Positions 1-64,000 of a stretch of 64,000 nucleotides of DNA are shown piece by piece. Every line of letters starts with the position of its first letter. Position 1 is the first letter of the stretch. The stretch spans positions 2,909-66,908 of the forward strand of contig JBHLLO010000009.1 in the NCBI GenBank assembly GCA_048885535.1. The letters are read 5' to 3'. Position numbers and translations under genes: made by a program. The DNA is from Candidatus Hermodarchaeota archaeon. Its GTDB lineage: Archaea; Asgardarchaeota; Lokiarchaeia; Sigyniarchaeales; SOKP01. The notes below the pieces were generated by a model. The model was not told the DNA's origin and searched no databases. It was given only the letters and a program-made list of their open reading frames with translations.

Positions 1-301
1 ATATATTCTTCATCGGATACTCTGCTTTGAAGTTCCACAATACCCTACATGCGAGTTTAACCCATATATTGGCAGCTCTCCATTGTAACTTTTTTTCTAA
101 ATCTGTTAAATTTAAGCGTTCAATAATATCACGATAAAGATCATTTAAGGGATCAATCGGATTATACTTTAATACCTTATAGATTGCGTTCTGGTGAGGT
201 TTTTCCAGCTTTAAGTCTTCTTTGAGTTTTTCTTCCATTTTTTTAGCTGGTTCATAGTCATAATCTTTCGAAACGATTTGGTCTGATTTTTCAGTTTGCA
301 T
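1..301 (-). CDS. Partial CDS (N-terminal ~100 aa, runs off the window); product unknown, possibly acyltransferase-like
   Basis: ATG at 301 (minus strand), open to position 1: MQTEKSDQIVSKDYDYEPAKK...WVKLACRVLWNFKAEYPMKNI. No diagnostic motif is inside the window. Confidence 0.6.
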   Translation of the reverse strand, partial: MQTEKSDQIVSKDYDYEPAKKMEEKLKEDLKLEKPHQNAIYKVLKYNPIDPLNDLYRDIIERLNLTDLEKKLQWRAANIWVKLACRVLWNFKAEYPMKNI

Positions 302-515
302 TTTTCTCAACTAGTTTTTTTAACTCGAATTATTAAAAATGGACAGTTAAATTAATAAAACTAAACTTTTAGTACTAAATTATCTTTACTTAAAGACTTG
401 TTTATATAAAAATATAATGGTTAAAATCATACTGGAAAAAGTATGATCCTAAACAAGGAAAAGAGATGGTGAGATTATGAATTAAAAATTATCATCATAA
501 AATTAATGGATTTTT

Positions 516-1298
516 TTAGGATTTAATTTTTAATTCTTTATGAGCATTTGAGTTTGACATTGATTTTTTCTCTAATATCTTCTTAAGATCTTCCAGCGTC
601 TCAATCACTAAACTTGGATGAAAATTTGCTAATGTTTCTATCTTACTCACTCCTGTAGATACTCCTACAGTCCATACGCCTGCTTCTTGTCCAGCTTCTA
701 TATCAGAAGGCATATCTCCAATCATTATGAATTCTTTTACTTTATATGACTTATAATTCTCAAAAACTGGTAATAATGCTTCAGGACTTGGCTTAAGTTC
801 AGGTAATATATCGGCTCCATAAACTCCTTTAAATAAATTTTCAATTCCTTCTCTTTCTAAATGGCCTATTAAATTTCTTGTCTGATTATGTGAAACAATA
901 TAGAGATCATATGATTTACTCAATTTTTTTAATAATTCAATTGATCCAGGAAAAAAAGGAGCTTCTTTAGCATAAGTTAAGTATTTTGTAAAAATTCTTG
1001 CTGCAATCTCCAATTTTTTTAGAAAAGTTAATGATTGGAAAGAAGAAATATGCTTCACTAGTTCATGAGACTGAAGAAGTATTTTTGGAAGTGGTAATGC
1101 TTGAATAGTTTCCATTAAAGCCCCAATTTCCTCTATTGTAGTGTCTACATTTACATTTATTTTTTTCTTTTCAAAAATCTCTTCTATTGATGTTCTAAGC
1201 GGTTCGCTAATATCTAGAAGAGTACCATCAAAGTCGAATATAAATCCTCTAATGGATTTTGAATGAAGGGCTTTTATTAATTGATTATCATTATTCAT
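516..1298 (-). CDS. HAD-superfamily hydrolase (phosphoglycolate phosphatase-like)
   Basis: Motif I FDFDGTL, motif III KPSP, motif IV IGDMPSDIEAG. Confidence 0.9.
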   Translation of the reverse strand: MNNDNQLIKALHSKSIRGFIFDFDGTLLDISEPLRTSIEEIFEKKKINVNVDTTIEEIGALMETIQALPLPKILLQSHELVKHISSFQSLTFLKKLEIAARIFTKYLTYAKEAPFFPGSIELLKKLSKSYDLYIVSHNQTRNLIGHLEREGIENLFKGVYGADILPELKPSPEALLPVFENYKSYKVKEFIMIGDMPSDIEAGQEAGVWTVGVSTGVSKIETLANFHPSLVIETLEDLKKILEKKSMSNSNAHKELKIKS

Positions 1299-1586
1299 AA
1301 GTATTCGAGTATTCTTTGTTTTTCATTGATTTAATTTGAAAAGAGATTAAATCTTTGATGATCTAATCTTGATTTATCTTTAGTTAAGTGTTCTTTTATA
1401 TAAAAAGATATTCTAATTTATAATATCCTATTTAGTATGAAAGCATGAATTGTCCTAAAACATGAAAGTGAATTATTTCATTGTGTTATTCAATTTCTTA
1501 TTTTGTTTATAAGAAAATTATATATAATGGAACTGTTGTTACGTTCTTAAATAACTGAACCAAACAATTTATAAAGGTTTTTAAAT

Positions 1587-3863
1587 ATGAAAAAAAAAGC
1601 CCCCCTCTTTTTGATATCTAGTCTTTTAATTGTAATAATTTTACCTTTACTCTATAGCAATTATAATTCCTTTATTTTGTTAACAAAAAATCTTAATTTT
1701 AATCTTGAAACGAGTCAAATTTATTCAGGGCGTTATAATGGTGATATGGCTATTATGTATTTTGACCAAAATTCGATGCTTTCTTCAGAATTTAATAGTC
1801 AATCTATCACACAAAGAATACCATATAATTTTTCCCGTCCTGGATATGAGTATAGAGTGAGTAGCTTGGACATATGGGCAGAGTTATCATATGGATATAA
1901 AATTGCTGGTAATGTATCTGAGCAGATAGACATAAATTCCTCATATGCAGTATTCCAAGAATTTATATATCCTGATATCGAAAAATTAGATGGAATTATG
2001 ATTTATCTTAATTATAGTATAATATATGAACCAATCAACTACTATTATTGGGATATGTTCATTTATGATGAAAATTCAACGCAAATTGATTGGTTTTGGA
2101 ACTATGAAACTCGAAAAGTAGTTGATGAATGGATGAGGTTTGAACCAACTATTTATCATTTTGAACCAGGAAAAAATTATACTATTGCATTACGATTTTG
2201 GCACCCAACACTATATTATTCTTATCCTTTTGATTTCTGGAAAGCTGAAAATTATACAGATCCAAAATATAATAAAGGCGTCACAAGTTTTTTTAATGGT
2301 ACATATGAATTTCCAGTGGAAAATGACGCAACTACAGATATGTTGTGTTATTTATTATATACAGAAGAACTAGAGCCCTCTAGTATCGATATTGACTTTA
2401 TAATCAATGGTCAGTATGTTCCTCCTATATATCAAGAAACTTATGTATTCTGGTCTCATTCTTTTAATACGCCATTGACGCAAGACATTAACTTGACAGT
2501 TTTATGTGATAAAGTTATTCCGGTCATAAGTGTATATACCGACATCTATTATACATATCTAATTAATGCGAGTGGAATATATAACGTTCATGATAATCGT
2601 ATTGAGTGGATTGTTAATTATACTTATGAAGAAATTCCTTATGGATGGCCCCCTCCTATGCTTTTATTTGAGAGAGATTGGGATCTTGACTTCCTTTATG
2701 ATCCTTATGGAGTTGAGATGACAAACATTTACTTTGGTCCTATCTCACTCTATAATCACTCATATTATGGTATTACCACTATTTTTGGTCGTCCTTTCGA
2801 AAAAGGAACATATATTGGAGAATTTCATTCTCCAAATTATTGCACATCTATTAAAACCCAAGTCAAATCGAATGGTGGATTTACTAATCAAGCTTCATTT
2901 GAATTAGGTCAGACAATTAGATTTGAAGCTGCAATTATTAGTTCCATATATAGATCAAACGAAATCGAAGGGACAGGAACAATTCTATTGAGAACTCCTT
3001 CTGGTCAGGTAATTCATAATGAGACAGGATTGACCCCATTAAATGGAGTTTTAACTAGTTCAGAAATAGTTTTGAATACAGAAATGGCAGAAGGACTTTA
3101 TGAAGTAGAAGTTTTTTGGACAAATGGGAAAGAAGTTGCGTATTATACAGTTCAATTTGAAATTAGAGTGCCCGTTAATATTGTTTTAATTGTTGCTATC
3201 GCAGCAAGCATTGCTTTTGCCTCTGTGCCTCTCGCATTAGTAGCTAGGCGGCAAATTAGGCAAAGAAATTGGGAGAAATCTCTGAAGAATCTATTTGTCT
3301 TAACAAAAGATGGATTAAGTTTGTATGAATTTTCTTTTGGAATCGAGATACAAGATCCCGCTTTGATTGCTGGGATGATTGCAGCACTCACTCAGTTTGT
3401 TCGTGAGACCACTGGGAGTAAAAAACTGTTACGAACTATAGATCAAGAAGATAAAAAAGTCATACTATTTCACGGTGAGTTTACCACCGTAGCTCTATTA
3501 GCTGAGAAAAATTTACCTATAATTCATAATCGTATTAAGAAATTCACTCAAGAATTTGAAAGCAATTTCTACAAACAAATAAAGAGTTTTGATGGCGAAA
3601 TTTCTGCTTTCAAACATGCTGATGTAATTGTAAATAAATATTTCCCTATTGATGTAGAGGAGCAGGTCATTCGAGCGGTTCGACAAAAACTCATAGAGTT
3701 TAGGGAAAGACTTGATGTTCTTAAAGATCCACGTCATATTATATCTTTAATGCGCGAAATTACAGAATTTCTTTCTAGATATCGAACTATCGTTAATGAG
3801 CACTATTTAGACTATTATAATCAAATCATAACTAGCGCTGAACAGAAAATCTCAACAGCTTAG
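1587..3863 (+). CDS. Membrane protein: N-terminal anchor, large extracellular beta-rich region, TM helix, cytoplasmic longin-like domain
   Basis: Hydrophobic N-terminus; many N-x-S/T sequons; TM IVLIVAIAASIAFASVPLALV; then LFVLTKDGLSLY...DPALIAGMIAALTQFVRE, a longin-like pattern also seen in the 18400 protein. Confidence 0.75.
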   Translation: MKKKAPLFLISSLLIVIILPLLYSNYNSFILLTKNLNFNLETSQIYSGRYNGDMAIMYFDQNSMLSSEFNSQSITQRIPYNFSRPGYEYRVSSLDIWAELSYGYKIAGNVSEQIDINSSYAVFQEFIYPDIEKLDGIMIYLNYSIIYEPINYYYWDMFIYDENSTQIDWFWNYETRKVVDEWMRFEPTIYHFEPGKNYTIALRFWHPTLYYSYPFDFWKAENYTDPKYNKGVTSFFNGTYEFPVENDATTDMLCYLLYTEELEPSSIDIDFIINGQYVPPIYQETYVFWSHSFNTPLTQDINLTVLCDKVIPVISVYTDIYYTYLINASGIYNVHDNRIEWIVNYTYEEIPYGWPPPMLLFERDWDLDFLYDPYGVEMTNIYFGPISLYNHSYYGITTIFGRPFEKGTYIGEFHSPNYCTSIKTQVKSNGGFTNQASFELGQTIRFEAAIISSIYRSNEIEGTGTILLRTPSGQVIHNETGLTPLNGVLTSSEIVLNTEMAEGLYEVEVFWTNGKEVAYYTVQFEIRVPVNIVLIVAIAASIAFASVPLALVARRQIRQRNWEKSLKNLFVLTKDGLSLYEFSFGIEIQDPALIAGMIAALTQFVRETTGSKKLLRTIDQEDKKVILFHGEFTTVALLAEKNLPIIHNRIKKFTQEFESNFYKQIKSFDGEISAFKHADVIVNKYFPIDVEEQVIRAVRQKLIEFRERLDVLKDPRHIISLMREITEFLSRYRTIVNEHYLDYYNQIITSAEQKISTA

Positions 3864-3999
3864 ATTTTTTTTTAATTTATCATTTTTTTTTTATATGGAA
3901 ATTACCCTCTAAATTCTAAATTAGACATTTCAATATATTAAAATTATAAAGCTCATTTTAAGAAACATTATAAATATAGAGTAGTAAAATTTAGAAGAA

Positions 4000-5415
4000 A
4001 TGAGCCCTAATACTGAGAAATCTTTTAATAAGATTTTTTGGCCTTTATATTTATTAAATGGATTTCAAAGTATTGCATATGGAGCAATTATTGTTTTAGT
4101 TGTACCTCTTGCTTTAATTATCTGGCCAAATGATCCAGCAGATGTTCATGCTTTAGAGATGGGAATATTGTATACTACTTTATCCTGGGCTTCCTCCTTT
4201 TCGGGCTTAATTTTTGGTAGGTTTATTGATAAATATTCACGTAAGAAGATTATTATAATTATTTCAATTTTTCGTGGAACATCAATGATCTTATTAGGTT
4301 TTAGTGTTTATGGTGGTGAAATCGGTACATGGTGGTATTTCTTTTTATTTATTGCTCTTTTTGGATTTTTTTCTGGGGGTTCATGGCCAGCCATTAATTC
4401 ATTATCTAATGATGTGGTTGCAGAGGATCGACGTTCTCGATTTTTTGGTGTATATCAAATAGTACTAAATACTACTAATATAATTGGTTGGTTAATAGCA
4501 ACTCTTTTAGTCCAAAATGGTTTCTGGAGAGAATTCTTCTGGGGGATAGGTGTTTCTATTCTTCTTGGGGGTTTTATTTTTGCTATCCATAACAAAGAAC
4601 CAAAAAGAGGCGCTCGACAAGAGGAATTATATCATGTTCTTCAAGATGATTCTATCGAATATAATTTTCAGATAAATAAAGATATGATGCGTAAAACAAT
4701 GCTTAGTAAAACCAATTCTGTAGCTCTCATTGAAGGTGTCTTTACTTGTATCCTTATGAGTAGCCTAAATTTTTTAATATTGAATTATGTCCAAAACCCT
4801 CCATATAATCTCGCACCATTTTCAATCGGGGTTTTTATGGTGGTTTTTGGTTTAACAGGAGGACTTGTGGGTCAAATATTATTATCAAGGATCAGTGATA
4901 AGATTGCTATAAAAAAGCCTGTAAACAGATTACCTATTATCGTAATTGCTATAATTGGTGGCTTAGTAACTTTTGCTCTTTTCTTTTTCTTGCCTTGGGT
5001 CCCCTTAACCGAAGAACAGGGTAAAAATATACTTTATATAATGTCAATTCCCACAATGTGGATCATGGGTGCTCTTTTCTTTACTTCAAGGTCTATTTTT
5101 TCGTTATATATAGTAAATCAGAGTCCTGTTATACAACAGATTAACTTACCCGAAGCACAGGGTCAAATTGTTTCATGGAATCAATTTTTAGAGCAATTTG
5201 GGAGAGGAATTGGACCTTTATTATGTGGAGTGCTATTAGTTTTCACAAGCACAAATTATCAGATAACAGTAATTATAGTCGTTTTGTGTATTATCCCAGG
5301 AGTAATATTATGGCTTTTAGCGATAAAATGGTTCCCAAAAGATAGAAACCAAATTAAAAAAATCTTAAAGGAAAGAGCTGAACTACTTAAATCTGGAAGG
5401 AAAACGTTAAATTAA
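4000..5415 (+). CDS. MFS transporter
   Basis: About 12 TM segments; motif A-like GRFIDKYSRK and SRISDKI. Confidence 0.9.
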   Translation: MSPNTEKSFNKIFWPLYLLNGFQSIAYGAIIVLVVPLALIIWPNDPADVHALEMGILYTTLSWASSFSGLIFGRFIDKYSRKKIIIIISIFRGTSMILLGFSVYGGEIGTWWYFFLFIALFGFFSGGSWPAINSLSNDVVAEDRRSRFFGVYQIVLNTTNIIGWLIATLLVQNGFWREFFWGIGVSILLGGFIFAIHNKEPKRGARQEELYHVLQDDSIEYNFQINKDMMRKTMLSKTNSVALIEGVFTCILMSSLNFLILNYVQNPPYNLAPFSIGVFMVVFGLTGGLVGQILLSRISDKIAIKKPVNRLPIIVIAIIGGLVTFALFFFLPWVPLTEEQGKNILYIMSIPTMWIMGALFFTSRSIFSLYIVNQSPVIQQINLPEAQGQIVSWNQFLEQFGRGIGPLLCGVLLVFTSTNYQITVIIVVLCIIPGVILWLLAIKWFPKDRNQIKKILKERAELLKSGRKTLN

Positions 5416-5426
5416 TTGAAAAATGA

Positions 5427-7787
5427 TTATAATGACATATGTTCAGTTCTTTTGATTATCTCATCTTGCAAAACTTTCCCTAAATTAATAAAATAATCGC
5501 TATATCCAGCAACTCGAACGATTAAATCTCTAAATTGTTCAGGGTTTCTCTGAGCGGCTTTTAAGGTTTTGGCTGTAACAACATTGAATTGAATATGATG
5601 TCCATCCATTTCAAAATATGCTCTTATTAAATGAGCTACCTTCTCTATTCCTGAATGACTTGAAAGCAACTGGGGTGTAAACTTTTGATTTAGTAGAGTA
5701 CCTCCAGTTCTTAAGTGATCTATTTTAGCAGCAGATTTAAGGACCGCAGTAGGACCGTTAATGTCAACTCCCTGTACTGGTGAAATTCCTTCTGATAAGG
5801 GCATATATGCTTTTCGTCCATCAGGACTTGCACCTGTAATTTTTCCAAAATATATATGAACTGTTGTTGGGAGAAGATTAATGTGATGTACGCCTCCTCT
5901 TGTATTCGGACGATTATTGACGGCATTATAGACGATATTAAACACTTCTTGAGCTATAGCGTCCGCATAATCATTATCATTTCCATATTTAGGAGTTTTA
6001 TACAACATTTTCTGCCTGATTTCTTCAAAACCTTCAAAGTTTTTCTTTAAGGCTTCTAACATTTCTTGCATTGAAAATATTTTTTTTTCATAAATATTAT
6101 ACTTCAAAGAGGTTAAACAGTCTGTAATGCTTCCTATTCCTACAACTTGTATATATGATGTATTATATTTTGCACCACCATTGTGATAATCTAATCCTTT
6201 TTTAATACAATCCTCAATAATGATTGATAGAAATACGGCTGGCAACTGAGACCATAAACGTTCAATAATCAAGTTACCCTTAATTTTGATATCAACAAAA
6301 TAATTGATCTGCCTACTAAAAGCATTCATTAATTTATCAAAAGATTTGAAACTAGTCGGAACTCCAGTTTTTAATCCGATTTGTTTACCTGTTATTGGAT
6401 CAAACCCATTATTCAATGTAATTTCAAGAATTTTTACAAGATTGAAATACCCTGTAAGAATATAAGCTTCCTTTCCGAATGCACCTGATTCAACACACCC
6501 ACTAGCACCCCCATTACGAGCATCTATTAAAGATTTTCCCTGTCGAGTAAGTTCTTGAATTATTGCATCAGTATTGAACACTGAAGGTTGTCCAAATCCA
6601 GTTTTAATAATATTTAAAGCTCGGTTTAAGAACTCATTTGGGGTTTTTTGACTAATCTGAACATTACTGCTTGGCTGTGGAATTCTCATTTCCTCAATTA
6701 CATCTAGTAATATATAGGATAATTCATTTACCCCATCTGAACCGTCTTCTTTTAAACCTCCAATGTTAATATTACAAAAATCTGTATAAGTATTACTCTC
6801 CTCAGCAGTAACTCCAACTTTAGGAGGAGCAGGTTGATTGTTAAACTTTATCCAAAAAGCTTGAAGTAATTCTTTTGCACTTGTCCTTGTCAAATTATTA
6901 TCATTAATATCCTTTTTATAGAATGGATATAGATGTTGATCTAAGCGTCCTGGATTGAAAGAATCCCAAGTATTATATTCTGTTATAACACCTAAATGAA
7001 TGAACCAATAATGTTGGAGTGCCTCCCAAAAGGTTGTAGGTGCTCGCGCAGGAACATAACTACAAATTTCTGATATTTTTTCTAACTCTTTTTTTCTAGT
7101 TGGGTCTTTTTCTTGGGTAGCCAGCCGTTTAGCTTCTTGTGCGTAACGTTTTGCGAAAGAGATTATTGCATCTGCAGCGATATCCATAGCAATTAATTGC
7201 TCTCTCTTATTGAATGCTTCAGAATCATTATAAAAATCTAATTTTTCTATACTTTCTTTTATTTCTTTCTTAAAATCTAAAAATCCCTTATTCCATATAT
7301 TTTTCCCACTAACTGTATGTCCAGGAGCTCTCTGTTCCATAAATTCTGTGAAAATTCCGGCATTATAAGCATTGATCCACTCAACGTCGACTTTAGAAAA
7401 TATTTTATCACGAATAGATCTTCCTTTCCAAAAAGGAATGATTATATCTTCTGTTTTTTTTCTCGCATCTTCAGATACCTTAAATGAAATTTTATCCCGA
7501 GTATTTAAAATGTCTAAATCTTGTAAGCTGTGGCAGCATACTTCTGGATATGTAGGAGTTGCTTTTGGTTCTGGTCCACGCTCACCTACGATCAATTCAC
7601 CTTCATTAATACATATCTTTTTATTTTCCATTACATACTTAAATGCCATTGCTCTAGCAATTGGAGGAGTAAAATTATGGGCTGCACCAGTTTCATAAAA
7701 TTCTGTCAATAAAAGGGCACGTTCTAATGAAAGATAGGGGATCGCCTTTCTACTTTGATTTCTTAGTTTTTTAATTCTATCATTCAT
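5427..7787 (-). CDS. hypD: Glycyl radical enzyme, trans-4-hydroxy-L-proline dehydratase-like
   Basis: Gly loop RVAGYS; Cys loop SGCVE; HypD-type motifs EQRAPGH, WDSFNPGR, ESNTYTDF, TGYFN, LPTT. Confidence 0.85.
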   Translation of the reverse strand: MNDRIKKLRNQSRKAIPYLSLERALLLTEFYETGAAHNFTPPIARAMAFKYVMENKKICINEGELIVGERGPEPKATPTYPEVCCHSLQDLDILNTRDKISFKVSEDARKKTEDIIIPFWKGRSIRDKIFSKVDVEWINAYNAGIFTEFMEQRAPGHTVSGKNIWNKGFLDFKKEIKESIEKLDFYNDSEAFNKREQLIAMDIAADAIISFAKRYAQEAKRLATQEKDPTRKKELEKISEICSYVPARAPTTFWEALQHYWFIHLGVITEYNTWDSFNPGRLDQHLYPFYKKDINDNNLTRTSAKELLQAFWIKFNNQPAPPKVGVTAEESNTYTDFCNINIGGLKEDGSDGVNELSYILLDVIEEMRIPQPSSNVQISQKTPNEFLNRALNIIKTGFGQPSVFNTDAIIQELTRQGKSLIDARNGGASGCVESGAFGKEAYILTGYFNLVKILEITLNNGFDPITGKQIGLKTGVPTSFKSFDKLMNAFSRQINYFVDIKIKGNLIIERLWSQLPAVFLSIIIEDCIKKGLDYHNGGAKYNTSYIQVVGIGSITDCLTSLKYNIYEKKIFSMQEMLEALKKNFEGFEEIRQKMLYKTPKYGNDNDYADAIAQEVFNIVYNAVNNRPNTRGGVHHINLLPTTVHIYFGKITGASPDGRKAYMPLSEGISPVQGVDINGPTAVLKSAAKIDHLRTGGTLLNQKFTPQLLSSHSGIEKVAHLIRAYFEMDGHHIQFNVVTAKTLKAAQRNPEQFRDLIVRVAGYSDYFINLGKVLQDEIIKRTEHMSL

Positions 7788-7864
7788 ACTTTTAAGCCTT
7801 CTATTGACTTTAATTTGGACAGTTAATATTAAAAAAATATCACTTTATCTAAGTTTTATTCGAA

Positions 7865-8713
7865 TTAACCTTGTTCATTTAATTCTTTCAATTTCTTATC
7901 AATAACTTCTCTCATATATTTAAATCCCGGTGTGAGGTTTTCAGTTAAACCCATAGGGATCATTGCACGTACAGGGAACCCTAGCCCTTGCTTACCGCCT
8001 GTTTTAAACAAATTCTTTAAAACATAAAAAATATACGTTCCTGGTAAGCCAATTGCAATTTCGTAATCTTGAACTCCACCAAATGCGCGATCTCCCATAC
8101 CAGGTATAACTATTTGGGCTCTACGTGTTATAAATGGCATAAGACCACCCTTTCCACAAGATTCTCCAAACCCTTCAAACACTGATCTTACTGCATATTT
8201 CTTTTTATGTTCAAAATTCAGAGCATGAATAACATGAGTAATCTGAGCACCATTACCAAAAATTAGAATTGTATCAGGAATTACAATTGTGTTTGGCAAA
8301 GGGGAAGCAATAAGTCCACGATAACCTAAAGCAATAAGATTTTCATAATTCTTCACATAAAGTGCCTCGGCTCGGCGTTTTTCAGCCGCTACGTCTTTAT
8401 GCCAGCCCTGTCTAACTTGGCTCTCAACAAATTCTTCTTTTGATATTGGTACCCATCCATGTCCTACAGATGAAGGGGTACAAAAATTGTCTTCGGCTGA
8501 AATAGCATAACTTTGATTAAATTTTCTAGCCATTGTGAATGTCTGACATATACTCATCTTTTTACCCAAAATATATGGTATAATGACATTTTCTGGGATT
8601 TCACTTTTATCTTTATAATATTTTATAGCTATGGGATATGTGGCAAGATGCAATTTATCATAGATTTCTTGTCCTGCCTTTTGATAATCTTCTTTGCTCT
8701 TATTATCTACCAT
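7865..8713 (-). CDS. DUF169-family protein
   Basis: L..YPIAIKY, SICQ, FC, PDTILIFGN..Q, ESC, PGMGDR pattern. Confidence 0.75.
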   Translation of the reverse strand: MVDNKSKEDYQKAGQEIYDKLHLATYPIAIKYYKDKSEIPENVIIPYILGKKMSICQTFTMARKFNQSYAISAEDNFCTPSSVGHGWVPISKEEFVESQVRQGWHKDVAAEKRRAEALYVKNYENLIALGYRGLIASPLPNTIVIPDTILIFGNGAQITHVIHALNFEHKKKYAVRSVFEGFGESCGKGGLMPFITRRAQIVIPGMGDRAFGGVQDYEIAIGLPGTYIFYVLKNLFKTGGKQGLGFPVRAMIPMGLTENLTPGFKYMREVIDKKLKELNEQG

Positions 8714-8851
8714 TTTTTTCTTCCTCTTTTTTTTAATAATTATTTCTATTCTTTATGGTCTCTCTTTTTAACTCTTAACCTCGACTTCAATACTGACAAA
8801 AGTCAAAAATTTTTGTTAAAATTTAACCTGATCAATGAAATTTTTATCAAT

Positions 8852-10534
8852 TCATTTTACCGCTTTTTTAGTCTCTTTATCTCTAATTACTCTCCTTAGT
8901 ACTTTTCCAACAGCGCTTTTTGGTAAACTACGTACGATTTTTACTATTCTAGGATATTTATAAGCTGCCATATTGTCTTTCGCAAAATTAATTATATCCT
9001 CCTCTTTAATTTTACTTTTATATTCAGGTTTAAGTATAATATATGCGACTATTTCTTCTCCTTTCACCGGATCTGGGATGCCAAATACGGAGCATTCCAT
9101 AATGGCGGGATGTTCATACAAAATTTCTTCAATTTCTCGAGGATAAACACTGTGTCCTTTATATTTTATCATATCTTTGACACGATCAAGTATATAAATA
9201 TATCCTTCCTCATCTAGTTTTGCAAAATCGCCCGTTCGAAGCCATCTAAAACCTCCAGCTTGAAAAAATACCTTGTTATTTTCTTCTGGTCGATTAAGGT
9301 ACCCTAACATAACCTGAGGACCTGAAACAACTAATTCTCCAGCTTCTCCAATAGGTAAAAAATTTCTGTTTTCATCAATAATCCCTACTAGTGTGTTTGC
9401 AACAGGATGACCACAGCTTCCATATTTCTTTCTTGCCCATGGAGGAGAATTTGTCACTGTGGGGCTTGTTTCGCTTAAACCGTAACCTTCTCCCATTTCA
9501 AATCCTGTTTTTTCCTTCCATGCTTTGAATACTTCAGTAGGTAATGATCCTGCTCCAACATTAGCATACTTTAAGCTAGAGAAGTCAACCTCTTTACTTC
9601 GAGGATAATTTAAAAGGTTTATGAACATAGTAGGCACTCCTAGCATTAAATTTGGATGATGATTTTCTATAATATCTAAAATTTTAGGAATATCAAACGT
9701 AGCTAAAACATAACCTTTAGCTCCGATCAATGGTGCTTGAGTTAATTCACACGTTTGTCCATAGATGTGATACCAAGGTAAGACTGATAAATTAATAAAA
9801 TCTTCATTGAGATATGTATTCTTCATATAATCGCTGATTTGTTTCATCTGATATATATTAGCTATTATATTATAATGAGATAAACAAGCACCTTTTGGAA
9901 GCCCAGTAGTGCCTCCAGTGTATTGAATAATTGCGATATCTTTTTTAGGGTCAATTTTTACTTCTAGTTCTGAATCAGATAAAGGAGATGGATTCTGTTC
10001 TATTATAGTGTTGAAATGGATAACTTTATCAGTTTCGAGAATATCAGGAATTTTTCCCTCAACATTCACAACTATTACTTTTTTTAAATTTAATTCATTT
10101 TGGACACGTTCATATTGACCATAGAATCTATCAATTAATATCAAAAATTTTGTTCCCGAATCTTTAATTTGATATAGTATCTCACGTGCAACGAATAGTG
10201 GACTTAGGGCAGTTAATGTTGCACCAAGACTTAGAGCTGCAAAATATGCAAAGCTGAAATATGGACCGTTGGGTAACCAAAGTGCTATAACATCACCCTT
10301 CTTGACACCCAATTTATGTAAACCTCTAGCAAATCTCCTAGTTAGAATCTCCATTTCATTGAATGTGAATTCTCTTCCGTAGTAAACCATAGAAACCTTT
10401 TTACCATGTTCTTGAGCACCTTTCTTAAATATATCTATTAAAGAAATATCTTCAGGAATATCAATTATTGAAGTCATACCTGCGGGTAAATAATCTTTCC
10501 AATAACGATTCTTAATATAATCCGGAATTTCCAT
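8852..10534 (-). CDS. fadD: Long-chain-fatty-acid--CoA ligase (AMP-binding family)
   Basis: YTGGTTGLPKG, GYGLSETSP, RTGD, DRVKDMIK, PKSAVGK. Confidence 0.9.
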   Translation of the reverse strand: MEIPDYIKNRYWKDYLPAGMTSIIDIPEDISLIDIFKKGAQEHGKKVSMVYYGREFTFNEMEILTRRFARGLHKLGVKKGDVIALWLPNGPYFSFAYFAALSLGATLTALSPLFVAREILYQIKDSGTKFLILIDRFYGQYERVQNELNLKKVIVVNVEGKIPDILETDKVIHFNTIIEQNPSPLSDSELEVKIDPKKDIAIIQYTGGTTGLPKGACLSHYNIIANIYQMKQISDYMKNTYLNEDFINLSVLPWYHIYGQTCELTQAPLIGAKGYVLATFDIPKILDIIENHHPNLMLGVPTMFINLLNYPRSKEVDFSSLKYANVGAGSLPTEVFKAWKEKTGFEMGEGYGLSETSPTVTNSPPWARKKYGSCGHPVANTLVGIIDENRNFLPIGEAGELVVSGPQVMLGYLNRPEENNKVFFQAGGFRWLRTGDFAKLDEEGYIYILDRVKDMIKYKGHSVYPREIEEILYEHPAIMECSVFGIPDPVKGEEIVAYIILKPEYKSKIKEEDIINFAKDNMAAYKYPRIVKIVRSLPKSAVGKVLRRVIRDKETKKAVK

Positions 10535-10728
10535 AATAATCAGTTATTATTCATTGAGTTATTAAAAAATTTAAATCTTAATATTTTTAATTTACTTTTA
10601 ATAGTTCTTTTTAGACTTTTAGAGTTATTGATATAATAAATAACTTTAATATCTTCTTTTAATTATTTAGAAATATTGATTTTTCATTCCTTTATTTTAA
10701 GTGAAAATATCCCTTTAATTATCCTTAA

Positions 10729-12351
10729 TTGGTTAGAATTATGAAACCTATGCATAAATTGGGAGTCCCAGTACCAACTAAACACTCATTAGTAACTAGA
10801 AATATCAAAGAAGTAACTAAAGAACAACGAGAACGTGCATTGAAAGAGACGGAGTATAGTATGTTTGCATTTCCTGCAGACTTGCTTGTATTAGATTTTC
10901 TTTCTGATAGTGGAACATCTACTATGACAGATTTGCAATGGTCTTCCCTATTTCATGGCGATGAAGCCTACGGGCGTAATAAAGGATATTATGTCCTTCT
11001 TGATGCTATTAGAGATGTTTTTGAAAGAGGAGACAAGCCTAAAAGAGCATTAAATTTAATTCTTTCGGGAGAGACAAATATTGAAAAGTTGATGAATGAA
11101 TTGTATCTAACCTCATTTGAAGGAGGATTTGTAAATGGTGGTAAATTCCAACTAACAAGACCTAATACTTTTTTAGTTCCCCAAGGAAGATGTGCTGAAC
11201 ATTTACTATTTTCGACCATTGCACCCATGCTAAGAAAGAATGCCCCTGATAGAAGTTTTTTCATCCCTAATAATGGACACTTTGACACCACAGAAGCCAA
11301 TATCGCTGCAAATGGAATAATCCCCATAAACATATTTTCTGCGAATTTATTTGATCCATTCCCTCTTGAACAATTAGAGGTTAATAATCCTTTTAAAGGC
11401 AATATGGAAGTAAAAGATTTGGAGGAATTTATCAATGATAAAGGCTCTGAGAGCATTCCGTTGATTTACCTAACAATAACCAACAATACTGCTGCAGGTC
11501 AACCAGTATCATTGAGAAATGTTAGAGAAGTTCATAAAATCGCACAAAAGTATGGGATTCCTCTTTTTTTTGATGCATGCAGATTTGCCGAAAATGCTTA
11601 TTTCATAAAAAAATATGAAAACGGTTATAACAAGTATTCAATCGCAAAAATCATTCAAGAGATATTTTCCTATGTAGATGGTTTTACAATAAGTTTTAAA
11701 AAAGATGGTCTAGCAAATATTGGAGGAGGTCTTTTCTTCAGAGATAAAGGCGTTTTTCATAAAAAATTCTCCTATAAGGAAGATATTGGTATTAAGCTAA
11801 AGGAAAAACAAATACTTACATTTGGGAATGACTCTTATGGAGGTTTAAGCGGTCGGGATATTATGACTATAGCAACAGGATTATATGAGATAACGAAGGA
11901 GACATATCTAAGGGATCGTATTTCTCAAATTCAATATTTCGCTACAAGATTGGCTCAAGAAAGAATACCAATAGTTCTTCCTCCTGGAGGTCATGCAGTT
12001 TATATTAATATGGACAGATTTTTTGAGGGCACTGATATGAAAGTAGATGATTTTGGAGGAGTGGGATTCACAATTGAGCTAATTAAACATTACGGTATTA
12101 GAGCATGTGAATTGGGTCCATTTGCATTTGAATGGGACAATAAAACATCTGAACAAAGAAAAAATATTTTAAATTTAGTAAGATTCGCAATCCCTCGAAA
12201 TGTATACAATAAATCTCATATTGATTATGCTATTGCTGCTATTACTGAATTATACAAAAATAGAGACAAAATTCCTAAAGTAAGAATCTCGCGTGGTGCA
12301 GAGTTAAAACTGAGACATTTTCAATCAGGACTTCAACCAATTTATAATTAG
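10729..12351 (+). CDS. tnaA: Tryptophanase / tyrosine phenol-lyase family PLP enzyme (start may be ATG 10741)
   Basis: DFLSDSGT, GDEAY, QGR, HFDTT, DACRFAEN, PLP-lysine motif SFKKDG, YGGLSGRD, LRHF. Confidence 0.85.
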   Translation: MVRIMKPMHKLGVPVPTKHSLVTRNIKEVTKEQRERALKETEYSMFAFPADLLVLDFLSDSGTSTMTDLQWSSLFHGDEAYGRNKGYYVLLDAIRDVFERGDKPKRALNLILSGETNIEKLMNELYLTSFEGGFVNGGKFQLTRPNTFLVPQGRCAEHLLFSTIAPMLRKNAPDRSFFIPNNGHFDTTEANIAANGIIPINIFSANLFDPFPLEQLEVNNPFKGNMEVKDLEEFINDKGSESIPLIYLTITNNTAAGQPVSLRNVREVHKIAQKYGIPLFFDACRFAENAYFIKKYENGYNKYSIAKIIQEIFSYVDGFTISFKKDGLANIGGGLFFRDKGVFHKKFSYKEDIGIKLKEKQILTFGNDSYGGLSGRDIMTIATGLYEITKETYLRDRISQIQYFATRLAQERIPIVLPPGGHAVYINMDRFFEGTDMKVDDFGGVGFTIELIKHYGIRACELGPFAFEWDNKTSEQRKNILNLVRFAIPRNVYNKSHIDYAIAAITELYKNRDKIPKVRISRGAELKLRHFQSGLQPIYN

Positions 12352-12518
12352 TAACTCATTTTAATTCAATTTTTTACTTATATTGAAGTAACGATTGACA
12401 TAACCATGTAATTTCCTTTACTCTTTTGTAAAAATAAGACTTAATTGTTTTCTTAGCAATCACGTACAAAAAGATTACTTAATTAAATTTTAAATAAAAA
12501 GAAATTGATTTTACTATT

Positions 12519-13196
12519 ATGAACACTGCCGAACATTTAATAATGGTTTGGATTATTTCTATTGTAGTTGTAATCCTAGCACTATTCACAATTAGTACAT
12601 TGGTAAATTATTTTAGACAAAAAAACCGTGCTGCTTTATATCTCGCTTTAAATTATATATCATTTGTTATTGCTATGATCTTTCATCTTGTTGGCCATTT
12701 TGATTCATTTGTAAATGATATTACCACAAACTTTTATGAAGATGCAAGTATGTATGGTAAAGTCTTTATTATTCTTGGTATTTTATTTATTCTCCTCTTC
12801 CATGCAGAATTTACGGAAGTAAATAAAATATGGAAATATATTCGAATATTTCTGGGTATAACACTCATGATATGGATATTATTCCCCTCTAATTATACAT
12901 TTGGTGGCCGAACGACAGTAATTATAACTTATATGTTTATGGCACTATATGGCTTAGCAATTAACTTATTTTTATCTATTAGTTTCTTTAAAATGGGAAA
13001 AAAATCGACAGTAAGGAGAAAGGAACTTTATTCACTTGGATTAGGTGCATTAAGCTTTTTGATTTACTATATCCTAATGACGATTTATGGGATGCTTCAA
13101 TCTTTTCCAATAATGATAATAACCCAAGTTGACTTATTCATAGCACTCCTCTTCTACTTTATTGGCATATATTTACCTAAGTTCAGATCAGAATAA
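12519..13196 (+). CDS. Polytopic (~7 TM) membrane protein, hypothetical
   Basis: Seven hydrophobic stretches in 225 aa. Confidence 0.8.
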   Translation: MNTAEHLIMVWIISIVVVILALFTISTLVNYFRQKNRAALYLALNYISFVIAMIFHLVGHFDSFVNDITTNFYEDASMYGKVFIILGILFILLFHAEFTEVNKIWKYIRIFLGITLMIWILFPSNYTFGGRTTVIITYMFMALYGLAINLFLSISFFKMGKKSTVRRKELYSLGLGALSFLIYYILMTIYGMLQSFPIMIITQVDLFIALLFYFIGIYLPKFRSE

Positions 13197-13337
13197 GTAG
13201 CTTTAATAATTTAACTCTTCTTTTATTTTTTAGAATTTCGAGCTAAATGGAGTAGAGATCAAGTTTGGTGATTAAATCTATTTTAATCCCTGTTTTTTCA
13301 CACTTTTTGCTTTATAAATAAAATTTTGGGGAAATAT

Positions 13338-13658
13338 TCATAGATCCAAAGTTCTTAATTTGTTTGAAATGTTTTTTCTTCTAAGAATTTTAATAAAGTC
13401 ATTTTCTTTTTGTTTTAATCGGCTGAGAAAACTATCAAGTTTATCAAAATTGTTAAACCAGTGTTCTTCGCCATTAACAATTATCTTTACACCTCTTCTT
13501 TCATTGTTATTAATAATTGCATATATCCCCCCAATTTCAGAATCATGCTTTATAAAAACTTTCTCCCCATTAGAATCATTTGTTTTTTCATTTCCTTTTT
13601 TTGCCCAAAATTGGTTTTTTAAAAGATAACTTCTATACATACTCATTTCATCACACAC
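13338..13658 (-). CDS. Small hypothetical protein
   Basis: 106-aa ORF with natural composition; exact start uncertain. Confidence 0.55.
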   Translation of the reverse strand: MCDEMSMYRSYLLKNQFWAKKGNEKTNDSNGEKVFIKHDSEIGGIYAIINNNERRGVKIIVNGEEHWFNNFDKLDSFLSRLKQKENDFIKILRRKNISNKLRTLDL

Positions 13659-13679
13659 AACTTATTTTTCGATATTGTT

Positions 13680-13714
13680 AGGGAGTCATCACAATACTAT
13701 AGATAATGACCCCT
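13680..13714. promoter_or_regulatory. Inverted repeat / hairpin upstream of the 13338-13658 gene
   Basis: Minus strand AGGGGTCATTA-N12-TGATGACTCCCT (one bulge, one G.U pair). Confidence 0.4.
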
Positions 13715-14035
13715 GGAGTAGTATCTGAGTAATATAAGATATAGTTTAATTATAGAATCGTGTGTTATCGGGAATATATCTCCATATTATGCTAATTCGA
13801 ATTATATCACTCATAACCAAAAAAACTGAAAATTCATATTTAAATGACAAAGTAAAATTCGTAGGAGTACCTACTAAAAATCAATTACTTGGGGTTATCA
13901 CATAAAAATTTCTATTGCAAGTCTGTGATATAGCAACGATATTTGAATCAAAAAATTTATTTTAAAAATATAAAATGATTAACATTTTTTGACTTTGAAA
14001 GGAGAAAAATGAGTTAAAGGAAGGTATATGTTGCA

Positions 14036-14323
14036 ATGATGACAGAAATTGACTTCTATCTATCACTTTATGACAGTTTTTTAAAAACGTATGGTATCGA
14101 TGATCAAAAGATCCTTTGGAAATTAAATGCAATTGTTAAATTAATGGAAGTAAGTAACTCAAAAGCAGATAATATGTTTTGTGAAAATGGTCTTAGATTG
14201 ATTATGACATTATTTAAAGATTTTAAGTTTGACTCCTGTGATCTCAAAAGCTCAGATTTTGAATCATCTTCAATTCCAGAGCGAGAGGCTTTAATACCTA
14301 TTTTGATTGAGGAATTTAAGTAA
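14036..14323 (+). CDS. Small acidic hypothetical protein
   Basis: 95-aa ORF preceded by purine-rich GGAAGGT. Confidence 0.65.
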   Translation: MMTEIDFYLSLYDSFLKTYGIDDQKILWKLNAIVKLMEVSNSKADNMFCENGLRLIMTLFKDFKFDSCDLKSSDFESSSIPEREALIPILIEEFK

Positions 14324-14831
14324 ATTCCTTTTCAAATTCCCATATTGCATCTTGAATTGTGTGAAGGTTCTTTACCACTTTTCCTGATTTCATAGAGTTC
14401 ATTTCTTCAGCATCGTACATAGCTTTCCCTACAGCTATAGCACGATCATGAGTTTCATCAACAATTTGTACAATATCATTCTTTTTAACAGTTGGATCAA
14501 TCTGAGTTATCCCCGGACGCATCACGTCTGCCCCATTAGCAACATAGCGAATTGCTCCCATATCTACGACTATCGTTTTAATTTTAATCTTATGTTTTAG
14601 TAAAAAAGTTAACACAGGTATATACCCATCTGCTTCTGTTTTCCATATCTTTAATTCTTTGTTTATAGCATATAAAGTGTCTCCTTTCTCAGTTTGAATT
14701 ACTTCAATATGTGCTTTCTTTGGAAATACTTGATTTAGAAACTCTTCATCATATTGTTTTAAAAGCTCTTCTTTAAGGATTTTAACTTCGGATTTCTGAA
14801 TATAATGTCTATGTTTAATTTGCATTTTCAT
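14316..14831 (-). CDS. DUF1947 + PUA RNA-binding protein (MCTS1/Tma20-like)
   Basis: VVDMGAIRYVANGADVMRPGI, AIAVGKA, GKVVKNLHTIQD. Confidence 0.9.
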   Translation of the reverse strand: MKMQIKHRHYIQKSEVKILKEELLKQYDEEFLNQVFPKKAHIEVIQTEKGDTLYAINKELKIWKTEADGYIPVLTFLLKHKIKIKTIVVDMGAIRYVANGADVMRPGITQIDPTVKKNDIVQIVDETHDRAIAVGKAMYDAEEMNSMKSGKVVKNLHTIQDAIWEFEKEFT

Positions 14832-14893
14832 TAACTAAATAACTATTATTATATTAAAACCTTTTAATTCATCTTTCTTATTTTTTCATAATC

Positions 14894-15448
14894 ATGAGTA
14901 AAGTATATACCACTGCAGTTGTGATTATCCCACCAAAGGATAGTTGGCCCCCGATTCAAGAGATTCGAAAACAATACGATCGTCAAATTCGGAGATGGAT
15001 GCCTCATATTACACTTATATATCCTTTTAAATCAGAACAAGAGTTTGATGATTTGGAGAAAAAATTCTGGGAAATTTGCAAAGAAGTACATTCCTTTGAA
15101 ATTACTTTAAAAAATTTTAATTACTTCACCCATAGAAATCAAAATTTTACAATCTGGTTAACTCCTGAACCAAAGGATGCTTTAATAATATTGCAAAAAA
15201 AAATCCAATTGATTGTACCGGATTGTGATGAACAAAACCAGTATCGAAGTGGATTTACACCTCATTTAAGTGTCGGGCAAATTAGAGGTAAAAACAACTT
15301 AATAAATACTTTAAAAAATCTCGAAAAAAACTGGAAACAACAAACATTCCTTTTGGAAGAAATCTACTTTATTGCTCGAGATAAAGATAAAAATTCTTCA
15401 TTCCAAGAAAGAAAAGTTATAAAACTTTCTTCTAACAAATTAGTATAA
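14894..15448 (+). CDS. 2H phosphoesterase / 2'-5' RNA ligase family protein
   Basis: Two Hx(T/S) motifs: PHITL and PHLSV. Confidence 0.85.
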   Translation: MSKVYTTAVVIIPPKDSWPPIQEIRKQYDRQIRRWMPHITLIYPFKSEQEFDDLEKKFWEICKEVHSFEITLKNFNYFTHRNQNFTIWLTPEPKDALIILQKKIQLIVPDCDEQNQYRSGFTPHLSVGQIRGKNNLINTLKNLEKNWKQQTFLLEEIYFIARDKDKNSSFQERKVIKLSSNKLV

Positions 15449-15609
15449 TTTTTAATTTATTGAATTTGAACACTCTAATACATCTATTACAAAATATTAA
15501 TTTGCTAAAACGAAATCTTCATTAAAAATTAGTAAGAATCATCAAAATTTTTAAATTTGAACTCCATATTTAATATAATTATTAAAATTAATCTTCAGAA
15601 GATTGAACC

Positions 15610-16170
15610 ATGAGCAATAGTGATATTGTCTTTCAAGGGAGAACTGAATCAATATATAAAGTAATAGTAATAGGGGATCCAGCTGTAGGAAAAACAAGCC
15701 TTCTTACTAAGTTTGTTACTAAACAGTTTGAAACTAGATATCTACCTACTGTCGGTGTAAATATAGTAAAGGAACCAATTAATCTAGTGGATCTGAATGC
15801 CACAGTCAATCTGATGTTTTGGGATGTAGCCGGACAGCCCCAATTCTATATGCTCCACCGTCCCTATTTCAATGGTGCAGATGGAATGATTTTAGTATTT
15901 GATATAACTCGTTCAAGCACGTTTAGTAATATAAACAATTGGTACTCGACAGCTGTGAAATACGGACTTAGTGAAATTCCCCGAATTTTGATCGGTAATA
16001 AAATAGATTTAGAAGAAGATCGAAAAATCATATTACCGATGGCGGAACACCTTTCTGAAAAATTGAATGCTCCTTATTTTGAGACTTCCGCGTTAACAGG
16101 AGAAAACGTTAAAAAAATATTTTATAAAATTGCAGATTTGGTATATAAATATAAAGAAGAATTAAAATAG
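15610..16170 (+). CDS. Rab-like small GTPase
   Basis: G1 GDPAVGKT, G2 PTVG, G3 WDVAGQ, G4 NKID, G5 ETSA; no C-terminal prenylation Cys. Confidence 0.95.
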   Translation: MSNSDIVFQGRTESIYKVIVIGDPAVGKTSLLTKFVTKQFETRYLPTVGVNIVKEPINLVDLNATVNLMFWDVAGQPQFYMLHRPYFNGADGMILVFDITRSSTFSNINNWYSTAVKYGLSEIPRILIGNKIDLEEDRKIILPMAEHLSEKLNAPYFETSALTGENVKKIFYKIADLVYKYKEELK

Positions 16171-16337
16171 TACTTTTTTCATTACTTTATTCTTAATAGT
16201 ATAATTTATTCTGATGAGATCAGATTAGATTTTGACAAAAAACTGAAAGATTTCTTGTTAAAAACATATTTAGAAACATTTATTAATATTAAAGAATAAT
16301 TTTAATAAAAAAGAGTTTGTAGAGGTAAAATTTTCCC

Positions 16338-17600
16338 ATGGAACGAGAACAGATATTCTGGAAGTTCTTGGGTAGGAAGATGCTTAGTTATAAAAGACTA
16401 GCAAGTGGTGAAGTAATTGGTACTGGAATTCTAAATCCTTTTTTTGATAAAGTCGGTTTTATCCTCATGATTTTATTACAAGCTAATTTTTATAAAAATA
16501 CTATAGTTGGCAAATGGAAGGGGAAGACAGTTTCAAACACATTTGCACCACCTATTGGTAGTCGACCTCAATTTCGTGCTTTATTGGGGATTTTAAAAGA
16601 TTATTTAATGAAATATTCCATGCCAATAGCAATGACCTTTGCTGTTACTTATAGGTGCCAATGCCATTGTGTACATTGTAGCGCAGGAAAACATCTAAAA
16701 ACGGATCAAAAGGAACTCAGCACAGAAGAGGCGAAAAAACTTATAGATGACGCCCAGAAATTAGGAGTGACTATAATTGCATTTACTGGAGGAGAGCCAC
16801 TACTTCGAGAGGATCTTTTTGAGTTAATTTCCCATGTAAATCAGAAAAAAGCAATGCCTGTTATGTTTACTAATGGACAATATCTTACTGATGAAAACGT
16901 AGAGAAGTTAGCCAAAGCTGGTCTTTATTCACTCTTTGTTAGCATCGATAGCCCAAATCCAGAGGAACATGATGATTTAAGAAAAATGCCCGGTATTTTC
17001 GAGACTGCAATTGAGGGAATGAAAAAAGCGAAATCTAAAGGAATATTTGTAGGATTATCATCCTATGCAATTCGATCTCATACTGAAAGAGGCATGTATA
17101 AACAATTGCATGAACTAGGAAAGAAAATTGGTGCTCAAAATATAATCATGTTTGATGGAGTACCGACGGGTAATATGCTAAAAAATACAAGTGAAATTCT
17201 TACACCAGAACAGCGAGAAGAAATCCACCAATATTCTGCTGAACAATTTCGAAAAGGAACAATTCCTCCCCTCTCATCACAATCTTGGCAAAATTCTTTA
17301 GAAGCCTATTTGGCAGGAATTGGTTGTTTAGCTGGAAATATTCAATTCTATGCTTCAGCTTATGGCGATATTTCTCCCTGTGATTTTACACCCATATCCT
17401 TTGGCAATATACGCCAGCATTCTTTAAAAAGAATTTGGATGAAAATGGTTCGTCATCCTGCTTATAATCATAAAAATTCAGTTTGCAGGATGCAACATAA
17501 AGTATTTCGTCGTTTTTATGTTGATCCTATTCCAGATGATGCTCCACTTCCATATCCAATAGAAAAGTTACCATATGTGGATTATAGAAAATATTGTTAA
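16338..17600 (+). CDS. Radical SAM protein with SPASM/Twitch domain
   Basis: CQCHCVHC, FTGGEPLLR, C-terminal CLAG...GDISPCDF...C. Confidence 0.9.
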   Translation: MEREQIFWKFLGRKMLSYKRLASGEVIGTGILNPFFDKVGFILMILLQANFYKNTIVGKWKGKTVSNTFAPPIGSRPQFRALLGILKDYLMKYSMPIAMTFAVTYRCQCHCVHCSAGKHLKTDQKELSTEEAKKLIDDAQKLGVTIIAFTGGEPLLREDLFELISHVNQKKAMPVMFTNGQYLTDENVEKLAKAGLYSLFVSIDSPNPEEHDDLRKMPGIFETAIEGMKKAKSKGIFVGLSSYAIRSHTERGMYKQLHELGKKIGAQNIIMFDGVPTGNMLKNTSEILTPEQREEIHQYSAEQFRKGTIPPLSSQSWQNSLEAYLAGIGCLAGNIQFYASAYGDISPCDFTPISFGNIRQHSLKRIWMKMVRHPAYNHKNSVCRMQHKVFRRFYVDPIPDDAPLPYPIEKLPYVDYRKYC

Positions 17601-17622
17601 ATTTTTTCTCAATATAAATTTT

Positions 17623-18276
17623 TTAAATTACCTTCTTATCTTTAACCATTAGTTTATTGATCCAGAAGATTATTTTTTCTTGAAGCTCTTTCCTTAAAGG
17701 TTTAGATGTAGTTCGATCTTTATCGTATAAATCTGAAAGAGTTTCTGATGAGTTTAACCGGTTTACAAATTGTGCTATTTCAGTACAAATTCTGTGTCCT
17801 CCAGTAAATTCAAATATATCTTCTTTAATTTTTTCTAAGCTAGAGATAACAACTTGAAGGTCTTCTAAAGTTTCTAATTCCTCATTTAGTTTAGTTAATT
17901 TTGTTGTAATTTCTTTTTTAATATCGGAAGCCGTCTTATCTCTTTCAATTTCATTCTTCACTATTTGAAGTGTAGGAGAAACAACTTGAAGATTAATAAT
18001 TAATGACTTGATAAATTCTAACTCGTTTTTTAATGATTTTTGGCTTTCGATTATGTTATGTAACTGGGGAATCAAACTTTTAATATCTAAAGTTACCTCA
18101 TGCAAATTAGTTACTTTATCAGTTAACATATTTATCTTTAGATTTGTTTGACCCATTTTCGTAATGATATCTAATCCAAACTTCTCTAAGATAGATGAAA
18201 ATGATTTCATTTTTTCATTTAATTCTATAATAACATCAAAAATCTCTTTATTGTCAGACTGGTTAGTGTTTGTCAT
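17623..18276 (-). CDS. Coiled-coil hypothetical protein
   Basis: Heptad-rich; C-terminal helical domain resembles that of 54279-56450. Confidence 0.75.
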   Translation of the reverse strand: MTNTNQSDNKEIFDVIIELNEKMKSFSSILEKFGLDIITKMGQTNLKINMLTDKVTNLHEVTLDIKSLIPQLHNIIESQKSLKNELEFIKSLIINLQVVSPTLQIVKNEIERDKTASDIKKEITTKLTKLNEELETLEDLQVVISSLEKIKEDIFEFTGGHRICTEIAQFVNRLNSSETLSDLYDKDRTTSKPLRKELQEKIIFWINKLMVKDKKVI

Positions 18277-18399
18277 ATAATTACCAAATAAAATATTTAG
18301 CTTATGGATATGAGAATTAATAAAGATCTAATAAAAAGATCAATTTTTATTTTAAATATTTATTACTTTATTTAGCACTTAAATATTGTTCTATTTTGA

Positions 18400-19317
18400 T
18401 TGTTTAGATTAATTGATGAAGTGGTAAAAATAATCCAATACATAAACATCCTAACCAGAGATGGAAAATCGCTTTTATTTAGGAACTATGGAACCAGTGA
18501 TGTTGATAGAGATTTATTAGCTGGATTCTTAAGTGCATTTTCAGGATTTATGAAAGAGATTAGTCAAAGTGAGATAAGATCAACCGCAACGGATGAATTT
18601 AAGTATTATTGGACTATAATTGATGAGATTATTATTGTAGTTTGTGCTGATCTAGAAGAAGATGATGCTACAATTAATTCTAAGATCACAACTATAAGAA
18701 AAAAATTTATAGAAAAGTATGGAAAAGTCCTATCTGATGGCACTTGGTCTGGAAATCGGGCAATCTTTTTAGAATTTGAAAAAGATATTGATGATACTAT
18801 TCTAGGAGCCATTAAAATCTCAATAATAGGAACTGGGGGTGTTGGGAAAACAACACTTTTACATCTAATATGTGGTAAAGATATCGATTTAGAATATATT
18901 CCAACCATAAATGTAGATATTACTTCTTATGATGGTTTTGATGATATCTACCGTTCTATTGTATTCTGGGATTTCGCTGGACAGAGTAATTTCAGATCAT
19001 TGTGGAAAAGTTTATTAGATAGTACAGATATAGCCCTCCTCGTGTTAGATTCTACATTTGGAAATGTTAATCATAGTAAAGAAATAATTAAGGATATATT
19101 AGACAAATATTATAAAGATACTTTAGTAATTGGTATAGCAAACAAACAAGATTTGCCAAATAGATTAACACCCAAATTTTGCGAAAAAATTTTGTCTGAG
19201 GCAGATAGACATCCTTCAATTAAAGTCCATGGGATGATTGCTATTAACCCTGTGTATAGAGAAAAGATGCATGTCATATTGAGAGAAGCAATAAATAAAA
19301 TATACTCATCAAAGTAA
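18400..19317 (+). CDS. Longin-domain / small GTPase fusion protein
   Basis: N-terminal INILTRDGKSLLFR...DLLAGFLSAFSGFMKEI (longin-like); C-terminal GTGGVGKT, PT, WDFAGQ, NKQD. Start uncertain (TTG 18400, GTG 18421 or ATA 18430). Confidence 0.9.
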   Translation: MFRLIDEVVKIIQYINILTRDGKSLLFRNYGTSDVDRDLLAGFLSAFSGFMKEISQSEIRSTATDEFKYYWTIIDEIIIVVCADLEEDDATINSKITTIRKKFIEKYGKVLSDGTWSGNRAIFLEFEKDIDDTILGAIKISIIGTGGVGKTTLLHLICGKDIDLEYIPTINVDITSYDGFDDIYRSIVFWDFAGQSNFRSLWKSLLDSTDIALLVLDSTFGNVNHSKEIIKDILDKYYKDTLVIGIANKQDLPNRLTPKFCEKILSEADRHPSIKVHGMIAINPVYREKMHVILREAINKIYSSK

Positions 19318-19443
19318 AGAGGGGAAAACCCTTTTCTTTTTTCTCTACCAACTTTAGAGTTAAACCTTTTTTAGAGAAATACATAAAAAATTTAAAATTG
19401 TAAATATTTTTCAATATTAACAGATTTTTTAGAAGGTTATGAA

Positions 19444-21192
19444 ATGATTGATTTTGGAATTGAAGAAATTAGTGTTGAGCCACACGGAGATTTCCACATT
19501 TTAAAATTACCATCATTAACAGAGAAAGAAATAAAAACTATTGATCCTCTAGTTGCACCTACTTCTGGGTTGAGAATTCAAATTTTGGATGTATTGGAAC
19601 AAGAAGGCACAAAGAAATATTATTTAACTAGCCGTAAACTGTTTTTATTTTTAAGAGTATTTAAAGCTATAAGTCAGAAATTTAAAGAGATGAAAGAAAG
19701 AGAGGATCTAAAGGTTTTGATTGTTACAGATGACCGACCAACCAGAAAAGTGCTTTTAACATACTGTTCTCAAATTTTTTCCTATGATGGTTATGAAATT
19801 TATTATCAAGTGGATGATGTTGGAGAATCAAGAATATCATCGCCCTACGGAGCAGCCTCAGTTGCTTTATTTGAGGACATTAAACTAATTATTGTTTTAA
19901 CAGCATCTCATAATGATTTATCGTGGAATGGTATAAAGTTTTACATTGATTATCCAATCCCTATTTCAGGGAATTTATTTAAAGATATTTCAAAGATGGC
20001 AATAAAGGTTAAAGAAATTCCACTTAAAATACACTTTAAACCTGTTTTAATCGATGCTGAGCGAAAGAATAATGAATATGTAATGTCAATATTATCTAAA
20101 ATTATAGAAATAAAAAGCTTAAAAGACAAAAATATTGTAATTTGGCCATATTTAGGCAAGGCTAGAGGAATTGTCAATTTATTTAGAGAATTAGGTGCAA
20201 ATGTCACTGTTATTGAAGAAGTGATTAATCCTCCGAACCCAATTAAAGAGATCAGGGAAGACAAATTACAAAAAATAATGAATGAAGCTCAATCTAATCT
20301 AGCTTTACTTCTCGATGCTGATCGTGATCGAATTGCGTTATACGTGAAACAAAACGGTCAATATTATGTATACATTCCAAATGAAATCTATTCAGCAATG
20401 CACAATATTTTAGCTAAAAAATTTGATAAAAAAATTATAAATGTTAGGACTATTCCTACTGATCCAAGAGGAGATGAAACTAGCTTCTTAAATATTTTGA
20501 CTGGTGTAGGTTATAAACATTTAGGAGTAATTCTATATTTTCTTTTTGGAATCAAAGTTGATAAGTCAAAAATAGACACAGCAATTCTTTATTTTGAGGA
20601 TGAAAATAACGAATTAGTAAAACTCGAAAATCCTAAACCACTTATAGAAAAGCTCATTCAACTCATAAACAAAAAAGGTGCAACTGATGAAGAATTTATT
20701 GTCGTTATGTGGGAAGAATCTGGTGGGCATACATTAAATATCTTAAAATTGAAGAAAAACGAAAGGACTAATAATTTTGAATTTACATCAGAATTTCCAC
20801 TTATTGCGGATAAGTATCCTGTACCTGCCCTAGTACTAGCTGCAGAATTGATATCAAGAGGTTTTGTATTATCAGAATCGATAGATTGGTCAATAGTAGG
20901 AATAAATCGTACTATTCCTGCTGTAGATGAAGAGAAAATACGAATTATGAATAATTTTGAAAAAAATGATGGTAAAACTATAAGTATTGGGAATAAAGAT
21001 TACAAAGTTCAAGCATTATCAGATAATAATCAATTAGTTGATATTTATCAGTTAAAAAGTGAAGATTCTACACTCTATTTTAGGCCCAGTGGTACTGGTC
21101 CAGATGTTAGATTTTATATATTTGGAAAAAGAGAAACTCATTTAGATGAAATTACACGAGTTCAGAATCATATAAAAGAAAATTATGCTTGA
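19444..21192 (+). CDS. Divergent alpha-D-phosphohexomutase (PGM/PMM family)
   Basis: TASHN phosphoserine loop, DADRDR metal loop, EESGG, RPSGT. Confidence 0.85.
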   Translation: MIDFGIEEISVEPHGDFHILKLPSLTEKEIKTIDPLVAPTSGLRIQILDVLEQEGTKKYYLTSRKLFLFLRVFKAISQKFKEMKEREDLKVLIVTDDRPTRKVLLTYCSQIFSYDGYEIYYQVDDVGESRISSPYGAASVALFEDIKLIIVLTASHNDLSWNGIKFYIDYPIPISGNLFKDISKMAIKVKEIPLKIHFKPVLIDAERKNNEYVMSILSKIIEIKSLKDKNIVIWPYLGKARGIVNLFRELGANVTVIEEVINPPNPIKEIREDKLQKIMNEAQSNLALLLDADRDRIALYVKQNGQYYVYIPNEIYSAMHNILAKKFDKKIINVRTIPTDPRGDETSFLNILTGVGYKHLGVILYFLFGIKVDKSKIDTAILYFEDENNELVKLENPKPLIEKLIQLINKKGATDEEFIVVMWEESGGHTLNILKLKKNERTNNFEFTSEFPLIADKYPVPALVLAAELISRGFVLSESIDWSIVGINRTIPAVDEEKIRIMNNFEKNDGKTISIGNKDYKVQALSDNNQLVDIYQLKSEDSTLYFRPSGTGPDVRFYIFGKRETHLDEITRVQNHIKENYA

Positions 21193-21356
21193 TATTCGAA
21201 ACGGGTATCAAAAATCTTCTATAAGTTTATTGTATGCCCTAATTTCATTAAATATTTTATAAACAGTCTGGCTAGCTTATTATCTAAACTTTAATTACAA
21301 TAAAAAATTAGACTATATATTATAAATTCTTTCAAATTTAACATGATTAATTAAAC

Positions 21357-22628
21357 TTGATTAAAATGAAAATGCAAGAGAAAATTATTGATGATAAGAT
21401 TCATGAAAAAATGACATTGGATAATGTATTTAAAATTTTTAATGAGAATGTCTTTCCAATGTTAAATGAAGAGGAAAAAAATTATTGTCAAGAACTTCAG
21501 AATTTTTGCTTGGAGCTTCATCCAAAAATAGATAAATCTAAAGATGTTTATGAATTATTTCCTGAATTAGGAAAACATGGTTTTTTGCAGCGCATAAATA
21601 AGTGGAAAGATTTCACGCCCTATGGAATGAAAAAAGAAATCTTATTAGGAACACACCTCTCCTTATTAGACCCTCAACTTGAACTAGCAAGATTGGCAAG
21701 TGGAATCCTATGCGGTAACCCTACCTTTCATTATTATACTCACGGAGGTACTGGAGAAACAGTGCAAAAAGTTCAGGATGAGTTAATGTCTGGTGAAAAG
21801 GTTGGATGTATTGGTATAACTGAACCTGCTCGGGGTTCTGATGCCGTTAATATGACTACGATTTGTACAAAAACTGAAGATGGCGTGATTTACAATGGTG
21901 AGAAAGTATACACCACAAATGGACCTAAAGCAGATTATTTCTGTTGTTATGGAGTCTATGACGAAGCTCAACCAAGAGATACAATGGTTCAAGCAATGAT
22001 AAAGCGTGAATTTGGAGTTCAAACCAATCGTCTAAAAATTAATTCAGTTCCACGCGTACATATTGCTCATACGCTTTTAAATAATGTAAAAGTCCCTAAA
22101 GAATATATTTTAGCTGATGATGGATTAGGTTATGTAAGATTGTTTGAAGGATTAGTACCAGAAAGACTTGGAATTATGGGATCTGGAATCGGAATTTGTT
22201 GGGCTGGATTGATATATGGGATTGTTTATACTAACTTAAGGAAACAATTCGGAAAACCAGTTATCAGATATCAAGGAGTTGGCTATGGATTAGCTGATTT
22301 GCTAACAAAATCAACCGCAGCAACAAGTTTAGCACTTCAGGCAGCAACGATCTATGATGATAAAATTCTTTTTGCAGAAAAACCTTCAAAAGAAGCAGAG
22401 AAGTGGTGTGCCGCGATTTCCTCCCAGGGTAAATATTATACAGCGAAACTCACACACGATATCTGTTACGAAGTACAACAGCATATGGGAGGAGTTAGTG
22501 TCACGGATAATACCCCTGTAGATGAGTTAACGGACGTAAGTAAGATAGAGGAAGTTATTGGTGGGGCAAGAAATATCCAACTTCTTCTCATTCAGTCTCA
22601 GATTCAAAGATTTATGAGATTACTCTAA
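21357..22628 (+). CDS. Acyl-CoA dehydrogenase
   Basis: ITEPARGSD, NGEKVYTTNG, RKQFGKP, QQHMGG, IGGARNIQ. Confidence 0.93.
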   Translation: MIKMKMQEKIIDDKIHEKMTLDNVFKIFNENVFPMLNEEEKNYCQELQNFCLELHPKIDKSKDVYELFPELGKHGFLQRINKWKDFTPYGMKKEILLGTHLSLLDPQLELARLASGILCGNPTFHYYTHGGTGETVQKVQDELMSGEKVGCIGITEPARGSDAVNMTTICTKTEDGVIYNGEKVYTTNGPKADYFCCYGVYDEAQPRDTMVQAMIKREFGVQTNRLKINSVPRVHIAHTLLNNVKVPKEYILADDGLGYVRLFEGLVPERLGIMGSGIGICWAGLIYGIVYTNLRKQFGKPVIRYQGVGYGLADLLTKSTAATSLALQAATIYDDKILFAEKPSKEAEKWCAAISSQGKYYTAKLTHDICYEVQQHMGGVSVTDNTPVDELTDVSKIEEVIGGARNIQLLLIQSQIQRFMRLL

Positions 22629-22715
22629 CTTTTTTTTTATTTTAAAATATGTTTTTGAGAATTATCATGTCTAATAGGAAGTCAAATTGATTTTTCAATT
22701 TTTTAGAAAATAATA

Positions 22716-23051
22716 TTATAAAACATCTTGAGGTTGAATCTCTAAAACTTTAGCTAATTTTTGTTTCTTTTTCTCCATTAGTGGACCAGCAGCAGCCGTA
22801 GCAGGGCCTATTGACCCCATTCCAAGTTTATTATGAATTTCCCAGTATGCTTTTTGGTATATATTCACTTTATTACCCTTATCTTGCTTAAATTCTTTTA
22901 AAGCGTCTTGTATTATCTTTTCTGCAACTTTTTCTAATTCTTTTAGTCTCTGATTTATATATTCTCCGGTTATATCCTTCCCCGTAGTAGGATCAATTAT
23001 TCGTTGAATGAGATTCTCATCTTTTCTCTTCAAATTATTTTCTTTGTCCAT
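22716..23051 (-). CDS. Small hypothetical protein
   Basis: 111-aa ORF with natural composition, lying between the acyl-CoA dehydrogenase end and its relic copy. Confidence 0.7.
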   Translation of the reverse strand: MDKENNLKRKDENLIQRIIDPTTGKDITGEYINQRLKELEKVAEKIIQDALKEFKQDKGNKVNIYQKAYWEIHNKLGMGSIGPATAAAGPLMEKKKQKLAKVLEIQPQDVL

Positions 23052-23102
23052 GATTACAATTTAAATAAATTATTCAATTAATCTTTTAATTTTATTAATA
23101 AA

Positions 23103-23216
23103 TCCGTAGATGAGCTAATGGATGTAAGTAAAATTGAAGAAGTCATATAGGGGCAGGGGAATATACAGTTGTTACCAATCCAATCCCAGATTCAAAGATT
23201 CCTACGATTAATATAA
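23103..23216 (+). pseudogene. Relic of a diverged acyl-CoA dehydrogenase 3' end
   Basis: Translates SVDELMDVSKIEEVI*GQGNIQLLPIQSQIQRFLRLI*, colinear with the last 37 aa of 21357-22628 (29/37 identical by my count); internal TAG. Confidence 0.9.
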
Positions 23217-23432
23217 TTATCAAATAATCTTTTTTTCTTTTTAATAATTTTTCAACCAAAAATTTCTAATTCGATTTCTTGAGAAATCGCAACCACTTTT
23301 TTGAATCCCATTTATGCTTCTTTTCCCTGATGAAATATCGTTCTTTAATCCACAACACCCATTGAAAATTCAGACTGACTTTTCTACTATAGGAAGATTC
23401 CCAAGAGATTCAGATATTAAACGCAAATGAGA

Positions 23433-24218
23433 CTATTCAAGAGATTCTGTTTTCCAATTCAATAATTTTAATCCCCGCGATACTTTAAAATATCCTACTA
23501 TACTAATAATCATGCCAGCAATCCCTATAAAGGCTCCCAAATCTATTAATATATCAAGTAAACTCCCTATAAGGGAAAGTGCATACCCGAGGATAATTAG
23601 AAAAAAGCCTTTATTTACATCCCTACTATTCTGCAAATACGGATTTAATTGATCAAAATTTCGTTTCAAAAAATAAAATCCAAGTAAATAAATTACTCCT
23701 CGCCCTAATTCTATTAATGTGGAGGGTAAATTAATAGATGGAACTTGCTCTAGATAAACATCTAAATTATCTATATCAAAGGATGGATCACTAAAGATTT
23801 CCCAGATTATCTCTAAAACATAATTTACCACGAAAATCGCTATAATAAATAAAATAATTCCAAAAACAATACTTATTGAAAAAAATAGATTAGTTTTCTG
23901 ATATTTATCCCGATATGGGATGTTTTGGTTTTTTGCCTTCCTTAATACTATGATAAGGTTAATCACCAAAATATAAAATATTACTTCGAGAATAAAGGAG
24001 GCTATTAATATAGTCCAAAGAGTCGATTGAAATACATTGAAAATCGCTGATGGGGTTGGATCGCGTATTATAGAAAAAACCATTCCAACAGTTGCTACTG
24101 CGATAATCACTGCCGCAATAATTTGAATAATTGAATAAACCCCAATTCGTCTAAATACAATTCCTAAAGATCGAGAAAATGATTGAAATTTATTTATATC
24201 GTTATCTATCATTATCAT
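23433..24218 (-). CDS. Polytopic membrane protein, hypothetical
   Basis: About 6 TM segments. Confidence 0.8.
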   Translation of the reverse strand: MIMIDNDINKFQSFSRSLGIVFRRIGVYSIIQIIAAVIIAVATVGMVFSIIRDPTPSAIFNVFQSTLWTILIASFILEVIFYILVINLIIVLRKAKNQNIPYRDKYQKTNLFFSISIVFGIILFIIAIFVVNYVLEIIWEIFSDPSFDIDNLDVYLEQVPSINLPSTLIELGRGVIYLLGFYFLKRNFDQLNPYLQNSRDVNKGFFLIILGYALSLIGSLLDILIDLGAFIGIAGMIISIVGYFKVSRGLKLLNWKTESLE

Positions 24219-24442
24219 AAATATCTATGAAATTTCTCCCTTGTTTATGAATATAACTCCTCCTCATATAAATAAACATTTCTACAATTATGTATTTCTT
24301 TAATCCTTTTACAAAAATGTATATGATGATCTTAATGCGGAATATTTTTTATTCAAATGAGAATTTACGGTGATTTCTATGGTTACTATAATAACTAGTT
24401 TATGAATTTTTTTTCTTTTCTTTCCTAATAATTTAAATAGCT

Positions 24443-26851
24443 TTATGCTATTTTTTTTTTAATTTCTTTAATTTCATTTCTGATAAAATTTACGCCCTCT
24501 TCATATTTTAAAAAGCTAAAAATTTCTAAAGATCGTTCATAATTTACAAGAGCTTTGTCATAATCCCCTCTAATCTTACATATTTTAGCTAAATTCATTA
24601 GATCAGATGCTACATTCATCCTGTCACCAATTTCCTCATCAATATGCAATGTTTCTTCAAAAAGATCCCAAGCTTTCTCATAATTCTCAATAGAAAAGTA
24701 TATTCTTGCGATATTACTCATTGTTGCTGCTTTATTAGAAAGATCATTTAAATTGTTATAAATTTCTAATGCCTTTTCGTATCTTTCCAGGGATTCCTCT
24801 AACTTTTTAGTGGATGCTAATATACTCCCTATCTTTGTATGAAGTAAAGCGCTTTTATGTTGATCTCCTATTTCTTCTGATATTTCTAAAGCATCTTCAT
24901 AATACTTTGTAGCTATTGCATAGTTTTTTTTAGATGTATGAATCATTCCTATATTATTAAGGTATATTATTTTCATTAGAGGATCTCCTAAAGAGGTTTC
25001 AATTTCAAGTGCTTCTTCATATTGTTTGAGCGCTAAGTCAAGTTTTCCTTGAGCAAGAAAAATAGATCCGACATTGTTAAGACAACCAGCGATCTTTGCT
25101 TTATCTCCTAACCTTGCAGCGACATCAATCGCATCGTTATAAAAGATTAAAGCTTTTTCTAGTTGATTTTGTTCACTAAAGATCCTTCCAATATTATTTA
25201 ATAGAATTACCTTTCCATATAAATCTCCTAATTCTTCTATGACATGCAGCGCTTCTTCATAGTATGAATATGATTTCTCGTAATCTTCTTGTTGACTAAA
25301 AACTCTTCCAATATTATTGAGTAGTGCTGCTTTTTGCTCAAGAGCTCCAACTTGTTCACTGATCTTAATTGCTTCATTATAAGCATCGAGAGATTTTTGA
25401 TAATCTTTTCTTTGTTCATGAATTCTCCCAATATTATTTAAAGCTGTTATTTGACCAAAATCTTGTTTAAGATCTTTTGACATTTGTAATGAATCTTTAA
25501 AATTATCTAAAGCCATATCATAATGTCCTAAAGTCATTAAAACTGAACCAATATTGCTAACATCAGCTGAAATGCCACTCTTATCTCCTAATTCTTTATC
25601 AATATCATAGGCAACCTTATAATAGTCCAAGGCTTTATCATATTCACCTTTAATCTGATTAAATAATCCCAAATAGTTAAGAAAGCGTGATTTGGAGGAT
25701 AGATTATTCTCTTTCTCAGAAATTTCCAATCCTAAATTAGCCACACGCCTGAGGGAATCAATTTGTTTTAAATCGTAATATAACCGACATGAAAAGCGAA
25801 ATTTTTCAATCTCTTGAATGGTTGTATAGATATCTTTAACCCATTCACCAAAACTCGAGATTTTGCTGTCCTTAATATTTCTAATAACATCTTCTATTTC
25901 CTCATTAGGTAAAATAAGGTCCCATATAAAATCATTAAGAAATGTTTTAGTGTTTACTTTAATTCTGATAACCTCAAATTGATTACTAGACCTAATTTCA
26001 GCTAAAACTTTTCCAATTTGAGACTCGAAATTAATTTTCTTTAATTTTTTTGTTTTTCTAACGGACTCTATCTTAGGTGAATCTTCATTAGAGTGCTCAA
26101 TCCAGATTAAACGATTGAGACTGGGTAACTCCTTAAGAGTTGGGCCAATATCGAAATCATCACTTCCCGAATACCCCATAACAACTAAAGTACGGTTGAA
26201 CATCAATGCTGACATTGCAGGTTTTTTAAAAGGTTCAATAGCAAATGTTACTCCTTCTTCTCGTTCTCTTCCTAAAGCACTGATAGTTGTTATAAGTGAA
26301 TCTTGAGTATTCGAATCACTAATAATATTTCGTTTTGATCCATGTATTTTGTAAATTGGGAATTTTCCGTTTTTAATTAGATCGTATGGTTCTTTATATA
26401 AGAGAAAATCTTCTTTAGTGATAACTGGAATAATGTCTTTATGAAAATCGGAATTTAAAATTTTGAGTAATCCTTGTTCAATTAAGTAATCAAAATTAGT
26501 AGTAACCACATAGTGCCCTCTAATTATGGAAAGAGCTAAAAACAAATGAATTAGATTGGGTTCATTAACCAATTCTAAATAATCCATGAATTTTAATTCA
26601 GCATCAAAGATATCCTGAATTTTTTCAATAACTAGCTCATACCTCAATAAGTCTAGTGAAAATAATTCTTCAATCTCTTCTTCGGGTGCAAATAAGTTAA
26701 GCAAGCTCCATACAATTTGCTTAGCTGATGGCATATTTGTTGGAGCATCCATCGAAATCCCAGCCCCTACTAAAAATGTGTATTTTTCATTAGTTTTGAA
26801 TAAATCACTAATGGTTCCATTAAACTCTGTAAATATCGAATGGCTTGACAA
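24443..26851 (-). CDS. SIR2-like (NADase-type) domain + ~10 TPR repeats
   Basis: FLVGAGIS, VTTNFD, KIHGS, MGYSGSDDFDI; ten ~40-aa repeats of the LNNIG...A...Y..AL.I...LGD type. Confidence 0.9.
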   Translation of the reverse strand: MSSHSIFTEFNGTISDLFKTNEKYTFLVGAGISMDAPTNMPSAKQIVWSLLNLFAPEEEIEELFSLDLLRYELVIEKIQDIFDAELKFMDYLELVNEPNLIHLFLALSIIRGHYVVTTNFDYLIEQGLLKILNSDFHKDIIPVITKEDFLLYKEPYDLIKNGKFPIYKIHGSKRNIISDSNTQDSLITTISALGREREEGVTFAIEPFKKPAMSALMFNRTLVVMGYSGSDDFDIGPTLKELPSLNRLIWIEHSNEDSPKIESVRKTKKLKKINFESQIGKVLAEIRSSNQFEVIRIKVNTKTFLNDFIWDLILPNEEIEDVIRNIKDSKISSFGEWVKDIYTTIQEIEKFRFSCRLYYDLKQIDSLRRVANLGLEISEKENNLSSKSRFLNYLGLFNQIKGEYDKALDYYKVAYDIDKELGDKSGISADVSNIGSVLMTLGHYDMALDNFKDSLQMSKDLKQDFGQITALNNIGRIHEQRKDYQKSLDAYNEAIKISEQVGALEQKAALLNNIGRVFSQQEDYEKSYSYYEEALHVIEELGDLYGKVILLNNIGRIFSEQNQLEKALIFYNDAIDVAARLGDKAKIAGCLNNVGSIFLAQGKLDLALKQYEEALEIETSLGDPLMKIIYLNNIGMIHTSKKNYAIATKYYEDALEISEEIGDQHKSALLHTKIGSILASTKKLEESLERYEKALEIYNNLNDLSNKAATMSNIARIYFSIENYEKAWDLFEETLHIDEEIGDRMNVASDLMNLAKICKIRGDYDKALVNYERSLEIFSFLKYEEGVNFIRNEIKEIKKKIA

Positions 26852-27108
26852 TTCTTATCCCTATACTAAAATGTTGTATGAAAAAATAAATGTCTTAGGT
26901 ATTAATATCTTACTTCAATGTTTAAAACTTTTAGGTACATTATAGGTAAAAAAACACACTACAGTGTAGTCATGCTATATATTGTAACAACAGCAATATG
27001 GATCCTTCGGTAGAGTTGGTTACATACTCCGCTTTGCTGAAGTGTCATAAACAGATCTGAGACTTGTTAAAATGCTAAGATAATTTAAAAAGTAGAAAAA
27101 AAAATTAA

Positions 27109-27567
27109 TTAGATTTTTTTCCTTAAAATTTCTTTAGCTGGAAATACTAAGCCTAGTACTAGCAGTATAGTTCCAATAACGAATATAAACATGCTTCCCC
27201 CGTAATAACCAATAAGCATTTTATAAATTATAAACGTTGCCCAAGGTATACTTCCCCCTAATAAAAGAGCAAACCATGACCATTTTTCACCTTTACGATA
27301 ACTCATGTGATTAATAAAAAGGACAAAAATGCCACATGCTAAAAAGATAAACCCAATTAACTTTTTTGTAATAATATACATTTGGGCATAGACAGGATCG
27401 GTAGTTAAATATACATTATAGGTTGTCCCTGTAAAAACCTCAAAATCACTCACAAACATTATTTCAGTAGCAAATATCCATAATATTGACATTACTACTA
27501 TGTAGGCTCCCATAGCAGAAATAAAAAAAGATCCAATTTTCAACTTTGATGTGTTCATTATTTTCAT
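27109..27567 (-). CDS. Small 4-TM membrane protein
   Basis: Four hydrophobic segments; YRKGEKWSW loop. Confidence 0.8.
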   Translation of the reverse strand: MKIMNTSKLKIGSFFISAMGAYIVVMSILWIFATEIMFVSDFEVFTGTTYNVYLTTDPVYAQMYIITKKLIGFIFLACGIFVLFINHMSYRKGEKWSWFALLLGGSIPWATFIIYKMLIGYYGGSMFIFVIGTILLVLGLVFPAKEILRKKI

Positions 27568-27698
27568 TTAGATTTTTAATGTTGATAATAAAGAGTAAAA
27601 TATAATAACTTTTAAATTGAAATAATTAAATTGAGTAGAACATATATAAAGAAATTAATCCTAATTACTAATTAAACTACTTATTTATAGAAATAATC

Positions 27699-30600
27699 AT
27701 GGAACATGATTTATTCATAAGTTATTCAAGTAAAGATAAAGCAATAGCAGATGCAATCTGTCACACATTTGAAGAAAATAAATTAAGATGTTGGATTGCT
27801 CCAAGAGACTGTCAACCCGGTTCTTATGCAAAATCAATAACACAAGCAATAAAAAGTTCGAAATTGTTAGTTTTAGTCTATAGTAATAGCATTAATTACT
27901 CTGAACATGTTAAACGAGAATTAGATTTAGCAATTAATTATGCTAAAACTATTGTTCCATTTAGAATAGAAGAAGTAAGCCCGTCTCCTGCCATTAATTA
28001 TTATCTTAGCTCAGTTCATTATTTTAATGCAATAACTCTTCCATTAGAATCACATATATTAGAAATAACAAAAATTGTGAAACGTTACCTAGAGATAGAT
28101 AATAGAACACAAAAAGATCTAAATGATTTAATTAAAAAAACTTCTGTTTCTAAAGAAAAAGTCTATGTTATTGACAATTATGATCATGTTATGCACACAG
28201 AGGTACAAAAATCACAATATTTTAGAATGTTAGCACCAGCAGCAACAAAAGGCTCTGTATATCATATTGATATAAAAGAAGGAAAAGTATGTAAGATAGA
28301 GTCAGTTATCAGAGACATTCGAGAAAGCATAATTAAAAATGATGGTTGGATTTACCTAAGCGGAGGTTCAGGTTTATCAAAAACCACTTCTGCAAAAATT
28401 TTGGCTTACAAATTGAAAGGAGAAGGCTTTTCTATTATTTTTACTAAAAAAGTCAAAGAAATTAAGAATTTTATGAATTCTAGTTTAAAAATTAAAAGTA
28501 AAACTCTATTAATAATTGAAGATCTTCATAGAATATCTTATGGTAAAATAAATGAAAAACTACTTTTATTAAATTCTATTACCAATAAGCCGAATGTTAG
28601 CGTCTTATGTATCTCACGTATCCCTTTAGAAAAATTAAAGAGATTTTATATAAGGAATGTAAGAGAAGCACATGAAATAGCAGAAAAATTTAACGAAATC
28701 AAAATGGAAGATTATAAAAGAGAAATTGAAAATGCCAAAAAAGAATTAGTTAAAAAGATATTTCAAGAATTTTTCCCTTTAAATCATATAGAAGAAAGCA
28801 AGATTGATCACTTTCTTAATGAATATGGTGCTGACTTTATTTCACTAGGATTCTCTCTTTTACCAATAATCAATAAAGAGATTAATGATATAAATCAATT
28901 CAATGATTACTTGATTTTTGAAGGTATTTATCAATTTTTAAAGAATGAATTTGAAGAAATTATTGAAAACTATCATATTGATGGAAGAATTCTTCTTGGT
29001 GTCTTTATAGGTGCTTGCTATGAAGCATTATACGATAAGATTGTGACTGTAAATTATTTTGACCAAAATGAAATCTATGAAGGAGATTTATGGATTGCAT
29101 TAGACGCGCTAACAAATCAAGGGCTCTTAACACGATCTAGAGAATGGATTACAAAAAAAAATAATAAGGTTCGTATTGATCAGTTTGGATTAAATCATGC
29201 TAAAATAGCAGAATTTTATATACAAGTATTAAAATCAGGGATTCATTTAAATGAAAAGCATTATAAATGGAATGAGATGGCTATCTTATCTCAATTTAAA
29301 GCAAATTTACCAATTAACTTCGACTTAAAAGAATTTTTTACTTCATTTAATAAGCTTAGAATTATAGACTTATCAAATTCTGGTATTAATGAAATACCTA
29401 AAAATGTAAATAATTTAAGGAACTTAGAAAATCTAATCTTAACTAATAACAATCTAAGATTTCTGCCAGATTCCATTTGTGAATTAAAAAATTTAAATTA
29501 TCTGGATTTATCCTTAAATAAAATGCTTGAATTACCTGAAGCAATTTCTAATTTAAAATCACTTAAAAATTTAAATTTGTATGATAATAAATTGAAAAAA
29601 CTCCCTAATTCCTTTGGGGGCCTCGAATCACTTGAAAAGTTATCTATAGAATTCAATGAATTGACAGAACTTCCAGAAAGTTTCTCAAATTTAAAATGCC
29701 TAAAGAAAGTAAGTTTAGGAGGAAATCATTTGACATTTCTTCCAGATTCTATAGGAAATTTAAACTCATTATTAGTACTAAGCTTATATGATAATAAAAT
29801 AAAAAATCTACCTGATTCTATTGAAAATCTAAATTCACTGGAAACATTGAATTTAATTCAAAATAATATAGAAGAATTACCAAAAACTATCGGTCAATTA
29901 CGAAACTTAAGAAATCTTTATATTAGTGATAACAAACTAAAACAAATCCCGGAATCAATAATTTCATTAGAATTACTTGAAAAATTGGAAGTTGACAATA
30001 ACAATTTAATGGAATTACCTCAAAATGTAGGAGATCTAAAAAATATTACTCATCTTCACTTAGAAAATAATAATCTAAAAGAATTACCCTATTCTATTTG
30101 CGATCTCCTAAAACTTGAAAAACTTTCTTTAAGTAGAAACAAACTAGTATCACTTCCAAAATCAATTGGTAATCTAAAATCTCTGATAAAAATAACTTTA
30201 GGAGAAAACAATTTAACAGAATTACCCTATTCTTTTGCAGATTTGGAAAATCTAAAAGAAATATTTTGCAATAACAATAAGATCGTAGCTCTAAATGAAA
30301 AAATCGGAAACTTAAAAGAACTAATTAATTTAAGTTTGCATGGAAATTTATTAGAATATTTACCAGAGAGTATTTGTAACTTTAAACTCCTTGAAAAATT
30401 AGATTTGGATGCTAATAAATTAAAGATTCTTCCTAAATCGATTGGAGGATTAAAATCTCTTAGAATTTTATATCTCGAGAATAATAACTTAGAACATTTA
30501 CCGGACTCCTTTTGCGATTTGAAATTAATACGGTTAAGATTAAGTGAGAACCAATTAGAAGATCTTCCAAATGATTTTGGAAATCTTAAATTTCTAAGAT

Positions 30601-31043
30601 TTTTAAATCTAAGTTATAATAAATTAAAGAAACTCCCTGAAAGTTTTGAAAACCTTGAGGCATTACAAGAACTATATCTTGATAATAACCAAATTAGTAA
30701 AATCTCATTTCCTATTAACAAGTTAAAGTATCTTGAAGTATTAAATTTATATAATAATGACTTGATTACATTTCCAGAAGAATTATGTTCCTTACCTCAA
30801 ATTGTCTCACTTAATCTAGCTAAAAATAAAATTTCAGAAATCCCTAAATCTATTAAAGACTTAATGAGTTTAAAGAGTTTAGTACTCTCCGATAATAAGC
30901 TAAAAACTATTCCAAAATCGATTAATAAACTAAAAAATTTAAGAGAATTACTTTTAAATAATAATGAATTAAGAAAACTTCCATTTAAGATTAATGAAAT
31001 CGATTATATAGATGATTTACATATAGAGAATAATAAATTATAA
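27699..31043 (+). CDS. TIR - P-loop NTPase (STAND-like) - LRR protein
   Basis: TIR: DLFISYSSKD, CWIAPRD, SEHVKRELDLA; Walker A variant GGSGLSKTT; Walker B LLIIEDLH; 24 full LRRs plus a partial one. Confidence 0.9.
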   Translation: MEHDLFISYSSKDKAIADAICHTFEENKLRCWIAPRDCQPGSYAKSITQAIKSSKLLVLVYSNSINYSEHVKRELDLAINYAKTIVPFRIEEVSPSPAINYYLSSVHYFNAITLPLESHILEITKIVKRYLEIDNRTQKDLNDLIKKTSVSKEKVYVIDNYDHVMHTEVQKSQYFRMLAPAATKGSVYHIDIKEGKVCKIESVIRDIRESIIKNDGWIYLSGGSGLSKTTSAKILAYKLKGEGFSIIFTKKVKEIKNFMNSSLKIKSKTLLIIEDLHRISYGKINEKLLLLNSITNKPNVSVLCISRIPLEKLKRFYIRNVREAHEIAEKFNEIKMEDYKREIENAKKELVKKIFQEFFPLNHIEESKIDHFLNEYGADFISLGFSLLPIINKEINDINQFNDYLIFEGIYQFLKNEFEEIIENYHIDGRILLGVFIGACYEALYDKIVTVNYFDQNEIYEGDLWIALDALTNQGLLTRSREWITKKNNKVRIDQFGLNHAKIAEFYIQVLKSGIHLNEKHYKWNEMAILSQFKANLPINFDLKEFFTSFNKLRIIDLSNSGINEIPKNVNNLRNLENLILTNNNLRFLPDSICELKNLNYLDLSLNKMLELPEAISNLKSLKNLNLYDNKLKKLPNSFGGLESLEKLSIEFNELTELPESFSNLKCLKKVSLGGNHLTFLPDSIGNLNSLLVLSLYDNKIKNLPDSIENLNSLETLNLIQNNIEELPKTIGQLRNLRNLYISDNKLKQIPESIISLELLEKLEVDNNNLMELPQNVGDLKNITHLHLENNNLKELPYSICDLLKLEKLSLSRNKLVSLPKSIGNLKSLIKITLGENNLTELPYSFADLENLKEIFCNNNKIVALNEKIGNLKELINLSLHGNLLEYLPESICNFKLLEKLDLDANKLKILPKSIGGLKSLRILYLENNNLEHLPDSFCDLKLIRLRLSENQLEDLPNDFGNLKFLRFLNLSYNKLKKLPESFENLEALQELYLDNNQISKISFPINKLKYLEVLNLYNNDLITFPEELCSLPQIVSLNLAKNKISEIPKSIKDLMSLKSLVLSDNKLKTIPKSINKLKNLRELLLNNNELRKLPFKINEIDYIDDLHIENNKL
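29355..31040 (+). repeat. Leucine-rich repeat array (~69-bp units, diverged at DNA level)
   Basis: Consensus LxxLxLxxNxLxxLPxSIxxLxx, counted 24 times (23 aa each, one of 22 aa). Confidence 0.95.
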
Positions 31044-31095
31044 AGCCTTTTTAATATTTTAACAATAATATTACTAATTATCGCTATTTTGATAT

Positions 31096-31284
31096 ATGTC
31101 GCATGAAAACAAAATTCTTATAAAATGTCCTAGATGTGGAAGTTTAGATTGTTTTATTGGAGAAATAAACCCTTCTGGGACAACTGATTTAGTTTGCAGA
31201 AAATCAGATTTAGGAAATAGAGGAATTCGTATAAAAGTGACGCTAAAAGGAGATCATACTGAAATATTAGCCTATAAAAGATAG
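31096..31284 (+). CDS. Small Cys-containing protein (zinc-ribbon-like)
   Basis: 62 aa, CPRCGS..C...C. Confidence 0.55.
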   Translation: MSHENKILIKCPRCGSLDCFIGEINPSGTTDLVCRKSDLGNRGIRIKVTLKGDHTEILAYKR

Positions 31285-31299
31285 AGTAATTTTCTTAAA

Positions 31300-31974
31300 A
31301 TGAATTTAAAAATTGATATGCATATACACACTATGTATTCTGGAGATAGTGCCATCAAACCTTCAGAAGCTATAAGATATGCGAAAAAGATAGGATTAGA
31401 TGGTATTGCAATATGCGACCATGGAACATTTAAAGTTCACAAGGTTTTACAAAAAAGATATCATGATAAGCAAGTTATAATTATACCCGCTATGGAAATA
31501 GTCACACATATCGGAGAAGTAATAGCTCTTTTTATAGATAAAGAAATAGATATACAAGATAAAGATTTTTTTACCATTGTAGATAAAATAAAGGATAATA
31601 ATGGATTAATAATTATCCCTCATCCGTTTGATTTTTTACGCAAAACTCACATAAAGGTGAATCTACTTAATAAGAGAGTAATTGAACAATATATTGATGG
31701 AATCGAGATAATGAATTCTCGAATTATATTTAAAAATTGCATCAAACAAGCTCAAGATTTTAATAAAAAGTATAATTTATTTGAAGTTGGTGGATCTGAT
31801 GCACATTTCGTTAAAGAAATTGGAAATGGATATACTATAGTAAGGGATTGTGATAAAACAGAAGAAAGTATAAAGGAAAGTTTAATTAAAAATAAATCTG
31901 TAAGTAAAGGCAGACTATCGAGTCCATTAGTCCATCTAAAAACAAAATTATTTAAACTTAGAAAATTAATTTGA
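31300..31974 (+). CDS. PHP-domain metal-dependent phosphoesterase
   Basis: DMHIHT..SGD, ICDH, PHPF, GGSDAH. Confidence 0.92.
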   Translation: MNLKIDMHIHTMYSGDSAIKPSEAIRYAKKIGLDGIAICDHGTFKVHKVLQKRYHDKQVIIIPAMEIVTHIGEVIALFIDKEIDIQDKDFFTIVDKIKDNNGLIIIPHPFDFLRKTHIKVNLLNKRVIEQYIDGIEIMNSRIIFKNCIKQAQDFNKKYNLFEVGGSDAHFVKEIGNGYTIVRDCDKTEESIKESLIKNKSVSKGRLSSPLVHLKTKLFKLRKLI

Positions 31975-32106
31975 TTAGGTGTTTAAAGTCACCTAGAACA
32001 ATAACTTCTTTTAACTAAGTCATAGCTTTGGAGGATTTCTAAATATTAAAAACAAGCTAAGTGCTAAAGGTGAGTTATGTGAAATATAGAAAAAAAAATG
32101 AATTGA

Positions 32107-32619
32107 TTATTTCTTTTTTAACTTTTTAATTAGAGTTATTATCATTACCATACTCGTTATTCCAATTGTCAATCCAATTAAAATTATCGGATAACCAGAT
32201 ATAAATGGAGTGTAACCTTGTATTGGATATACATTAAATAATACTGTATCGTTTACGTTGCTATTGTAATAATCGCTAACTACTAAATAATATTCTCCAT
32301 CAAGTGTGTGAGAGATAGGGAAAGTCCAATTGTATGAACCAAGATTTACCGTCATAGATGTAACAATATACTCTATAGTTGTCATAGATAAATTATATAT
32401 ATTAATTGATACATAAGGGATAGTTCCTGTATAATCCCAATCAACATGATACCTATTAGTTACAAAACTACAACCAACACATCCATAACTAGTAATATTT
32501 ATGCTTTCTTGTGCTACTGTTTGAGTTGCTATTAATGAGGAAGATAATAGAAACGCAATTGATATTAAGAAGATTAATTTTGAAGCTGTTTTCTTTTTCA
32601 AATTTATACACTTTTGCAT
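32107..32619 (-). CDS. Secreted/surface protein with Loki-CTERM-like C-terminal anchor
   Basis: Signal peptide; Ig-like region (GSYNWT...GEYYLVV); tail ISGYP + TM + KKLKKK. Confidence 0.75.
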   Translation of the reverse strand: MQKCINLKKKTASKLIFLISIAFLLSSSLIATQTVAQESINITSYGCVGCSFVTNRYHVDWDYTGTIPYVSINIYNLSMTTIEYIVTSMTVNLGSYNWTFPISHTLDGEYYLVVSDYYNSNVNDTVLFNVYPIQGYTPFISGYPIILIGLTIGITSMVMIITLIKKLKKK

Positions 32620-32712
32620 GTGTTATTGAATTTTCTTTTAAATTGGATATGGTATTATTTAATACTTAAATATTTAACATTTTTGTAATTACTAAGCAAG
32701 ACAATTTTAAAT

Positions 32713-33498
32713 CTAACTTATAATTAAGCCTATTAGGGATGTGACAATAGATTTCACGCTTATTATAAACAAAAAACAGAAAATAATTAATTGGAATAAT
32801 TTAATAGAAATCTTAGGAGTTATTTTGTGACCTATTTTTGTACCGATTAAAATTATAGGAAATGCCAATAAAACCACATAAATTAACTCAATTGGAAACA
32901 CTCCTCCAAATAAATAAAAAGGAATTCTAGAAATAGATAACACTGTACCTATTGCACCAAAATTTCCAATGAAATCTTCTTTAACGTGTCCTGTTTTTTC
33001 TAGTAAAACTACGTTAAGAGGTCCTGCAGCACTTATTAAACCGGTAAGCAGGCCATAGGTAAATCCACCGAAGAGAATAATGGGAGAGGATGACACAATC
33101 ACTTGTTTTGATTCAGACTGAGTTGAGTTTTTAGTATAAACAATGATTTTAAAAGTAGAATAAATCAAAACAAAAATTCCAAAAACTAATTCAATCCATT
33201 CTGTCCTAATGTTTATGATTAAAAATGTCCCTAAAATAGTTGCTGGAACACCTAAAGACAAAAAACGGAAGAAATATGCTTTATCTAAGTATTTTCGATA
33301 TTTAATGAAGTTAATTAAAGCTGGGAATAATCCCCAAATATTCACTAATATTACTGCTACTTTAATTCCATTATCAATTATTAGCAAATCAATTATGGGG
33401 GTTATAATAGGAATTAAGATCAAGGCATCTCCAAAACCAATTATCCCATATACCATACTTGAGAAAAAGATTGGAATTAGAAGTAAATATTCTAACAT
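32713..33498 (-). CDS. TauE/SafE (TSUP) family membrane protein
   Basis: GIIGFGDALILIP, GLLTGLISAAGP, ~8 TM segments. Confidence 0.88.
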   Translation of the reverse strand: MLEYLLLIPIFFSSMVYGIIGFGDALILIPIITPIIDLLIIDNGIKVAVILVNIWGLFPALINFIKYRKYLDKAYFFRFLSLGVPATILGTFLIINIRTEWIELVFGIFVLIYSTFKIIVYTKNSTQSESKQVIVSSSPIILFGGFTYGLLTGLISAAGPLNVVLLEKTGHVKEDFIGNFGAIGTVLSISRIPFYLFGGVFPIELIYVVLLAFPIILIGTKIGHKITPKISIKLFQLIIFCFLFIISVKSIVTSLIGLIIS

Positions 33499-33597
33499 AA
33501 TTAAGAACTCTCATTCCCCTAAATTGACTTTGAAAATTTAATTAAAAATTTAAGTTTTTATTATTCAAGGATAGAGATTTATAGATACAAAATAACA

Positions 33598-34335
33598 TTA
33601 TAAATCATCTAGTTTCTTTTGAACAGAACGATGATATTTCCCAAATAATAACTTTTTATTTTTTTCGATAAATTTCCAACTAAATCCTTTCAAATTGCTC
33701 AAAGGCCCTTCAATTCCTTTAGGATTCCCGGTTCTTGTGTAAGTAATTTCACTATGTTTTATTGCTTTAATAACCTTATGAGGAGTTTTGTATTGCTCAA
33801 TCAAAGTCTTTGCTTTTTTTGGGCCAATATCAATAAGTCCTTCTACAACAAAAGTCCTTCTTTCTTCAAGACTCATCCCCTTTGGTGCTTTCCGAGCTAG
33901 TAAAGGCACACCATCCTTGATTTGTTCCCTATATGCTATACGTTCAACAACTACCGCTGTGTCTTCGACATTTCTAGTAGGAATAATTGAAACCCCTAAT
34001 TTGTATGATACAAAGGCAAGAGCACCATAAATGGAAGAAATATTCATTCCTACATTGTCAAAAACATCATCATTTAAACCCTCAATAATTAAAATGGGAG
34101 TGATATAGGTTTCTTTTAACCTCATCATTTGTTCGAATAATCGATTATCCATAATTGAAGATACAAAATCGAATCCCTCTTTTCTTTCTATTGCCACTTC
34201 ATTGGAAACTATGATGTCAGCTATATCCAATTGTTTAGTTTCATAAGTGATTCGATCTTTCTTACTTTCAAATATTTTGACTAATTTTTGTTCCCTATTA
34301 TCAATAATAATGTGCGATATTTTATTTTGGACCAT
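33598..34335 (-). CDS. xpf: Short-form XPF/ERCC4 structure-specific nuclease
   Basis: IIDNRE, ADIIV...AIERK...DF..SI.D.RL..Q; HhH GLIDIGPKKA; C-terminal PIP-like QKKLDDL. Confidence 0.9.
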   Translation of the reverse strand: MVQNKISHIIIDNREQKLVKIFESKKDRITYETKQLDIADIIVSNEVAIERKEGFDFVSSIMDNRLFEQMMRLKETYITPILIIEGLNDDVFDNVGMNISSIYGALAFVSYKLGVSIIPTRNVEDTAVVVERIAYREQIKDGVPLLARKAPKGMSLEERRTFVVEGLIDIGPKKAKTLIEQYKTPHKVIKAIKHSEITYTRTGNPKGIEGPLSNLKGFSWKFIEKNKKLLFGKYHRSVQKKLDDL

Positions 34336-34892
34336 TATTCACTCAATTTTTTTCCATCCAGTTCTAATTCTATTTGAGAACTTTTAAATAAAAAATCTTT
34401 GAATTGCTTAAATCTATATAATTTGTTATTTATAAAAATAAAACTCAAAATCGCAAATCCAATAATTTCACTAACATAATTAAATGGTTGATTTAAGAGT
34501 TCAGTTAACCATGAACTAAATGGATCATCCAAATAAAAAAATTGATAGGGGATAAATGGAAATAATATAGGTACGTCTGGTAAATCCAGCAATAAATGGA
34601 TGAGACTCCCTATAAAATAAGATAAAGTAATTACTTTATTTGACTTAGTTATTACATAAATTATTAGAGAGCTAATCAAGACGAAAAGAAGTGTATGACA
34701 ATAACCTCTTCCAGAACTGATTCCTAAAAACATAAGAGACTTATCAATCACGTCAGGAATTAGTGATCCAATAATTAAAGCTAGTCTGTTAACTTGGAAT
34801 CTTTTTTTAATTTGAGGAAATTCAAAAAGTAGTAATGGGATGGCAAGGTGAAATAGTGGATAAATAATTATCACTCCAAAATTAAAATCCAT
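34335..34892 (-). CDS. Membrane-bound metal-dependent hydrolase (YdjM-like)
   Basis: H..., GSLIPDVIDK, RGYCHT, HLLLD. Confidence 0.82.
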   Translation of the reverse strand: MDFNFGVIIIYPLFHLAIPLLLFEFPQIKKRFQVNRLALIIGSLIPDVIDKSLMFLGISSGRGYCHTLLFVLISSLIIYVITKSNKVITLSYFIGSLIHLLLDLPDVPILFPFIPYQFFYLDDPFSSWLTELLNQPFNYVSEIIGFAILSFIFINNKLYRFKQFKDFLFKSSQIELELDGKKLSE

Positions 34893-35052
34893 ATAAAAAT
34901 CTAAAAAATAATATTATTTCTGGCAGAAAGAATATAATTATTGAAATAATAATGAACTCAATAGAGATTTTTAAAGCTCTTTTTATTAGATAAGTGTATG
35001 AAATAACTTTGTGTTCCTTGGTGTCTGACATAGTTTAAATTTATTATTTTTA

Positions 35053-35850
35053 TTAAAACTTAAATTCCTTTAGAATTTCTTCTACAGTATAATTTTGATG
35101 GACTATTTTTGTTAAAGCACTGACCAACTTTGTCGGATCGTCTGATTGAAACACATTTCTACCAAATGCTACTCCAATACCTCCTGCTTGAACTGAATCA
35201 TAAGCAACTTGGAGTAAATCAACGATTGTTTCCATTTTGGGTCCTCCTGCTATTAATACAGGGACAGGAACACTTTTTACAATGTATTTAAAAGAATCAA
35301 TATCTCCAGTATAATTAGTTTTAACGATATCCGCTCCTAATTCGGCTCCGACTCTAACAGCAATATTCACTACTTCTGGATCATTCTCATTAGTGATTTT
35401 TTGACCTCTGGGATACATCATTGCTAGAAGTGGTATTCCCCATTCTCTTGCACTTTCTATAACTTTTTGAGCATCTTGAAGCATTTGGGGTTCCTCATCC
35501 GCTCCGATATTGATGTGAATTGAAACAGCATCAGCGCCTACTTTTAGCGCACTTTCTACGGAGCACACTAATACTTTTCGATCTGGATCTGGCGCTAAAT
35601 TTGTGGCTCCTGATAAATGAATAATCAGTCCTATATCCTTACCATATTTTCGATGTCCTGCTTCAACCATTCCTGAATGCATTAAAACTGCGTTTGCTCC
35701 ACCTAAAGCAACTTTTTCTACCATACTTGCTAAATCTTCCAACCCTTTAATTGTTCCTAAGGTCAATCCATGATCCATTGGAATTATAATGGTTCTTTTT
35801 GTCTTTCGGTCTATTATTCGTTCAATTCTGATGTTCTTTCCAACATTCAA
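35053..35850 (-). CDS. Class I aldolase, DhnA family (2-amino-3,7-dideoxy-D-threo-hept-6-ulosonate synthase / archaeal FBP aldolase)
   Basis: [22 protein letters not shown] (Schiff-base Lys), AGGPK, GRNVFQ. Confidence 0.9.
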
Positions 35851-35942
35851 GTATAAAGCACTTTTTCTTTAAAATAATAATAAGTTATTCACAATTAATG
35901 AGAATTAACATTTAAAATTATATAAATCCAAAAAGAAGATAG

Positions 35943-37514
35943 TTACCAAGGTCTTCTAAGAGTAGTCATTCTACTCATAGCAGATTTGTTGGGATAATCT
36001 AAATTATAATGAATCCCCCGACTTTCCTTTCTAGAGATTGCACTTACTATGATTAATTTAGCAACAGTTGCTAGATTTCTTAATTCAAGTAGATCCCTTT
36101 CAATTTTAAAATCCCAATAATATTGGTTTATTTCATCTTGTAATAAATTTATACGCTTTTTAGCGCGTTGAAGACTCTTGTCAGTTCGGACAATTCCAAC
36201 GAAGTTTGTCATAAAGTGTCTAATTTCATTCCAATTCTGAGTAATTACAACTGCTTCAGTTGAAGGTACAGCATTTCCAGGTTCCCATTCTGGAAATTCA
36301 ATAGTTTTTAAATTTTTCATTCCCTTAGCTATTGTTTTAGCACATTCATGAGCACACACTAAACTCTCCACTAAACTATTAGAGGCGAGTCTGTTAGCCC
36401 CATGTAATCCCGTGCATGCTGATTCTCCTATTACATACAAATTTTTAACTTTAGTAGAACCATCTAATTTTGTAAGTACTCCGCCACAACAATAATGTGC
36501 GGCTGGGACGACGGGTATAGGATCTTTCGTAATATCTATATTAAACTGCATACAAGTTTCATAAACACCAGGAAAATGTGCTTTAATAAATTCAGGGCTT
36601 TTGTATGATGCAATATCTAGTAATACATAATCATCTCCTGATTTTTTAAGCTCAGAATCAATCGCTCGAGAAACTACATCACGAGGGGCTAATTCCTTTA
36701 ATGGATGGTACTTTTCCATAAACAGATTTCCATCCATATCCATTAATATTGCCCCTTCTCCACGTATTGCTTCTGTTATTAGAAATGACTTTGCATAAGG
36801 ATGATAAAGACATGTAGGATGAAATTGATAGAATTCCATATTTGCAATTATAGCTCCAGCTCGATATGCCATAGCAATTCCATCTCCAGAGGCCACATCT
36901 GGGTTTGTTGTATATAAATAAATTTTACCTGCACCACCAGTAGCTAAAACAGTTATCTTAGAAGCAATATTATGAATTTCATCAGAATTTTGATCCAAGA
37001 CATATAATCCATCGCATCTAAAGTTGTTTGAGAATAAGTTAATTCCGACCCAATATTCCTTAATCTCAATATTAACATACTTTTTTACTTCTTCAATTAG
37101 TTTTAATGCTATATTTTGGCCTGTTAAATCGTTTACGTGAAGAACTCTTCTTTCGGAATGTCCCCCTTCCTTTCCAAGATCGTAATGTCCATCTGCATTT
37201 CGAGTAAATTCAACACCTAAATCAATTAATTCTTTTATCATTTCTGGTGCTTGAGTAATTATCTTTCTAACAATATTTTCGTCACATAAACCGTCTCCAG
37301 CTAGTATTGTATCCTGAATATGTTTTTCAAAATTATCATTTTCATTCCATACGCAAGCAATTCCTCCTTGAGCATAAAATGTATTAGATTCTTTCAACCC
37401 TTCCTTTGTAATTATCAGAATATTCTGATCTGGAGCTAACTGTGCTAATTTAATTGCCAATGTTAACCCAGAGATTCCTCCTCCAACGATTAAAATATCA
37501 GTTTTAAGCTTCAA
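35943..37514 (-). CDS. nadB: L-aspartate oxidase
   Basis: GGGISG, SNTFYAQGGIA, EGGHSERR, QFHPT, LAPRDVVSR, AAHYCCGG, HGANRLASNSL, ESRGIH. Confidence 0.95.
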   Translation of the reverse strand: MKLKTDILIVGGGISGLTLAIKLAQLAPDQNILIITKEGLKESNTFYAQGGIACVWNENDNFEKHIQDTILAGDGLCDENIVRKIITQAPEMIKELIDLGVEFTRNADGHYDLGKEGGHSERRVLHVNDLTGQNIALKLIEEVKKYVNIEIKEYWVGINLFSNNFRCDGLYVLDQNSDEIHNIASKITVLATGGAGKIYLYTTNPDVASGDGIAMAYRAGAIIANMEFYQFHPTCLYHPYAKSFLITEAIRGEGAILMDMDGNLFMEKYHPLKELAPRDVVSRAIDSELKKSGDDYVLLDIASYKSPEFIKAHFPGVYETCMQFNIDITKDPIPVVPAAHYCCGGVLTKLDGSTKVKNLYVIGESACTGLHGANRLASNSLVESLVCAHECAKTIAKGMKNLKTIEFPEWEPGNAVPSTEAVVITQNWNEIRHFMTNFVGIVRTDKSLQRAKKRINLLQDEINQYYWDFKIERDLLELRNLATVAKLIIVSAISRKESRGIHYNLDYPNKSAMSRMTTLRRPW

Positions 37515-37636
37515 AGAAATCTTTTTAATAAATTCGAAAAAGAATATTAAAATACCAAAATGAAATTAAAATTTTATATCTTTTTGAAAAGACCATCAAA
37601 ATTTTTTTTAAATTTATAATTTTATCTAAATAGATT

Positions 37637-38161
37637 ATGGGAAAAATAAAGAATGTACTCTTTGTCTGTAGTGGAAATAATTAATAATTAACCATAAATA
37701 CTGCAAGGAGTCCCGCAGCAGAATATCTCTCGAAATGGTTAAAAGAAACAAAATTCAAAAAGGAGTTAAAAGATGTACATTTTCATTCTGCTGGTCTTTA
37801 TAGTTATTACAAGACTCCTCAAGAAGGCACAGCTAATTATCTTGAATCAAAAGGAATTGATTTCAGTGATTTCAAAGGAAAAGAGATTACTGAAGAATTA
37901 CTGAAAAAGCAGGATTTAATCTTAGGTTTTGAAGACAAATGGCATATTAGAAAATTAAAAAGAAGATTCAAAAATCTTAAAGAATTAGATAATAAAGTTT
38001 TCTTGTTATTAGATTTTGCTGGAGAAAAAGGAGACCTCGAAATCCCAGATCCTATGAATTTTGAACCGGAACAGTATAGGAAAATAATTGGAAAAATTGA
38101 AAAGGCATTAATAAAAGTATTACAAAAAATAATCGAAATTAATGAATCTGATCAAAAGTGA
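37637..38161 (+). CDS. Low-molecular-weight protein phosphatase (LMW-PTP/YwlE-like), interrupted by a 21-nt putative BHB intron; 167 aa if spliced. Absent from the ORF track.
   Basis: MGKIKNVLFVCSGN-[insert with TAA TAA]-TARSPAAEYL...SAG...QDLILGFE...IPDPM...; the frame downstream of the insert is intact to TGA 38159-38161. Confidence 0.85.
37677..37697 (+). other. Putative bulge-helix-bulge (EndA-type) intron in mRNA, 21 nt (ATAATTAATAATTAACCATAA)
   Basis: Central 4-bp helix GUGG(37671-74)/CCAU(37692-95); 3-nt bulges AAA(37675-77) and AAA(37696-98); exon stems GUA/UAC and ACUCUUUGU(37657-65)/GCAAGGAGU(37703-11); internal AU hairpin. Cutting after bulge nucleotide 2 restores AGT GGA AAT ACT GCA. 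Confidence 0.75.
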
Positions 38162-38634
38162 AAAAAATTAAGAAATTACTCTTTGTTTGTGCGGGGAATA
38201 CAGCAAGAAGTCCTGCAGCGGAGTATTTAGCAAAATTCTATGCTCAGAAACATAATCTGGATATTTATATAGACTCTTGTGGATTCTTTAACGCTTTTTC
38301 TTATATGCAACCGGAATCTCAAGAATATTTGAATTCTAAAGCCATAAACCATTCAGATTTTAGACCTAAAATTATTAATAAGAATTTATTGGAGGAACAA
38401 GATTTAATTTTAACAATGGAGCACTCTCAGTTAATTGAAATAATTACAGATTATTCTAATGTTAAAGACATTGAAAAGAAAACTTTTACATTGAAACAAT
38501 TTAATGGAAATTCAACTGATCTAGATATTATTGACCCTTATTATACTAGTTCAGCTACATATGCAAAGATTCTAAAGATTATTGATATTAATATTGAAAA
38601 ATTAATTCAAAAAATCATAGAGTTGAATAGATAG
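38158..38634 (+). CDS. Low-molecular-weight protein phosphatase (intronless tandem paralog)
   Basis: LLFVCAGNTARSPAAE, DSCG, DLILTME, IIDPY; GTGA overlap with the upstream paralog. Confidence 0.92.
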   Translation: MKKIKKLLFVCAGNTARSPAAEYLAKFYAQKHNLDIYIDSCGFFNAFSYMQPESQEYLNSKAINHSDFRPKIINKNLLEEQDLILTMEHSQLIEIITDYSNVKDIEKKTFTLKQFNGNSTDLDIIDPYYTSSATYAKILKIIDINIEKLIQKIIELNR

Positions 38635-38717
38635 ATTTTCTTATACAAAAAAGTAAAAATCGTAGTTGATTTTATATAAGTTATTTAAAGGTCCAAAAAA
38701 GTATAAATATCAAATTT

Positions 38718-39275
38718 TTGGATAAATATTTAATGAATAAAATTACTGTCAATAATACTACTATAGAAATACTTATTAATGATATAGTTTCTACTGACAG
38801 TGATGCTATAGTCATTCCAACTAATAGTAAACTCTTACCTAGTGGAACTTTAAGATGCAAAGTATTACGAGGAGCAGGTTCGAAAGTACAGGTCGAATGT
38901 AATAAGATAATCCAGCAAATCTCAAATATTCCCTTAGGAAAAGCAGTTATAACTTCCGGAGGGAACCTTAAGACTAAATATATAATCCATACTCGGGCGG
39001 GTCATGATAAAAAGAAATTAATGTTATCTACATGGAATGCATTAAAGTTAGCTGATCAGAAACAAATAAGATCAATCTCTTTTCCTCCGCTTTCAATGGA
39101 TGTTATTATCTTTAATGCTCAAATTTGTGCTGAAATAATACTTTCAACAATAAAAAAATATCTCTCTGAAACTAATTCGAATATTCGAAATATTATGGTT
39201 TATCTTGAAACCCTTCCTGATTATAAAGACTTTGAAAGGATTTTGGAAAAATTAAATCCGGAACTTTCTATGTAA
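38718..39275 (+). CDS. Macro-domain protein with degenerate ADP-ribose pocket
   Basis: DI...DSDAIV..., GKAVITSGGNLKTKYIIH, SISFP; canonical NAAN/GGG/GIFG motifs are replaced. Confidence 0.85.
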   Translation: MDKYLMNKITVNNTTIEILINDIVSTDSDAIVIPTNSKLLPSGTLRCKVLRGAGSKVQVECNKIIQQISNIPLGKAVITSGGNLKTKYIIHTRAGHDKKKLMLSTWNALKLADQKQIRSISFPPLSMDVIIFNAQICAEIILSTIKKYLSETNSNIRNIMVYLETLPDYKDFERILEKLNPELSM

Positions 39276-39298
39276 AAATAAAATGGTTATTAAAGGTC

Positions 39299-39901
39299 TT
39301 AATCCTTTTTGAAAAAATTCTTCTTAGATAAAATATCCAGTTCAGAAATTAGCCAACATACTTCTTCATAAGTTGCTGATGATTTGAATATTTCCTCTGC
39401 CTTCTTCTTAATTTGATTTTCAGTTATTTTTCCTTTTATAATAGATAGTTGCATGCTTGCAAGTTTCCTGCATAATTCTTTATAATCATTATTTTTCTGA
39501 GCAAGCTCATAAGCTGCTAAATTTATCTCAGCTATTAAATCTGGCTCAAGACCTGCTTCTATAAGTTCTTTAGTATCCTCAATTTCTAACTCTAATTCAG
39601 GACGTATTTCAGTGTCATTACTTTTAACTCCCTTTGTTTTATAAACATCCATTATAGCTAGAAATCCTCCGTATTCTTGATTTTGTTTAACGATTTGAAT
39701 TTTTGCTAAATTATTCCTTTCTTCATTAAGCTTTTTAGCCCTGTTGATACTTAAATCCTTTTTCTTTTTAGAGGCTTTTTGACCATGCCATAAATATATG
39801 ATGTTATTATTATCAATAAGATAAACTCTAGTACTATCTTCGAAATTTAATTTTATAGTCTTTCGCAATGATCCATTCTCTGCAACATTATAAAAAAGCA
39901 T
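39299..39901 (-). CDS. Single-domain gelsolin-like protein with helical C-terminal domain
   Basis: VYLIDNNNIIYLWHGQKAS...A..L...R......VKQNQE...FL (gelsolin/villin pattern); C-terminal helical region with a repeated Y.E(L/V)C motif. Confidence 0.85.
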   Translation of the reverse strand: MLFYNVAENGSLRKTIKLNFEDSTRVYLIDNNNIIYLWHGQKASKKKKDLSINRAKKLNEERNNLAKIQIVKQNQEYGGFLAIMDVYKTKGVKSNDTEIRPELELEIEDTKELIEAGLEPDLIAEINLAAYELAQKNNDYKELCRKLASMQLSIIKGKITENQIKKKAEEIFKSSATYEEVCWLISELDILSKKNFFKKD

Positions 39902-40235
39902 ATACTTCGATTTTCAGTTTTTACTATTATTATAGAAATAGTCAAACTTATTTTTAATTTTAAAGAAAAAAAAAAATTATTACTCACACTTATCTGTATT
40001 TATGTTACAAAAATTTAAAGCTGAAACAATATCTTCCTTACCTATTAACCCTAAAATGTAATCAGCTTTTGATTGAAAAGTTTGAAAATTTCAAAATTAA
40101 CAATTCTTTTTAAGAAATAGATCATCATGTTGACTTTAAAGATAAATAAAATGTCAAAAGTTATAAAAAAAATACGATTTAATTATTTGTTGAAATTAAT
40201 ATCTAAAAATTAATGAAATGAGGTTTTAAGTTAAA

Positions 40236-41426
40236 ATGACTGATGTAAAAAATATTGTAGTAATAGGCGCCGGATTAATGGGTCATAATGTGGCACAAAT
40301 TTGCTTGATGACGGGTTATAATGTAACTTTAGTTGATATTAAAGATGAATTTATTGATAATGGAGTTGCTAAAATAGAAGAGGGTTTAAAGAAGCTTGAA
40401 GCAAAGGGTAGTTTAGGGGAGGGTGCTACTACAGCTGATATTATGAGAAGGTTGAAAAAAACTCTAGATTTGGCAAGCGCTGTAAAGGATGCAGACTTTG
40501 TTATCGAAGCAGTTATTGAAAAAATGGATGTGAAGAAGCAAGTTTTTAAAACTTGTGATGAAAATGCTCCTTCTCATTGTATATTTGCAACTAACACTTC
40601 AACTATGAGTATAACTGAGATTGCTAGTGCGACTAATCGAGAAGATAAGGTTATAGGAATGCATTTTTTCAATCCTCCTATCCTAATGAGATTAGTTGAG
40701 ATTATAGCCGGTGAGAAGTCTTCTGATGAAGCAATGGAAATAGGAGTTAAAGTTGGTGAATCATTACCATGTCTTAGAGGGAATCGATTTGTGCCAAAAG
40801 TACTGAAAGATAGACCTGGATTTATAGTGAATAGAATAAATGCTCCTGTTAATATTTATATTAGTTGGATATTTGATCAGGCTGCTGAAAAGGGGATACC
40901 TTGGGAGCAAATTGATGCAGATACAAAGGGAATCATGCCTATGGGACCATGTGAACTAGCTGATTATGTTGGAATAGATACAATGCTTCATGTTAGTAGA
41001 TATTATGCTGAAACCCTTTCACCAGATTTTAAAATAGGTAAAGTAATTACCAAGATGGTTGAAGAAAATAAATTAGGTAGAAAAACCGGTCAAGGCTTCT
41101 ATAATTGGAAAGAAAATCTTACTGAAAAAGGAAGACCCACAATTAATAAATCTAATAAGGCAGGACTGGTAGATTTACAAGCATCAATGGCAATTATGTT
41201 AAATGAAGGATGCCGTCTCTTGGAAGAAGGTGTTGTTACTGGATATAAGATTATCGACGAAGCTAATATGGCGGGAATGAATGTACCAGGGCCATTCGCA
41301 GCTGGTAAAAAAAATTGGGAAGCATGGAGTAAACTTTTAGAAGATATAGCTGGTCAAACTGGAAAAAATTATCTAAGACCTTGTAATTTAATGAAGTCTG
41401 GAGAATTTGTTAATATGAGAAAATAA
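40236..41426 (+). CDS. 3-hydroxyacyl-CoA dehydrogenase
   Basis: GAGLMG, EAVIE, TNTS, GMHFFNP, PGFIVNRI, PMGP, LGRKTGQGFY. Confidence 0.95.
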   Translation: MTDVKNIVVIGAGLMGHNVAQICLMTGYNVTLVDIKDEFIDNGVAKIEEGLKKLEAKGSLGEGATTADIMRRLKKTLDLASAVKDADFVIEAVIEKMDVKKQVFKTCDENAPSHCIFATNTSTMSITEIASATNREDKVIGMHFFNPPILMRLVEIIAGEKSSDEAMEIGVKVGESLPCLRGNRFVPKVLKDRPGFIVNRINAPVNIYISWIFDQAAEKGIPWEQIDADTKGIMPMGPCELADYVGIDTMLHVSRYYAETLSPDFKIGKVITKMVEENKLGRKTGQGFYNWKENLTEKGRPTINKSNKAGLVDLQASMAIMLNEGCRLLEEGVVTGYKIIDEANMAGMNVPGPFAAGKKNWEAWSKLLEDIAGQTGKNYLRPCNLMKSGEFVNMRK

Positions 41427-41572
41427 ATTAATTCTCAAATTTTTTTTATTACTTTTTTTTGGTTAGTTTAATACTGATTTTTAAAATTTGAAAGTTTTTA
41501 ATTTTTAAAATTATTTAACTACTAAAATTAAATTAAAATATGAAAAGATAAGATTTTAAAAAGGTTATAAGA

Positions 41573-42526
41573 ATGACTGAAGAAACTAAATTTGAGCATG
41601 TAAAGATTGATTGGCCACCTTTAAAGGATGATGATGGAAATGTGATTCGTGAAGGAACTATTGATGGAAATTATGCCGTGATTTCAATCAATAGGCCAGA
41701 TAGGCTAAATGCTCTGACAGAGCAAACAGTGGCAGAAATATCAAAAGCTCTACGACTTATGGAACATGATCATTCAATTCGGGCTGTAGTTTTAAGAGGG
41801 ACCAAAGATTTTACAAAAAAACCTGCTTTCTCTGCAGGTGCGGATCTTGCTGCTATGGTTGATCCAAGACTAAAAATGAATGTTCCTATGCATATGAGTA
41901 TGGCAATGAGAACAAGACATAGGGAATATGACGAATTAGAGCACTTCCCCAAACCCTTAATTGCTGCCGTTGATGGCTTCGCCTTAGGGGGAGGCTTCGA
42001 ATTGGTTCTCACCTGTGATATAGTTATTGCAACTGATAGAGCCATTTTTGGAACCCCAGAGATACATCGTGGAATCTTTTCAGCTAATGGAGGTGTTACA
42101 AGATTAGCTGAAAGAATTGGACTCAATAGAGCTTTACGAGTAGGTTATTTTGGAGAAAATTTTGATGCAAAAACTATGCTTGAGTGGGGCTTAGTCACTT
42201 GGATGGCCCCTGCCGGAGAAGAATTCGAAAAATTAGTACATGAAAAAGCAAAATGGCTTGGTGATGCTCCCACAACTGCTCTATTTATTATAAAGAAATG
42301 TGTCAAGTTTGGAACTCGATACCCAGAGTTAGGTATTATAATGGAACAGCTTGGATTCGGTGTTAATAGTGCAAGTTTTGATTCTAAGGAAGGAATTGCT
42401 GCGTTTAACAGGAAAGTTAGGTGTCCTGTCTGCAATGGTAAAGGTAAAATGGAAGATGGAAGTACTTGTGAGAATTGTAAGGGTGCAAAAAGGATAAAAG
42501 ACACTCCACGCTTTAAAGGGATCTAA
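41573..42526 (+). CDS. Enoyl-CoA hydratase with C-terminal CxxCxGxG zinc finger
   Basis: NRPDRLNAL, FSAGADL, GGGFE, PE; CPVCNGKG...CENCKGAK. Confidence 0.9.
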   Translation: MTEETKFEHVKIDWPPLKDDDGNVIREGTIDGNYAVISINRPDRLNALTEQTVAEISKALRLMEHDHSIRAVVLRGTKDFTKKPAFSAGADLAAMVDPRLKMNVPMHMSMAMRTRHREYDELEHFPKPLIAAVDGFALGGGFELVLTCDIVIATDRAIFGTPEIHRGIFSANGGVTRLAERIGLNRALRVGYFGENFDAKTMLEWGLVTWMAPAGEEFEKLVHEKAKWLGDAPTTALFIIKKCVKFGTRYPELGIIMEQLGFGVNSASFDSKEGIAAFNRKVRCPVCNGKGKMEDGSTCENCKGAKRIKDTPRFKGI

Positions 42527-42584
42527 TTTGAATTATATCCATTTACTTTTTTTTGATTTTCAATAATTTTTATTTTGAATAATA

Positions 42585-43145
42585 ATGTTGCATGACATCG
42601 AATTAATAGAAGAAATTAATGATAACAACATTTATATAAGAAAGATATCTAAAGATGATACCTCATTTTTCTATGAAAGCTTAAAAATTAAGGATATTAC
42701 AAACTATTTGTCACTGGGACCTTTACTATCCTTGGATCATGCTAAACGTATCATTAAAAACTACTTAAAGTATTGGGATAGTTATCTTCAATTTAATTAC
42801 ATTATAGAACTTAGAGAAGAGTCTAAACCCCTAAAGATTGGTTCTGTGAGCCTATGGAATATAAGTTGGCAACATAAAAGAGCAGAAGTAGGAGTTTGGC
42901 TAATTCCAAATTATTGGGAGAAAGGAATTGGTAAAAAAACGCTAATGTTGATAAAGACTATTGCTTTTGTATATCTTAAGTTGCATAGAATTCAAGCACA
43001 CATCGCTGTAGAAAACACTCGTTCGATTTCCACTTTTAAAAAATCTGGATTTATTGAAGAAGGTAAACTAAAAGAATATCTAAACATGAATGGTAAATTT
43101 TATGATGCTATAGTTTTAGCTTGTTTTAAAAAAATCTTGATGTAA
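42585..43145 (+). CDS. GNAT acetyltransferase (RimJ/RimL type)
   Basis: AEVGVWL...YWEKGIG, N..S...FKKSGFIEEG. Confidence 0.9.
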   Translation: MLHDIELIEEINDNNIYIRKISKDDTSFFYESLKIKDITNYLSLGPLLSLDHAKRIIKNYLKYWDSYLQFNYIIELREESKPLKIGSVSLWNISWQHKRAEVGVWLIPNYWEKGIGKKTLMLIKTIAFVYLKLHRIQAHIAVENTRSISTFKKSGFIEEGKLKEYLNMNGKFYDAIVLACFKKILM

Positions 43146-43548
43146 TAGATTTAATTCCCTTGGATTTGATTATACGTTCAATATCCTTGGAAAAAGGTTT
43201 AAAAATATTAATATTTCCGTTAAAATCTATTAGATTCCTTTTAAATTTTGAAGAAAATTTGTCTAATATTTCATAAGCAAACTGATCAACTGTTTTTTTC
43301 TTAATTTTTTTCTCTGTTCTAATGATTACGTGACAGATTTTTTCACTATGAGTATAAAAATAGAATTCACTTTTCCCAATTTTTAGAGTCACTAGACTCT
43401 GGTTAAACTTATACTTCGTAAAACGGCATATCTGATCAAAGTAACTCGCTATTAACCGATAATCATACCTTTTATTAAAACTATTATCTACTATATAGTT
43501 GAACAGTGGTATACCTGTATTAGATAAAATGATTATTTCTTGGATCAA
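43126..43548 (-). CDS. Stand-alone longin-like domain protein
   Basis: MIQEIIILSNTGIPLF...LIASYF..I..F...; ends F...F...L..F.GN...F..F. Confidence 0.75.
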   Translation of the reverse strand: MIQEIIILSNTGIPLFNYIVDNSFNKRYDYRLIASYFDQICRFTKYKFNQSLVTLKIGKSEFYFYTHSEKICHVIIRTEKKIKKKTVDQFAYEILDKFSSKFKRNLIDFNGNINIFKPFSKDIERIIKSKGIKSITSRFF

Positions 43549-43663
43549 TTTTTACAATCTTAATTTTCAATTTTTGAACGTATAATCCCTTCTAAATATA
43601 CAATTGATCCTATTCTAAATTTAATATAGTTATTAATCCAAAAATAATGATATAAAAAATAAA

Positions 43664-44818
43664 TCATTTTTCTGGCTTAAAAGTCTCTAATTTTTCTTTT
43701 ATCTCCTTAAATTTGTTTAAAGCCAATTCAAAATCTTCCTTGTTTACAGCACTTAATGCTTCAGAATTTAAAGTAATTATAGACATTCTTAAATTTTCAA
43801 ATTCATTAAAATCCTTTATTTTATTTTTAATATCTTCAATATATTCAGAATACTTATTAACATAATTTTCTTTTCCGATAAATCTTGAAATTTTTACTAT
43901 TTGATTACAATTTTCTATTGCCTCATTAAATAGAAAGTTTTTTATATTCTTTTCAACTAAACCTTCAATATTTTCGATATCTTTAACTAATTTATTGTAT
44001 TTTTGCTCTGCATCGAGTATTGACTTTTCTTTCACTTTTAAATCTTTTTTATAAATCTCCAAATTTTTTTCTTCAACAACTTGATAAATCGATTTTAGTA
44101 AATTCTTTGCTTGGATAAATTCATATTTATCTGTTAATTTCGCAACTTCTTGTATTGATTCCTCAATTTTTTCGCGAAAGTCATATTTCTTTTTTAATTC
44201 AATAAAGATTGCTTCTAAAGTCTCCCATTTTTCTTTTATTGAAACATCTTTGAGCTCTTCCAGAAGATTTTTGGCTTTCCGTAAGGCTTCATAGGCTAAC
44301 GTTACATTGTTTGTACTTAAATAACTGTTTAGCTGAATCTCTAGAGGTTCTAATTGTTTTTTTAAATAACTTTGTTTTTTAGAGTGCTTTTCCCAAATTT
44401 GTGATTCTCTTTCTATTAGTTTTTTTATATTAGAATTTGAACTCAGGTCTATGATTTTTTCATACTTCTTTTTAAAGAAATCTACAATTTCATGTGCCTC
44501 ATTAACTTTATCATTGTTTAATAAATTGTTAAATTTAAGCTGCAAATCCTCAAAATCTTCCCTTAAGAATGACTTTTGGTCTCCTTTTTCAATGAGTTTA
44601 TAAATCTTTGAAATAAATTTCTGTTGTTCCCTAACTATGGAATTTAATTCCGCTTTTTTAGCAAGCTCAATGATCTCTTCTGCTGTTTTTATAGCTTCAT
44701 CGTATTTTCCCATTAAGTAATGGTTATTTGTAATTACTTTTAACTCGTCAATCTCTGAGATAATTATAATCTTTCTTTTTTGCTTTTCTAACTCTTGTTC
44801 TGAATTCATGTATCCCAC
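43664..44818 (-). CDS. All-helical (TPR/solenoid-like) protein
   Basis: Repeated Y/F.EAI..A..II helical units; homologous to the C-terminal part of 44831-45877. Confidence 0.8.
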   Translation of the reverse strand: MGYMNSEQELEKQKRKIIIISEIDELKVITNNHYLMGKYDEAIKTAEEIIELAKKAELNSIVREQQKFISKIYKLIEKGDQKSFLREDFEDLQLKFNNLLNNDKVNEAHEIVDFFKKKYEKIIDLSSNSNIKKLIERESQIWEKHSKKQSYLKKQLEPLEIQLNSYLSTNNVTLAYEALRKAKNLLEELKDVSIKEKWETLEAIFIELKKKYDFREKIEESIQEVAKLTDKYEFIQAKNLLKSIYQVVEEKNLEIYKKDLKVKEKSILDAEQKYNKLVKDIENIEGLVEKNIKNFLFNEAIENCNQIVKISRFIGKENYVNKYSEYIEDIKNKIKDFNEFENLRMSIITLNSEALSAVNKEDFELALNKFKEIKEKLETFKPEK

Positions 44819-44830
44819 AATTTTATTTAC

Positions 44831-45877
44831 TTAACTAATAAAAATCTCTAACAATTCAATTATATTATCATATTTTTCTATGACTTCCGAGATTTTACTT
44901 TTTTCAAGAAGACCTAAAGCTTCTTTGCTTAATTCTTCTAGATCTCTTTTCTTTTGATTTCTGAAGAGTGAAAATTTGCTTTTTAACAAATCTAATTTAT
45001 TTTTTATATCTATATCAATTAATTTTTCTGTTAGAGTTTCAATATTTTTTAACATTTTCCCTGCTTGAAGCATCTGACTGAGTTTTATAAATTTTTCTAC
45101 TTTTCTTCCTAATACTTCGAACCTCTTTTTCAGTACTTCTTGCTCTTCTCTTAAACTGTATAAGAGGTTTTCATCTTTCAATATTAAATCTTGAGCAAAT
45201 GGGATTGTGAGCAAATTAATATTTCTTTCATGTTTAGTTCTAAACTCTTGGGCAATTTTGTGAGCTTCTTTGTAGTTTTCAGCCCTAATTAAATTATCGA
45301 AAACCTTTAATTTAATTTCTGCTTCTATTTCAATTTCTCTTACGATTTGTTTAGCTTTAGAGTTAGTTTTAGCTTCCTCTATAAAACTGAGTATGTCATT
45401 TTCTAAAGAATAATCTTCAATTTCTTGGGCTAATTTTATTACTTTCTGAGCTAAAGCGATTGCCTCTTGATAGTTTCCTAAAACAAAATTTTTATCAGCA
45501 TCATCTTTTAACCGATTTATTTTGGATAAAACAGGTAATAGTTTAAATTCTAATTGTTTAAAATGCTCCTTATATTGATCCTTTGAAATTCCAATAGTCT
45601 CAAAGAATTCTGATGGCTCAGAATCATATTCCACAATTATATTTCGTATAATTTTTAAATTAGGATAACTTCTTAGAAAAATTTCACGAATTGAAGGGAT
45701 ATGACTTTTCAGAGAATGCGAAACTCTTTTACCAATCCATATATACAAACGTCTTTGACTTGATACATAAAAAGTTAAGATATCAAATAATGTAAAATTT
45801 GAAAATAAATCCTCACCTGAAATATCTTTTAAATCTCCAGCATAATTCAATTTAAAGACTTTAATATCGTTTGTCAA
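44831..45877 (-). CDS. Gelsolin-like domain + helical repeats
   Basis: DILTFY...RRLYIWIGKRVS...VEYDSEPSEFF resembles a gelsolin domain; the remainder is helical. Confidence 0.7.
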   Translation of the reverse strand: MTNDIKVFKLNYAGDLKDISGEDLFSNFTLFDILTFYVSSQRRLYIWIGKRVSHSLKSHIPSIREIFLRSYPNLKIIRNIIVEYDSEPSEFFETIGISKDQYKEHFKQLEFKLLPVLSKINRLKDDADKNFVLGNYQEAIALAQKVIKLAQEIEDYSLENDILSFIEEAKTNSKAKQIVREIEIEAEIKLKVFDNLIRAENYKEAHKIAQEFRTKHERNINLLTIPFAQDLILKDENLLYSLREEQEVLKKRFEVLGRKVEKFIKLSQMLQAGKMLKNIETLTEKLIDIDIKNKLDLLKSKFSLFRNQKKRDLEELSKEALGLLEKSKISEVIEKYDNIIELLEIFIS

Positions 45878-45943
45878 TTCTATACGCCCTTTAATCTCAT
45901 TTTTAAAGTAACTAATTTAAAATAAAAAAATAAATTTGGTTAT

Positions 45944-48900
45944 CTATTTCGATGATTTTAGTGAATTTTCATCAAGATCTTTTAGCATTTTTTCCCTTAA
46001 AATTTTTCCATTAATAGGAGTCCCTTTAATAAATTTTGATGATGTTTTTAATTCTTCTTGATATAAATCTTCAAATGCTTTTTCACGTGCTTTAATCGTT
46101 TTAGAAGGACCTTCTTCATTTATTAATGTTTTCCGATATTTTCGAACTTTCCTTACAGGAACAGGATATTTTAAAACCTTTTGATAATAAATGATATAAA
46201 CCGTTAATATTGTTGCTCCAAATGCGACTAAAGCAAATAATAATTGAAATAAGTATGATTCCTCTACAGGAACAAATACATCATATGTTATTTGTAATAT
46301 GACATTATCAATGGATAGAGTAATATCATCTGCAAGCATAAACTCATCTGCAATATATGTTTGGATTGAAACATTAATCTCATTGTCATTAGGAACTAAC
46401 TCGGTTACATCAAATCCAGTAACACTGGCTCTTATAAGACTAGTTTCTGCTCTGCTTAACCTTATAGTTTCAGTATGTTCTACATCATTAATGGAAAAAA
46501 TCATTTCTGAGTTTGGTGATATAGAAGTTGGCCATAAACGGCTAATTCGATAATCAAAATTAAGTATAGCCCTAGTAACTTCAATTTCATAACCCCCCGC
46601 CTCAATTTGTTCTCCTAAATATTTCCATGTAATGCTTGAGAACTGATTGATTTTTTTTTCATATGAAATAGACAAATTAAAATTTTTAATTATTAAACTC
46701 TGCCAATCGTCTCCATCCCCTGGATGACCTGAATCTTCGCACCATATATATATTCCTAAAGTTATAGCAAAATTTTGGTGATCGTATTGTAGGGCATGTT
46801 CAAGAAAGAAAATTAAAGTCTCTTCATTTATAGGGAGAATAAGTGTATCGTTTAGTTGAGTAATCTCAGGAGGTCCATCCTTTCCTAAATCATCAGTTTG
46901 ATATTCAGCAGCAACAAATTTTCGATTACTTTCTGGATCAGATATCATGATGAAATATCTAGCAAAATCTCCTGTAGCAATCTGTACCGTAGTACCTCCA
47001 CTTAAAGTGTCTCCTGGACGATCAATTCCACCTCCATCTACTGGACTAGCATCTACGGTTCCATTAATCCACGCTGTTAAAGATGCAGATGTTATATAGT
47101 AATCAGACATATTAACATTCATGGTAAAATTTTTCATCCATTGAACTTTTACAGATTGGGGTTGATTATCTGGCCAGTCATAATATGCATACCATCCTCT
47201 AGCATCCATACCATATCCACCACTAGCTATAACGTCAGGTAATACGATATTATCCTCATTTTCAATTCTCACCCAATTAGTACTTAAACCATTCTCATAA
47301 AATTCTTGGGTGCCGGAATCCCCTATAATATTAAAATTGGCATGACCACCACTAATATTTGCGCTTAAATCTAAGATATCACCATTGAATAGGTTAATCC
47401 ATCCGTCTTCTGTATCGAATTGCGAGTTTTGAATCCATTGAGCCATTCGCGTGTCTCTCTGATATTGTTCTGGCGGAATGGCTTGAATTAGTGGTATCTC
47501 TCCTTGTCTAGTCTCAATTTTAGAACAATTTACTCTAGGTCCAATTAATATTAGACTAAAGAATAAACCAAAAACTATGAATAAAATTATAATTAACTGT
47601 TTTTTCTTTATGTATATTTTCCTACTTTCGCTTTTAGTAGTAGTTCGTACCCCTAAGATATTTGATATAGGTTTGATACCTTTCTTATACTTATTTTGAA
47701 ACGCTCTTTTACGATCAGCTACTATTATATCTGGAGGGCTCTCTTTATTCAATGTTTTTCTGAATTTTCTTAACTTTCTAACTGGCTTGGGAAAACGTAA
47801 AATTCTACGATAATATACATAATAAAAAGTTAGTCCACTCAGAGTGATTATAGCTATTAACAACAGAGTTTGAAATAATGTGTTTAATTGGGCTTCAAAA
47901 AACAATTCGTAAGATATATCTAAGATTATATTATCTATAGATATTGTAATATTCTCCTTAAGTTGAAATTCGTCTGCGAGAAACATTTGTATAGAAATAT
48001 TAATCATTTGGTAAGGTGGAATTAATCTGGTAATTTCAAATCCATTTTCCTTAGCTGAATTGAACGTTAAACCTGCTGTACTCAACTTAATTGTCTCAGT
48101 ATGCTCTAACTTATTGATCATAATTCTTAATTCCGAATTCGGTGATAAGTTAGTAGGCCATAATTTATCAATTTTGTAATCAAAATATATTTTTGCATCC
48201 GTAATTCTCACAGTTCCTCCTTTATTATTGATTTGTTTCCCTAAATACTTCCATGATGCGGAAGTTAGTTGATTTATTCTCTTTACATAACTAATGGTAA
48301 AATTGCAGGATTTTATGTAAGCTGCAGTAAATTCATCTAAATCAGTCCAAAAGTTATCTTCACAATTAAATTCGATGCCAAGTGCTATAATAAAATTTTG
48401 ATAGTCTCCATTTACTAAAATTTGGTTCAAGTAGAAAATTAAATCTTCAATATTATCACATTTAAAAATAGTATCATTTAAATAGTCATAGCTATCAGGA
48501 TTTTGAGCACCATCCTTTCCCAATGTTGTAGTTTGATATTCAACGACACTATAGTCGACATCTTTATTTACATTCATAAATTTTACAAAAAATTTTATAT
48601 AATCTCCCTCTCTAAGTCCTACTGCTGGTTCATAAGAGTCACCAATAACTTCTACGCCCTCCCAACTCCAACCATCAAAATTGTTCCCTCCAGTATACGC
48701 TTTTGCCGTAGCATTTATAAGGACTTTCAATGATGCATTTGTAATAATAAAATCAGACATATTATAAGGTGTAGTAATGATTTTTTCCCATTGAACGCTA
48801 GTTTTTTGGTATGCATTAACCGTAGTTCCTAAGTTTTCAGCCCAATAATGAGATGCGAAACATCCAGATTGATTAATCTTATGACCATTAGTTGGATAAA

Positions 48901-49297
48901 CCGGAATTTCTGGATTCGTAAAATTTTTCCAGTTTTGGGATGTTGATGAATTAGGCGTTCCTGATATAAGTGTAGTTGTATGAGTTGCTCCAATTGCTTG
49001 AAAATTAGCGTTTCCTCCACTTATGGAAGCATCTACATCTGTTTTATCTCCATTATATTCAGAAATCCATCCCAAACTATTATTGAAATCAGGATTGTCA
49101 ATCCATTGTACTTGATGTGATTCACTAAACCATGGTCCAAGAAATCCCCCTTGATTCAATAATAATACTCTATTTTGATTAAATTGGGAGTAATTAAATT
49201 GGTAGTTTGAGAATATATATAAACTTGAAGTTATGAATATAAACAATATTATAACATATACAAAAATCCTCTCAATTCCCTTTTTTCTTGAACTCAT
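45944..49297 (-). CDS. Large membrane protein made of two fused surface modules
   Basis: Two copies of [TM - W(I/L).N..F...SPNSE extracellular domain - TM - (F/Y)P.PVRK.RK tail]. Confidence 0.85.
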   Translation of the reverse strand: MSSRKKGIERIFVYVIILFIFITSSLYIFSNYQFNYSQFNQNRVLLLNQGGFLGPWFSESHQVQWIDNPDFNNSLGWISEYNGDKTDVDASISGGNANFQAIGATHTTTLISGTPNSSTSQNWKNFTNPEIPVYPTNGHKINQSGCFASHYWAENLGTTVNAYQKTSVQWEKIITTPYNMSDFIITNASLKVLINATAKAYTGGNNFDGWSWEGVEVIGDSYEPAVGLREGDYIKFFVKFMNVNKDVDYSVVEYQTTTLGKDGAQNPDSYDYLNDTIFKCDNIEDLIFYLNQILVNGDYQNFIIALGIEFNCEDNFWTDLDEFTAAYIKSCNFTISYVKRINQLTSASWKYLGKQINNKGGTVRITDAKIYFDYKIDKLWPTNLSPNSELRIMINKLEHTETIKLSTAGLTFNSAKENGFEITRLIPPYQMINISIQMFLADEFQLKENITISIDNIILDISYELFFEAQLNTLFQTLLLIAIITLSGLTFYYVYYRRILRFPKPVRKLRKFRKTLNKESPPDIIVADRKRAFQNKYKKGIKPISNILGVRTTTKSESRKIYIKKKQLIIILFIVFGLFFSLILIGPRVNCSKIETRQGEIPLIQAIPPEQYQRDTRMAQWIQNSQFDTEDGWINLFNGDILDLSANISGGHANFNIIGDSGTQEFYENGLSTNWVRIENEDNIVLPDVIASGGYGMDARGWYAYYDWPDNQPQSVKVQWMKNFTMNVNMSDYYITSASLTAWINGTVDASPVDGGGIDRPGDTLSGGTTVQIATGDFARYFIMISDPESNRKFVAAEYQTDDLGKDGPPEITQLNDTLILPINEETLIFFLEHALQYDHQNFAITLGIYIWCEDSGHPGDGDDWQSLIIKNFNLSISYEKKINQFSSITWKYLGEQIEAGGYEIEVTRAILNFDYRISRLWPTSISPNSEMIFSINDVEHTETIRLSRAETSLIRASVTGFDVTELVPNDNEINVSIQTYIADEFMLADDITLSIDNVILQITYDVFVPVEESYLFQLLFALVAFGATILTVYIIYYQKVLKYPVPVRKVRKYRKTLINEEGPSKTIKAREKAFEDLYQEELKTSSKFIKGTPINGKILREKMLKDLDENSLKSSK

Positions 49298-49465
49298 TAA
49301 ATTTTATCCCCTTTCAGATTCATTTTGATTGATTTATGCTGAAATTAATTAAAAAACCTTTAACCAATTATTAATGATATTATGTTGATATTAATAATTT
49401 ATAGTTTTAGTTTTATACTTTTCTTAATATTAACAAAATTAGAATTTTTTGAAGAAAAAAATATT

Positions 49466-51067
49466 TTACTTTTTAATTGATTTAGATTCTTCTCCGAATA
49501 ATTTATCTTTCTCAATTTTTCCATTCAGAGGTGCACCTTTAAGGATCTTAGATGTTTTCTCTATTTCTCCATGATATGTTTTTTTGAAAGTAGCTTCACG
49601 ACTGGCAATTTTGACATCAGGATCTTTTTCATGAGGGAGTGCTTTTTTATGTTTTCGCACTTTTCGGACAGGTATTGGGAATCTCCATACTTTTACATAG
49701 GCAATCAATAATCCAGTTAAAACTGCCGCTGCCATCGAAGATATTATAAATAATCCCGCAAAAAACCAAGGTTGATCTTCTACAACATCAAGAATAAACT
49801 CCGTGTAAATAATCCTTAAATATACATCTGTTATAGAGATAGTAAAATTTTGGTTTAAAGGAAATGTGTCTCCTAAAAATAGTACTATACTTAATGAAAT
49901 GTTGACATTTTTTAAAAGTAATTTAGTAACATCAAAACCTCCAACTTTAGCTTCTTGAAATGTAGAAGTTGCAGTACTTAATTTAATATTTTCTAATAGA
50001 GAATTATTATTGATTAATATATTCAATCTAGAGTTTGGAGATAACACAGTAGGCCACAATTGGTCGATCTTATAGTTAAATCGAAGATTTCCATCAATTA
50101 TCGAAACGTTTTGACCACTAATGATATCTCCTATTTGATTCCAAGAACCGCTAGATCTTTGATCTATTTTTTTCTGATATGTGAACGAAAGATTACATGA
50201 TTTTATATATAAGTAATTCCAATAATCTTGATCGCTAAGTCGATTATCCTCACACCAAATTCTGATTCCTAATGTAATGCTAAAATTCTGAAAATCACTT
50301 GATAATACAGATGACAAATAAAATATCAAATCTTGTTCTGAAGTTGTTGTCATCAATGTGTCATTTAAAGTAGTAATTGGAGGTGAATCCTGACCTAAAT
50401 TAACAGTTTGATAATAGGCAACCTCATATATTTTACTCTTAGATAAATCTGATAATAAAACATAAAACCTAGTATAATCCCATGTATAATAATCTGTTGC
50501 AGAATCTCCAGGAGTTTCTACATTGGAATTAGCACTACCATTCACTATTGCTGTTAATGATGCTGATGTGATAATATAATCTGACATATCGATAGGCATA
50601 GAAACATTCCTCTCCCAATGTACACTTGGAGATTGATCAGAATATTCTCCCCATTGATGGCTAACATAGCATCCTCCTGAATTGATTGTTGATGTATCTG
50701 GATAAGACGGAAATTCTGGATTATGAACTCTTGTCCAATCAGTACTAATTGGAGTTCCTGAAATATCTGAAAATGAATATTCCTCACCAATTACTTTAAA
50801 ATACCCCTCTCCGGGTATAAATCCAACATTAATATCTGATATATCTTCTGATACTTGAGAATACCAAGGATCTATTGGATCTGAAAAATCAGAATTATCT
50901 ATCCATTCTCTATCACGTGTGATTATTCCAGAGGAATGAAGCCTCGATTTTTCATCTTCTAATAATATAAGATTTTGACTGTTATAAACCAAGGTTAAAA
51001 CTCCTATTAATGCGAAAAAAAACGCGGCATATAGAAGTTTTTTATATCTTATTGATATTTTTTTCAT
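49466..51067 (-). CDS. Membrane-anchored surface protein (one module of the same family)
   Basis: WIDNSDF, MSDYIITSASL, WCED..KSCN, LSPNS, FPIPVRKVRK. Confidence 0.85.
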   Translation of the reverse strand: MKKISIRYKKLLYAAFFFALIGVLTLVYNSQNLILLEDEKSRLHSSGIITRDREWIDNSDFSDPIDPWYSQVSEDISDINVGFIPGEGYFKVIGEEYSFSDISGTPISTDWTRVHNPEFPSYPDTSTINSGGCYVSHQWGEYSDQSPSVHWERNVSMPIDMSDYIITSASLTAIVNGSANSNVETPGDSATDYYTWDYTRFYVLLSDLSKSKIYEVAYYQTVNLGQDSPPITTLNDTLMTTTSEQDLIFYLSSVLSSDFQNFSITLGIRIWCEDNRLSDQDYWNYLYIKSCNLSFTYQKKIDQRSSGSWNQIGDIISGQNVSIIDGNLRFNYKIDQLWPTVLSPNSRLNILINNNSLLENIKLSTATSTFQEAKVGGFDVTKLLLKNVNISLSIVLFLGDTFPLNQNFTISITDVYLRIIYTEFILDVVEDQPWFFAGLFIISSMAAAVLTGLLIAYVKVWRFPIPVRKVRKHKKALPHEKDPDVKIASREATFKKTYHGEIEKTSKILKGAPLNGKIEKDKLFGEESKSIKK

Positions 51068-52710
51068 TTTAAGCTTCCTCCTCCTTTATTCTTTGCAGAT
51101 TCTATTTTCAAATACTTTGAAGATTTCTCCAGCTGTTTTTTATAAGTTTTTTTAAATAATGTTCCAGACTCTGCTATAGGAGATCTTGGAGCCTCTACTT
51201 TATTTAAAGTCTTTCTATATTTCCTTACCCTTCTAACAGGTAAAGGAAACTTAAAGATTCGTTGATATAATATAAAATAGGTTCCCACAGCAGTGCCAGC
51301 TACTAAAGCTAAAATTAACAATAACCGAAATATTTCTGGTTCACTTAATCCTATATCGGGATATACAGTAAAGTAGGTAATTTCAAGGAAAATATCATCT
51401 AGAGAAATTGTAATTGTTTCGTTAAATAAAAATTCATCAGCTAAATAAAGTTGTATAGAAAGAGAGATATTAACAGCTTTTAAGATTAAATACCCCACAT
51501 CAAAACCTTCTGGTTTAGCTTCTTGGAAAGTTGTAGTAGCTAAATTTAAATTAATTGTTTCGGTGTGTGAGTTATTATTTATTAACATTCTAATTTCAGA
51601 ATTCGGTGAAAGTACCTCGGGCCATGGTTGATCAGTTTTATACTTAAAAGTTAGGTTAGCTCCTGTTATATAAACATTATCTCCATTAATTTGATTCCCA
51701 ATTTGATTCCACGAGACAGTAGTAAATTTATCAATTTTTTTTTCATAAGTGAAATTTAATTTACATGATTTGATTCTTAGAGAGTCCCAACGATCACGAT
51801 CATAATTCCAATTATCAATACATTTAATTCTTATACCAAGTGTTATCTTAAAATGAGAATTATCGCGTTTAAAAAGGGAGCTCAAATAAAAAATCAATGT
51901 TTCTTGCACAACCGGATTCATAAACGAGTCTGTAATGTTATCATAAGCACCTGCTGAATCCTTGCCTAAATCTATACTTTGATACCAAGCTATTTCGTAC
52001 TTTTCATTATCATCTAAATCAGAGATTAAAACATAAAATCTAACCGAATCATAGTCTCTCTGATAATCAGAAGCAGGGGTACCTGTTTGATCCCCAGGCG
52101 TTTCTACACCATAATTCTCACTTGGATTAAAAGCGCCTCCTGGATACGCTGTAACTGTAGCATTATAAACCGCTGAAATCGAAGCCGAAGTTATTACATA
52201 ATCTGACATATTTACAGGCATAGTGACATTTCTTTCCCAATGAATACTAGGAGATTGATTAGGATCAGTTGGATCAATCCACGTATGATTTGCCCAACAC
52301 CCATTACTATCAATTCCGTAATTATCTGGTAATGCAGGGAAAAGTGGATTAGTAACATTATGCCAATCTATTTCTGTGGGTGTGCCAGAAATTTCAAAAA
52401 TTCTATGATCACCAATAATTTCCAAATTCGCCTGACTAGGAGAGTAAGAAGTATTTACATCTGAAGAATCACCACTTATTCTTGGAAACCAAGGAGCAAT
52501 CGTTGTATCAAAATTTGAATTTTTTAACCAAGAACCACCACCAGGTACAATATAAGAGCTCTTTACTCCTTCATTTTCGTTCTTATAATATGCGATCTGA
52601 GCAGTATTAAAATAAGACATTAAAGGACTTAGCAAAACTAACAATAATACTATAATAAAAAATGGGACATATTTTTTAGTTTTAAGACTCTTCACGAGAT
52701 TCACTCTCAA
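51064..52710 (-). CDS. Membrane-anchored surface protein (one module of the same family)
   Basis: WLKNSNF, MSDYVITSASI, KCID..KSCK, LSPNSE, FPLPVRRVRK; 4-nt overlap with the next gene. Confidence 0.85.
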   Translation of the reverse strand: MRVNLVKSLKTKKYVPFFIIVLLLVLLSPLMSYFNTAQIAYYKNENEGVKSSYIVPGGGSWLKNSNFDTTIAPWFPRISGDSSDVNTSYSPSQANLEIIGDHRIFEISGTPTEIDWHNVTNPLFPALPDNYGIDSNGCWANHTWIDPTDPNQSPSIHWERNVTMPVNMSDYVITSASISAVYNATVTAYPGGAFNPSENYGVETPGDQTGTPASDYQRDYDSVRFYVLISDLDDNEKYEIAWYQSIDLGKDSAGAYDNITDSFMNPVVQETLIFYLSSLFKRDNSHFKITLGIRIKCIDNWNYDRDRWDSLRIKSCKLNFTYEKKIDKFTTVSWNQIGNQINGDNVYITGANLTFKYKTDQPWPEVLSPNSEIRMLINNNSHTETINLNLATTTFQEAKPEGFDVGYLILKAVNISLSIQLYLADEFLFNETITISLDDIFLEITYFTVYPDIGLSEPEIFRLLLILALVAGTAVGTYFILYQRIFKFPLPVRRVRKYRKTLNKVEAPRSPIAESGTLFKKTYKKQLEKSSKYLKIESAKNKGGGSLK

Positions 52711-52999
52711 AAATTTAATATTTTAAATATAAAACTTCATATGGTTTAAATATTATCAAATAAGCTAATTAAGTAATTTTGGTATTTAATTTAATTGTTA
52801 AAATATTTAAATTAATTATAGGATATAACTTATCTTTTTCTAATTATAAATTATATGCAATCTATTTAGTTAAATCTTGATAAAACAATGAATTTTAAAT
52901 ACTCTTATAGGTTAAATTTAATTTAATATATTACTTAAGAAATTATAATAATTAAACAAAAATTTGAAAAAAATAAAAATCTAAGAGTGCGGCATCAAG

Positions 53000-54256
53000 A
53001 TGATTCAAGGAATATTAAGTTTTAATTTTTTATTAAACCAAAATGAAACAACTGGTGAAATAGATCCTGAATTCAGCCCTATTCAATTAGTCTTTAAAAA
53101 TGAACAATTTAATGAAAATAATTACTTAGAATTGATTGTTAAGGATGATATTTTTGCTACATTTTACCAACACACTACTGGACTTTTTGGGACAAAATAT
53201 GGTTTTAGTAATTTCTATGAAGGAAAGTTAAAACAAACTCCCTATCAAGTTGTATCTTATTTTAAACAACTTCCAGAAGGAACTCAGTTTCTTACGATTT
53301 CGATCTTCGAATTGGATGATGAGATTGAACTTTTTGAAGATATTCTTAAGGATATGGCAAAAAGGTTAGATACTATCTTCGAAAAATTGAATAAGGCAAC
53401 AAACACAAAACAGTTAGATTTGATCTCTAATGTAAATATTCGTTTAATGAACGAGTTAAAATATACAATATTTCAAATTGAGCGATTAAGTCAATTAGAT
53501 AGACTCCAAAAAGTTGCATTAATTTATAACAGTCATGAAAGAATGAAAATTCTAGAAACTCTTAGGGAACGTCCAATATCAAAGGATGAAATGAAAAAAA
53601 TCGTTGAAAAAATGAAGCCAACTGTCAATATCGATATTCTTCTTCGTCCTTTCATCGAATTAAATTTAGTAAGGCGTGACTGGATTAAAGGAGAGAAGGA
53701 TAAAAAGACAGGCGTAGTTAAGAATCAAGGAGAATATTTGTTTCTAGTAAAAGATATAATGTTTTCACGTATACCAAATGAAAATCTATTAAAACATTTT
53801 AAAGATACTAATAATGAATTATTAGAACCTTTTAAACAAAAAGCAATTGACTACTTTGCTCATTATGATCCATATACTGAAAATCCTGAAGAGACAAAAC
53901 AAACTTCAGCCATTTTATTAAATCCAGATATCTATGATTTCTTCGTTCTATTACGCAGCAATCATTACCCCCTTGACAAAATCCCTAAAATCTTTAGTGA
54001 GTTTGCCGTGACTGAGATACTACTCGATAATTTAAAAAAGCTAAATATAATTACTGAGATTAAAGACGAAAATAAAAGGAGTTGGATTTTATTATTAACT
54101 GATATTAAACCTTTGACAATATTCCCCGAATATTTATTGCCAAAAATTAGAGCTGCCTATAGACAAGAAGAATCTGATGGAAAAATAACTTATGAAGTGG
54201 CAAAAAAAGCCTTAGATTTATTAGAAGTATCATATCCTGAAAAAGTTACATTTTAA
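53000..54256 (+). CDS. Hypothetical protein with probable winged-helix region
   Basis: 418-aa ORF; RMKILETLRERPISKDEM...L.PFIELNLV resembles a wHTH. Confidence 0.75.
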   Translation: MIQGILSFNFLLNQNETTGEIDPEFSPIQLVFKNEQFNENNYLELIVKDDIFATFYQHTTGLFGTKYGFSNFYEGKLKQTPYQVVSYFKQLPEGTQFLTISIFELDDEIELFEDILKDMAKRLDTIFEKLNKATNTKQLDLISNVNIRLMNELKYTIFQIERLSQLDRLQKVALIYNSHERMKILETLRERPISKDEMKKIVEKMKPTVNIDILLRPFIELNLVRRDWIKGEKDKKTGVVKNQGEYLFLVKDIMFSRIPNENLLKHFKDTNNELLEPFKQKAIDYFAHYDPYTENPEETKQTSAILLNPDIYDFFVLLRSNHYPLDKIPKIFSEFAVTEILLDNLKKLNIITEIKDENKRSWILLLTDIKPLTIFPEYLLPKIRAAYRQEESDGKITYEVAKKALDLLEVSYPEKVTF

Positions 54257-54278
54257 AAAAAAGAGATGATGAATTAAA

Positions 54279-56450
54279 ATGTATTTATTTAAAGATAAAG
54301 AACAAGTTGAAATTTCTTATTCTTGCAAGGTATGTTTAAAGGAAATTAAATTTAAGGTCACTGTGGATGAATACAAAGCAGTTACGAAATTCCCTATTAA
54401 AAAAGAAAGCCTGCATGGTGATCCCGAGCATAAGTTAATTATTTATCTTAATCAATATCTAGAAGTTGAAAATTTCGAGATTAAAGATGTAATGAAAAGA
54501 GAAGAAGTATCTTATTCTGAAGAAATAACTAGGCAGGTCTTGGGTGAAGTTGGTTTAAATGATGAGGAAATTGAATTATATTTTAGAACTACTGGAAGAG
54601 AAGCTGTATCGATAGGGGAAATGGCTCTTTTGATAAATAAACCAAAGGACTTATGTGAAGGTATAGCAAAGAAATTTGTAGAAAAAGGGTTATTCAAAGA
54701 AATTGTTGGAGCAAAACCTCATTACACTGCGTTACCTCCTTATGCTGCTTTGATTGGGCAATTGAAAAAATTTCATAAATATATATCAGATATTAAGGCA
54801 AGTATTCCATCCCAATTAAATAAATCATTTACAACAATTGAAACGACTCCTGGTAAAGTAGCACCTTCAGATTCAACAAAACTAATGAAGGAACTCAAAG
54901 ATACCATGCTTTCACAAATTCGATCCCAGAAAAAGGAGTTTGACGAAACTATGGCAGTTATGGATCAAATTCGCGGAATAACTGAAGATATTTCAAAATT
55001 AGAAGGAACAACTGCAACTGTAACGGGAGATCAATTAGGTGACGTCTCAGTGAAATTTGATGAAATTAATAAAAAAACAAATCAAATTATTAAAGGTCAG
55101 TTATCTGATTTAAAGAAAGAATTTGATAATATCAAATCAACTGTATCTTCAAATTTGCAAAAGTTAAGATTAGGAGTTATTCAGCAAACTGTTGATCAAG
55201 TACTAGAAAAAATAATCGATACAAGATTAAAAGAAATAACAGACGCTGTAAACGTACAGTTAAGCGTTAGTCAAATGGCTTTTTCAGATGAATTAAAAAA
55301 AGTTGCTACTGGAATTGATCCAGAGATTATAGCCAAATTAAAGGATTCATTACAAAGCACCATTGAAAATATTGATGGGCTTGCAACAAAAGTTGAAGAG
55401 GATAAAGAGAAAATCTATGCGGATATCGCTGAAAATTTTAATAAAGCAGTAAAGGCAGCTGAAGAAAAAATAGAGGGGATTTCTGGGGGCGTTCTAGAAT
55501 CTTTCGGTGATATGAAAGATGTATTTTCAAGTCAAATTGTCTCTACATTAAACAGCACATTGGATGATATATTACAGAGATTAGAAGTATCAGAACGAGT
55601 CACAAGCGAATTCTGGGATCAAGCAAAAAAGGGGACTGGTTTCACAATGAAAGACATTTGGTTTATAAGATCCCCTGAAAGCGCCAAGGCTCATATAAGC
55701 GATGAAGTTGCGAAAGCTAAGATGCGAGTATTAATCGTGGCTCCACAACTAGATGATATCGACGTAGAAGCGATTAAAAACCGGCCCTCTCACATTAATT
55801 TCAGGATTGCAACAAGTATCGACTTAACAAATCCTACTCATGCCTCTATAATTGAACAATTTGATAAAATGGATAATGTTGATTATAGGCATCGAGCTCT
55901 ACAAAATGTTTGGGGTATAAATAAAGATTATGAGGAAGTTATAGTCTGTGTACTTAGTAAAACAGAGATAAGGGGAGACATTGTGACAGAAATCGCAGGA
56001 ATAGGCAGTATCATTGAAGAACACATCAAGATTTTTGTTCCCATCCTAGAAGAGTGCTGGATGGCTTCTCGGAAAGAAATAGTACATGCTGTTAAGAAAG
56101 AAATATTAGATAAACCTCCAAAAGCAGTTGAAAAAGTAGAACCAGTTACTCAAAAACCTAAAGTATTAGAAGAACCCCAGAAAGAGGTTCCTACAGAAGA
56201 AAAGTCCCTGCTATCAAAGCAATTCGATTTAATTTTTGATGGTCTTGACAAGATGACTGGTTTAGAAATCTCCAAGGCTTTAGAAAAATTTCAGACAGAA
56301 TATATAAACAAACAAGGTTATAATAGCGTATTGAAAAACATGAATAATACAAGTAAGGAGTTTCGTGGAAAAACATATGTTTTAAGTCAACCTGAAAAAG
56401 AAGACTTGAAAATGAAAATGCAATTTTGGAGACAAAAATTAAACCTATAA
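54279..56450 (+). CDS. TrmB-like protein: metal-binding N-terminus, wHTH, long coiled coil, TrmB/PLD-like domain
   Basis: CKVC...HGDPEH; GLNDEEIELY...KFVEKGL...YTALPP; ~300 aa of heptads; WFIRSPE...AKMRVLIVAP. Confidence 0.75.
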   Translation: MYLFKDKEQVEISYSCKVCLKEIKFKVTVDEYKAVTKFPIKKESLHGDPEHKLIIYLNQYLEVENFEIKDVMKREEVSYSEEITRQVLGEVGLNDEEIELYFRTTGREAVSIGEMALLINKPKDLCEGIAKKFVEKGLFKEIVGAKPHYTALPPYAALIGQLKKFHKYISDIKASIPSQLNKSFTTIETTPGKVAPSDSTKLMKELKDTMLSQIRSQKKEFDETMAVMDQIRGITEDISKLEGTTATVTGDQLGDVSVKFDEINKKTNQIIKGQLSDLKKEFDNIKSTVSSNLQKLRLGVIQQTVDQVLEKIIDTRLKEITDAVNVQLSVSQMAFSDELKKVATGIDPEIIAKLKDSLQSTIENIDGLATKVEEDKEKIYADIAENFNKAVKAAEEKIEGISGGVLESFGDMKDVFSSQIVSTLNSTLDDILQRLEVSERVTSEFWDQAKKGTGFTMKDIWFIRSPESAKAHISDEVAKAKMRVLIVAPQLDDIDVEAIKNRPSHINFRIATSIDLTNPTHASIIEQFDKMDNVDYRHRALQNVWGINKDYEEVIVCVLSKTEIRGDIVTEIAGIGSIIEEHIKIFVPILEECWMASRKEIVHAVKKEILDKPPKAVEKVEPVTQKPKVLEEPQKEVPTEEKSLLSKQFDLIFDGLDKMTGLEISKALEKFQTEYINKQGYNSVLKNMNNTSKEFRGKTYVLSQPEKEDLKMKMQFWRQKLNL

Positions 56451-56536
56451 AACTTTATTTTTTAAAAGTCAAAATTTATTCTTTTAAATTAGTTTGAAAT
56501 AAGATAATTCAAATTTGATATTTTATTTTTTTTTTT

Positions 56537-57568
56537 ATGGAACAAGATTTAATCACGGTTAATTCTGGGAAAATAAATGGATACCTTCATCATATTGACC
56601 TAAGATCATATGGAAAACCAAAAATGTTATCTGCTTATATCGCAGAATTTGATAATGATAGTATTCTCCTAGATTGCGGAAGCTCATTAGATGTGAAAAA
56701 ACTTATAGCATACATCAAAAAGAATGAAATTCCTCCCAGTTCTTTCAAGTATCTTATAACTTCTCATCATCATTTTGATCATACAGGAGGCATGTATTTA
56801 GTTTACAATTTCTTAAAGAAACATAACCCGGAAGTCAAAGTCTTAACTAATCAGAAAACTAAACAGTTACTTAATGATTACACTCATCATCTTAATCGAG
56901 CAAGAAGAACTTACGGCGATTTTGTTGGAAATATGGAAAAGATTGAGGACAAGGCTTTTGAGATCATAAAACCTTGCTCAATTTTCGATAATAATATGAA
57001 TAAGCTTGAAATTATCGATAATTTCTATATAAATGGGGATAAAATCAAATTAGGTATACTTAAAACACCAGGTCACGCACCAGATCATCAATCTGCTTTT
57101 TTTCTGAAGAATAATGAAATAGATTTTATCTTTTTTGGCGAAGCGGTTGGCACTATCTATCATTCATCAAAATTAGTTACAATGCCCGTTTCAATGCCCA
57201 TATATTATGATCATGTGGAATATATGAAAACTCTTGAAAATTTAAAGAAATTACACCTAAAAAGAGCGGGTTTTGGACATTTCGGTATTGTAAATAGTCC
57301 AAATAATGTTCAGAATATATTAGTAGAACACGAAACATTCATGAAATTATTCGAATCGAAAATAAGAGAGTATCATGATCAAAAAGATGAGACGCGGTAT
57401 ATTCTGAATGAAATTGTTCCTTTATTCGCTTCTAGAACAGATTTAAATCTAGAAAAAGATTCTGTTTTTACAGGAATGGCTCTTGCGCTTGTTTATGGTA
57501 TGATGATATCATTAGGATTTCGACCAATTCCTGAAGAGGATTTAAAATTCTATGAACTTTATTCTTAA
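56537..57568 (+). CDS. Metallo-beta-lactamase-fold hydrolase
   Basis: LDCG, SHHHFDHTGG, TPGHAPDH, FGHFG. Confidence 0.92.
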   Translation: MEQDLITVNSGKINGYLHHIDLRSYGKPKMLSAYIAEFDNDSILLDCGSSLDVKKLIAYIKKNEIPPSSFKYLITSHHHFDHTGGMYLVYNFLKKHNPEVKVLTNQKTKQLLNDYTHHLNRARRTYGDFVGNMEKIEDKAFEIIKPCSIFDNNMNKLEIIDNFYINGDKIKLGILKTPGHAPDHQSAFFLKNNEIDFIFFGEAVGTIYHSSKLVTMPVSMPIYYDHVEYMKTLENLKKLHLKRAGFGHFGIVNSPNNVQNILVEHETFMKLFESKIREYHDQKDETRYILNEIVPLFASRTDLNLEKDSVFTGMALALVYGMMISLGFRPIPEEDLKFYELYS

Positions 57569-57714
57569 AGTATGCCATTGCTGAGATTCTCCTACTAAGA
57601 AAAATTATACTATAAAATATAGTTTAAATTATAGTCTAGAAGTAGTCAAGAAGTAATGGTCAAAATTAGATTCTTATCAAAAAATTCTAATTTTTTGGTG
57701 AAATATTATCTTTA

Positions 57715-58917
57715 ATGGATACCAATTTTGAAGCTTTTGATGTATGTATTGTAGGCGGAAGCATTGCAGGTAATTTTTTATGCTATTTGTTGTCTGATAC
57801 TAATCTAAACATTTCTGTTATTGAGGAACATGAAAGTATTGGATTACCATTCCAATGCGCTGGAATTGTTTCTCAGAAATTAGGAAATCTTATTAATTTA
57901 CCCGATAAAATAATATCAAATCGCGTTAAAATTGCAAAAATAGTTGCTCCCAAAGGGAAATACATCAAACTTTCTGGTACAGAAAGTCCTTATATTATAA
58001 ATCGTGTAGCTTTAGATCAAATCTTTTATAACAAGGTCAAAAGTAAATCGAATATTTTTTACTTTTTAGGTGAAAAATACAAATCCTTCGAATATAAAAA
58101 GGAAAAAGGACGATCTTTTATCCTTATTAGAACAGATAAGCGAATAATTAAAGCTAGAATGTTGATAGGATGTGATGGTCCATTAAGCCGTGTTGGAAAA
58201 CAATTAAATGTCAAACAAAAATTATTATATGCCACTCAAATTCGCATTAATGGACATTTTAATGAAAATGAAGCTGTTATGTACTTTAATCCAAGGTGGA
58301 AAGAACTTTTCGGATGGATTGTACCTGAAGGAAAGAAAATCTTTAGAATAGGACTTGCAACTACCACTGGTTTAAACATAAATTTTAAGTTGTTTTTAAA
58401 GAAATTAGGAATAAAATATGAACATAAAATTGACCAACAAGGAGGACTGATACCCTTTGGTACAATGAATAAATTAGCTTTTGATAATATATTATTACTT
58501 GGAGATGCTGCCGGTCAAGTTAAAGCTACTACTGGAGGGGGTATAATTATGCTTTTAAAGGCTGCAAAAGTAGCTTCTAATTGCATTAGGTCATGCTTTA
58601 AAAAGAATGACTTTTCAAAAAGATTTTTAAAAAAAAGCTATGAAATGCTTTGTAAAAAAGCTATTGGAAGAGAATTAAAAATACATTTCTTAATTCGTCT
58701 AATTTTAATGAGATTTTCCAATAAAGATTTTGAAACTTTTTTTCAGGTCATCAAGACACATCATATAGAAAAATTAATTACTTTATATGGGGATATGGAT
58801 TTTCCAAAAAAGATGGTTATAAAATTAATAAAGAATCCATTTGTATTACAGTTCTTATTTAGGTTTTTAGTAAAGAATCCTCTGATTGTGTTCACTGCTC
58901 TTAAATTATTAACATAA
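57715..58917 (+). CDS. Geranylgeranyl reductase family FAD oxidoreductase
   Basis: DVCIVGGSIAG, PFQCAG, GCDG, FGWIVP, GDAAGQVKATTGGGI. Confidence 0.9.
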   Translation: MDTNFEAFDVCIVGGSIAGNFLCYLLSDTNLNISVIEEHESIGLPFQCAGIVSQKLGNLINLPDKIISNRVKIAKIVAPKGKYIKLSGTESPYIINRVALDQIFYNKVKSKSNIFYFLGEKYKSFEYKKEKGRSFILIRTDKRIIKARMLIGCDGPLSRVGKQLNVKQKLLYATQIRINGHFNENEAVMYFNPRWKELFGWIVPEGKKIFRIGLATTTGLNINFKLFLKKLGIKYEHKIDQQGGLIPFGTMNKLAFDNILLLGDAAGQVKATTGGGIIMLLKAAKVASNCIRSCFKKNDFSKRFLKKSYEMLCKKAIGRELKIHFLIRLILMRFSNKDFETFFQVIKTHHIEKLITLYGDMDFPKKMVIKLIKNPFVLQFLFRFLVKNPLIVFTALKLLT

Positions 58918-59014
58918 AGCATATCTCATGATTTCTTTTTTCAATTAATGAAAAAAAGGTTTATATTAAAATTTTACAATTGTGTAAAATAATGGATTGT
59001 AGAAAAAAGTTAGG

Positions 59015-59383
59015 TCACAAGGGGGAAATCATAGAGAAAAAAGCGATCTGTTGGAATAGGATATACCATACAACCATAAAGGCAATCACTATTATTGAAG
59101 ATATAAGACCAAATCCTTTCACTCCTCGAGGGATTCCTAAATCTTCATTCTTTCTTTGGACAATTGCTCTAATCATTGCGACAAGATAAATCAATGTAAC
59201 TACTAAAGAGATTATCCATAGAAATAATAAGAATAAAGGAATTGTATACACAGGTGTTCCATCTATCGTGAATGAATTCAACCACTGCCAATATTCAACC
59301 ATTAAATATGTAGGAATCGAACCATAAATCCCAGCGGTTAATAGAAATACAAAACTCCAAAGAAAACCTCTAGCTGAGCTCAT
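59015..59383 (-). CDS. Small 3-TM membrane protein
   Basis: Three hydrophobic segments, ATG start. Confidence 0.75.
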   Translation of the reverse strand: MSSARGFLWSFVFLLTAGIYGSIPTYLMVEYWQWLNSFTIDGTPVYTIPLFLLFLWIISLVVTLIYLVAMIRAIVQRKNEDLGIPRGVKGFGLISSIIVIAFMVVWYILFQQIAFFSMISPL

Positions 59384-59520
59384 AACGATCTGAACATTTT
59401 TATTTAATTACTAATCTTTCTCTATTTTGATTAATATATACACTATGATATATAAGATTTTAATCTCTGCTACTTATTAAATTTTGAAGATAAAAATTAA
59501 AAAAAAATTTCTTTTATATT

Positions 59521-61215
59521 TTATAGAAAGAATGATAATCCCACAAACGACGGAGAAATAGTCACAATTATAAATGCCACTAGAATCGCATTAATTACTG
59601 CCCCTGCAATAATGTTCCCTGATTTTTTATATACAATTATAGATGAAGATGAATTAACCATAAAAAGAATTAAAGCTATAGGAAAGAAGGTTCCGAGGAA
59701 AAAGAAACTCCTCATAATGAACCCCAAGATTAATAGATATATGAAATAGTAGGAGGCTGGTAAGAAAAGTCCTAAAACAAATACCTTCAATGTGTTCTTG
59801 AGTGTATCGCTATATTTATTTTGAATTATCACTTGCATTAAAAGAGAATAAATTATGTTTATAAAAAACATAATAATGAAATAGAAAGGTACGGTCCAGA
59901 TTTTTGTAATTGAAGGTACTATTGCGAAGTAGTTTAGCCCTACAGATAAGTATGATATTATGTAAAGTATAGCTGCTAAAACTGTTCCTAATGTTAAGTG
60001 TCGTAAAAACTTCTTTATTCCCTTAAATAAGTTTTTAAACATCGATATTAGAGATACATTCACCTTTTTCCCAATTCTCCATAATAGAATAATAAATCCA
60101 AAAGTTTGACCGAATAATAGAGCCAATGCAAATCCCGCCACAGCTAAAGGTAATATTAATAAAAGTGGTATAAAGATAATAATCCCTGGAACACCAAACA
60201 TTAATGAATAATCGAAGGCTTTAATTGATAAGTTTTTAGCTGTAAGGTCTTTTGAGTCGATTTTATAAAATTCTATATCTAATTCTCTTTTTCTCTCCTC
60301 TTTAGACTGAATTATTAATCTTGAAAGGGGCTCACTTATTAAAAAGAAGAATCCCATTCCCCCTATGACTTGTATTAATAATATTATGGCCCTAATATTA
60401 GCATAGAAGTTTTCATCAATCACATTAATATTAAAAGAATTAATAGCCCAATCACGAGCTTCTCGTATAAAATCATCATCCCACGCTACTGTTAGATGGT
60501 TGCTATCATCGTCTAAATAAATCATTGTCGCATTACCTTGTTGAAATGAACCATATATCTTATTTGTATCTATATTTTCAGCAGGAATATTTAATCTAGT
60601 TTCCATACTGTCCTTTAGCTCATGTAGTTCGATTGCTTCGTCGAATATAGCCTGAATCATAAGGATATTTAATGGATTTGTTGAATTACCTAATCTAAGA
60701 TTAGTACTATTATATAATCCTGTTCCTATCCCAATGAAGCATGTAAATGATGTATCATTATTAATTAGACTTTGACCTAATCCCCCCATACTATAGCCAA
60801 TATATCCTAGAGAGCTCATATTGACATCACCTCTAGAATTCAAATATTCTTTAATTGCTACTATATCCTTAAACATTGAAGCTGCATTCCCTGATGAGCT
60901 TTGACCATGACCTCTAAAGTCGAATGGAATTGCGATAAATCCTGTAGCTGCTAATTCTATTGCATACCCTTTTAGTATTTCTTTATTTGCCATGACACCA
61001 TGCCCAATTATAAAAGCTGGTTTGTTTGGTCCACCACCCTGAGGCTCGAAAACGTTGAACGAGATTGTAACACCATCATCAGTGGTAGTCGTAAGCCCAT
61101 AAGTAGCTTTAACACTGAAGGGGGTTATAAAAATAAAGACAGTGCCTACTATAAATATCCCTAGAAAGCTGCAAATTAATGTAATTTTTTTTTTAGAAAG
61201 CTTAAGTTGAAACAT
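59521..61215 (-). CDS. Alpha/beta hydrolase fused to a multi-TM C-terminal domain
   Basis: HG, DFRGHGQS, nucleophile elbow GYSMGG; ~8 C-terminal TM segments. Confidence 0.88.
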   Translation of the reverse strand: MFQLKLSKKKITLICSFLGIFIVGTVFIFITPFSVKATYGLTTTTDDGVTISFNVFEPQGGGPNKPAFIIGHGVMANKEILKGYAIELAATGFIAIPFDFRGHGQSSSGNAASMFKDIVAIKEYLNSRGDVNMSSLGYIGYSMGGLGQSLINNDTSFTCFIGIGTGLYNSTNLRLGNSTNPLNILMIQAIFDEAIELHELKDSMETRLNIPAENIDTNKIYGSFQQGNATMIYLDDDSNHLTVAWDDDFIREARDWAINSFNINVIDENFYANIRAIILLIQVIGGMGFFFLISEPLSRLIIQSKEERKRELDIEFYKIDSKDLTAKNLSIKAFDYSLMFGVPGIIIFIPLLLILPLAVAGFALALLFGQTFGFIILLWRIGKKVNVSLISMFKNLFKGIKKFLRHLTLGTVLAAILYIISYLSVGLNYFAIVPSITKIWTVPFYFIIMFFINIIYSLLMQVIIQNKYSDTLKNTLKVFVLGLFLPASYYFIYLLILGFIMRSFFFLGTFFPIALILFMVNSSSSIIVYKKSGNIIAGAVINAILVAFIIVTISPSFVGLSFFL

Positions 61216-61504
61216 AATTACTATTTCAACTTAATCCTATTTAAAAAAATAGTGTAATGTTAAAAGATTCATTTTCACAATTGTCAGTTTTAGATTTATT
61301 GAACTTTAAAATTAATAGAATTTTTAATTTATTAATATAAGGTTAGTTCACTCTGACAAGCACTACTTTTTTTAATTTTTACTTATATTCAATTTTTATA
61401 AAAGATTAATATAATCTTTTTAACTTGGTAATAATTTTTAAAAAAATAAGGATCCTCCGTTTAAATTAAATAATAGGATCATAATATCGAAAAATCTTAA
61501 TTGC

Positions 61505-62077
61505 GTGGTTAAAATGAGTGATGAATTAGCAAATCCAGCACCTCTTGGTCTCATGGGATTTGGTATAACAACAGTTTTACTAAATCTTCATAATGCAGGA
61601 TTATACATTTTAGGTCCAATGATATTAAGTATGGGTATATTTTATGGAGGAATTGCTCAAATTATTGCAGGAATTATGGAATATAAGAAGGGTAATAGTT
61701 TCGGTACGACTGCTTTTACATCATACGGATTATTTTGGTTAACATTAGTATTCTTAAATATTTTACCAAATACGGGGCTATGGCCAAGCGCATCTGGATC
61801 CATGGAACTGGGGTCTTACCTTTTGTTGTGGGGTATATTTACTCTACTTATGTTTTTTGGAACATTGAATAAAAATAGAGCACTACAAGTGGTCTTCTTA
61901 ACTTTAGCAATCTTATTTTTCCTTTTGGCAATTGGTAACTTTGTTAACATACCTTTGATAATTACAATTGCAGGATTTGAAGGAATTTTATGTGGTTCAA
62001 GCGCAATTTATTTGGCAATTGCTGAAATCTTAAATGAAACCTATGCTAGAACTATTCTCCCCATAGGTAAAAAATAA
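61505..62077 (+). CDS. satP: Acetate uptake transporter (GPR1/FUN34/YaaH family); start may be ATG 61514
   Basis: Signature [24 protein letters not shown]. Confidence 0.93.
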
Positions 62078-62084
62078 TATTTAT

Positions 62085-62115
62085 TTTAATTTTTTCTTTT
62101 TTTATTTATTTTTTC
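62085..62115 (+). terminator. Oligo-T tract between convergent genes (archaeal-type terminator)
   Basis: Several T runs directly after the satP stop codon. Confidence 0.45.
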
Positions 62116-62140
62116 TTATCTTGAAAAATAGAATGATCGA

Positions 62141-63208
62141 CTAAATTTTGGCAGAATTTTTTATAAAAGCTTCTAATAGTCGAATTGTATTTAAGATATC
62201 GTCTAATTTTAGAAGTGAAGTGGGAGAATGGATATAACGACAGGGAACTGACACTACAGTACTAGGCACTCCCTCACGTGTAAGCTGAATTTTTCCAGCG
62301 TCAGTCAATCCATACATAGGTTTTTTAATTTGGAATGGGATTTTCTCAAATTTTGCATTTTCTATAAGTCTTTTATTTAGATAAGGAGAGCAAATTATAG
62401 ATTTATCTGCCATGGTAATTGCAGGACCTTTCCCAATATATACAGGGATTTTTGATTCCTTTATATCTGGAACATCTCCTGCTGTCGTATTTTCTATAGC
62501 AAGAGCCATGGTCGGTTTTAACTTAAAAGCGCCGGTTACTGCTCCAATTCTCCCAAATTCTTCTTGCACAGCGAAATTAAAAAGAAATGTGTCATCAAAT
62601 GTTGGTTTTTGTTTTAATTCCATCATTAATTGCAGAAGAACATTACATCCCGTCCGATCATCGAATGCTTTCCCACGAACCATATTATTAGGAAATTCTA
62701 CAAAAGGGTCATATAAGGTTCCAACTGAGCCAATTTCTAAGCCATTATTCATTACATCATCATAAGAATTCATTCCAACATCGATATACATATTAGTAAG
62801 TTCAGTCAATCTCTTTCTTTCATTCGGTGAAGTAAGGTGAGGTGGTTTCGATCCAATTATCCCATGAAGAAGTTTACCAGATTTTGATTTTAAAATTACG
62901 GCTTGCCCTAATAATATTCTTATGTCCCAATTACCAACCAAAACAAATCTTAAAAAACCAGATTTTTCAATGTGAGAAATCATAAATCCAATTTCATCAA
63001 TATGAGCATCAAATAAAATTCTATTCTTGTTTTCTTCCCCTTCCTTAATTGCAAGTACATTTCCAAGAGGATCCTTCCAAACTTTATCCGCTAAGTCTTC
63101 ATTTTCAACTTTGTTTAAAATATAATCACTTACTTCATTCTCAAATCCAGAAACACCAAATAGGGAGGAAAGCTCCATTTGAAGGCTTTTAATATTTTCT
63201 AAGTTCAA
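62141..63208 (-). CDS. M42-family aminopeptidase (TET-like)
   Basis: GVSGFE, AHIDEIG, KAFDDR, VQEE, TDAG, RYIHSP. Confidence 0.93.
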   Translation of the reverse strand: MNLENIKSLQMELSSLFGVSGFENEVSDYILNKVENEDLADKVWKDPLGNVLAIKEGEENKNRILFDAHIDEIGFMISHIEKSGFLRFVLVGNWDIRILLGQAVILKSKSGKLLHGIIGSKPPHLTSPNERKRLTELTNMYIDVGMNSYDDVMNNGLEIGSVGTLYDPFVEFPNNMVRGKAFDDRTGCNVLLQLMMELKQKPTFDDTFLFNFAVQEEFGRIGAVTGAFKLKPTMALAIENTTAGDVPDIKESKIPVYIGKGPAITMADKSIICSPYLNKRLIENAKFEKIPFQIKKPMYGLTDAGKIQLTREGVPSTVVSVPCRYIHSPTSLLKLDDILNTIRLLEAFIKNSAKI

Positions 63209-63336
63209 TTTAAAACCACTTATATTTAAAAATCCTAATTGATATGTATAAGTTTGACCAATCTAAAATAAAATTAACCAAAATTGTGGATTGACTTCTA
63301 GAAAGAGAGAAAAGGAGTTTTAAAAATATACAAAAA

Positions 63337-64000
63337 TTATTTACTTCTTTTTTTGAGCTCATTAATCGCTTTTTCAGCTAATACAATCGCATCTGCATAT
63401 TTGGATTTATATTTTTCAAGTTGAGCCTCTAATTCAATAGATTTCTCTTGTAGATCAATAATTACCTCACTGCTCTCTTCTCCAGTTTGAGGAAATGAAC
63501 TAGGGTCTTCAATTTTTTCTTTAATAAAGTTATATTTTTCTTGCCAAACTTTTAACTCAGTTTGTAAATCTAAAATTCTATCATCTACGTCTTCCGCTGT
63601 TAATGGAACTCCCGGTGCTTCACCTGCTTCTAACCCAACTAATTTATCTTTTAGCATCTCAACTTCTTCTTCTAACTCCTTGATTTTGATCTTCAATGCT
63701 GCAATTTCATCTAGATATTCAGCAGATGTTTTTGGTGCTGTAATTTCTTCAAAAATAGCTTTACCTGTCTCTAATTCATTTGCACTTTTTCCTCCAAGTA
63801 TTCTCTGACGCCTTATTTGCATTTCCTCCACTGTTTGTTTTGGCAGAAAATCTAAAGGATTAAAACCAATTCCACCGTGCTCAGTACGTCGTTTTCTTAT
63901 TTTTACATATAATGGGATCCCTTTAACAGCTTCTCCACAGATTATTGATTGGCCTTTATCTAATCCTGAGATATCTTTTCTATTATCTTTACTTAAATCC
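63337..64000 (-). CDS. Partial CDS (C-terminal part): HerA/FtsK-like ATPase end plus coiled-coil tail; the ORF-track start at 63831 is internal
   Basis: Frame is open to the window edge: DLSKDNRKDISGLDKGQSIICGEAVKGIPLYVKIRKRRTEHGG, typical of HerA-family C-termini. Confidence 0.7.
   Translation of the reverse strand, partial: DLSKDNRKDISGLDKGQSIICGEAVKGIPLYVKIRKRRTEHGGIGFNPLDFLPKQTVEEMQIRRQRILGGKSANELETGKAIFEEITAPKTSAEYLDEIAALKIKIKELEEEVEMLKDKLVGLEAGEAPGVPLTAEDVDDRILDLQTELKVWQEKYNFIKEKIEDPSSFPQTGEESSEVIIDLQEKSIELEAQLEKYKSKYADAIVLAEKAINELKKRSK

Follow-up and report, generated by a model that had tools for sequence, protein, structure and literature searches.

A TIR-NTPase-LRR protein with the domain order of plant TNLs in an accessory segment of an Asgard archaeal genome

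NLR-like STAND proteins of prokaryotes are reported to carry mainly TPR-like, WD40 or FGE sensors, while LRR sensors are a hallmark of plant and animal NLRs and have been reported as exceptional in prokaryotes. The excerpts available from two sources likewise describe prokaryotic STANDs as seldom using LRRs (10.1101/2020.01.06.895854; 10.64898/2026.01.04.697583), in agreement with the first-pass annotation of the DNA studied here. The LRR-bearing bNACHT16, which has a NACHT NTPase and belongs to a bacterial group, is a published exception. As far as the excerpted report goes, the effector classes of bNACHTs include TIR, SIR2, calcineurin-like phosphoesterase and trypsin peptidase, and His443-equivalent mutations in bNACHT16 inhibit bacterial growth (10.1101/2022.07.19.500537). 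In Avs5 of AVAST type 5 (EfAvs5, PDB 9jap; PaAvs5), the parts of the description at hand give the order SIR2-nSTAND3-TPR, in which the sensor is an alpha-helical repeat of the TPR/Sel1/PPR kind (PMC12931631). In plant TNLs such as RPP1 (PDB 7crc) and ROQ1, the order is TIR, NTPase and LRR.

We analyzed a stretch of 64,000 nucleotides, here called the window, from an Asgard-type archaeon. It contains an intact accessory gene for a protein of 1114 aa, which has three parts: a TIR head, a P-loop NTPase module and an LRR tail. The protein thus has the effector-STAND-LRR layout of bNACHT16 and the domain order of plant TNLs, while it differs from Avs5 in having TIR for SIR2 and LRRs for the alpha-helical repeat. 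The features of the gene and of the segment around it are listed in Table 1.

Table 1. Coordinates of the gene, its predicted domains and motifs, and the surrounding segment (positions in the window)
Feature	Position	Strand	Basis
Whole gene, TIR-NTPase-LRR protein	27699..31043	+	ORF list, Pfam
TIR domain (aa 1-116)	27699..28046	+	TIR_2 65.6 bits; model pLDDT 90.3
Catalytic-position Glu74 codon	27918-27920	+	invariant in 86/86 homologues
Long connecting helix, TIR to NTPase module (aa 116-148)	28044..28142	+	DSSP of TIR model
Family-specific N-terminal extension of NTPase module (aa 159-215)	28173..28343	+	conserved in 9/9 members
P-loop NTPase core (aa 216-333)	28344..28697	+	invariant alignment columns; model; nSTAND3 23.8 bits
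Walker A GGSGLSKTT (aa 222-230)	28362-28388	+	family alignment
Walker B LLIIEDLH (aa 270-277)	28506-28529	+	family alignment
Sensor-1-like Ser306-Arg307, after strand 4	28614-28619	+	invariant in family alignment
Helical lid and winged-helix domain (aa 334-545)	28698..29333	+	model helices, hairpin, fold matches
LRR solenoid (aa 550-1114)	29346..31040	+	regex and unit table; LRR_14, LRR_8
Accessory segment, about 4.5 kb	27617..32090	.	absent at syntenic site of close relatives
62-aa orphan ORF in accessory segment	31096-31284		
PHP gene in accessory segment	31300-31974		

Domains of the 1114-aa protein

The reading frame starts with ATG and has the same limits as in the first-pass annotation. 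No transmembrane segment was found in the protein (top 19-residue hydropathy 1.47). Pfam TIR_2 matched aa 6-110 with an E-value of 7.4e-18 and 65.6 bits, above the curated cut-off of 28, and the model of the head has a flavodoxin-like TIR fold (pLDDT 90.3, dropping toward the end of the connecting helix). Top Foldseek matches of this model were SARM1 (TMq 0.69), SPARTA TIR-APAZ (0.74), RUN1, PdTIR and AbTir, and the plant TIRs RPP1, RUN1 and RPS4 were also among the matches. The first-pass annotation had located a catalytic-position Glu in the string VKRELDLA, which occupies aa 71-78; this residue, Glu74, aligned with the Glu of the PdTIR string QKELD (PDB 3h16, E 2.6e-4). It was unchanged across 86 of 86 homologous TIRs, which bears the annotation out. 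We take this column to be the catalytic Glu of NADase TIRs, and we infer that the TIR of the 1114-aa protein may be an active NADase.

The middle region is predicted to be a P-loop NTPase in which NBD, lid and winged helix are arranged as in ATPases of the STAND/ORC type; STAND NTPases are understood here as they were reportedly defined by Leipe et al. in 2004. In the AlphaFold model of the module (pLDDT 86.2), an NBD with five parallel strands alternating with helices is followed by a helical lid and a winged helix (helices at 187-294 and a hairpin at 329-348 in model numbering). The P-loop fold expected for this region was thus recovered in the model, with a build of the STAND/ORC type; the "helical linker" proposed to follow it corresponds to the lid and winged helix.

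Foldseek with this model retrieved Orc1/Cdc6, SAMD9, MalT, ZAR1 and Sr35. Over the full length of the module the matches were Orc1/Cdc6, SAMD9, PAB2304, MalT and ZAR1, with NRC2, Dark and the STAND-TPR protein 6mfv as further ones, so that the plant NB-ARC modules of ZAR1, Sr35 and NRC2 all appear among the fold matches. Orc1/Cdc6 proteins are replication initiators. The likeness to them and to human SAMD9/SAMD9L (PDB 9zjr, 9zjs) is at the level of fold only, with 9-17% identity and unrelated flanking domains.

Sequence profiles placed the module less sharply. The profile of the full-length alignment matched mostly LRR proteins in the PDB; an NTPase-only alignment (A2) was used instead, and its best solved-structure match was RuvB (E 1e-4), not a STAND protein. 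The nSTAND3 profile (PF20720) scored 23.8 bits in the window's protein, below the Pfam cut-off of 27.2, while five of the eight relatives passed the cut-off with 27.4-35.5 bits (P0088, P0089, P0090, P0091 and P0002) and P0092, P0093 and P0094 fell below it. The ten best named ESM-Atlas clusters were all nSTAND3 or nSTAND5, with scores of 0.92-0.95. The NB-ARC profile (PF00931) gave no match in the window's protein at E 0.01 or better or in the eight relatives at 0.001, and the NACHT profile (PF05729) matched neither the protein nor its relatives. Judged by these profiles, the NTPase is neither NB-ARC nor NACHT and lies nearest to nSTAND3; we describe it as nSTAND3-like without assigning it to nSTAND3 itself.

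The invariant columns of alignment A2 were G73, S75, G76, S78, K79, T80, D126, L127, H128, S157 and R158. Walker A follows GxSGxSKT in all nine full-module members of the family. Its Ser in place of the usual Gly before the Lys, for which the first-pass annotation had called the motif a variant, occurs in 9/9 members and is therefore not a private defect of the window's protein. The Walker B string IIEDLH was also found as described, with the acidic pair E274-D275 here versus D-D in all eight relatives. His500, in the string HAKIAE just past the wing hairpin, is kept in the 8/8 sequences that reach this position; it is a candidate for the MHD-like His that touches the bound nucleotide in STAND NTPases. 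The extension in front of the core carries the motifs DNYD...YFR...VYHxDI...RIE with invariant N, Y, M, F and I columns, and is kept in all nine members whichever head they carry.

In the tail, 24 regular-expression matches together with one 22-residue unit gave 24 full repeats and a partial 25th, so that the earlier count of 24 LRRs was essentially right. Twenty-three repeats have 23 aa, one has 22 aa and the partial one has 14 aa; the consensus is LxxLxxLxLxxNxLxxLPxSI, and Pfam matched LRR_14 (E 2e-73) and LRR_8 (E 7.8e-64). Recent tandem duplication of the units was ruled out by the lack of a tandem repeat at the DNA level and by the mean identity between units of 38%. The protein ends inside LRR 25 and lacks a C-terminal cap, which five relatives have. 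A cap frameshifted past the stop codon was ruled out as well, because no remnant was present downstream in any frame. In type, the LRRs resemble those of scaffold proteins and not of immune sensors, namely SHOC2, LRRD1 and the LRR proteins of Leptospira.

A small family with exchangeable heads

When 1.84 billion proteins were searched exhaustively, only 10 other matches were returned, and every labelled one was Asgard. Word-index protein searches for more members found only P0088 and nothing else new, and a single-protein search of genome contigs found no relative. Across Asgard genomes, the gene was present in none of 41 genomes of the same genus, with one convincing match among 399 other genomes of the phylum. 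The family is thus tiny and, so far as seen, apparently restricted to Asgard archaea.

The nine members are only 27-38% identical. The NTPase is common to the relatives, and the seven complete ones continue into LRRs, while P0094 ends inside the NTPase module. Seven different N-terminal arrangements were seen among the eight relatives, with DUF4062, DUF4062/TIR_2, Metallophos, Trypsin_2, EAD11 or unknown heads. The architecture is therefore effector-NTPase-repeat, and the relatives swap the N-terminal effector on one NTPase-LRR chassis. These effector classes are those given for bNACHTs in the excerpted report (10.1101/2022.07.19.500537); bNACHT16 is set apart by its NACHT domain, and its group is bacterial whereas the present family is archaeal. 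From Avs5 the family differs in the sub-cut-off nSTAND3 score of the window's protein, in the invariant Walker A Ser, in the DNYD...YFR extension and in being found only in Asgard-labelled sequences.

Plant TNLs share with the window's protein the TIR fold and the catalytic-position Glu as well as the domain order, but they carry NB-ARC modules, and their LRRs are irregular in contrast to the strictly regular 23-mers found here. The post-LRR domain (C-JID) of plant TNLs is missing, because the protein ends inside the 25th repeat. Plant TNLs have EDS1 and helper NLRs as partners. The same genome encodes an LRR-TIR protein of 1730 aa (contig C47) that shares LRRs and TIR_2 with the window's protein, but its order is reversed, LRR before TIR, and it has no NTPase switch. 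The TIRs of such LRR-TIR proteins are distant: when the genome was searched by tblastn with the window's TIR, the TIR had no match other than itself at an E-value of 1e-3 or better.

The accessory segment and its neighbors

The first-pass annotation had called the coding sequence very AT-rich and suggested an accessory origin. AT-richness was confirmed, but its degree is only modest: the gene has a GC content of 25.8%, and ORFs of at least 300 aa average 31.6%. GC3 was 16.9%, at the 2.3rd percentile of 1165 ORFs of at least 300 aa, and GC at codon positions 1 and 2 was at the 6.9th percentile of these ORFs; part of the bias is due to the L/N/K/I-rich composition of the protein. An accessory origin is supported by the absence of the gene from the 41 genomes of the genus, the lack of the segment at the syntenic site and the low GC3. 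In relative genome G262, a membrane gene of 152 aa and a 170-aa gene are separated by 85 bp at this site, and in G261 the flanking matches are 611 bases apart.

The junctions of the segment were bridged by contigs of other samples: a contig of 13,386 nt from sample X2 covers 26000-33500, and one from sample X3 covers 27274-33500. Misassembly or a chimera behind the insertion was ruled out by these spanning contigs, which come from the same study and are not fully independent. Three further samples had contigs with the intact gene, which showed 12 SNPs (6 synonymous and 6 nonsynonymous) but no stop codon and no indel. A search for signatures of mobile elements found neither direct repeats flanking the segment nor tRNA genes.

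Neighboring genes are mostly housekeeping genes, and the locus is not a dense defense island. The PHP gene in the segment is common in Asgard archaea (213/400 genomes) and absent from the genus, where 40 of 41 other genomes had no match at E 1e-10 and one had a match of 26% identity. It was ruled out as a dedicated partner, because its eight orthologue loci contained no TIR, NTPase module or 62-aa ORF. A SIR2-TPR gene adjoins the TIR-NTPase-LRR gene. A Thoeris-like pair of the two was also ruled out, because a TIR ORF was found in 0/20 loci of the closest SIR2-TPR orthologues (312,850 bases). The neighboring SIR2-TPR and PHP genes are thus not conserved partners. The search against PADLOC-DB v2 gave no full-length model match for the window's protein; the matches were partial, namely SAVED_TIR at aa 4-80 (E 9e-11), PDC-S66 (5.3e-5) and mad8 (1.4e-3).

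Proposed role and alternatives

The gene probably encodes a cytosolic single-protein sensor of the NLR/Avs type, belonging to a small Asgard-restricted STAND-like clade. If it works like Avs proteins, bNACHTs and plant TNLs, the LRR solenoid would bind a foreign, probably viral, protein; binding would lift autoinhibition, so that the NTPase could bind NTP and oligomerize; oligomerization would gather the TIR domains into active NADase sites; and loss of NAD+ or an NAD-derived product would arrest or kill the infected cell. The antiviral role is thus a presumed one. We counted in favor of this proposal the TIR Glu, the NBD-lid-winged-helix build, the LRR solenoid, the swapped heads, the patchy distribution and the SIR2-TPR neighbor. 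Counted against it were the lack of a full PADLOC model, the sub-cut-off nSTAND3 score, RuvB as the best profile match, the Walker A and B variants, the missing cap, the housekeeping neighbors and the scaffold-type LRRs.

The protein might instead be an ATPase that serves regulation or scaffolding in Asgard cells; its LRRs would bind a host protein, and its TIR would be an adaptor or a metabolic switch. We included in this alternative signal transduction, self/non-self or partner recognition, and regulated cell death in consortia. The resemblance of the LRRs to the cytosolic scaffolds SHOC2 and LRRD1 fits it, as do the mainly housekeeping neighbors, the lack of a match to known defense systems, and a genome rich in small GTPases, gelsolin and LRR proteins, with 12 ORFs that have at least six LRR motifs. 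A core function, however, should be conserved, and this gene sits in an indel and is missing throughout the genus. The invariant catalytic-position Glu also speaks against it, and so do the interchangeable heads (protease, phosphoesterase, TIR-like and EAD11), as exchange of effector heads is described as a hallmark of conflict systems in the excerpted source (PMC8195603). We therefore regard this alternative as unlikely.

TIR signaling is established in Thoeris and in plants. With this precedent, the TIR could, instead of killing by NAD+ depletion, make an NAD-derived second messenger that activates a separate effector encoded elsewhere, for example the adjacent SIR2-TPR protein. SIR2-TPR adjoins TIR-repeat genes twice in this genome, once within the window and once on contig C47, where it lies between the LRR-TIR gene and an LVIVD-TIR gene, and a Macro-domain gene is found 7.7 kb downstream. 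However, only two of the eight SIR2-family genes of the genome adjoin a TIR gene and the other six are on contigs without a TIR ORF, and the 20 orthologue loci point the same way. SIR2-TPR proteins form a large expansion found in 134/400 genomes of the phylum, so the adjacency could arise by chance or by clustering of defense genes. The locus of a relative in genome G128 has no SIR2 neighbor, and the TPR neighbor there lacks SIR2. No domain that senses ligands, such as SLOG or SAVED, was found nearby, and the protease and phosphoesterase heads of the family argue for direct effectors. Such two-component signaling is, in our judgment, quite improbable.

That the gene is decaying, with a dead nucleotide switch, might be read from the Ser in Walker A, the Glu of E274-D275, the sub-cut-off nSTAND3 score and the missing cap, but it is extremely doubtful, since the Ser in 9/9 such divergent members indicates a selected family trait, K228, T229, D275, R307, H500 and E74 are all kept, and the reading frame of 1114 codons stays open in a genome of 30% GC and in four sample assemblies without a stop or indel, with half of the 12 SNPs synonymous.

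Returning to the proposed sensor, its likeness to plant TNLs is best explained, on the profile evidence, by convergent domain assembly and not by shared descent of the whole protein, because the NTPase seems to belong to a different STAND lineage (nSTAND3/Avs5-like). The convergence suggested in the first-pass annotation is thus favored. A more far-reaching idea is that a private Asgard STAND lineage with a SAMD9/Avs5-like NTPase, LRR sensors and swapped heads is the source or the sister, and not a look-alike, of a eukaryotic immune NTPase family. We consider this very unlikely; if it were true, the effector-NTPase-LRR logic of eukaryotic NLRs would predate eukaryotes and have been present in their archaeal relatives, and the GxSGxSKT P-loop, invariant in the family, could be the sign of a nucleotide switch with a mechanism of its own.

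The finding adds a small, apparently Asgard-only clade that combines a divergent nSTAND3-like NTPase with LRRs and interchangeable heads, and whose member in the window reproduces the full domain order of plant TNLs. It is a data point for the debate on eukaryotic immune modules in Asgard archaea, in which the present evidence favors convergence. If active, the protein would be an archaeal test case of LRR pattern recognition coupled to a TIR NADase output, and it would offer a way to find the features that Asgard viruses present to host cells.

Domain architecture and the TIR

The TIR-NTPase-LRR ORF is real and encodes a product of 1114 aa. The first-pass annotation had described an N-terminal TIR, a P-loop domain with a variant Walker A and 24 LRRs. 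All motifs that it named were found (VKRELDLA at aa 71-78, GGSGLSKTT at aa 222-230 and IIEDLH at aa 272-277), the TIR scored above its Pfam cut-off, and a motif scan returned 24 full repeats, plus a 14-residue partial 25th at the extreme C-terminus. In the scan, 24 units lay at 23-residue spacing and one 22-residue unit inside a 45-residue gap, with the consensus LxxLxxLxLxxNxLxxLPxSI. The middle of the protein gave further weak Pfam P-loop matches to AAA (E 1.4e-3) and RuvB_N (E 7e-3). Because no stretch of the sequence is hydrophobic (the 19-residue hydropathy peaks at 1.47), we predict a soluble protein.

Features of the window, and loci on other contigs where a contig is named
Feature	Position	Strand	Description
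SIR2_2 + TPR gene	24443..26851	-	802 aa; divergent; without P-loop
TIR-NTPase-LRR gene	27699..31043	+	1114 aa
TIR_2	aa 6-110		Pfam E 7.4e-18, 65.6 bits; cut-off 28
nSTAND3, weak P-loop match	aa 210-275		Pfam 23.8 bits vs cut-off 27.2; between TIR and LRRs
LRR region	aa ~560-1114		Pfam LRR_14 E 2e-73, LRR_8 E 7.8e-64; very strong
Cys-rich ORF, putative gene	31096-31284	+	62 aa, CPRC...C...C; between TIR and PHP genes, accessory segment
PHP-domain gene	31300-31974	+	within accessory segment with TIR gene
Two Ras/Roc/Arf-type GTPases, gelsolin-repeat protein, Macro-domain protein	15610-16170, 18400-19317, 39299-39901, 38718-39275
Run of about 11 ORFs	43126-61215		includes proteins of 1117, 723, 564, 548, 533 aa
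Metallo-beta-lactamase-fold protein	56537-57568		within the run
L013, second TIR/SIR2 cluster	contig C47, own genome, 2475-17088		LRR-TIR 1730 aa (~52 LRR motif matches), SIR2-TPR 799 aa, LVIVD beta-propeller-TIR 1016 aa, VWA protein
L020	contig C9, genome G128, 335-16327		Metallophos-NTPase-LRR relative adjoining 1093-aa DEAD/Helicase_C protein; 939-aa protein (C-terminal TPRs, 650-aa N-terminus); 458-aa LRR-only protein
L016	contig C17, genome G261, 3159-4463		acyl-CoA dehydrogenase orthologue, apparently split into two ORFs (275, 150 aa)

The catalytic-position Glu, proposed to be retained, is Glu74. It faces the Glu of 'QKELD' in an alignment with the solved bacterial PdTIR (3h16, E 2.6e-4) and is invariant in 86 of 86 aligned homologous TIRs, as are F6, I7, S8, W32, S68 and V71. 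We take this column to be that of the catalytic Glu of NADase TIRs. The AlphaFold model of the TIR (pLDDT 90.3, built from 25 sequences) matched SARM1 (TMq 0.69), SPARTA TIR-APAZ (0.74), C. elegans TIR-1, RUN1, PdTIR, AbTir and RPP1. Adaptor TIRs such as MAL and MyD88 were matched as well. The nearest TIRs (44-53% identity) were found in bacterial TIR-TPR proteins and, within the phylum, in six of the 399 other genomes. Pfam gave nine TIR_2 matches in the own genome, where tblastn with the window TIR returned only the query itself, the remaining TIRs being much more distant.

The NTPase module and its family

The AlphaFold model of aa 150-560 (pLDDT 86.2, pTM 0.84) combines an alpha/beta NTPase core of five strands with a helical bundle and a winged helix, and His500 follows the wing hairpin. 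Foldseek matched this module to Orc1/Cdc6 (E 1.3e-7), SAMD9, PAB2304, MalT, ZAR1 and Sr35, in agreement with the P-loop/STAND-type fold expected of the middle region.

Searching 1.84 billion representative proteins exhaustively with phmmer and aa 150-560 as query gave just 11 matches: the query, eight proteins covering most or all of the module (27-38% identity over it) and two short fragments. The N-termini of the eight relatives carry a zinc-ribbon plus DUF4062 (P0088), a long region that looks helical and lacks a Pfam match (P0089), a 400-residue region of unknown kind (P0090), DUF4062/TIR_2 (P0091), Metallophos (P0092), EAD11 (P0093), Trypsin_2 (P0094) and an unknown head (P0002). C-terminal LRRs are present in all seven that extend beyond the module, and P0094 ends inside it. 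By eye, P0088 to P0092 share a short post-LRR cap, roughly ...L..L...G..V..., and the window protein stops inside LRR 25 without one.

In the alignment of the nine modules, Walker A is invariantly G-x-S-G-x-S-K-T. The Ser in place of the P-loop Gly, pointed out in the first-pass annotation, is found in every module; the alignment thus shows it to be characteristic of the family rather than a lesion. The D-L-H that ends Walker B is also invariant (hhhhDDLH in the relatives vs LLIIEDLH in the window protein), as is a Ser-Arg after strand 4, which would correspond to the sensor-1 Arg of STAND and AAA+ ATPases. His500, the His of 'HAxIAE', is conserved in all eight sequences reaching that far, and the nine modules have in common a family-specific N-terminal extension, DNYD...YFR....

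Five of the eight relatives scored above the Pfam cut-off for nSTAND3, and none matched NB-ARC or NACHT. A search of ESM-Atlas features with aa 150-545 gave nSTAND3 or nSTAND_NTPase5 for all ten best named clusters (scores 0.92-0.95; 178-193 of 256 features). When the profile of the nine modules was compared with PDB sequences, RuvB was the best match (E 1e-4) and STAND proteins were not among the matches. PMC12931631 describes nSTAND3 as the NTPase of Avs5 (SIR2-nSTAND3-TPR/Sel1/PPR), and Avs5 as similar to SAMD9. From architecture, weak profiles and predicted fold, we read the middle module as an nSTAND3/Avs5-like STAND, with its own score below the family cut-off and its separation from AAA+ not clean.

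Labelled family members come from Sigynarchaeota, Promethearchaeota and Odinarchaeota, and the others are metagenome proteins. Among 400 genomes of the phylum, the module had a convincing match in two only, the own genome and G128 of the same class (36% identity, Metallophos form); two more matches were weak and broken by stops. No match was found in the 41 genomes of the same genus, and no paralogue in the own genome. The G128 locus, L020, may be a defence cluster.

Accessory segment and neighbouring genes

Accessory origin, suggested earlier from AT-richness, agrees with the synteny. A DNA search with window positions 20000-38000 matched all 41 other genomes of the genus, and none of the 150 matches listed (229 more were obtained) fell within 27700-32090. 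The 152-aa membrane gene and the 170-aa gene, which stand 4.5 kb apart in the window, have orthologues in genome G262 with 85 bp between them; the membrane-gene orthologue there is 87% identical in amino acids. The order in G261 is membrane gene, 129-aa gene, TauE-like gene. The TIR, PHP and SIR2-TPR genes are all missing from G262 and G261, which have housekeeping genes nearby instead. The segment borders showed no flanking repeats or tRNA genes. Among 1165 ORFs of at least 300 aa, the TIR gene was at the 2.4th percentile in GC (25.8%) and the 2.3rd in GC3 (16.9%); because codon positions 1 and 2 are also low (6.9th percentile), part of this bias reflects amino-acid composition.

Two contigs assembled by the same study from other samples cover the segment at even depth, which rules out an assembly artefact. 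One is 13,386 nt long, covers 26000-33500 and has 11 differences; the other covers 27274-33500. Across contigs of three further samples, the TIR gene had 12 SNPs, six synonymous and six non-synonymous, and no stops or indels. The gene is real, intact and accessory.

The PHP gene is a passenger, because it occurs widely across the phylum (213 of 400 genomes; 48-61% identity in sister genera), is absent from the genus, and without TIR or NTPase at its eight orthologue loci. Forty of the 41 other genomes of the genus had no match at E <=1e-10 and one had a 26% match; at E <=1e-15 there were none in the 41 or in the 54 of genus g12. It looks to have been re-acquired together with the TIR gene. The eight loci held no homologue of the 62-aa ORF.

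The SIR2-TPR protein resembles DSR-type SIR2 sensors in its build. Its closest orthologues (59-61% identity) belong to another genus. A paralogue (35% identical) lies between the LRR-TIR and LVIVD-TIR genes of L013, and this raised the hypothesis of a Thoeris-like TIR and SIR2-TPR pair. The hypothesis was rejected: none of the 20 closest orthologue loci had a TIR ORF, the family is a large paralogous expansion, with eight ORFs in the own genome and members in all 41 genomes of the genus and in 134 of the 400 from the phylum, and no SIR2 gene adjoins the relative in G128.

Elsewhere in the window, the two GTPases and the gelsolin-repeat protein are Asgard-type eukaryotic signature proteins. In the run at 43126-61215, no ORF except the metallo-beta-lactamase-fold protein had a Pfam match at E <=1e-8.

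Possible mechanism and relation to known sensors

Analogous Avs proteins, bNACHTs and TNLs, together with the interchangeable effector heads, lead us to infer a sensor in which the LRR solenoid would recognise a foreign protein, leading to NTP-dependent oligomerisation and TIR clustering; the clustered TIRs would then cleave NAD+, causing growth arrest or death.

That prokaryotic STANDs usually rely on TPR or WD40 sensors, as the first-pass annotation stated, agrees with Dyrka et al. (10.1101/2020.01.06.895854), who describe prokaryotic NLRs as typically without LRR repeats. One exception is the LRR-bearing bNACHT16 of Kibby et al. (10.1101/2022.07.19.500537), who also report NACHT proteins with TIR, SIR2, phosphoesterase and trypsin heads. 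A 2026 STAND census (10.64898/2026.01.04.697583) names TPR-like, WD40 and FGE sensors, and its main text does not mention 'LRR'. Leão et al. (PMC11291487) equate Asgard 'NLR' with NACHT proteins, and neither 'LRR' nor 'Avs' appears in their text. Our literature search found no publication on this family.

Judged from sequence, the protein adds a variant to a known kind, the effector-STAND-repeat sensors. Its order of TIR, NTPase and LRR matches that of plant TNLs, on which it converges. What distinguishes the protein is its place in an apparently Asgard-restricted clade that uses LRRs, together with an invariant Ser-type P-loop and a TNL-convergent domain order.

What the first reader, a model, noticed from the sequence alone, without database searches (positions are those of the whole stretch)
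37637..38161. Candidate bulge-helix-bulge mRNA intron inside the catalytic loop of an Asgard phosphatase gene
Seen: this unannotated gene reads VLFVCSGN-N**LTIN-TARSP, a 21-nt insert with two in-frame TAA stops in the middle of the CX5R loop. The rest of the frame (>150 codons) is intact, and the adjacent paralog has uninterrupted CAGNTARS. The RNA folds into a canonical BHB: 4-bp helix GUGG(37671-74)/CCAU(37692-95) and two 3-nt AAA bulges (37675-77, 37696-98). It is closed by exon-exon stems GUA/UAC and a 9-bp ACUCUUUGU/GCAAGGAGU, with an AU hairpin inside. Established: archaeal tRNA splicing endonuclease EndA cuts after the second nucleotide of each bulge and RtcB ligates; the classic protein-gene example is crenarchaeal cbf5. 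Applying that rule removes exactly 37677-37697 and regenerates S-G-N-T-A-R-S. Inference: an EndA-spliced mRNA intron in an Asgard archaeon, where splicing would switch between a 15-aa dead peptide and an active phosphatase. Standard gene callers would miss such genes. I do not know of a described case in this gene family but cannot search the literature.
Basis: partly seen in the sequence, partly recalled or inferred. Interest (0 to 1): 0.95.

Follow-up and report, generated by a model that had tools for sequence, protein, structure and literature searches.

The report
Tiny mRNA intron in Asgard phosphatase
A phosphatase gene of an Asgard archaeon is interrupted in its catalytic loop by a 21-base, stop-containing insert that looks like a tRNA-type intron cut out of the messenger RNA, a kind of protein-gene intron previously reported in archaea for only one gene, cbf5.

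Summary

Window 37637-38161 (+) is an LMW phosphatase gene. Its CX5R loop is split by 21 nt (37677-37697) carrying two TAA codons. The insert is present in independent DNA assemblies.

It is not a one-off. Seven interrupted genes were found, all in one genus:
- 4 orthologues of this gene: G000, G018, and metagenomic L062 and L064.
- 3 orthologues of the neighbouring paralogue: G010, G022, G065.

All are interrupted at the same position. Insert lengths are 21, 25 or 33 nt and the interiors differ.

In all 7, the rule "cut after the 2nd base of each 3-nt bulge" restores an intact 157-167-aa protein with CxGNT[A/S]RS. Coding sequence on both sides is under purifying selection (omega 0.07-0.21). 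The 4-bp helix and the adjoining helix show compensatory changes (G:U to C:G, A:U to G:C). Synonymous sites in the exonic stem arms are frozen only in carriers.

Two carriers split the Asn codon, which argues against ribosome hopping. One insert is 25 nt, which rules out readthrough there.

The genome encodes two EndA-family proteins and RtcB.

Best reading: an EndA/RtcB-spliced mRNA intron, the first in Asgard archaea and the second coding-sequence case. Any regulatory "switch" role is untested.

The parts
37637..37676 (+). Exon 1 of LMW phosphatase gene 1: start codon to the first base of the Asn codon (MGKIKNVLFVCSG + A)
   Evidence: G000 vs G018 show 0 nonsynonymous and 2 synonymous differences here.
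37677..37697 (+). Predicted 21-nt BHB intron, bounded by the cut-after-2nd-bulge-base rule; holds TAA TAA at 37682-37687
   Evidence: Homologous inserts of 21, 21 and 25 nt in G018, L062 and L064, and of 21, 21 and 33 nt in the paralogue of G010, G022 and G065.
37698..38161 (+). Exon 2: last two bases of the Asn codon, TARSP... to stop TGA 38159-38161. LMWPc domain.
   Evidence: Pfam PF01451, E 2.7e-18. Omega 0.07-0.20 among the 4 carriers.
37657..37665 (+). 5' arm of the long exon-exon outer stem (pairs with 37703-37711)
   Evidence: fold. 8 of its pairs were counted on 7 carriers (pair 37665:37703 was left out): 6 never vary and 2 depart in one carrier each. Synonymous sites are frozen in carriers.
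37668..37670 (+). Helix h, 5' arm GUA (pairs with UAC 37699-37701)
   Evidence: A:U becomes G:C in G065.
37671..37674 (+). Central 4-bp helix H, 5' arm GUGG (exon; pairs with CCAU 37692-37695 in the intron)
   Evidence: First pair is G:U in the 4 gene-1 carriers, C:G in G010 and G022, and a C.U mismatch in G065.
37675..37677 (+). 5' three-base bulge AAA; predicted cut after 37676
   Evidence: cut rule as stated in PMC2738675, section 8.
37678..37691 (+). Inner hairpin UAAUU/AAUUA with a 3-nt loop, plus one unpaired A (37691). This is the variable interior of the intron.
   Evidence: Length and sequence vary among carriers.
37692..37695 (+). Central helix H, 3' arm CCAU (intron)
37696..37698 (+). 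3' three-base bulge AAA; predicted cut after 37697
   Evidence: Invariant AAA in all 7 carriers.
37699..37711 (+). 3' arms of helix h (UAC 37699-701) and of the long outer stem (37703-37711)
38158..38634 (+). Uninterrupted paralogue (gene 2) in this genome. Its GTG start overlaps the TGA of gene 1. Its orthologues in G010, G022 and G065 carry the intron at the same site.

Best explanation
Window 37677-37697 is a 21-nt bulge-helix-bulge (BHB) intron inside the coding sequence of a low-molecular-weight phosphatase gene of an Asgard (Promethearchaeota) archaeon.

Proposed mechanism. In the pre-mRNA, exon 1 (GUA-GUGG) pairs with the 3' end of the intron (CCAU) and with the start of exon 2 (UAC). 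This forms a 4-bp helix flanked by two 3-base bulges. A long exon-exon stem clamps it on the outside and a small AU hairpin closes it on the inside. The tRNA-splicing endonuclease cuts after the second base of each bulge; here it is probably a heteromer of the two EndA-family proteins encoded in this genome. RtcB then joins the exons. This creates the Asn codon and restores the catalytic CSGNTARS loop, giving a 167-aa enzyme. The unspliced RNA can only yield a 15-aa peptide.

Shown here: the structure, its conservation, the selection on the coding sequence and the presence of the enzymes.

Inferred, with no RNA data: cleavage, ligation and which enzymes do them.

The same intron site is occupied in some species in the neighbouring paralogue. 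The intron is therefore either older than the duplication and often lost, or was copied between the tandem paralogues.
For: 1. Seven interrupted genes at one site, with inserts of 21, 21, 21, 25, 21, 21 and 33 nt and differing interiors. In the loci held, 4 of 37 gene-1-type, 3 of 27 gene-2-type and 0 of 10 other paralogues are interrupted.
2. In 7 of 7 carriers the BHB cut rule restores an intact 157-167-aa frame with CxGNT[A/S]RS.
3. Purifying selection holds between carriers. Omega is 0.066-0.203 for the 6 gene-1 pairs at dS 0.44-1.07. It is 0.11 and 0.21 for the two gene-2 carrier pairs that can be computed; the third has saturated dS.
4. On the 7-sequence alignment, 97.1% of cells in 15 core pairs are paired, against 36-50% when partners are slid. 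Two pairs change on both sides: G:U to C:G in the central helix (an exon-intron pair) and A:U to G:C in helix h. The covariation score is reached by 10 of 500 shuffles.
5. Synonymous variation in the exonic stem codons. Carriers show 1 of 11 against 47 of 89 in the rest of the gene (p 0.008), and the one variable site is unpaired. Equally diverged non-carriers show 7 of 12 against 50 of 74 (p 0.53). Carriers against non-carriers gives p 0.027.
6. MFE folds give the full motif in 4 of 7 carriers and relaxed forms in 3 of 7.
7. The genome has two EndA-family genes and one RtcB. One EndA is closest to crenarchaeal heterotetramer chains; the other is a diverged copy. Passages of PMC5829648 say Asgard archaea have the broad-specificity (alpha-beta)2 EndA.
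8. The insert is present in contigs of 3 DNA runs in two variants, and no contig joins across it.
9. Precedent: cbf5 introns have the same cut rule, mostly relaxed BHBs, variable interiors and patchy distribution (PMC2738675, section 8).
Against: There is no RNA evidence of any kind: no RNA run holds the stretch, so no spliced junction or intron circle has been seen.

The motif is not strictly canonical.
- An extra unpaired base precedes the 3' arm of the central helix in 5 of 7 carriers (G000, G018, L064, G022, G065). L062 and G010 instead have an open or asymmetric interior.
- L062 and G010 have weak or absent inner helices.
- G065 has a C.U mismatch in the 4-bp helix, and its MFE fold prefers a shifted register that would not restore the frame.

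Covariation rests on only 2 pairs and 3 cells. Among the 4 gene-1 carriers alone there is none.

Loose BHB geometry is common by chance in this AT-rich genome, and a genome-wide scan showed no enrichment of frame-repairing BHBs (3,525 against 3,446-3,483 in controls).

The carriers are related, so the Fisher tests overstate independence.

Only 4 of 23 aragorn tRNA-intron calls in this genome fit my BHB definition. I have therefore not characterised this organism's real substrate range.
Confidence: 0.82

Rival explanations
1. Translational bypassing (ribosome hopping). The ribosome takes off at the Asn codon before the insert and lands on the matching Asn codon after it, as in phage T4 gene 60, giving the same protein without RNA splicing.
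For: In G000, G018, L064, G022 and G065 an Asn codon (AAT) precedes the insert and another (AAT or AAC) ends it. A local RNA structure is present, and bypass elements also use structure (recalled).
Against: In L062 and G010 the Asn codon is split by the insert (GGA ATT... and GGA AGT...). No matching take-off and landing pair gives CxGNT.

The position of the first stop relative to the take-off codon differs among carriers. In L064 the exon-1 frame runs on without a nearby stop.

The conserved elements are the 4-bp helix and the two bulges with compensatory changes. That is what an endonuclease needs, not a ribosome.

I know of no report of bypassing in archaea (recalled; not searched).
Confidence: 0.03
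2. A pseudogene: a short AT-rich insertion or slippage scar that killed the gene. The BHB-like fold would be chance in AT-rich DNA.
For: Loose BHB motifs are very common here. A random insert gives a loose correct-register BHB in 2-4.6% of trials. The interior contains a 7-nt tandem repeat (seen directly). Most orthologues lack the insert.
Against: Omega is 0.07-0.21 between carriers at dS 0.44 to saturation. There are no frameshifts or further stops in 7 of 7 carriers, and exon 1 is conserved.

The same site is interrupted in 7 genes of two paralogue lineages, with different inserts.
Confidence: 0.03
3. Stop-codon readthrough or separate translation: the insert is translated (7 extra residues in the loop), or exon 2 is made as its own protein.
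For: Six of the 7 inserts are multiples of 3.
Against: L064's insert is 25 nt and shifts the frame.

Readthrough would turn CX5R into CX12R or longer.

In G000 the exon-2 frame has no ATG, GTG or TTG until 38003.

Exon 1 shows only synonymous change between G000 and G018.

Neighbouring genes end in ordinary stops.
Confidence: 0.02
4. Removal at the DNA level (programmed excision or phase variation between short repeats), or removal from the RNA by an enzyme other than EndA.
For: G000 and G018 have an AAATA direct repeat at both ends. The acting enzyme has not been shown.
Against: No contig in 3 covering runs joins across the insert, although contigs drop rare variants.

The repeat is absent in L062 and G010.

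The conserved features are exactly those of the EndA substrate.
Confidence: 0.06

Closest known systems
cbf5 pre-mRNA intron of Crenarchaeota (Desulfurococcales, Sulfolobales): Watanabe 2002 and Yoshinari 2006 seen only as citations; Yokobori 2009 (PMC2738675), abstract and section 8 read
   Same: - A short BHB-bounded intron inside a protein-coding sequence.
- Predicted cuts between the 2nd and 3rd bulge residues match the exon borders.
- Mostly relaxed BHBs, in organisms with a hetero-oligomeric endonuclease.
- The intron interior is variable while the border motif is conserved.
- Patchy distribution, with monophyly of carriers not rejected (their AU p 0.329; here 0.38).
   Different: - A different phylum (Asgard/Promethearchaeota) and a different gene family (LMW phosphatase rather than a pseudouridine synthase).
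- The intron sits in the catalytic P-loop.
- It occupies the same site in two tandem paralogues.
- It is confined, as far as I searched, to one genus (5 of 42 genomes; 0 of 119 other genomes of the class with my pattern).
- Splicing was shown by cDNA and in vitro cleavage for cbf5. It has not been shown here.
BHB intron in the 5' UTR of Haloferax volcanii HVO_1309 mRNA (PMC7714728, passages read)
   Same: An mRNA substrate of the archaeal splicing endonuclease outside tRNA and rRNA.
   Different: It lies in the untranslated leader, not the coding sequence. It belongs to a euryarchaeon (its endonuclease subunit type is recalled, not read). It was shown experimentally.
Archaeal tRNA introns (canonical 37/38 and non-canonical positions)
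   Same: The same recognition motif, the same expected enzymes and a similar size range. This genome has BHB-bounded tRNA introns of 18, 20 and 32 nt at the canonical site.
   Different: The host RNA is an mRNA. The outer helix is built from codons, which constrains synonymous sites.
HAC1/XBP1 unconventional mRNA splicing in eukaryotes (IRE1 cleavage; RtcB or Trl1 ligation): recalled, with RtcB/HAC1 seen only as a citation in PMC5829648
   Same: A short intron is removed from a coding mRNA by a protein endonuclease and a tRNA-type ligase. Removal changes which protein can be made.
   Different: A different endonuclease and a different recognition structure. The regulatory role is established there and is only speculative here.

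Membership tests
Archaeal BHB (EndA/RtcB) intron in an mRNA | Two 3-nt bulges on opposite strands separated by a 4-bp helix, each bulge lying 3' of its helix strand | tested here: met
   G000: GUGG/CCAU with AAA and AAA. It can be drawn in 7 of 7 carriers. The MFE fold gives it in full in 4 of 7 (G000, G018, L064, G022). Relaxed forms appear in L062 (open loop), G010 (2-bp inner helix) and G065 (C.U mismatch, with the MFE in a shifted register).
Archaeal BHB (EndA/RtcB) intron in an mRNA | Flanking helices outside and inside the bulges (hBHBh'); relaxed forms are accepted by (alpha-beta)2 enzymes | tested here: met
   Outer: a 3-bp helix plus an 8-9-bp exon-exon stem in 7 of 7 carriers. Inner: a 4-6-bp hairpin in G000, G018, L064 and G022, and weak or absent in L062 and G010. 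One unpaired base precedes the 3' arm of H in 5 of 7 carriers (G000, G018, L064, G022, G065), so the motif is relaxed rather than strict.
Archaeal BHB (EndA/RtcB) intron in an mRNA | Cutting after the 2nd base of each bulge and joining gives the functional product | tested here: met
   7 of 7 carriers give intact 157-167-aa frames with CxGNT[A/S]RS.
Archaeal BHB (EndA/RtcB) intron in an mRNA | Base-pairing maintained in evolution (covariation) | tested here: met
   2 of 15 core pairs change on both sides. 97.1% of cells are paired against 36-50% when slid. 10 of 500 shuffles reach the score. The support is modest: there is none within the 4 gene-1 carriers.
Archaeal BHB (EndA/RtcB) intron in an mRNA | Splicing endonuclease and RtcB ligase encoded by the organism | tested here: met
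   PF01974 hits twice (99.7 and 70.2 bits) and PF01139 once (560.9 bits) in G000. The alpha/beta assignment rests on a recalled catalytic motif.
Archaeal BHB (EndA/RtcB) intron in an mRNA | Spliced mRNA and excised (circular) intron observed; cleavage by EndA in vitro | not testable with these tools
   No RNA run holds the stretch. Only DNA contigs could be laid.
Low-molecular-weight protein tyrosine phosphatase / ArsC-like (Pfam LMWPc) | LMWPc domain over the whole protein | tested here: met
   Exon 2 alone: PF01451, E 2.7e-18, profile positions 10-142 of 144. Orthologues are uninterrupted and of the same length.
Low-molecular-weight protein tyrosine phosphatase / ArsC-like (Pfam LMWPc) | N-terminal CX5R(S/T) P-loop | tested here: met
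   It is present only after removal of 37677-37697 (C-S-G-N-T-A-R-S). In the genomic reading it is interrupted. The substrate (phosphotyrosine or arsenate) was not tested.

The most novel reading that the evidence does not exclude
The intron may be a regulated or mobile element rather than a passive passenger.

(a) EndA/RtcB splicing could gate production of an active phosphatase and, through the overlapping stop/start (TGA/GTG at 38158-38161), translation of the downstream paralogue. That would be an Asgard counterpart of the RtcB-ligated XBP1/HAC1-type switch of eukaryotes.

(b) The intron could have moved between tandem paralogues into the same P-loop site. That would be the first sign of site-specific spread of a BHB intron between protein genes.
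Probability: 0.15. Interest if true: 0.92.

Novelty: new member of a known kind. Interest (0 to 1): 0.78.

Why it matters
Passages of PMC7714728 (2020) say that only one BHB intron in a coding sequence, in cbf5 of Crenarchaeota, had been reported in archaea. My seven literature searches found no report for Asgard archaea or for this gene family.

A second, independent case would matter for three reasons.
- **Substrate range.** It would show that protein-gene introns removed by the tRNA-splicing machinery are not a crenarchaeal oddity. It would extend the known substrates of the Asgard (alpha-beta)2 endonuclease.
- **Eukaryotic origins.** The case lies in the archaeal lineage closest to eukaryotes. 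It therefore bears on the origin of endonuclease/RtcB-type mRNA splicing such as XBP1/HAC1.
- **Gene calling.** These genes have no annotatable full-length frame. In G000 the longest ORF that the ORF listing gives in the exon-2 frame is 52 aa.

The exon-intron helix also gives a clean natural example of RNA structure constraining synonymous codon choice. The system is small enough (about 70 nt of RNA and two small EndA proteins) to test at the bench directly.

Tried and rejected
RNA evidence. The look-up of sequencing runs listed 13 runs and no RNA holder, so expression and splicing could not be examined. Read laying used DNA contigs only.

Genome-wide search for further mRNA BHB introns in G000.
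- The scan used a 4-bp helix, at least 3 outer and at least 2 inner pairs, a 1-nt slip allowed, and spacing of 12-100 nt.
- It gave 328,204 hits. 3,525 passed a frame-repair filter, against 3,446-3,483 for control geometries with 1-, 2-, 4- or 5-nt bulges. That is no enrichment.
- I then required the joined product to align across the junction to a paralogue elsewhere in the genome. This gave 140 (real) against 126-140 (controls).
- With at least 7 identities within 12 residues on each side, only the phosphatase locus remained in the real set, against 1 in one control set.
- This test can only see genes that have paralogues in the genome.

Covariation among the 4 gene-1 carriers alone: none. 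18 of 20 pairs are invariant.

Insert divergence between G000 and G018 is 2 of 21. That is similar to the upstream intergenic divergence seen, so I make no claim that the intron interior is more constrained than neutral DNA.

The idea that the uninterrupted paralogue already forms the exon-exon hairpin was not supported: MFE -7.2 kcal/mol, z +0.33. The L003 and L004 folds in that call used mis-registered coordinates and are uninformative.

The genome contigs pattern scan gave 71 stretches. Seventy are chance matches, nearly all in bacterial records. The one relevant locus (L114) is the same sequence as G018.

aragorn called introns in 23 of 34 tRNAs. Only 4 of the 23 fit my BHB definition, so the aragorn calls are not used as evidence beyond those 4.

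A first tally of interrupted genes misclassified G065. It was corrected.

Not run: structure prediction, complex prediction, protein-database searches, Rfam and covariance models. They would not separate the rival explanations.

Supplementary files of the cbf5 paper (intron sizes) are closed, so I could not compare intron lengths.
Full report
WHAT IS THERE

On the + strand an ATG at 37637 opens a frame that reads MGKIKNVLFVCSGN. It then runs through N-stop-stop-LTIN and continues TARSPAAEYL... for 153 more codons, ending at a TGA at 38159-38161.

The downstream part alone matches Pfam LMWPc (PF01451, E 2.7e-18). The next gene (38158-38634) is a paralogue with an uninterrupted CAGNTARS loop, and its GTG start overlaps the TGA. 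The 21 extra bases therefore sit inside the CX5R catalytic loop. The ORF listing sees only a 52-aa ORF in the exon-2 frame, because that frame has no start codon until 38003.

THE FOLD

- a 9-bp exon-exon stem
- GUA/UAC
- the 4-bp GUGG/CCAU helix
- two AAA bulges
- an inner AU hairpin

Energy is -14.8 kcal/mol and z is -2.31. The one departure from the textbook motif is a single unpaired A (37691).

Each bulge lies 3' of its helix strand, which is the correct BHB handedness. Cutting after the second bulge base removes 37677-37697 and gives GGA-AAU-ACU, that is G-N-T.

How much is this worth on its own? Not very much. Loose BHB geometry occurs 328,204 times in the two strands of this 30% G+C genome. 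A site-specific Monte Carlo is more useful: a random or shuffled 21-mer here forms a correct-register BHB as good as the real one in 0.27-0.75% of trials, and a looser one in 2.0-4.6%.

NOT AN ARTEFACT

Contigs of three DNA runs span the insert.
- Two contigs have no differences (X1 record 5, X2 record 11).
- Two belong to a second variant with 14 differences (X2 record 10, X3 record 20).
- That second variant carries the two substitutions seen in G018 and keeps all 21 bases.
- No contig joins across the insert.

COMPARATIVE EVIDENCE, GENE 1

Of 30 orthologous loci from the genus, only G000 and G018 have an insert. The two share 85% amino-acid identity over the exon-2 protein. A DNA search of all 42 genomes of the genus added none.

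G018's insert is also 21 nt and differs at 37682 and 37691, both outside the central helix and bulges. Between these two carriers omega is 0.14 at dS 0.48, and exon 1 has 2 synonymous and 0 nonsynonymous changes.

A metagenome scan returned 7 loci, 2 of them new carriers.
- **L062:** the insert is 21 nt, but the Asn codon is split (GGA ATT ...).
- **L064:** the insert is 25 nt and therefore shifts the frame. Its inner hairpin has a G:C pair where G000 has U:A, and its loop is larger.

All four give full-length products of 164-167 aa once the insert is removed. All six pairs have omega of 0.066-0.203.

On a protein tree the four carriers lie in one unresolved polytomy. Carrier monophyly is not rejected (AU p 0.38).

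COMPARATIVE EVIDENCE, GENE 2

Re-reading, I saw that the query spanning the insert also matched the paralogous gene in G010, G022 and G065. These three genes are interrupted at exactly the same position by 21, 21 and 33 nt, with stops and unrelated interiors.
- The central helix is CUGG/CCAG in G010 and G022, against GUGG/CCAU in gene 1.
- Helix h is GUG/CAC in G065, against GUA/UAC elsewhere.
- G065 has a C.U mismatch in the central helix.

After removal by the same rule, all three give intact proteins. From the starts my script used they are 171, 161 and 161 aa. G010 is 157 aa from its internal ATG, which matches the other copies.

Omega is 0.11 and 0.21 for the two carrier pairs where it can be computed; synonymous sites are saturated.

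A degenerate pattern demanding a 12-42-nt insert in the P-loop hit 5 of 161 genomes of the class. All five are in this genus (5 of 42), and the reversed control gave 0 hits.

In the loci I hold, 4 of 37 gene-1-type, 3 of 27 gene-2-type and 0 of 10 other paralogues are interrupted.

STRUCTURE TESTS ACROSS THE SEVEN CARRIERS

On alignment A2 I counted 15 pairs: the outer stem, helix h and the central helix.
- 97.1% of cells are paired, against 36-50% when partners are slid by 1-3 columns.
- Two pairs change on both sides, and both are in the BHB core.
- The covariation score is reached by 10 of 500 shuffles.

This is modest support. The four gene-1 carriers alone show no covariation.

A second, independent signal comes from synonymous sites.
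- In carriers, only 1 of 11 stem codons with an invariant amino acid varies synonymously, and that site is unpaired. In the rest of the gene the figure is 47 of 89 (p 0.008).
- In four equally diverged non-carriers the figures are 7 of 12 and 50 of 74 (p 0.53).
- Carriers against non-carriers gives p 0.027.
- The carriers are related, so these p-values are optimistic.

The uninterrupted paralogue of G000 does not fold into the exon-exon stem (z +0.33).

MACHINERY

G000 encodes two EndA-family proteins (200 and 205 aa) and one RtcB.
- One EndA is closest to chains of crenarchaeal heterotetrameric endonucleases (E 3e-35).
- The other is a diverged copy. By a motif I recall rather than tested, it lacks the catalytic His.

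Passages of PMC5829648 state that Asgard archaea have the (alpha-beta)2 type with the L1 loop that confers broad specificity. Three tRNA genes in G000 have BHB-bounded introns of 18, 20 and 32 nt at the canonical site.

RIVAL EXPLANATIONS

- **Pseudogene:** excluded for practical purposes by the selection data and by seven intact carriers.
- **Readthrough:** cannot work for the 25-nt insert, and elsewhere it would wreck the P-loop.
- **Ribosome hopping:** cannot make CxGNT in L062 or G010, where the Asn codon exists only after joining. It also has no consistent stop-adjacent take-off site across carriers.
- **DNA-level excision:** has no support in contigs, and the AAATA repeat is not general.

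Splicing at the BHB explains all the observations. What remains inferred is the act of cleavage and ligation, and which enzymes perform it.

COMPARISON WITH WHAT IS KNOWN

The closest system is the cbf5 intron of Crenarchaeota. Section 8 of PMC2738675 describes the same cut rule, mostly unconventional BHBs handled by a hetero-oligomeric enzyme, variable interiors and lineage-specific loss.

Passages of PMC7714728 say that cbf5 was the only coding-sequence case reported by 2020. That paper adds a 5'-UTR case in Haloferax.

Seven searches found no report for Asgard archaea or for phosphatase genes. The library lacks most subscription journals, so this is not proof of absence.

VERDICT

This is a real feature, correctly read by the first stage. 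Best explanation: a BHB mRNA intron spliced by EndA and RtcB (confidence 0.82). It is a new member of a known but very rare kind. The proposed on/off switch role and any mobility between paralogues are open.

Noticed in passing
window 38158-38161: The GTG start of the downstream paralogue overlaps the TGA stop of the interrupted gene (GTGA). Translation of gene 2 may therefore be coupled to full translation of gene 1, and so to removal of the insert.
   Followed up: no
window 37556-37759 in runs X2 and X3: The G000-type and G018-type variants of this locus co-occur in the same sediment runs, so the two carrier species live side by side.
   Followed up: partly
window 37625 to 38075 in run X3 (table 5): One contig (depth 6.8) joins 37625 to 38075, skipping 449 bases (most of gene 1) with one T between. 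The shorter side is only 23 bases, so it may come from another organism or be an assembly artefact.
   Followed up: no
G000 whole genome: aragorn finds only 34 tRNA genes in a genome that is 92% complete and calls introns in 23 of them, but only 4 of those fit a BHB. The tRNA set looks heavily disrupted or poorly predicted and deserves a BHB-aware tRNA search.
   Followed up: partly
window 38718-39275 (+) and 35943-37514 (-): The flanking genes are a Macro-domain protein (PF01661, E 1.3e-18) downstream and an FAD-binding flavoprotein of the aspartate oxidase / succinate dehydrogenase type (PF00890, E 3e-91) upstream on the other strand.
   Followed up: no
window 37676-37691: The interior of the G000 intron contains a 7-nt unit (AATAATT) twice in tandem. 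G018 and L062 each differ from it by one base. This hints that slippage shapes the interior.
   Followed up: no
L011, L018, L020, L023-L026 and others: A third tandem paralogue type has C-Y-A-N-T-C-R-T-P in place of C-x-G-N-T-x-R-S-P in the P-loop and is never interrupted in the loci held. Up to four tandem LMW phosphatase copies occur per genome in this genus.
   Followed up: no
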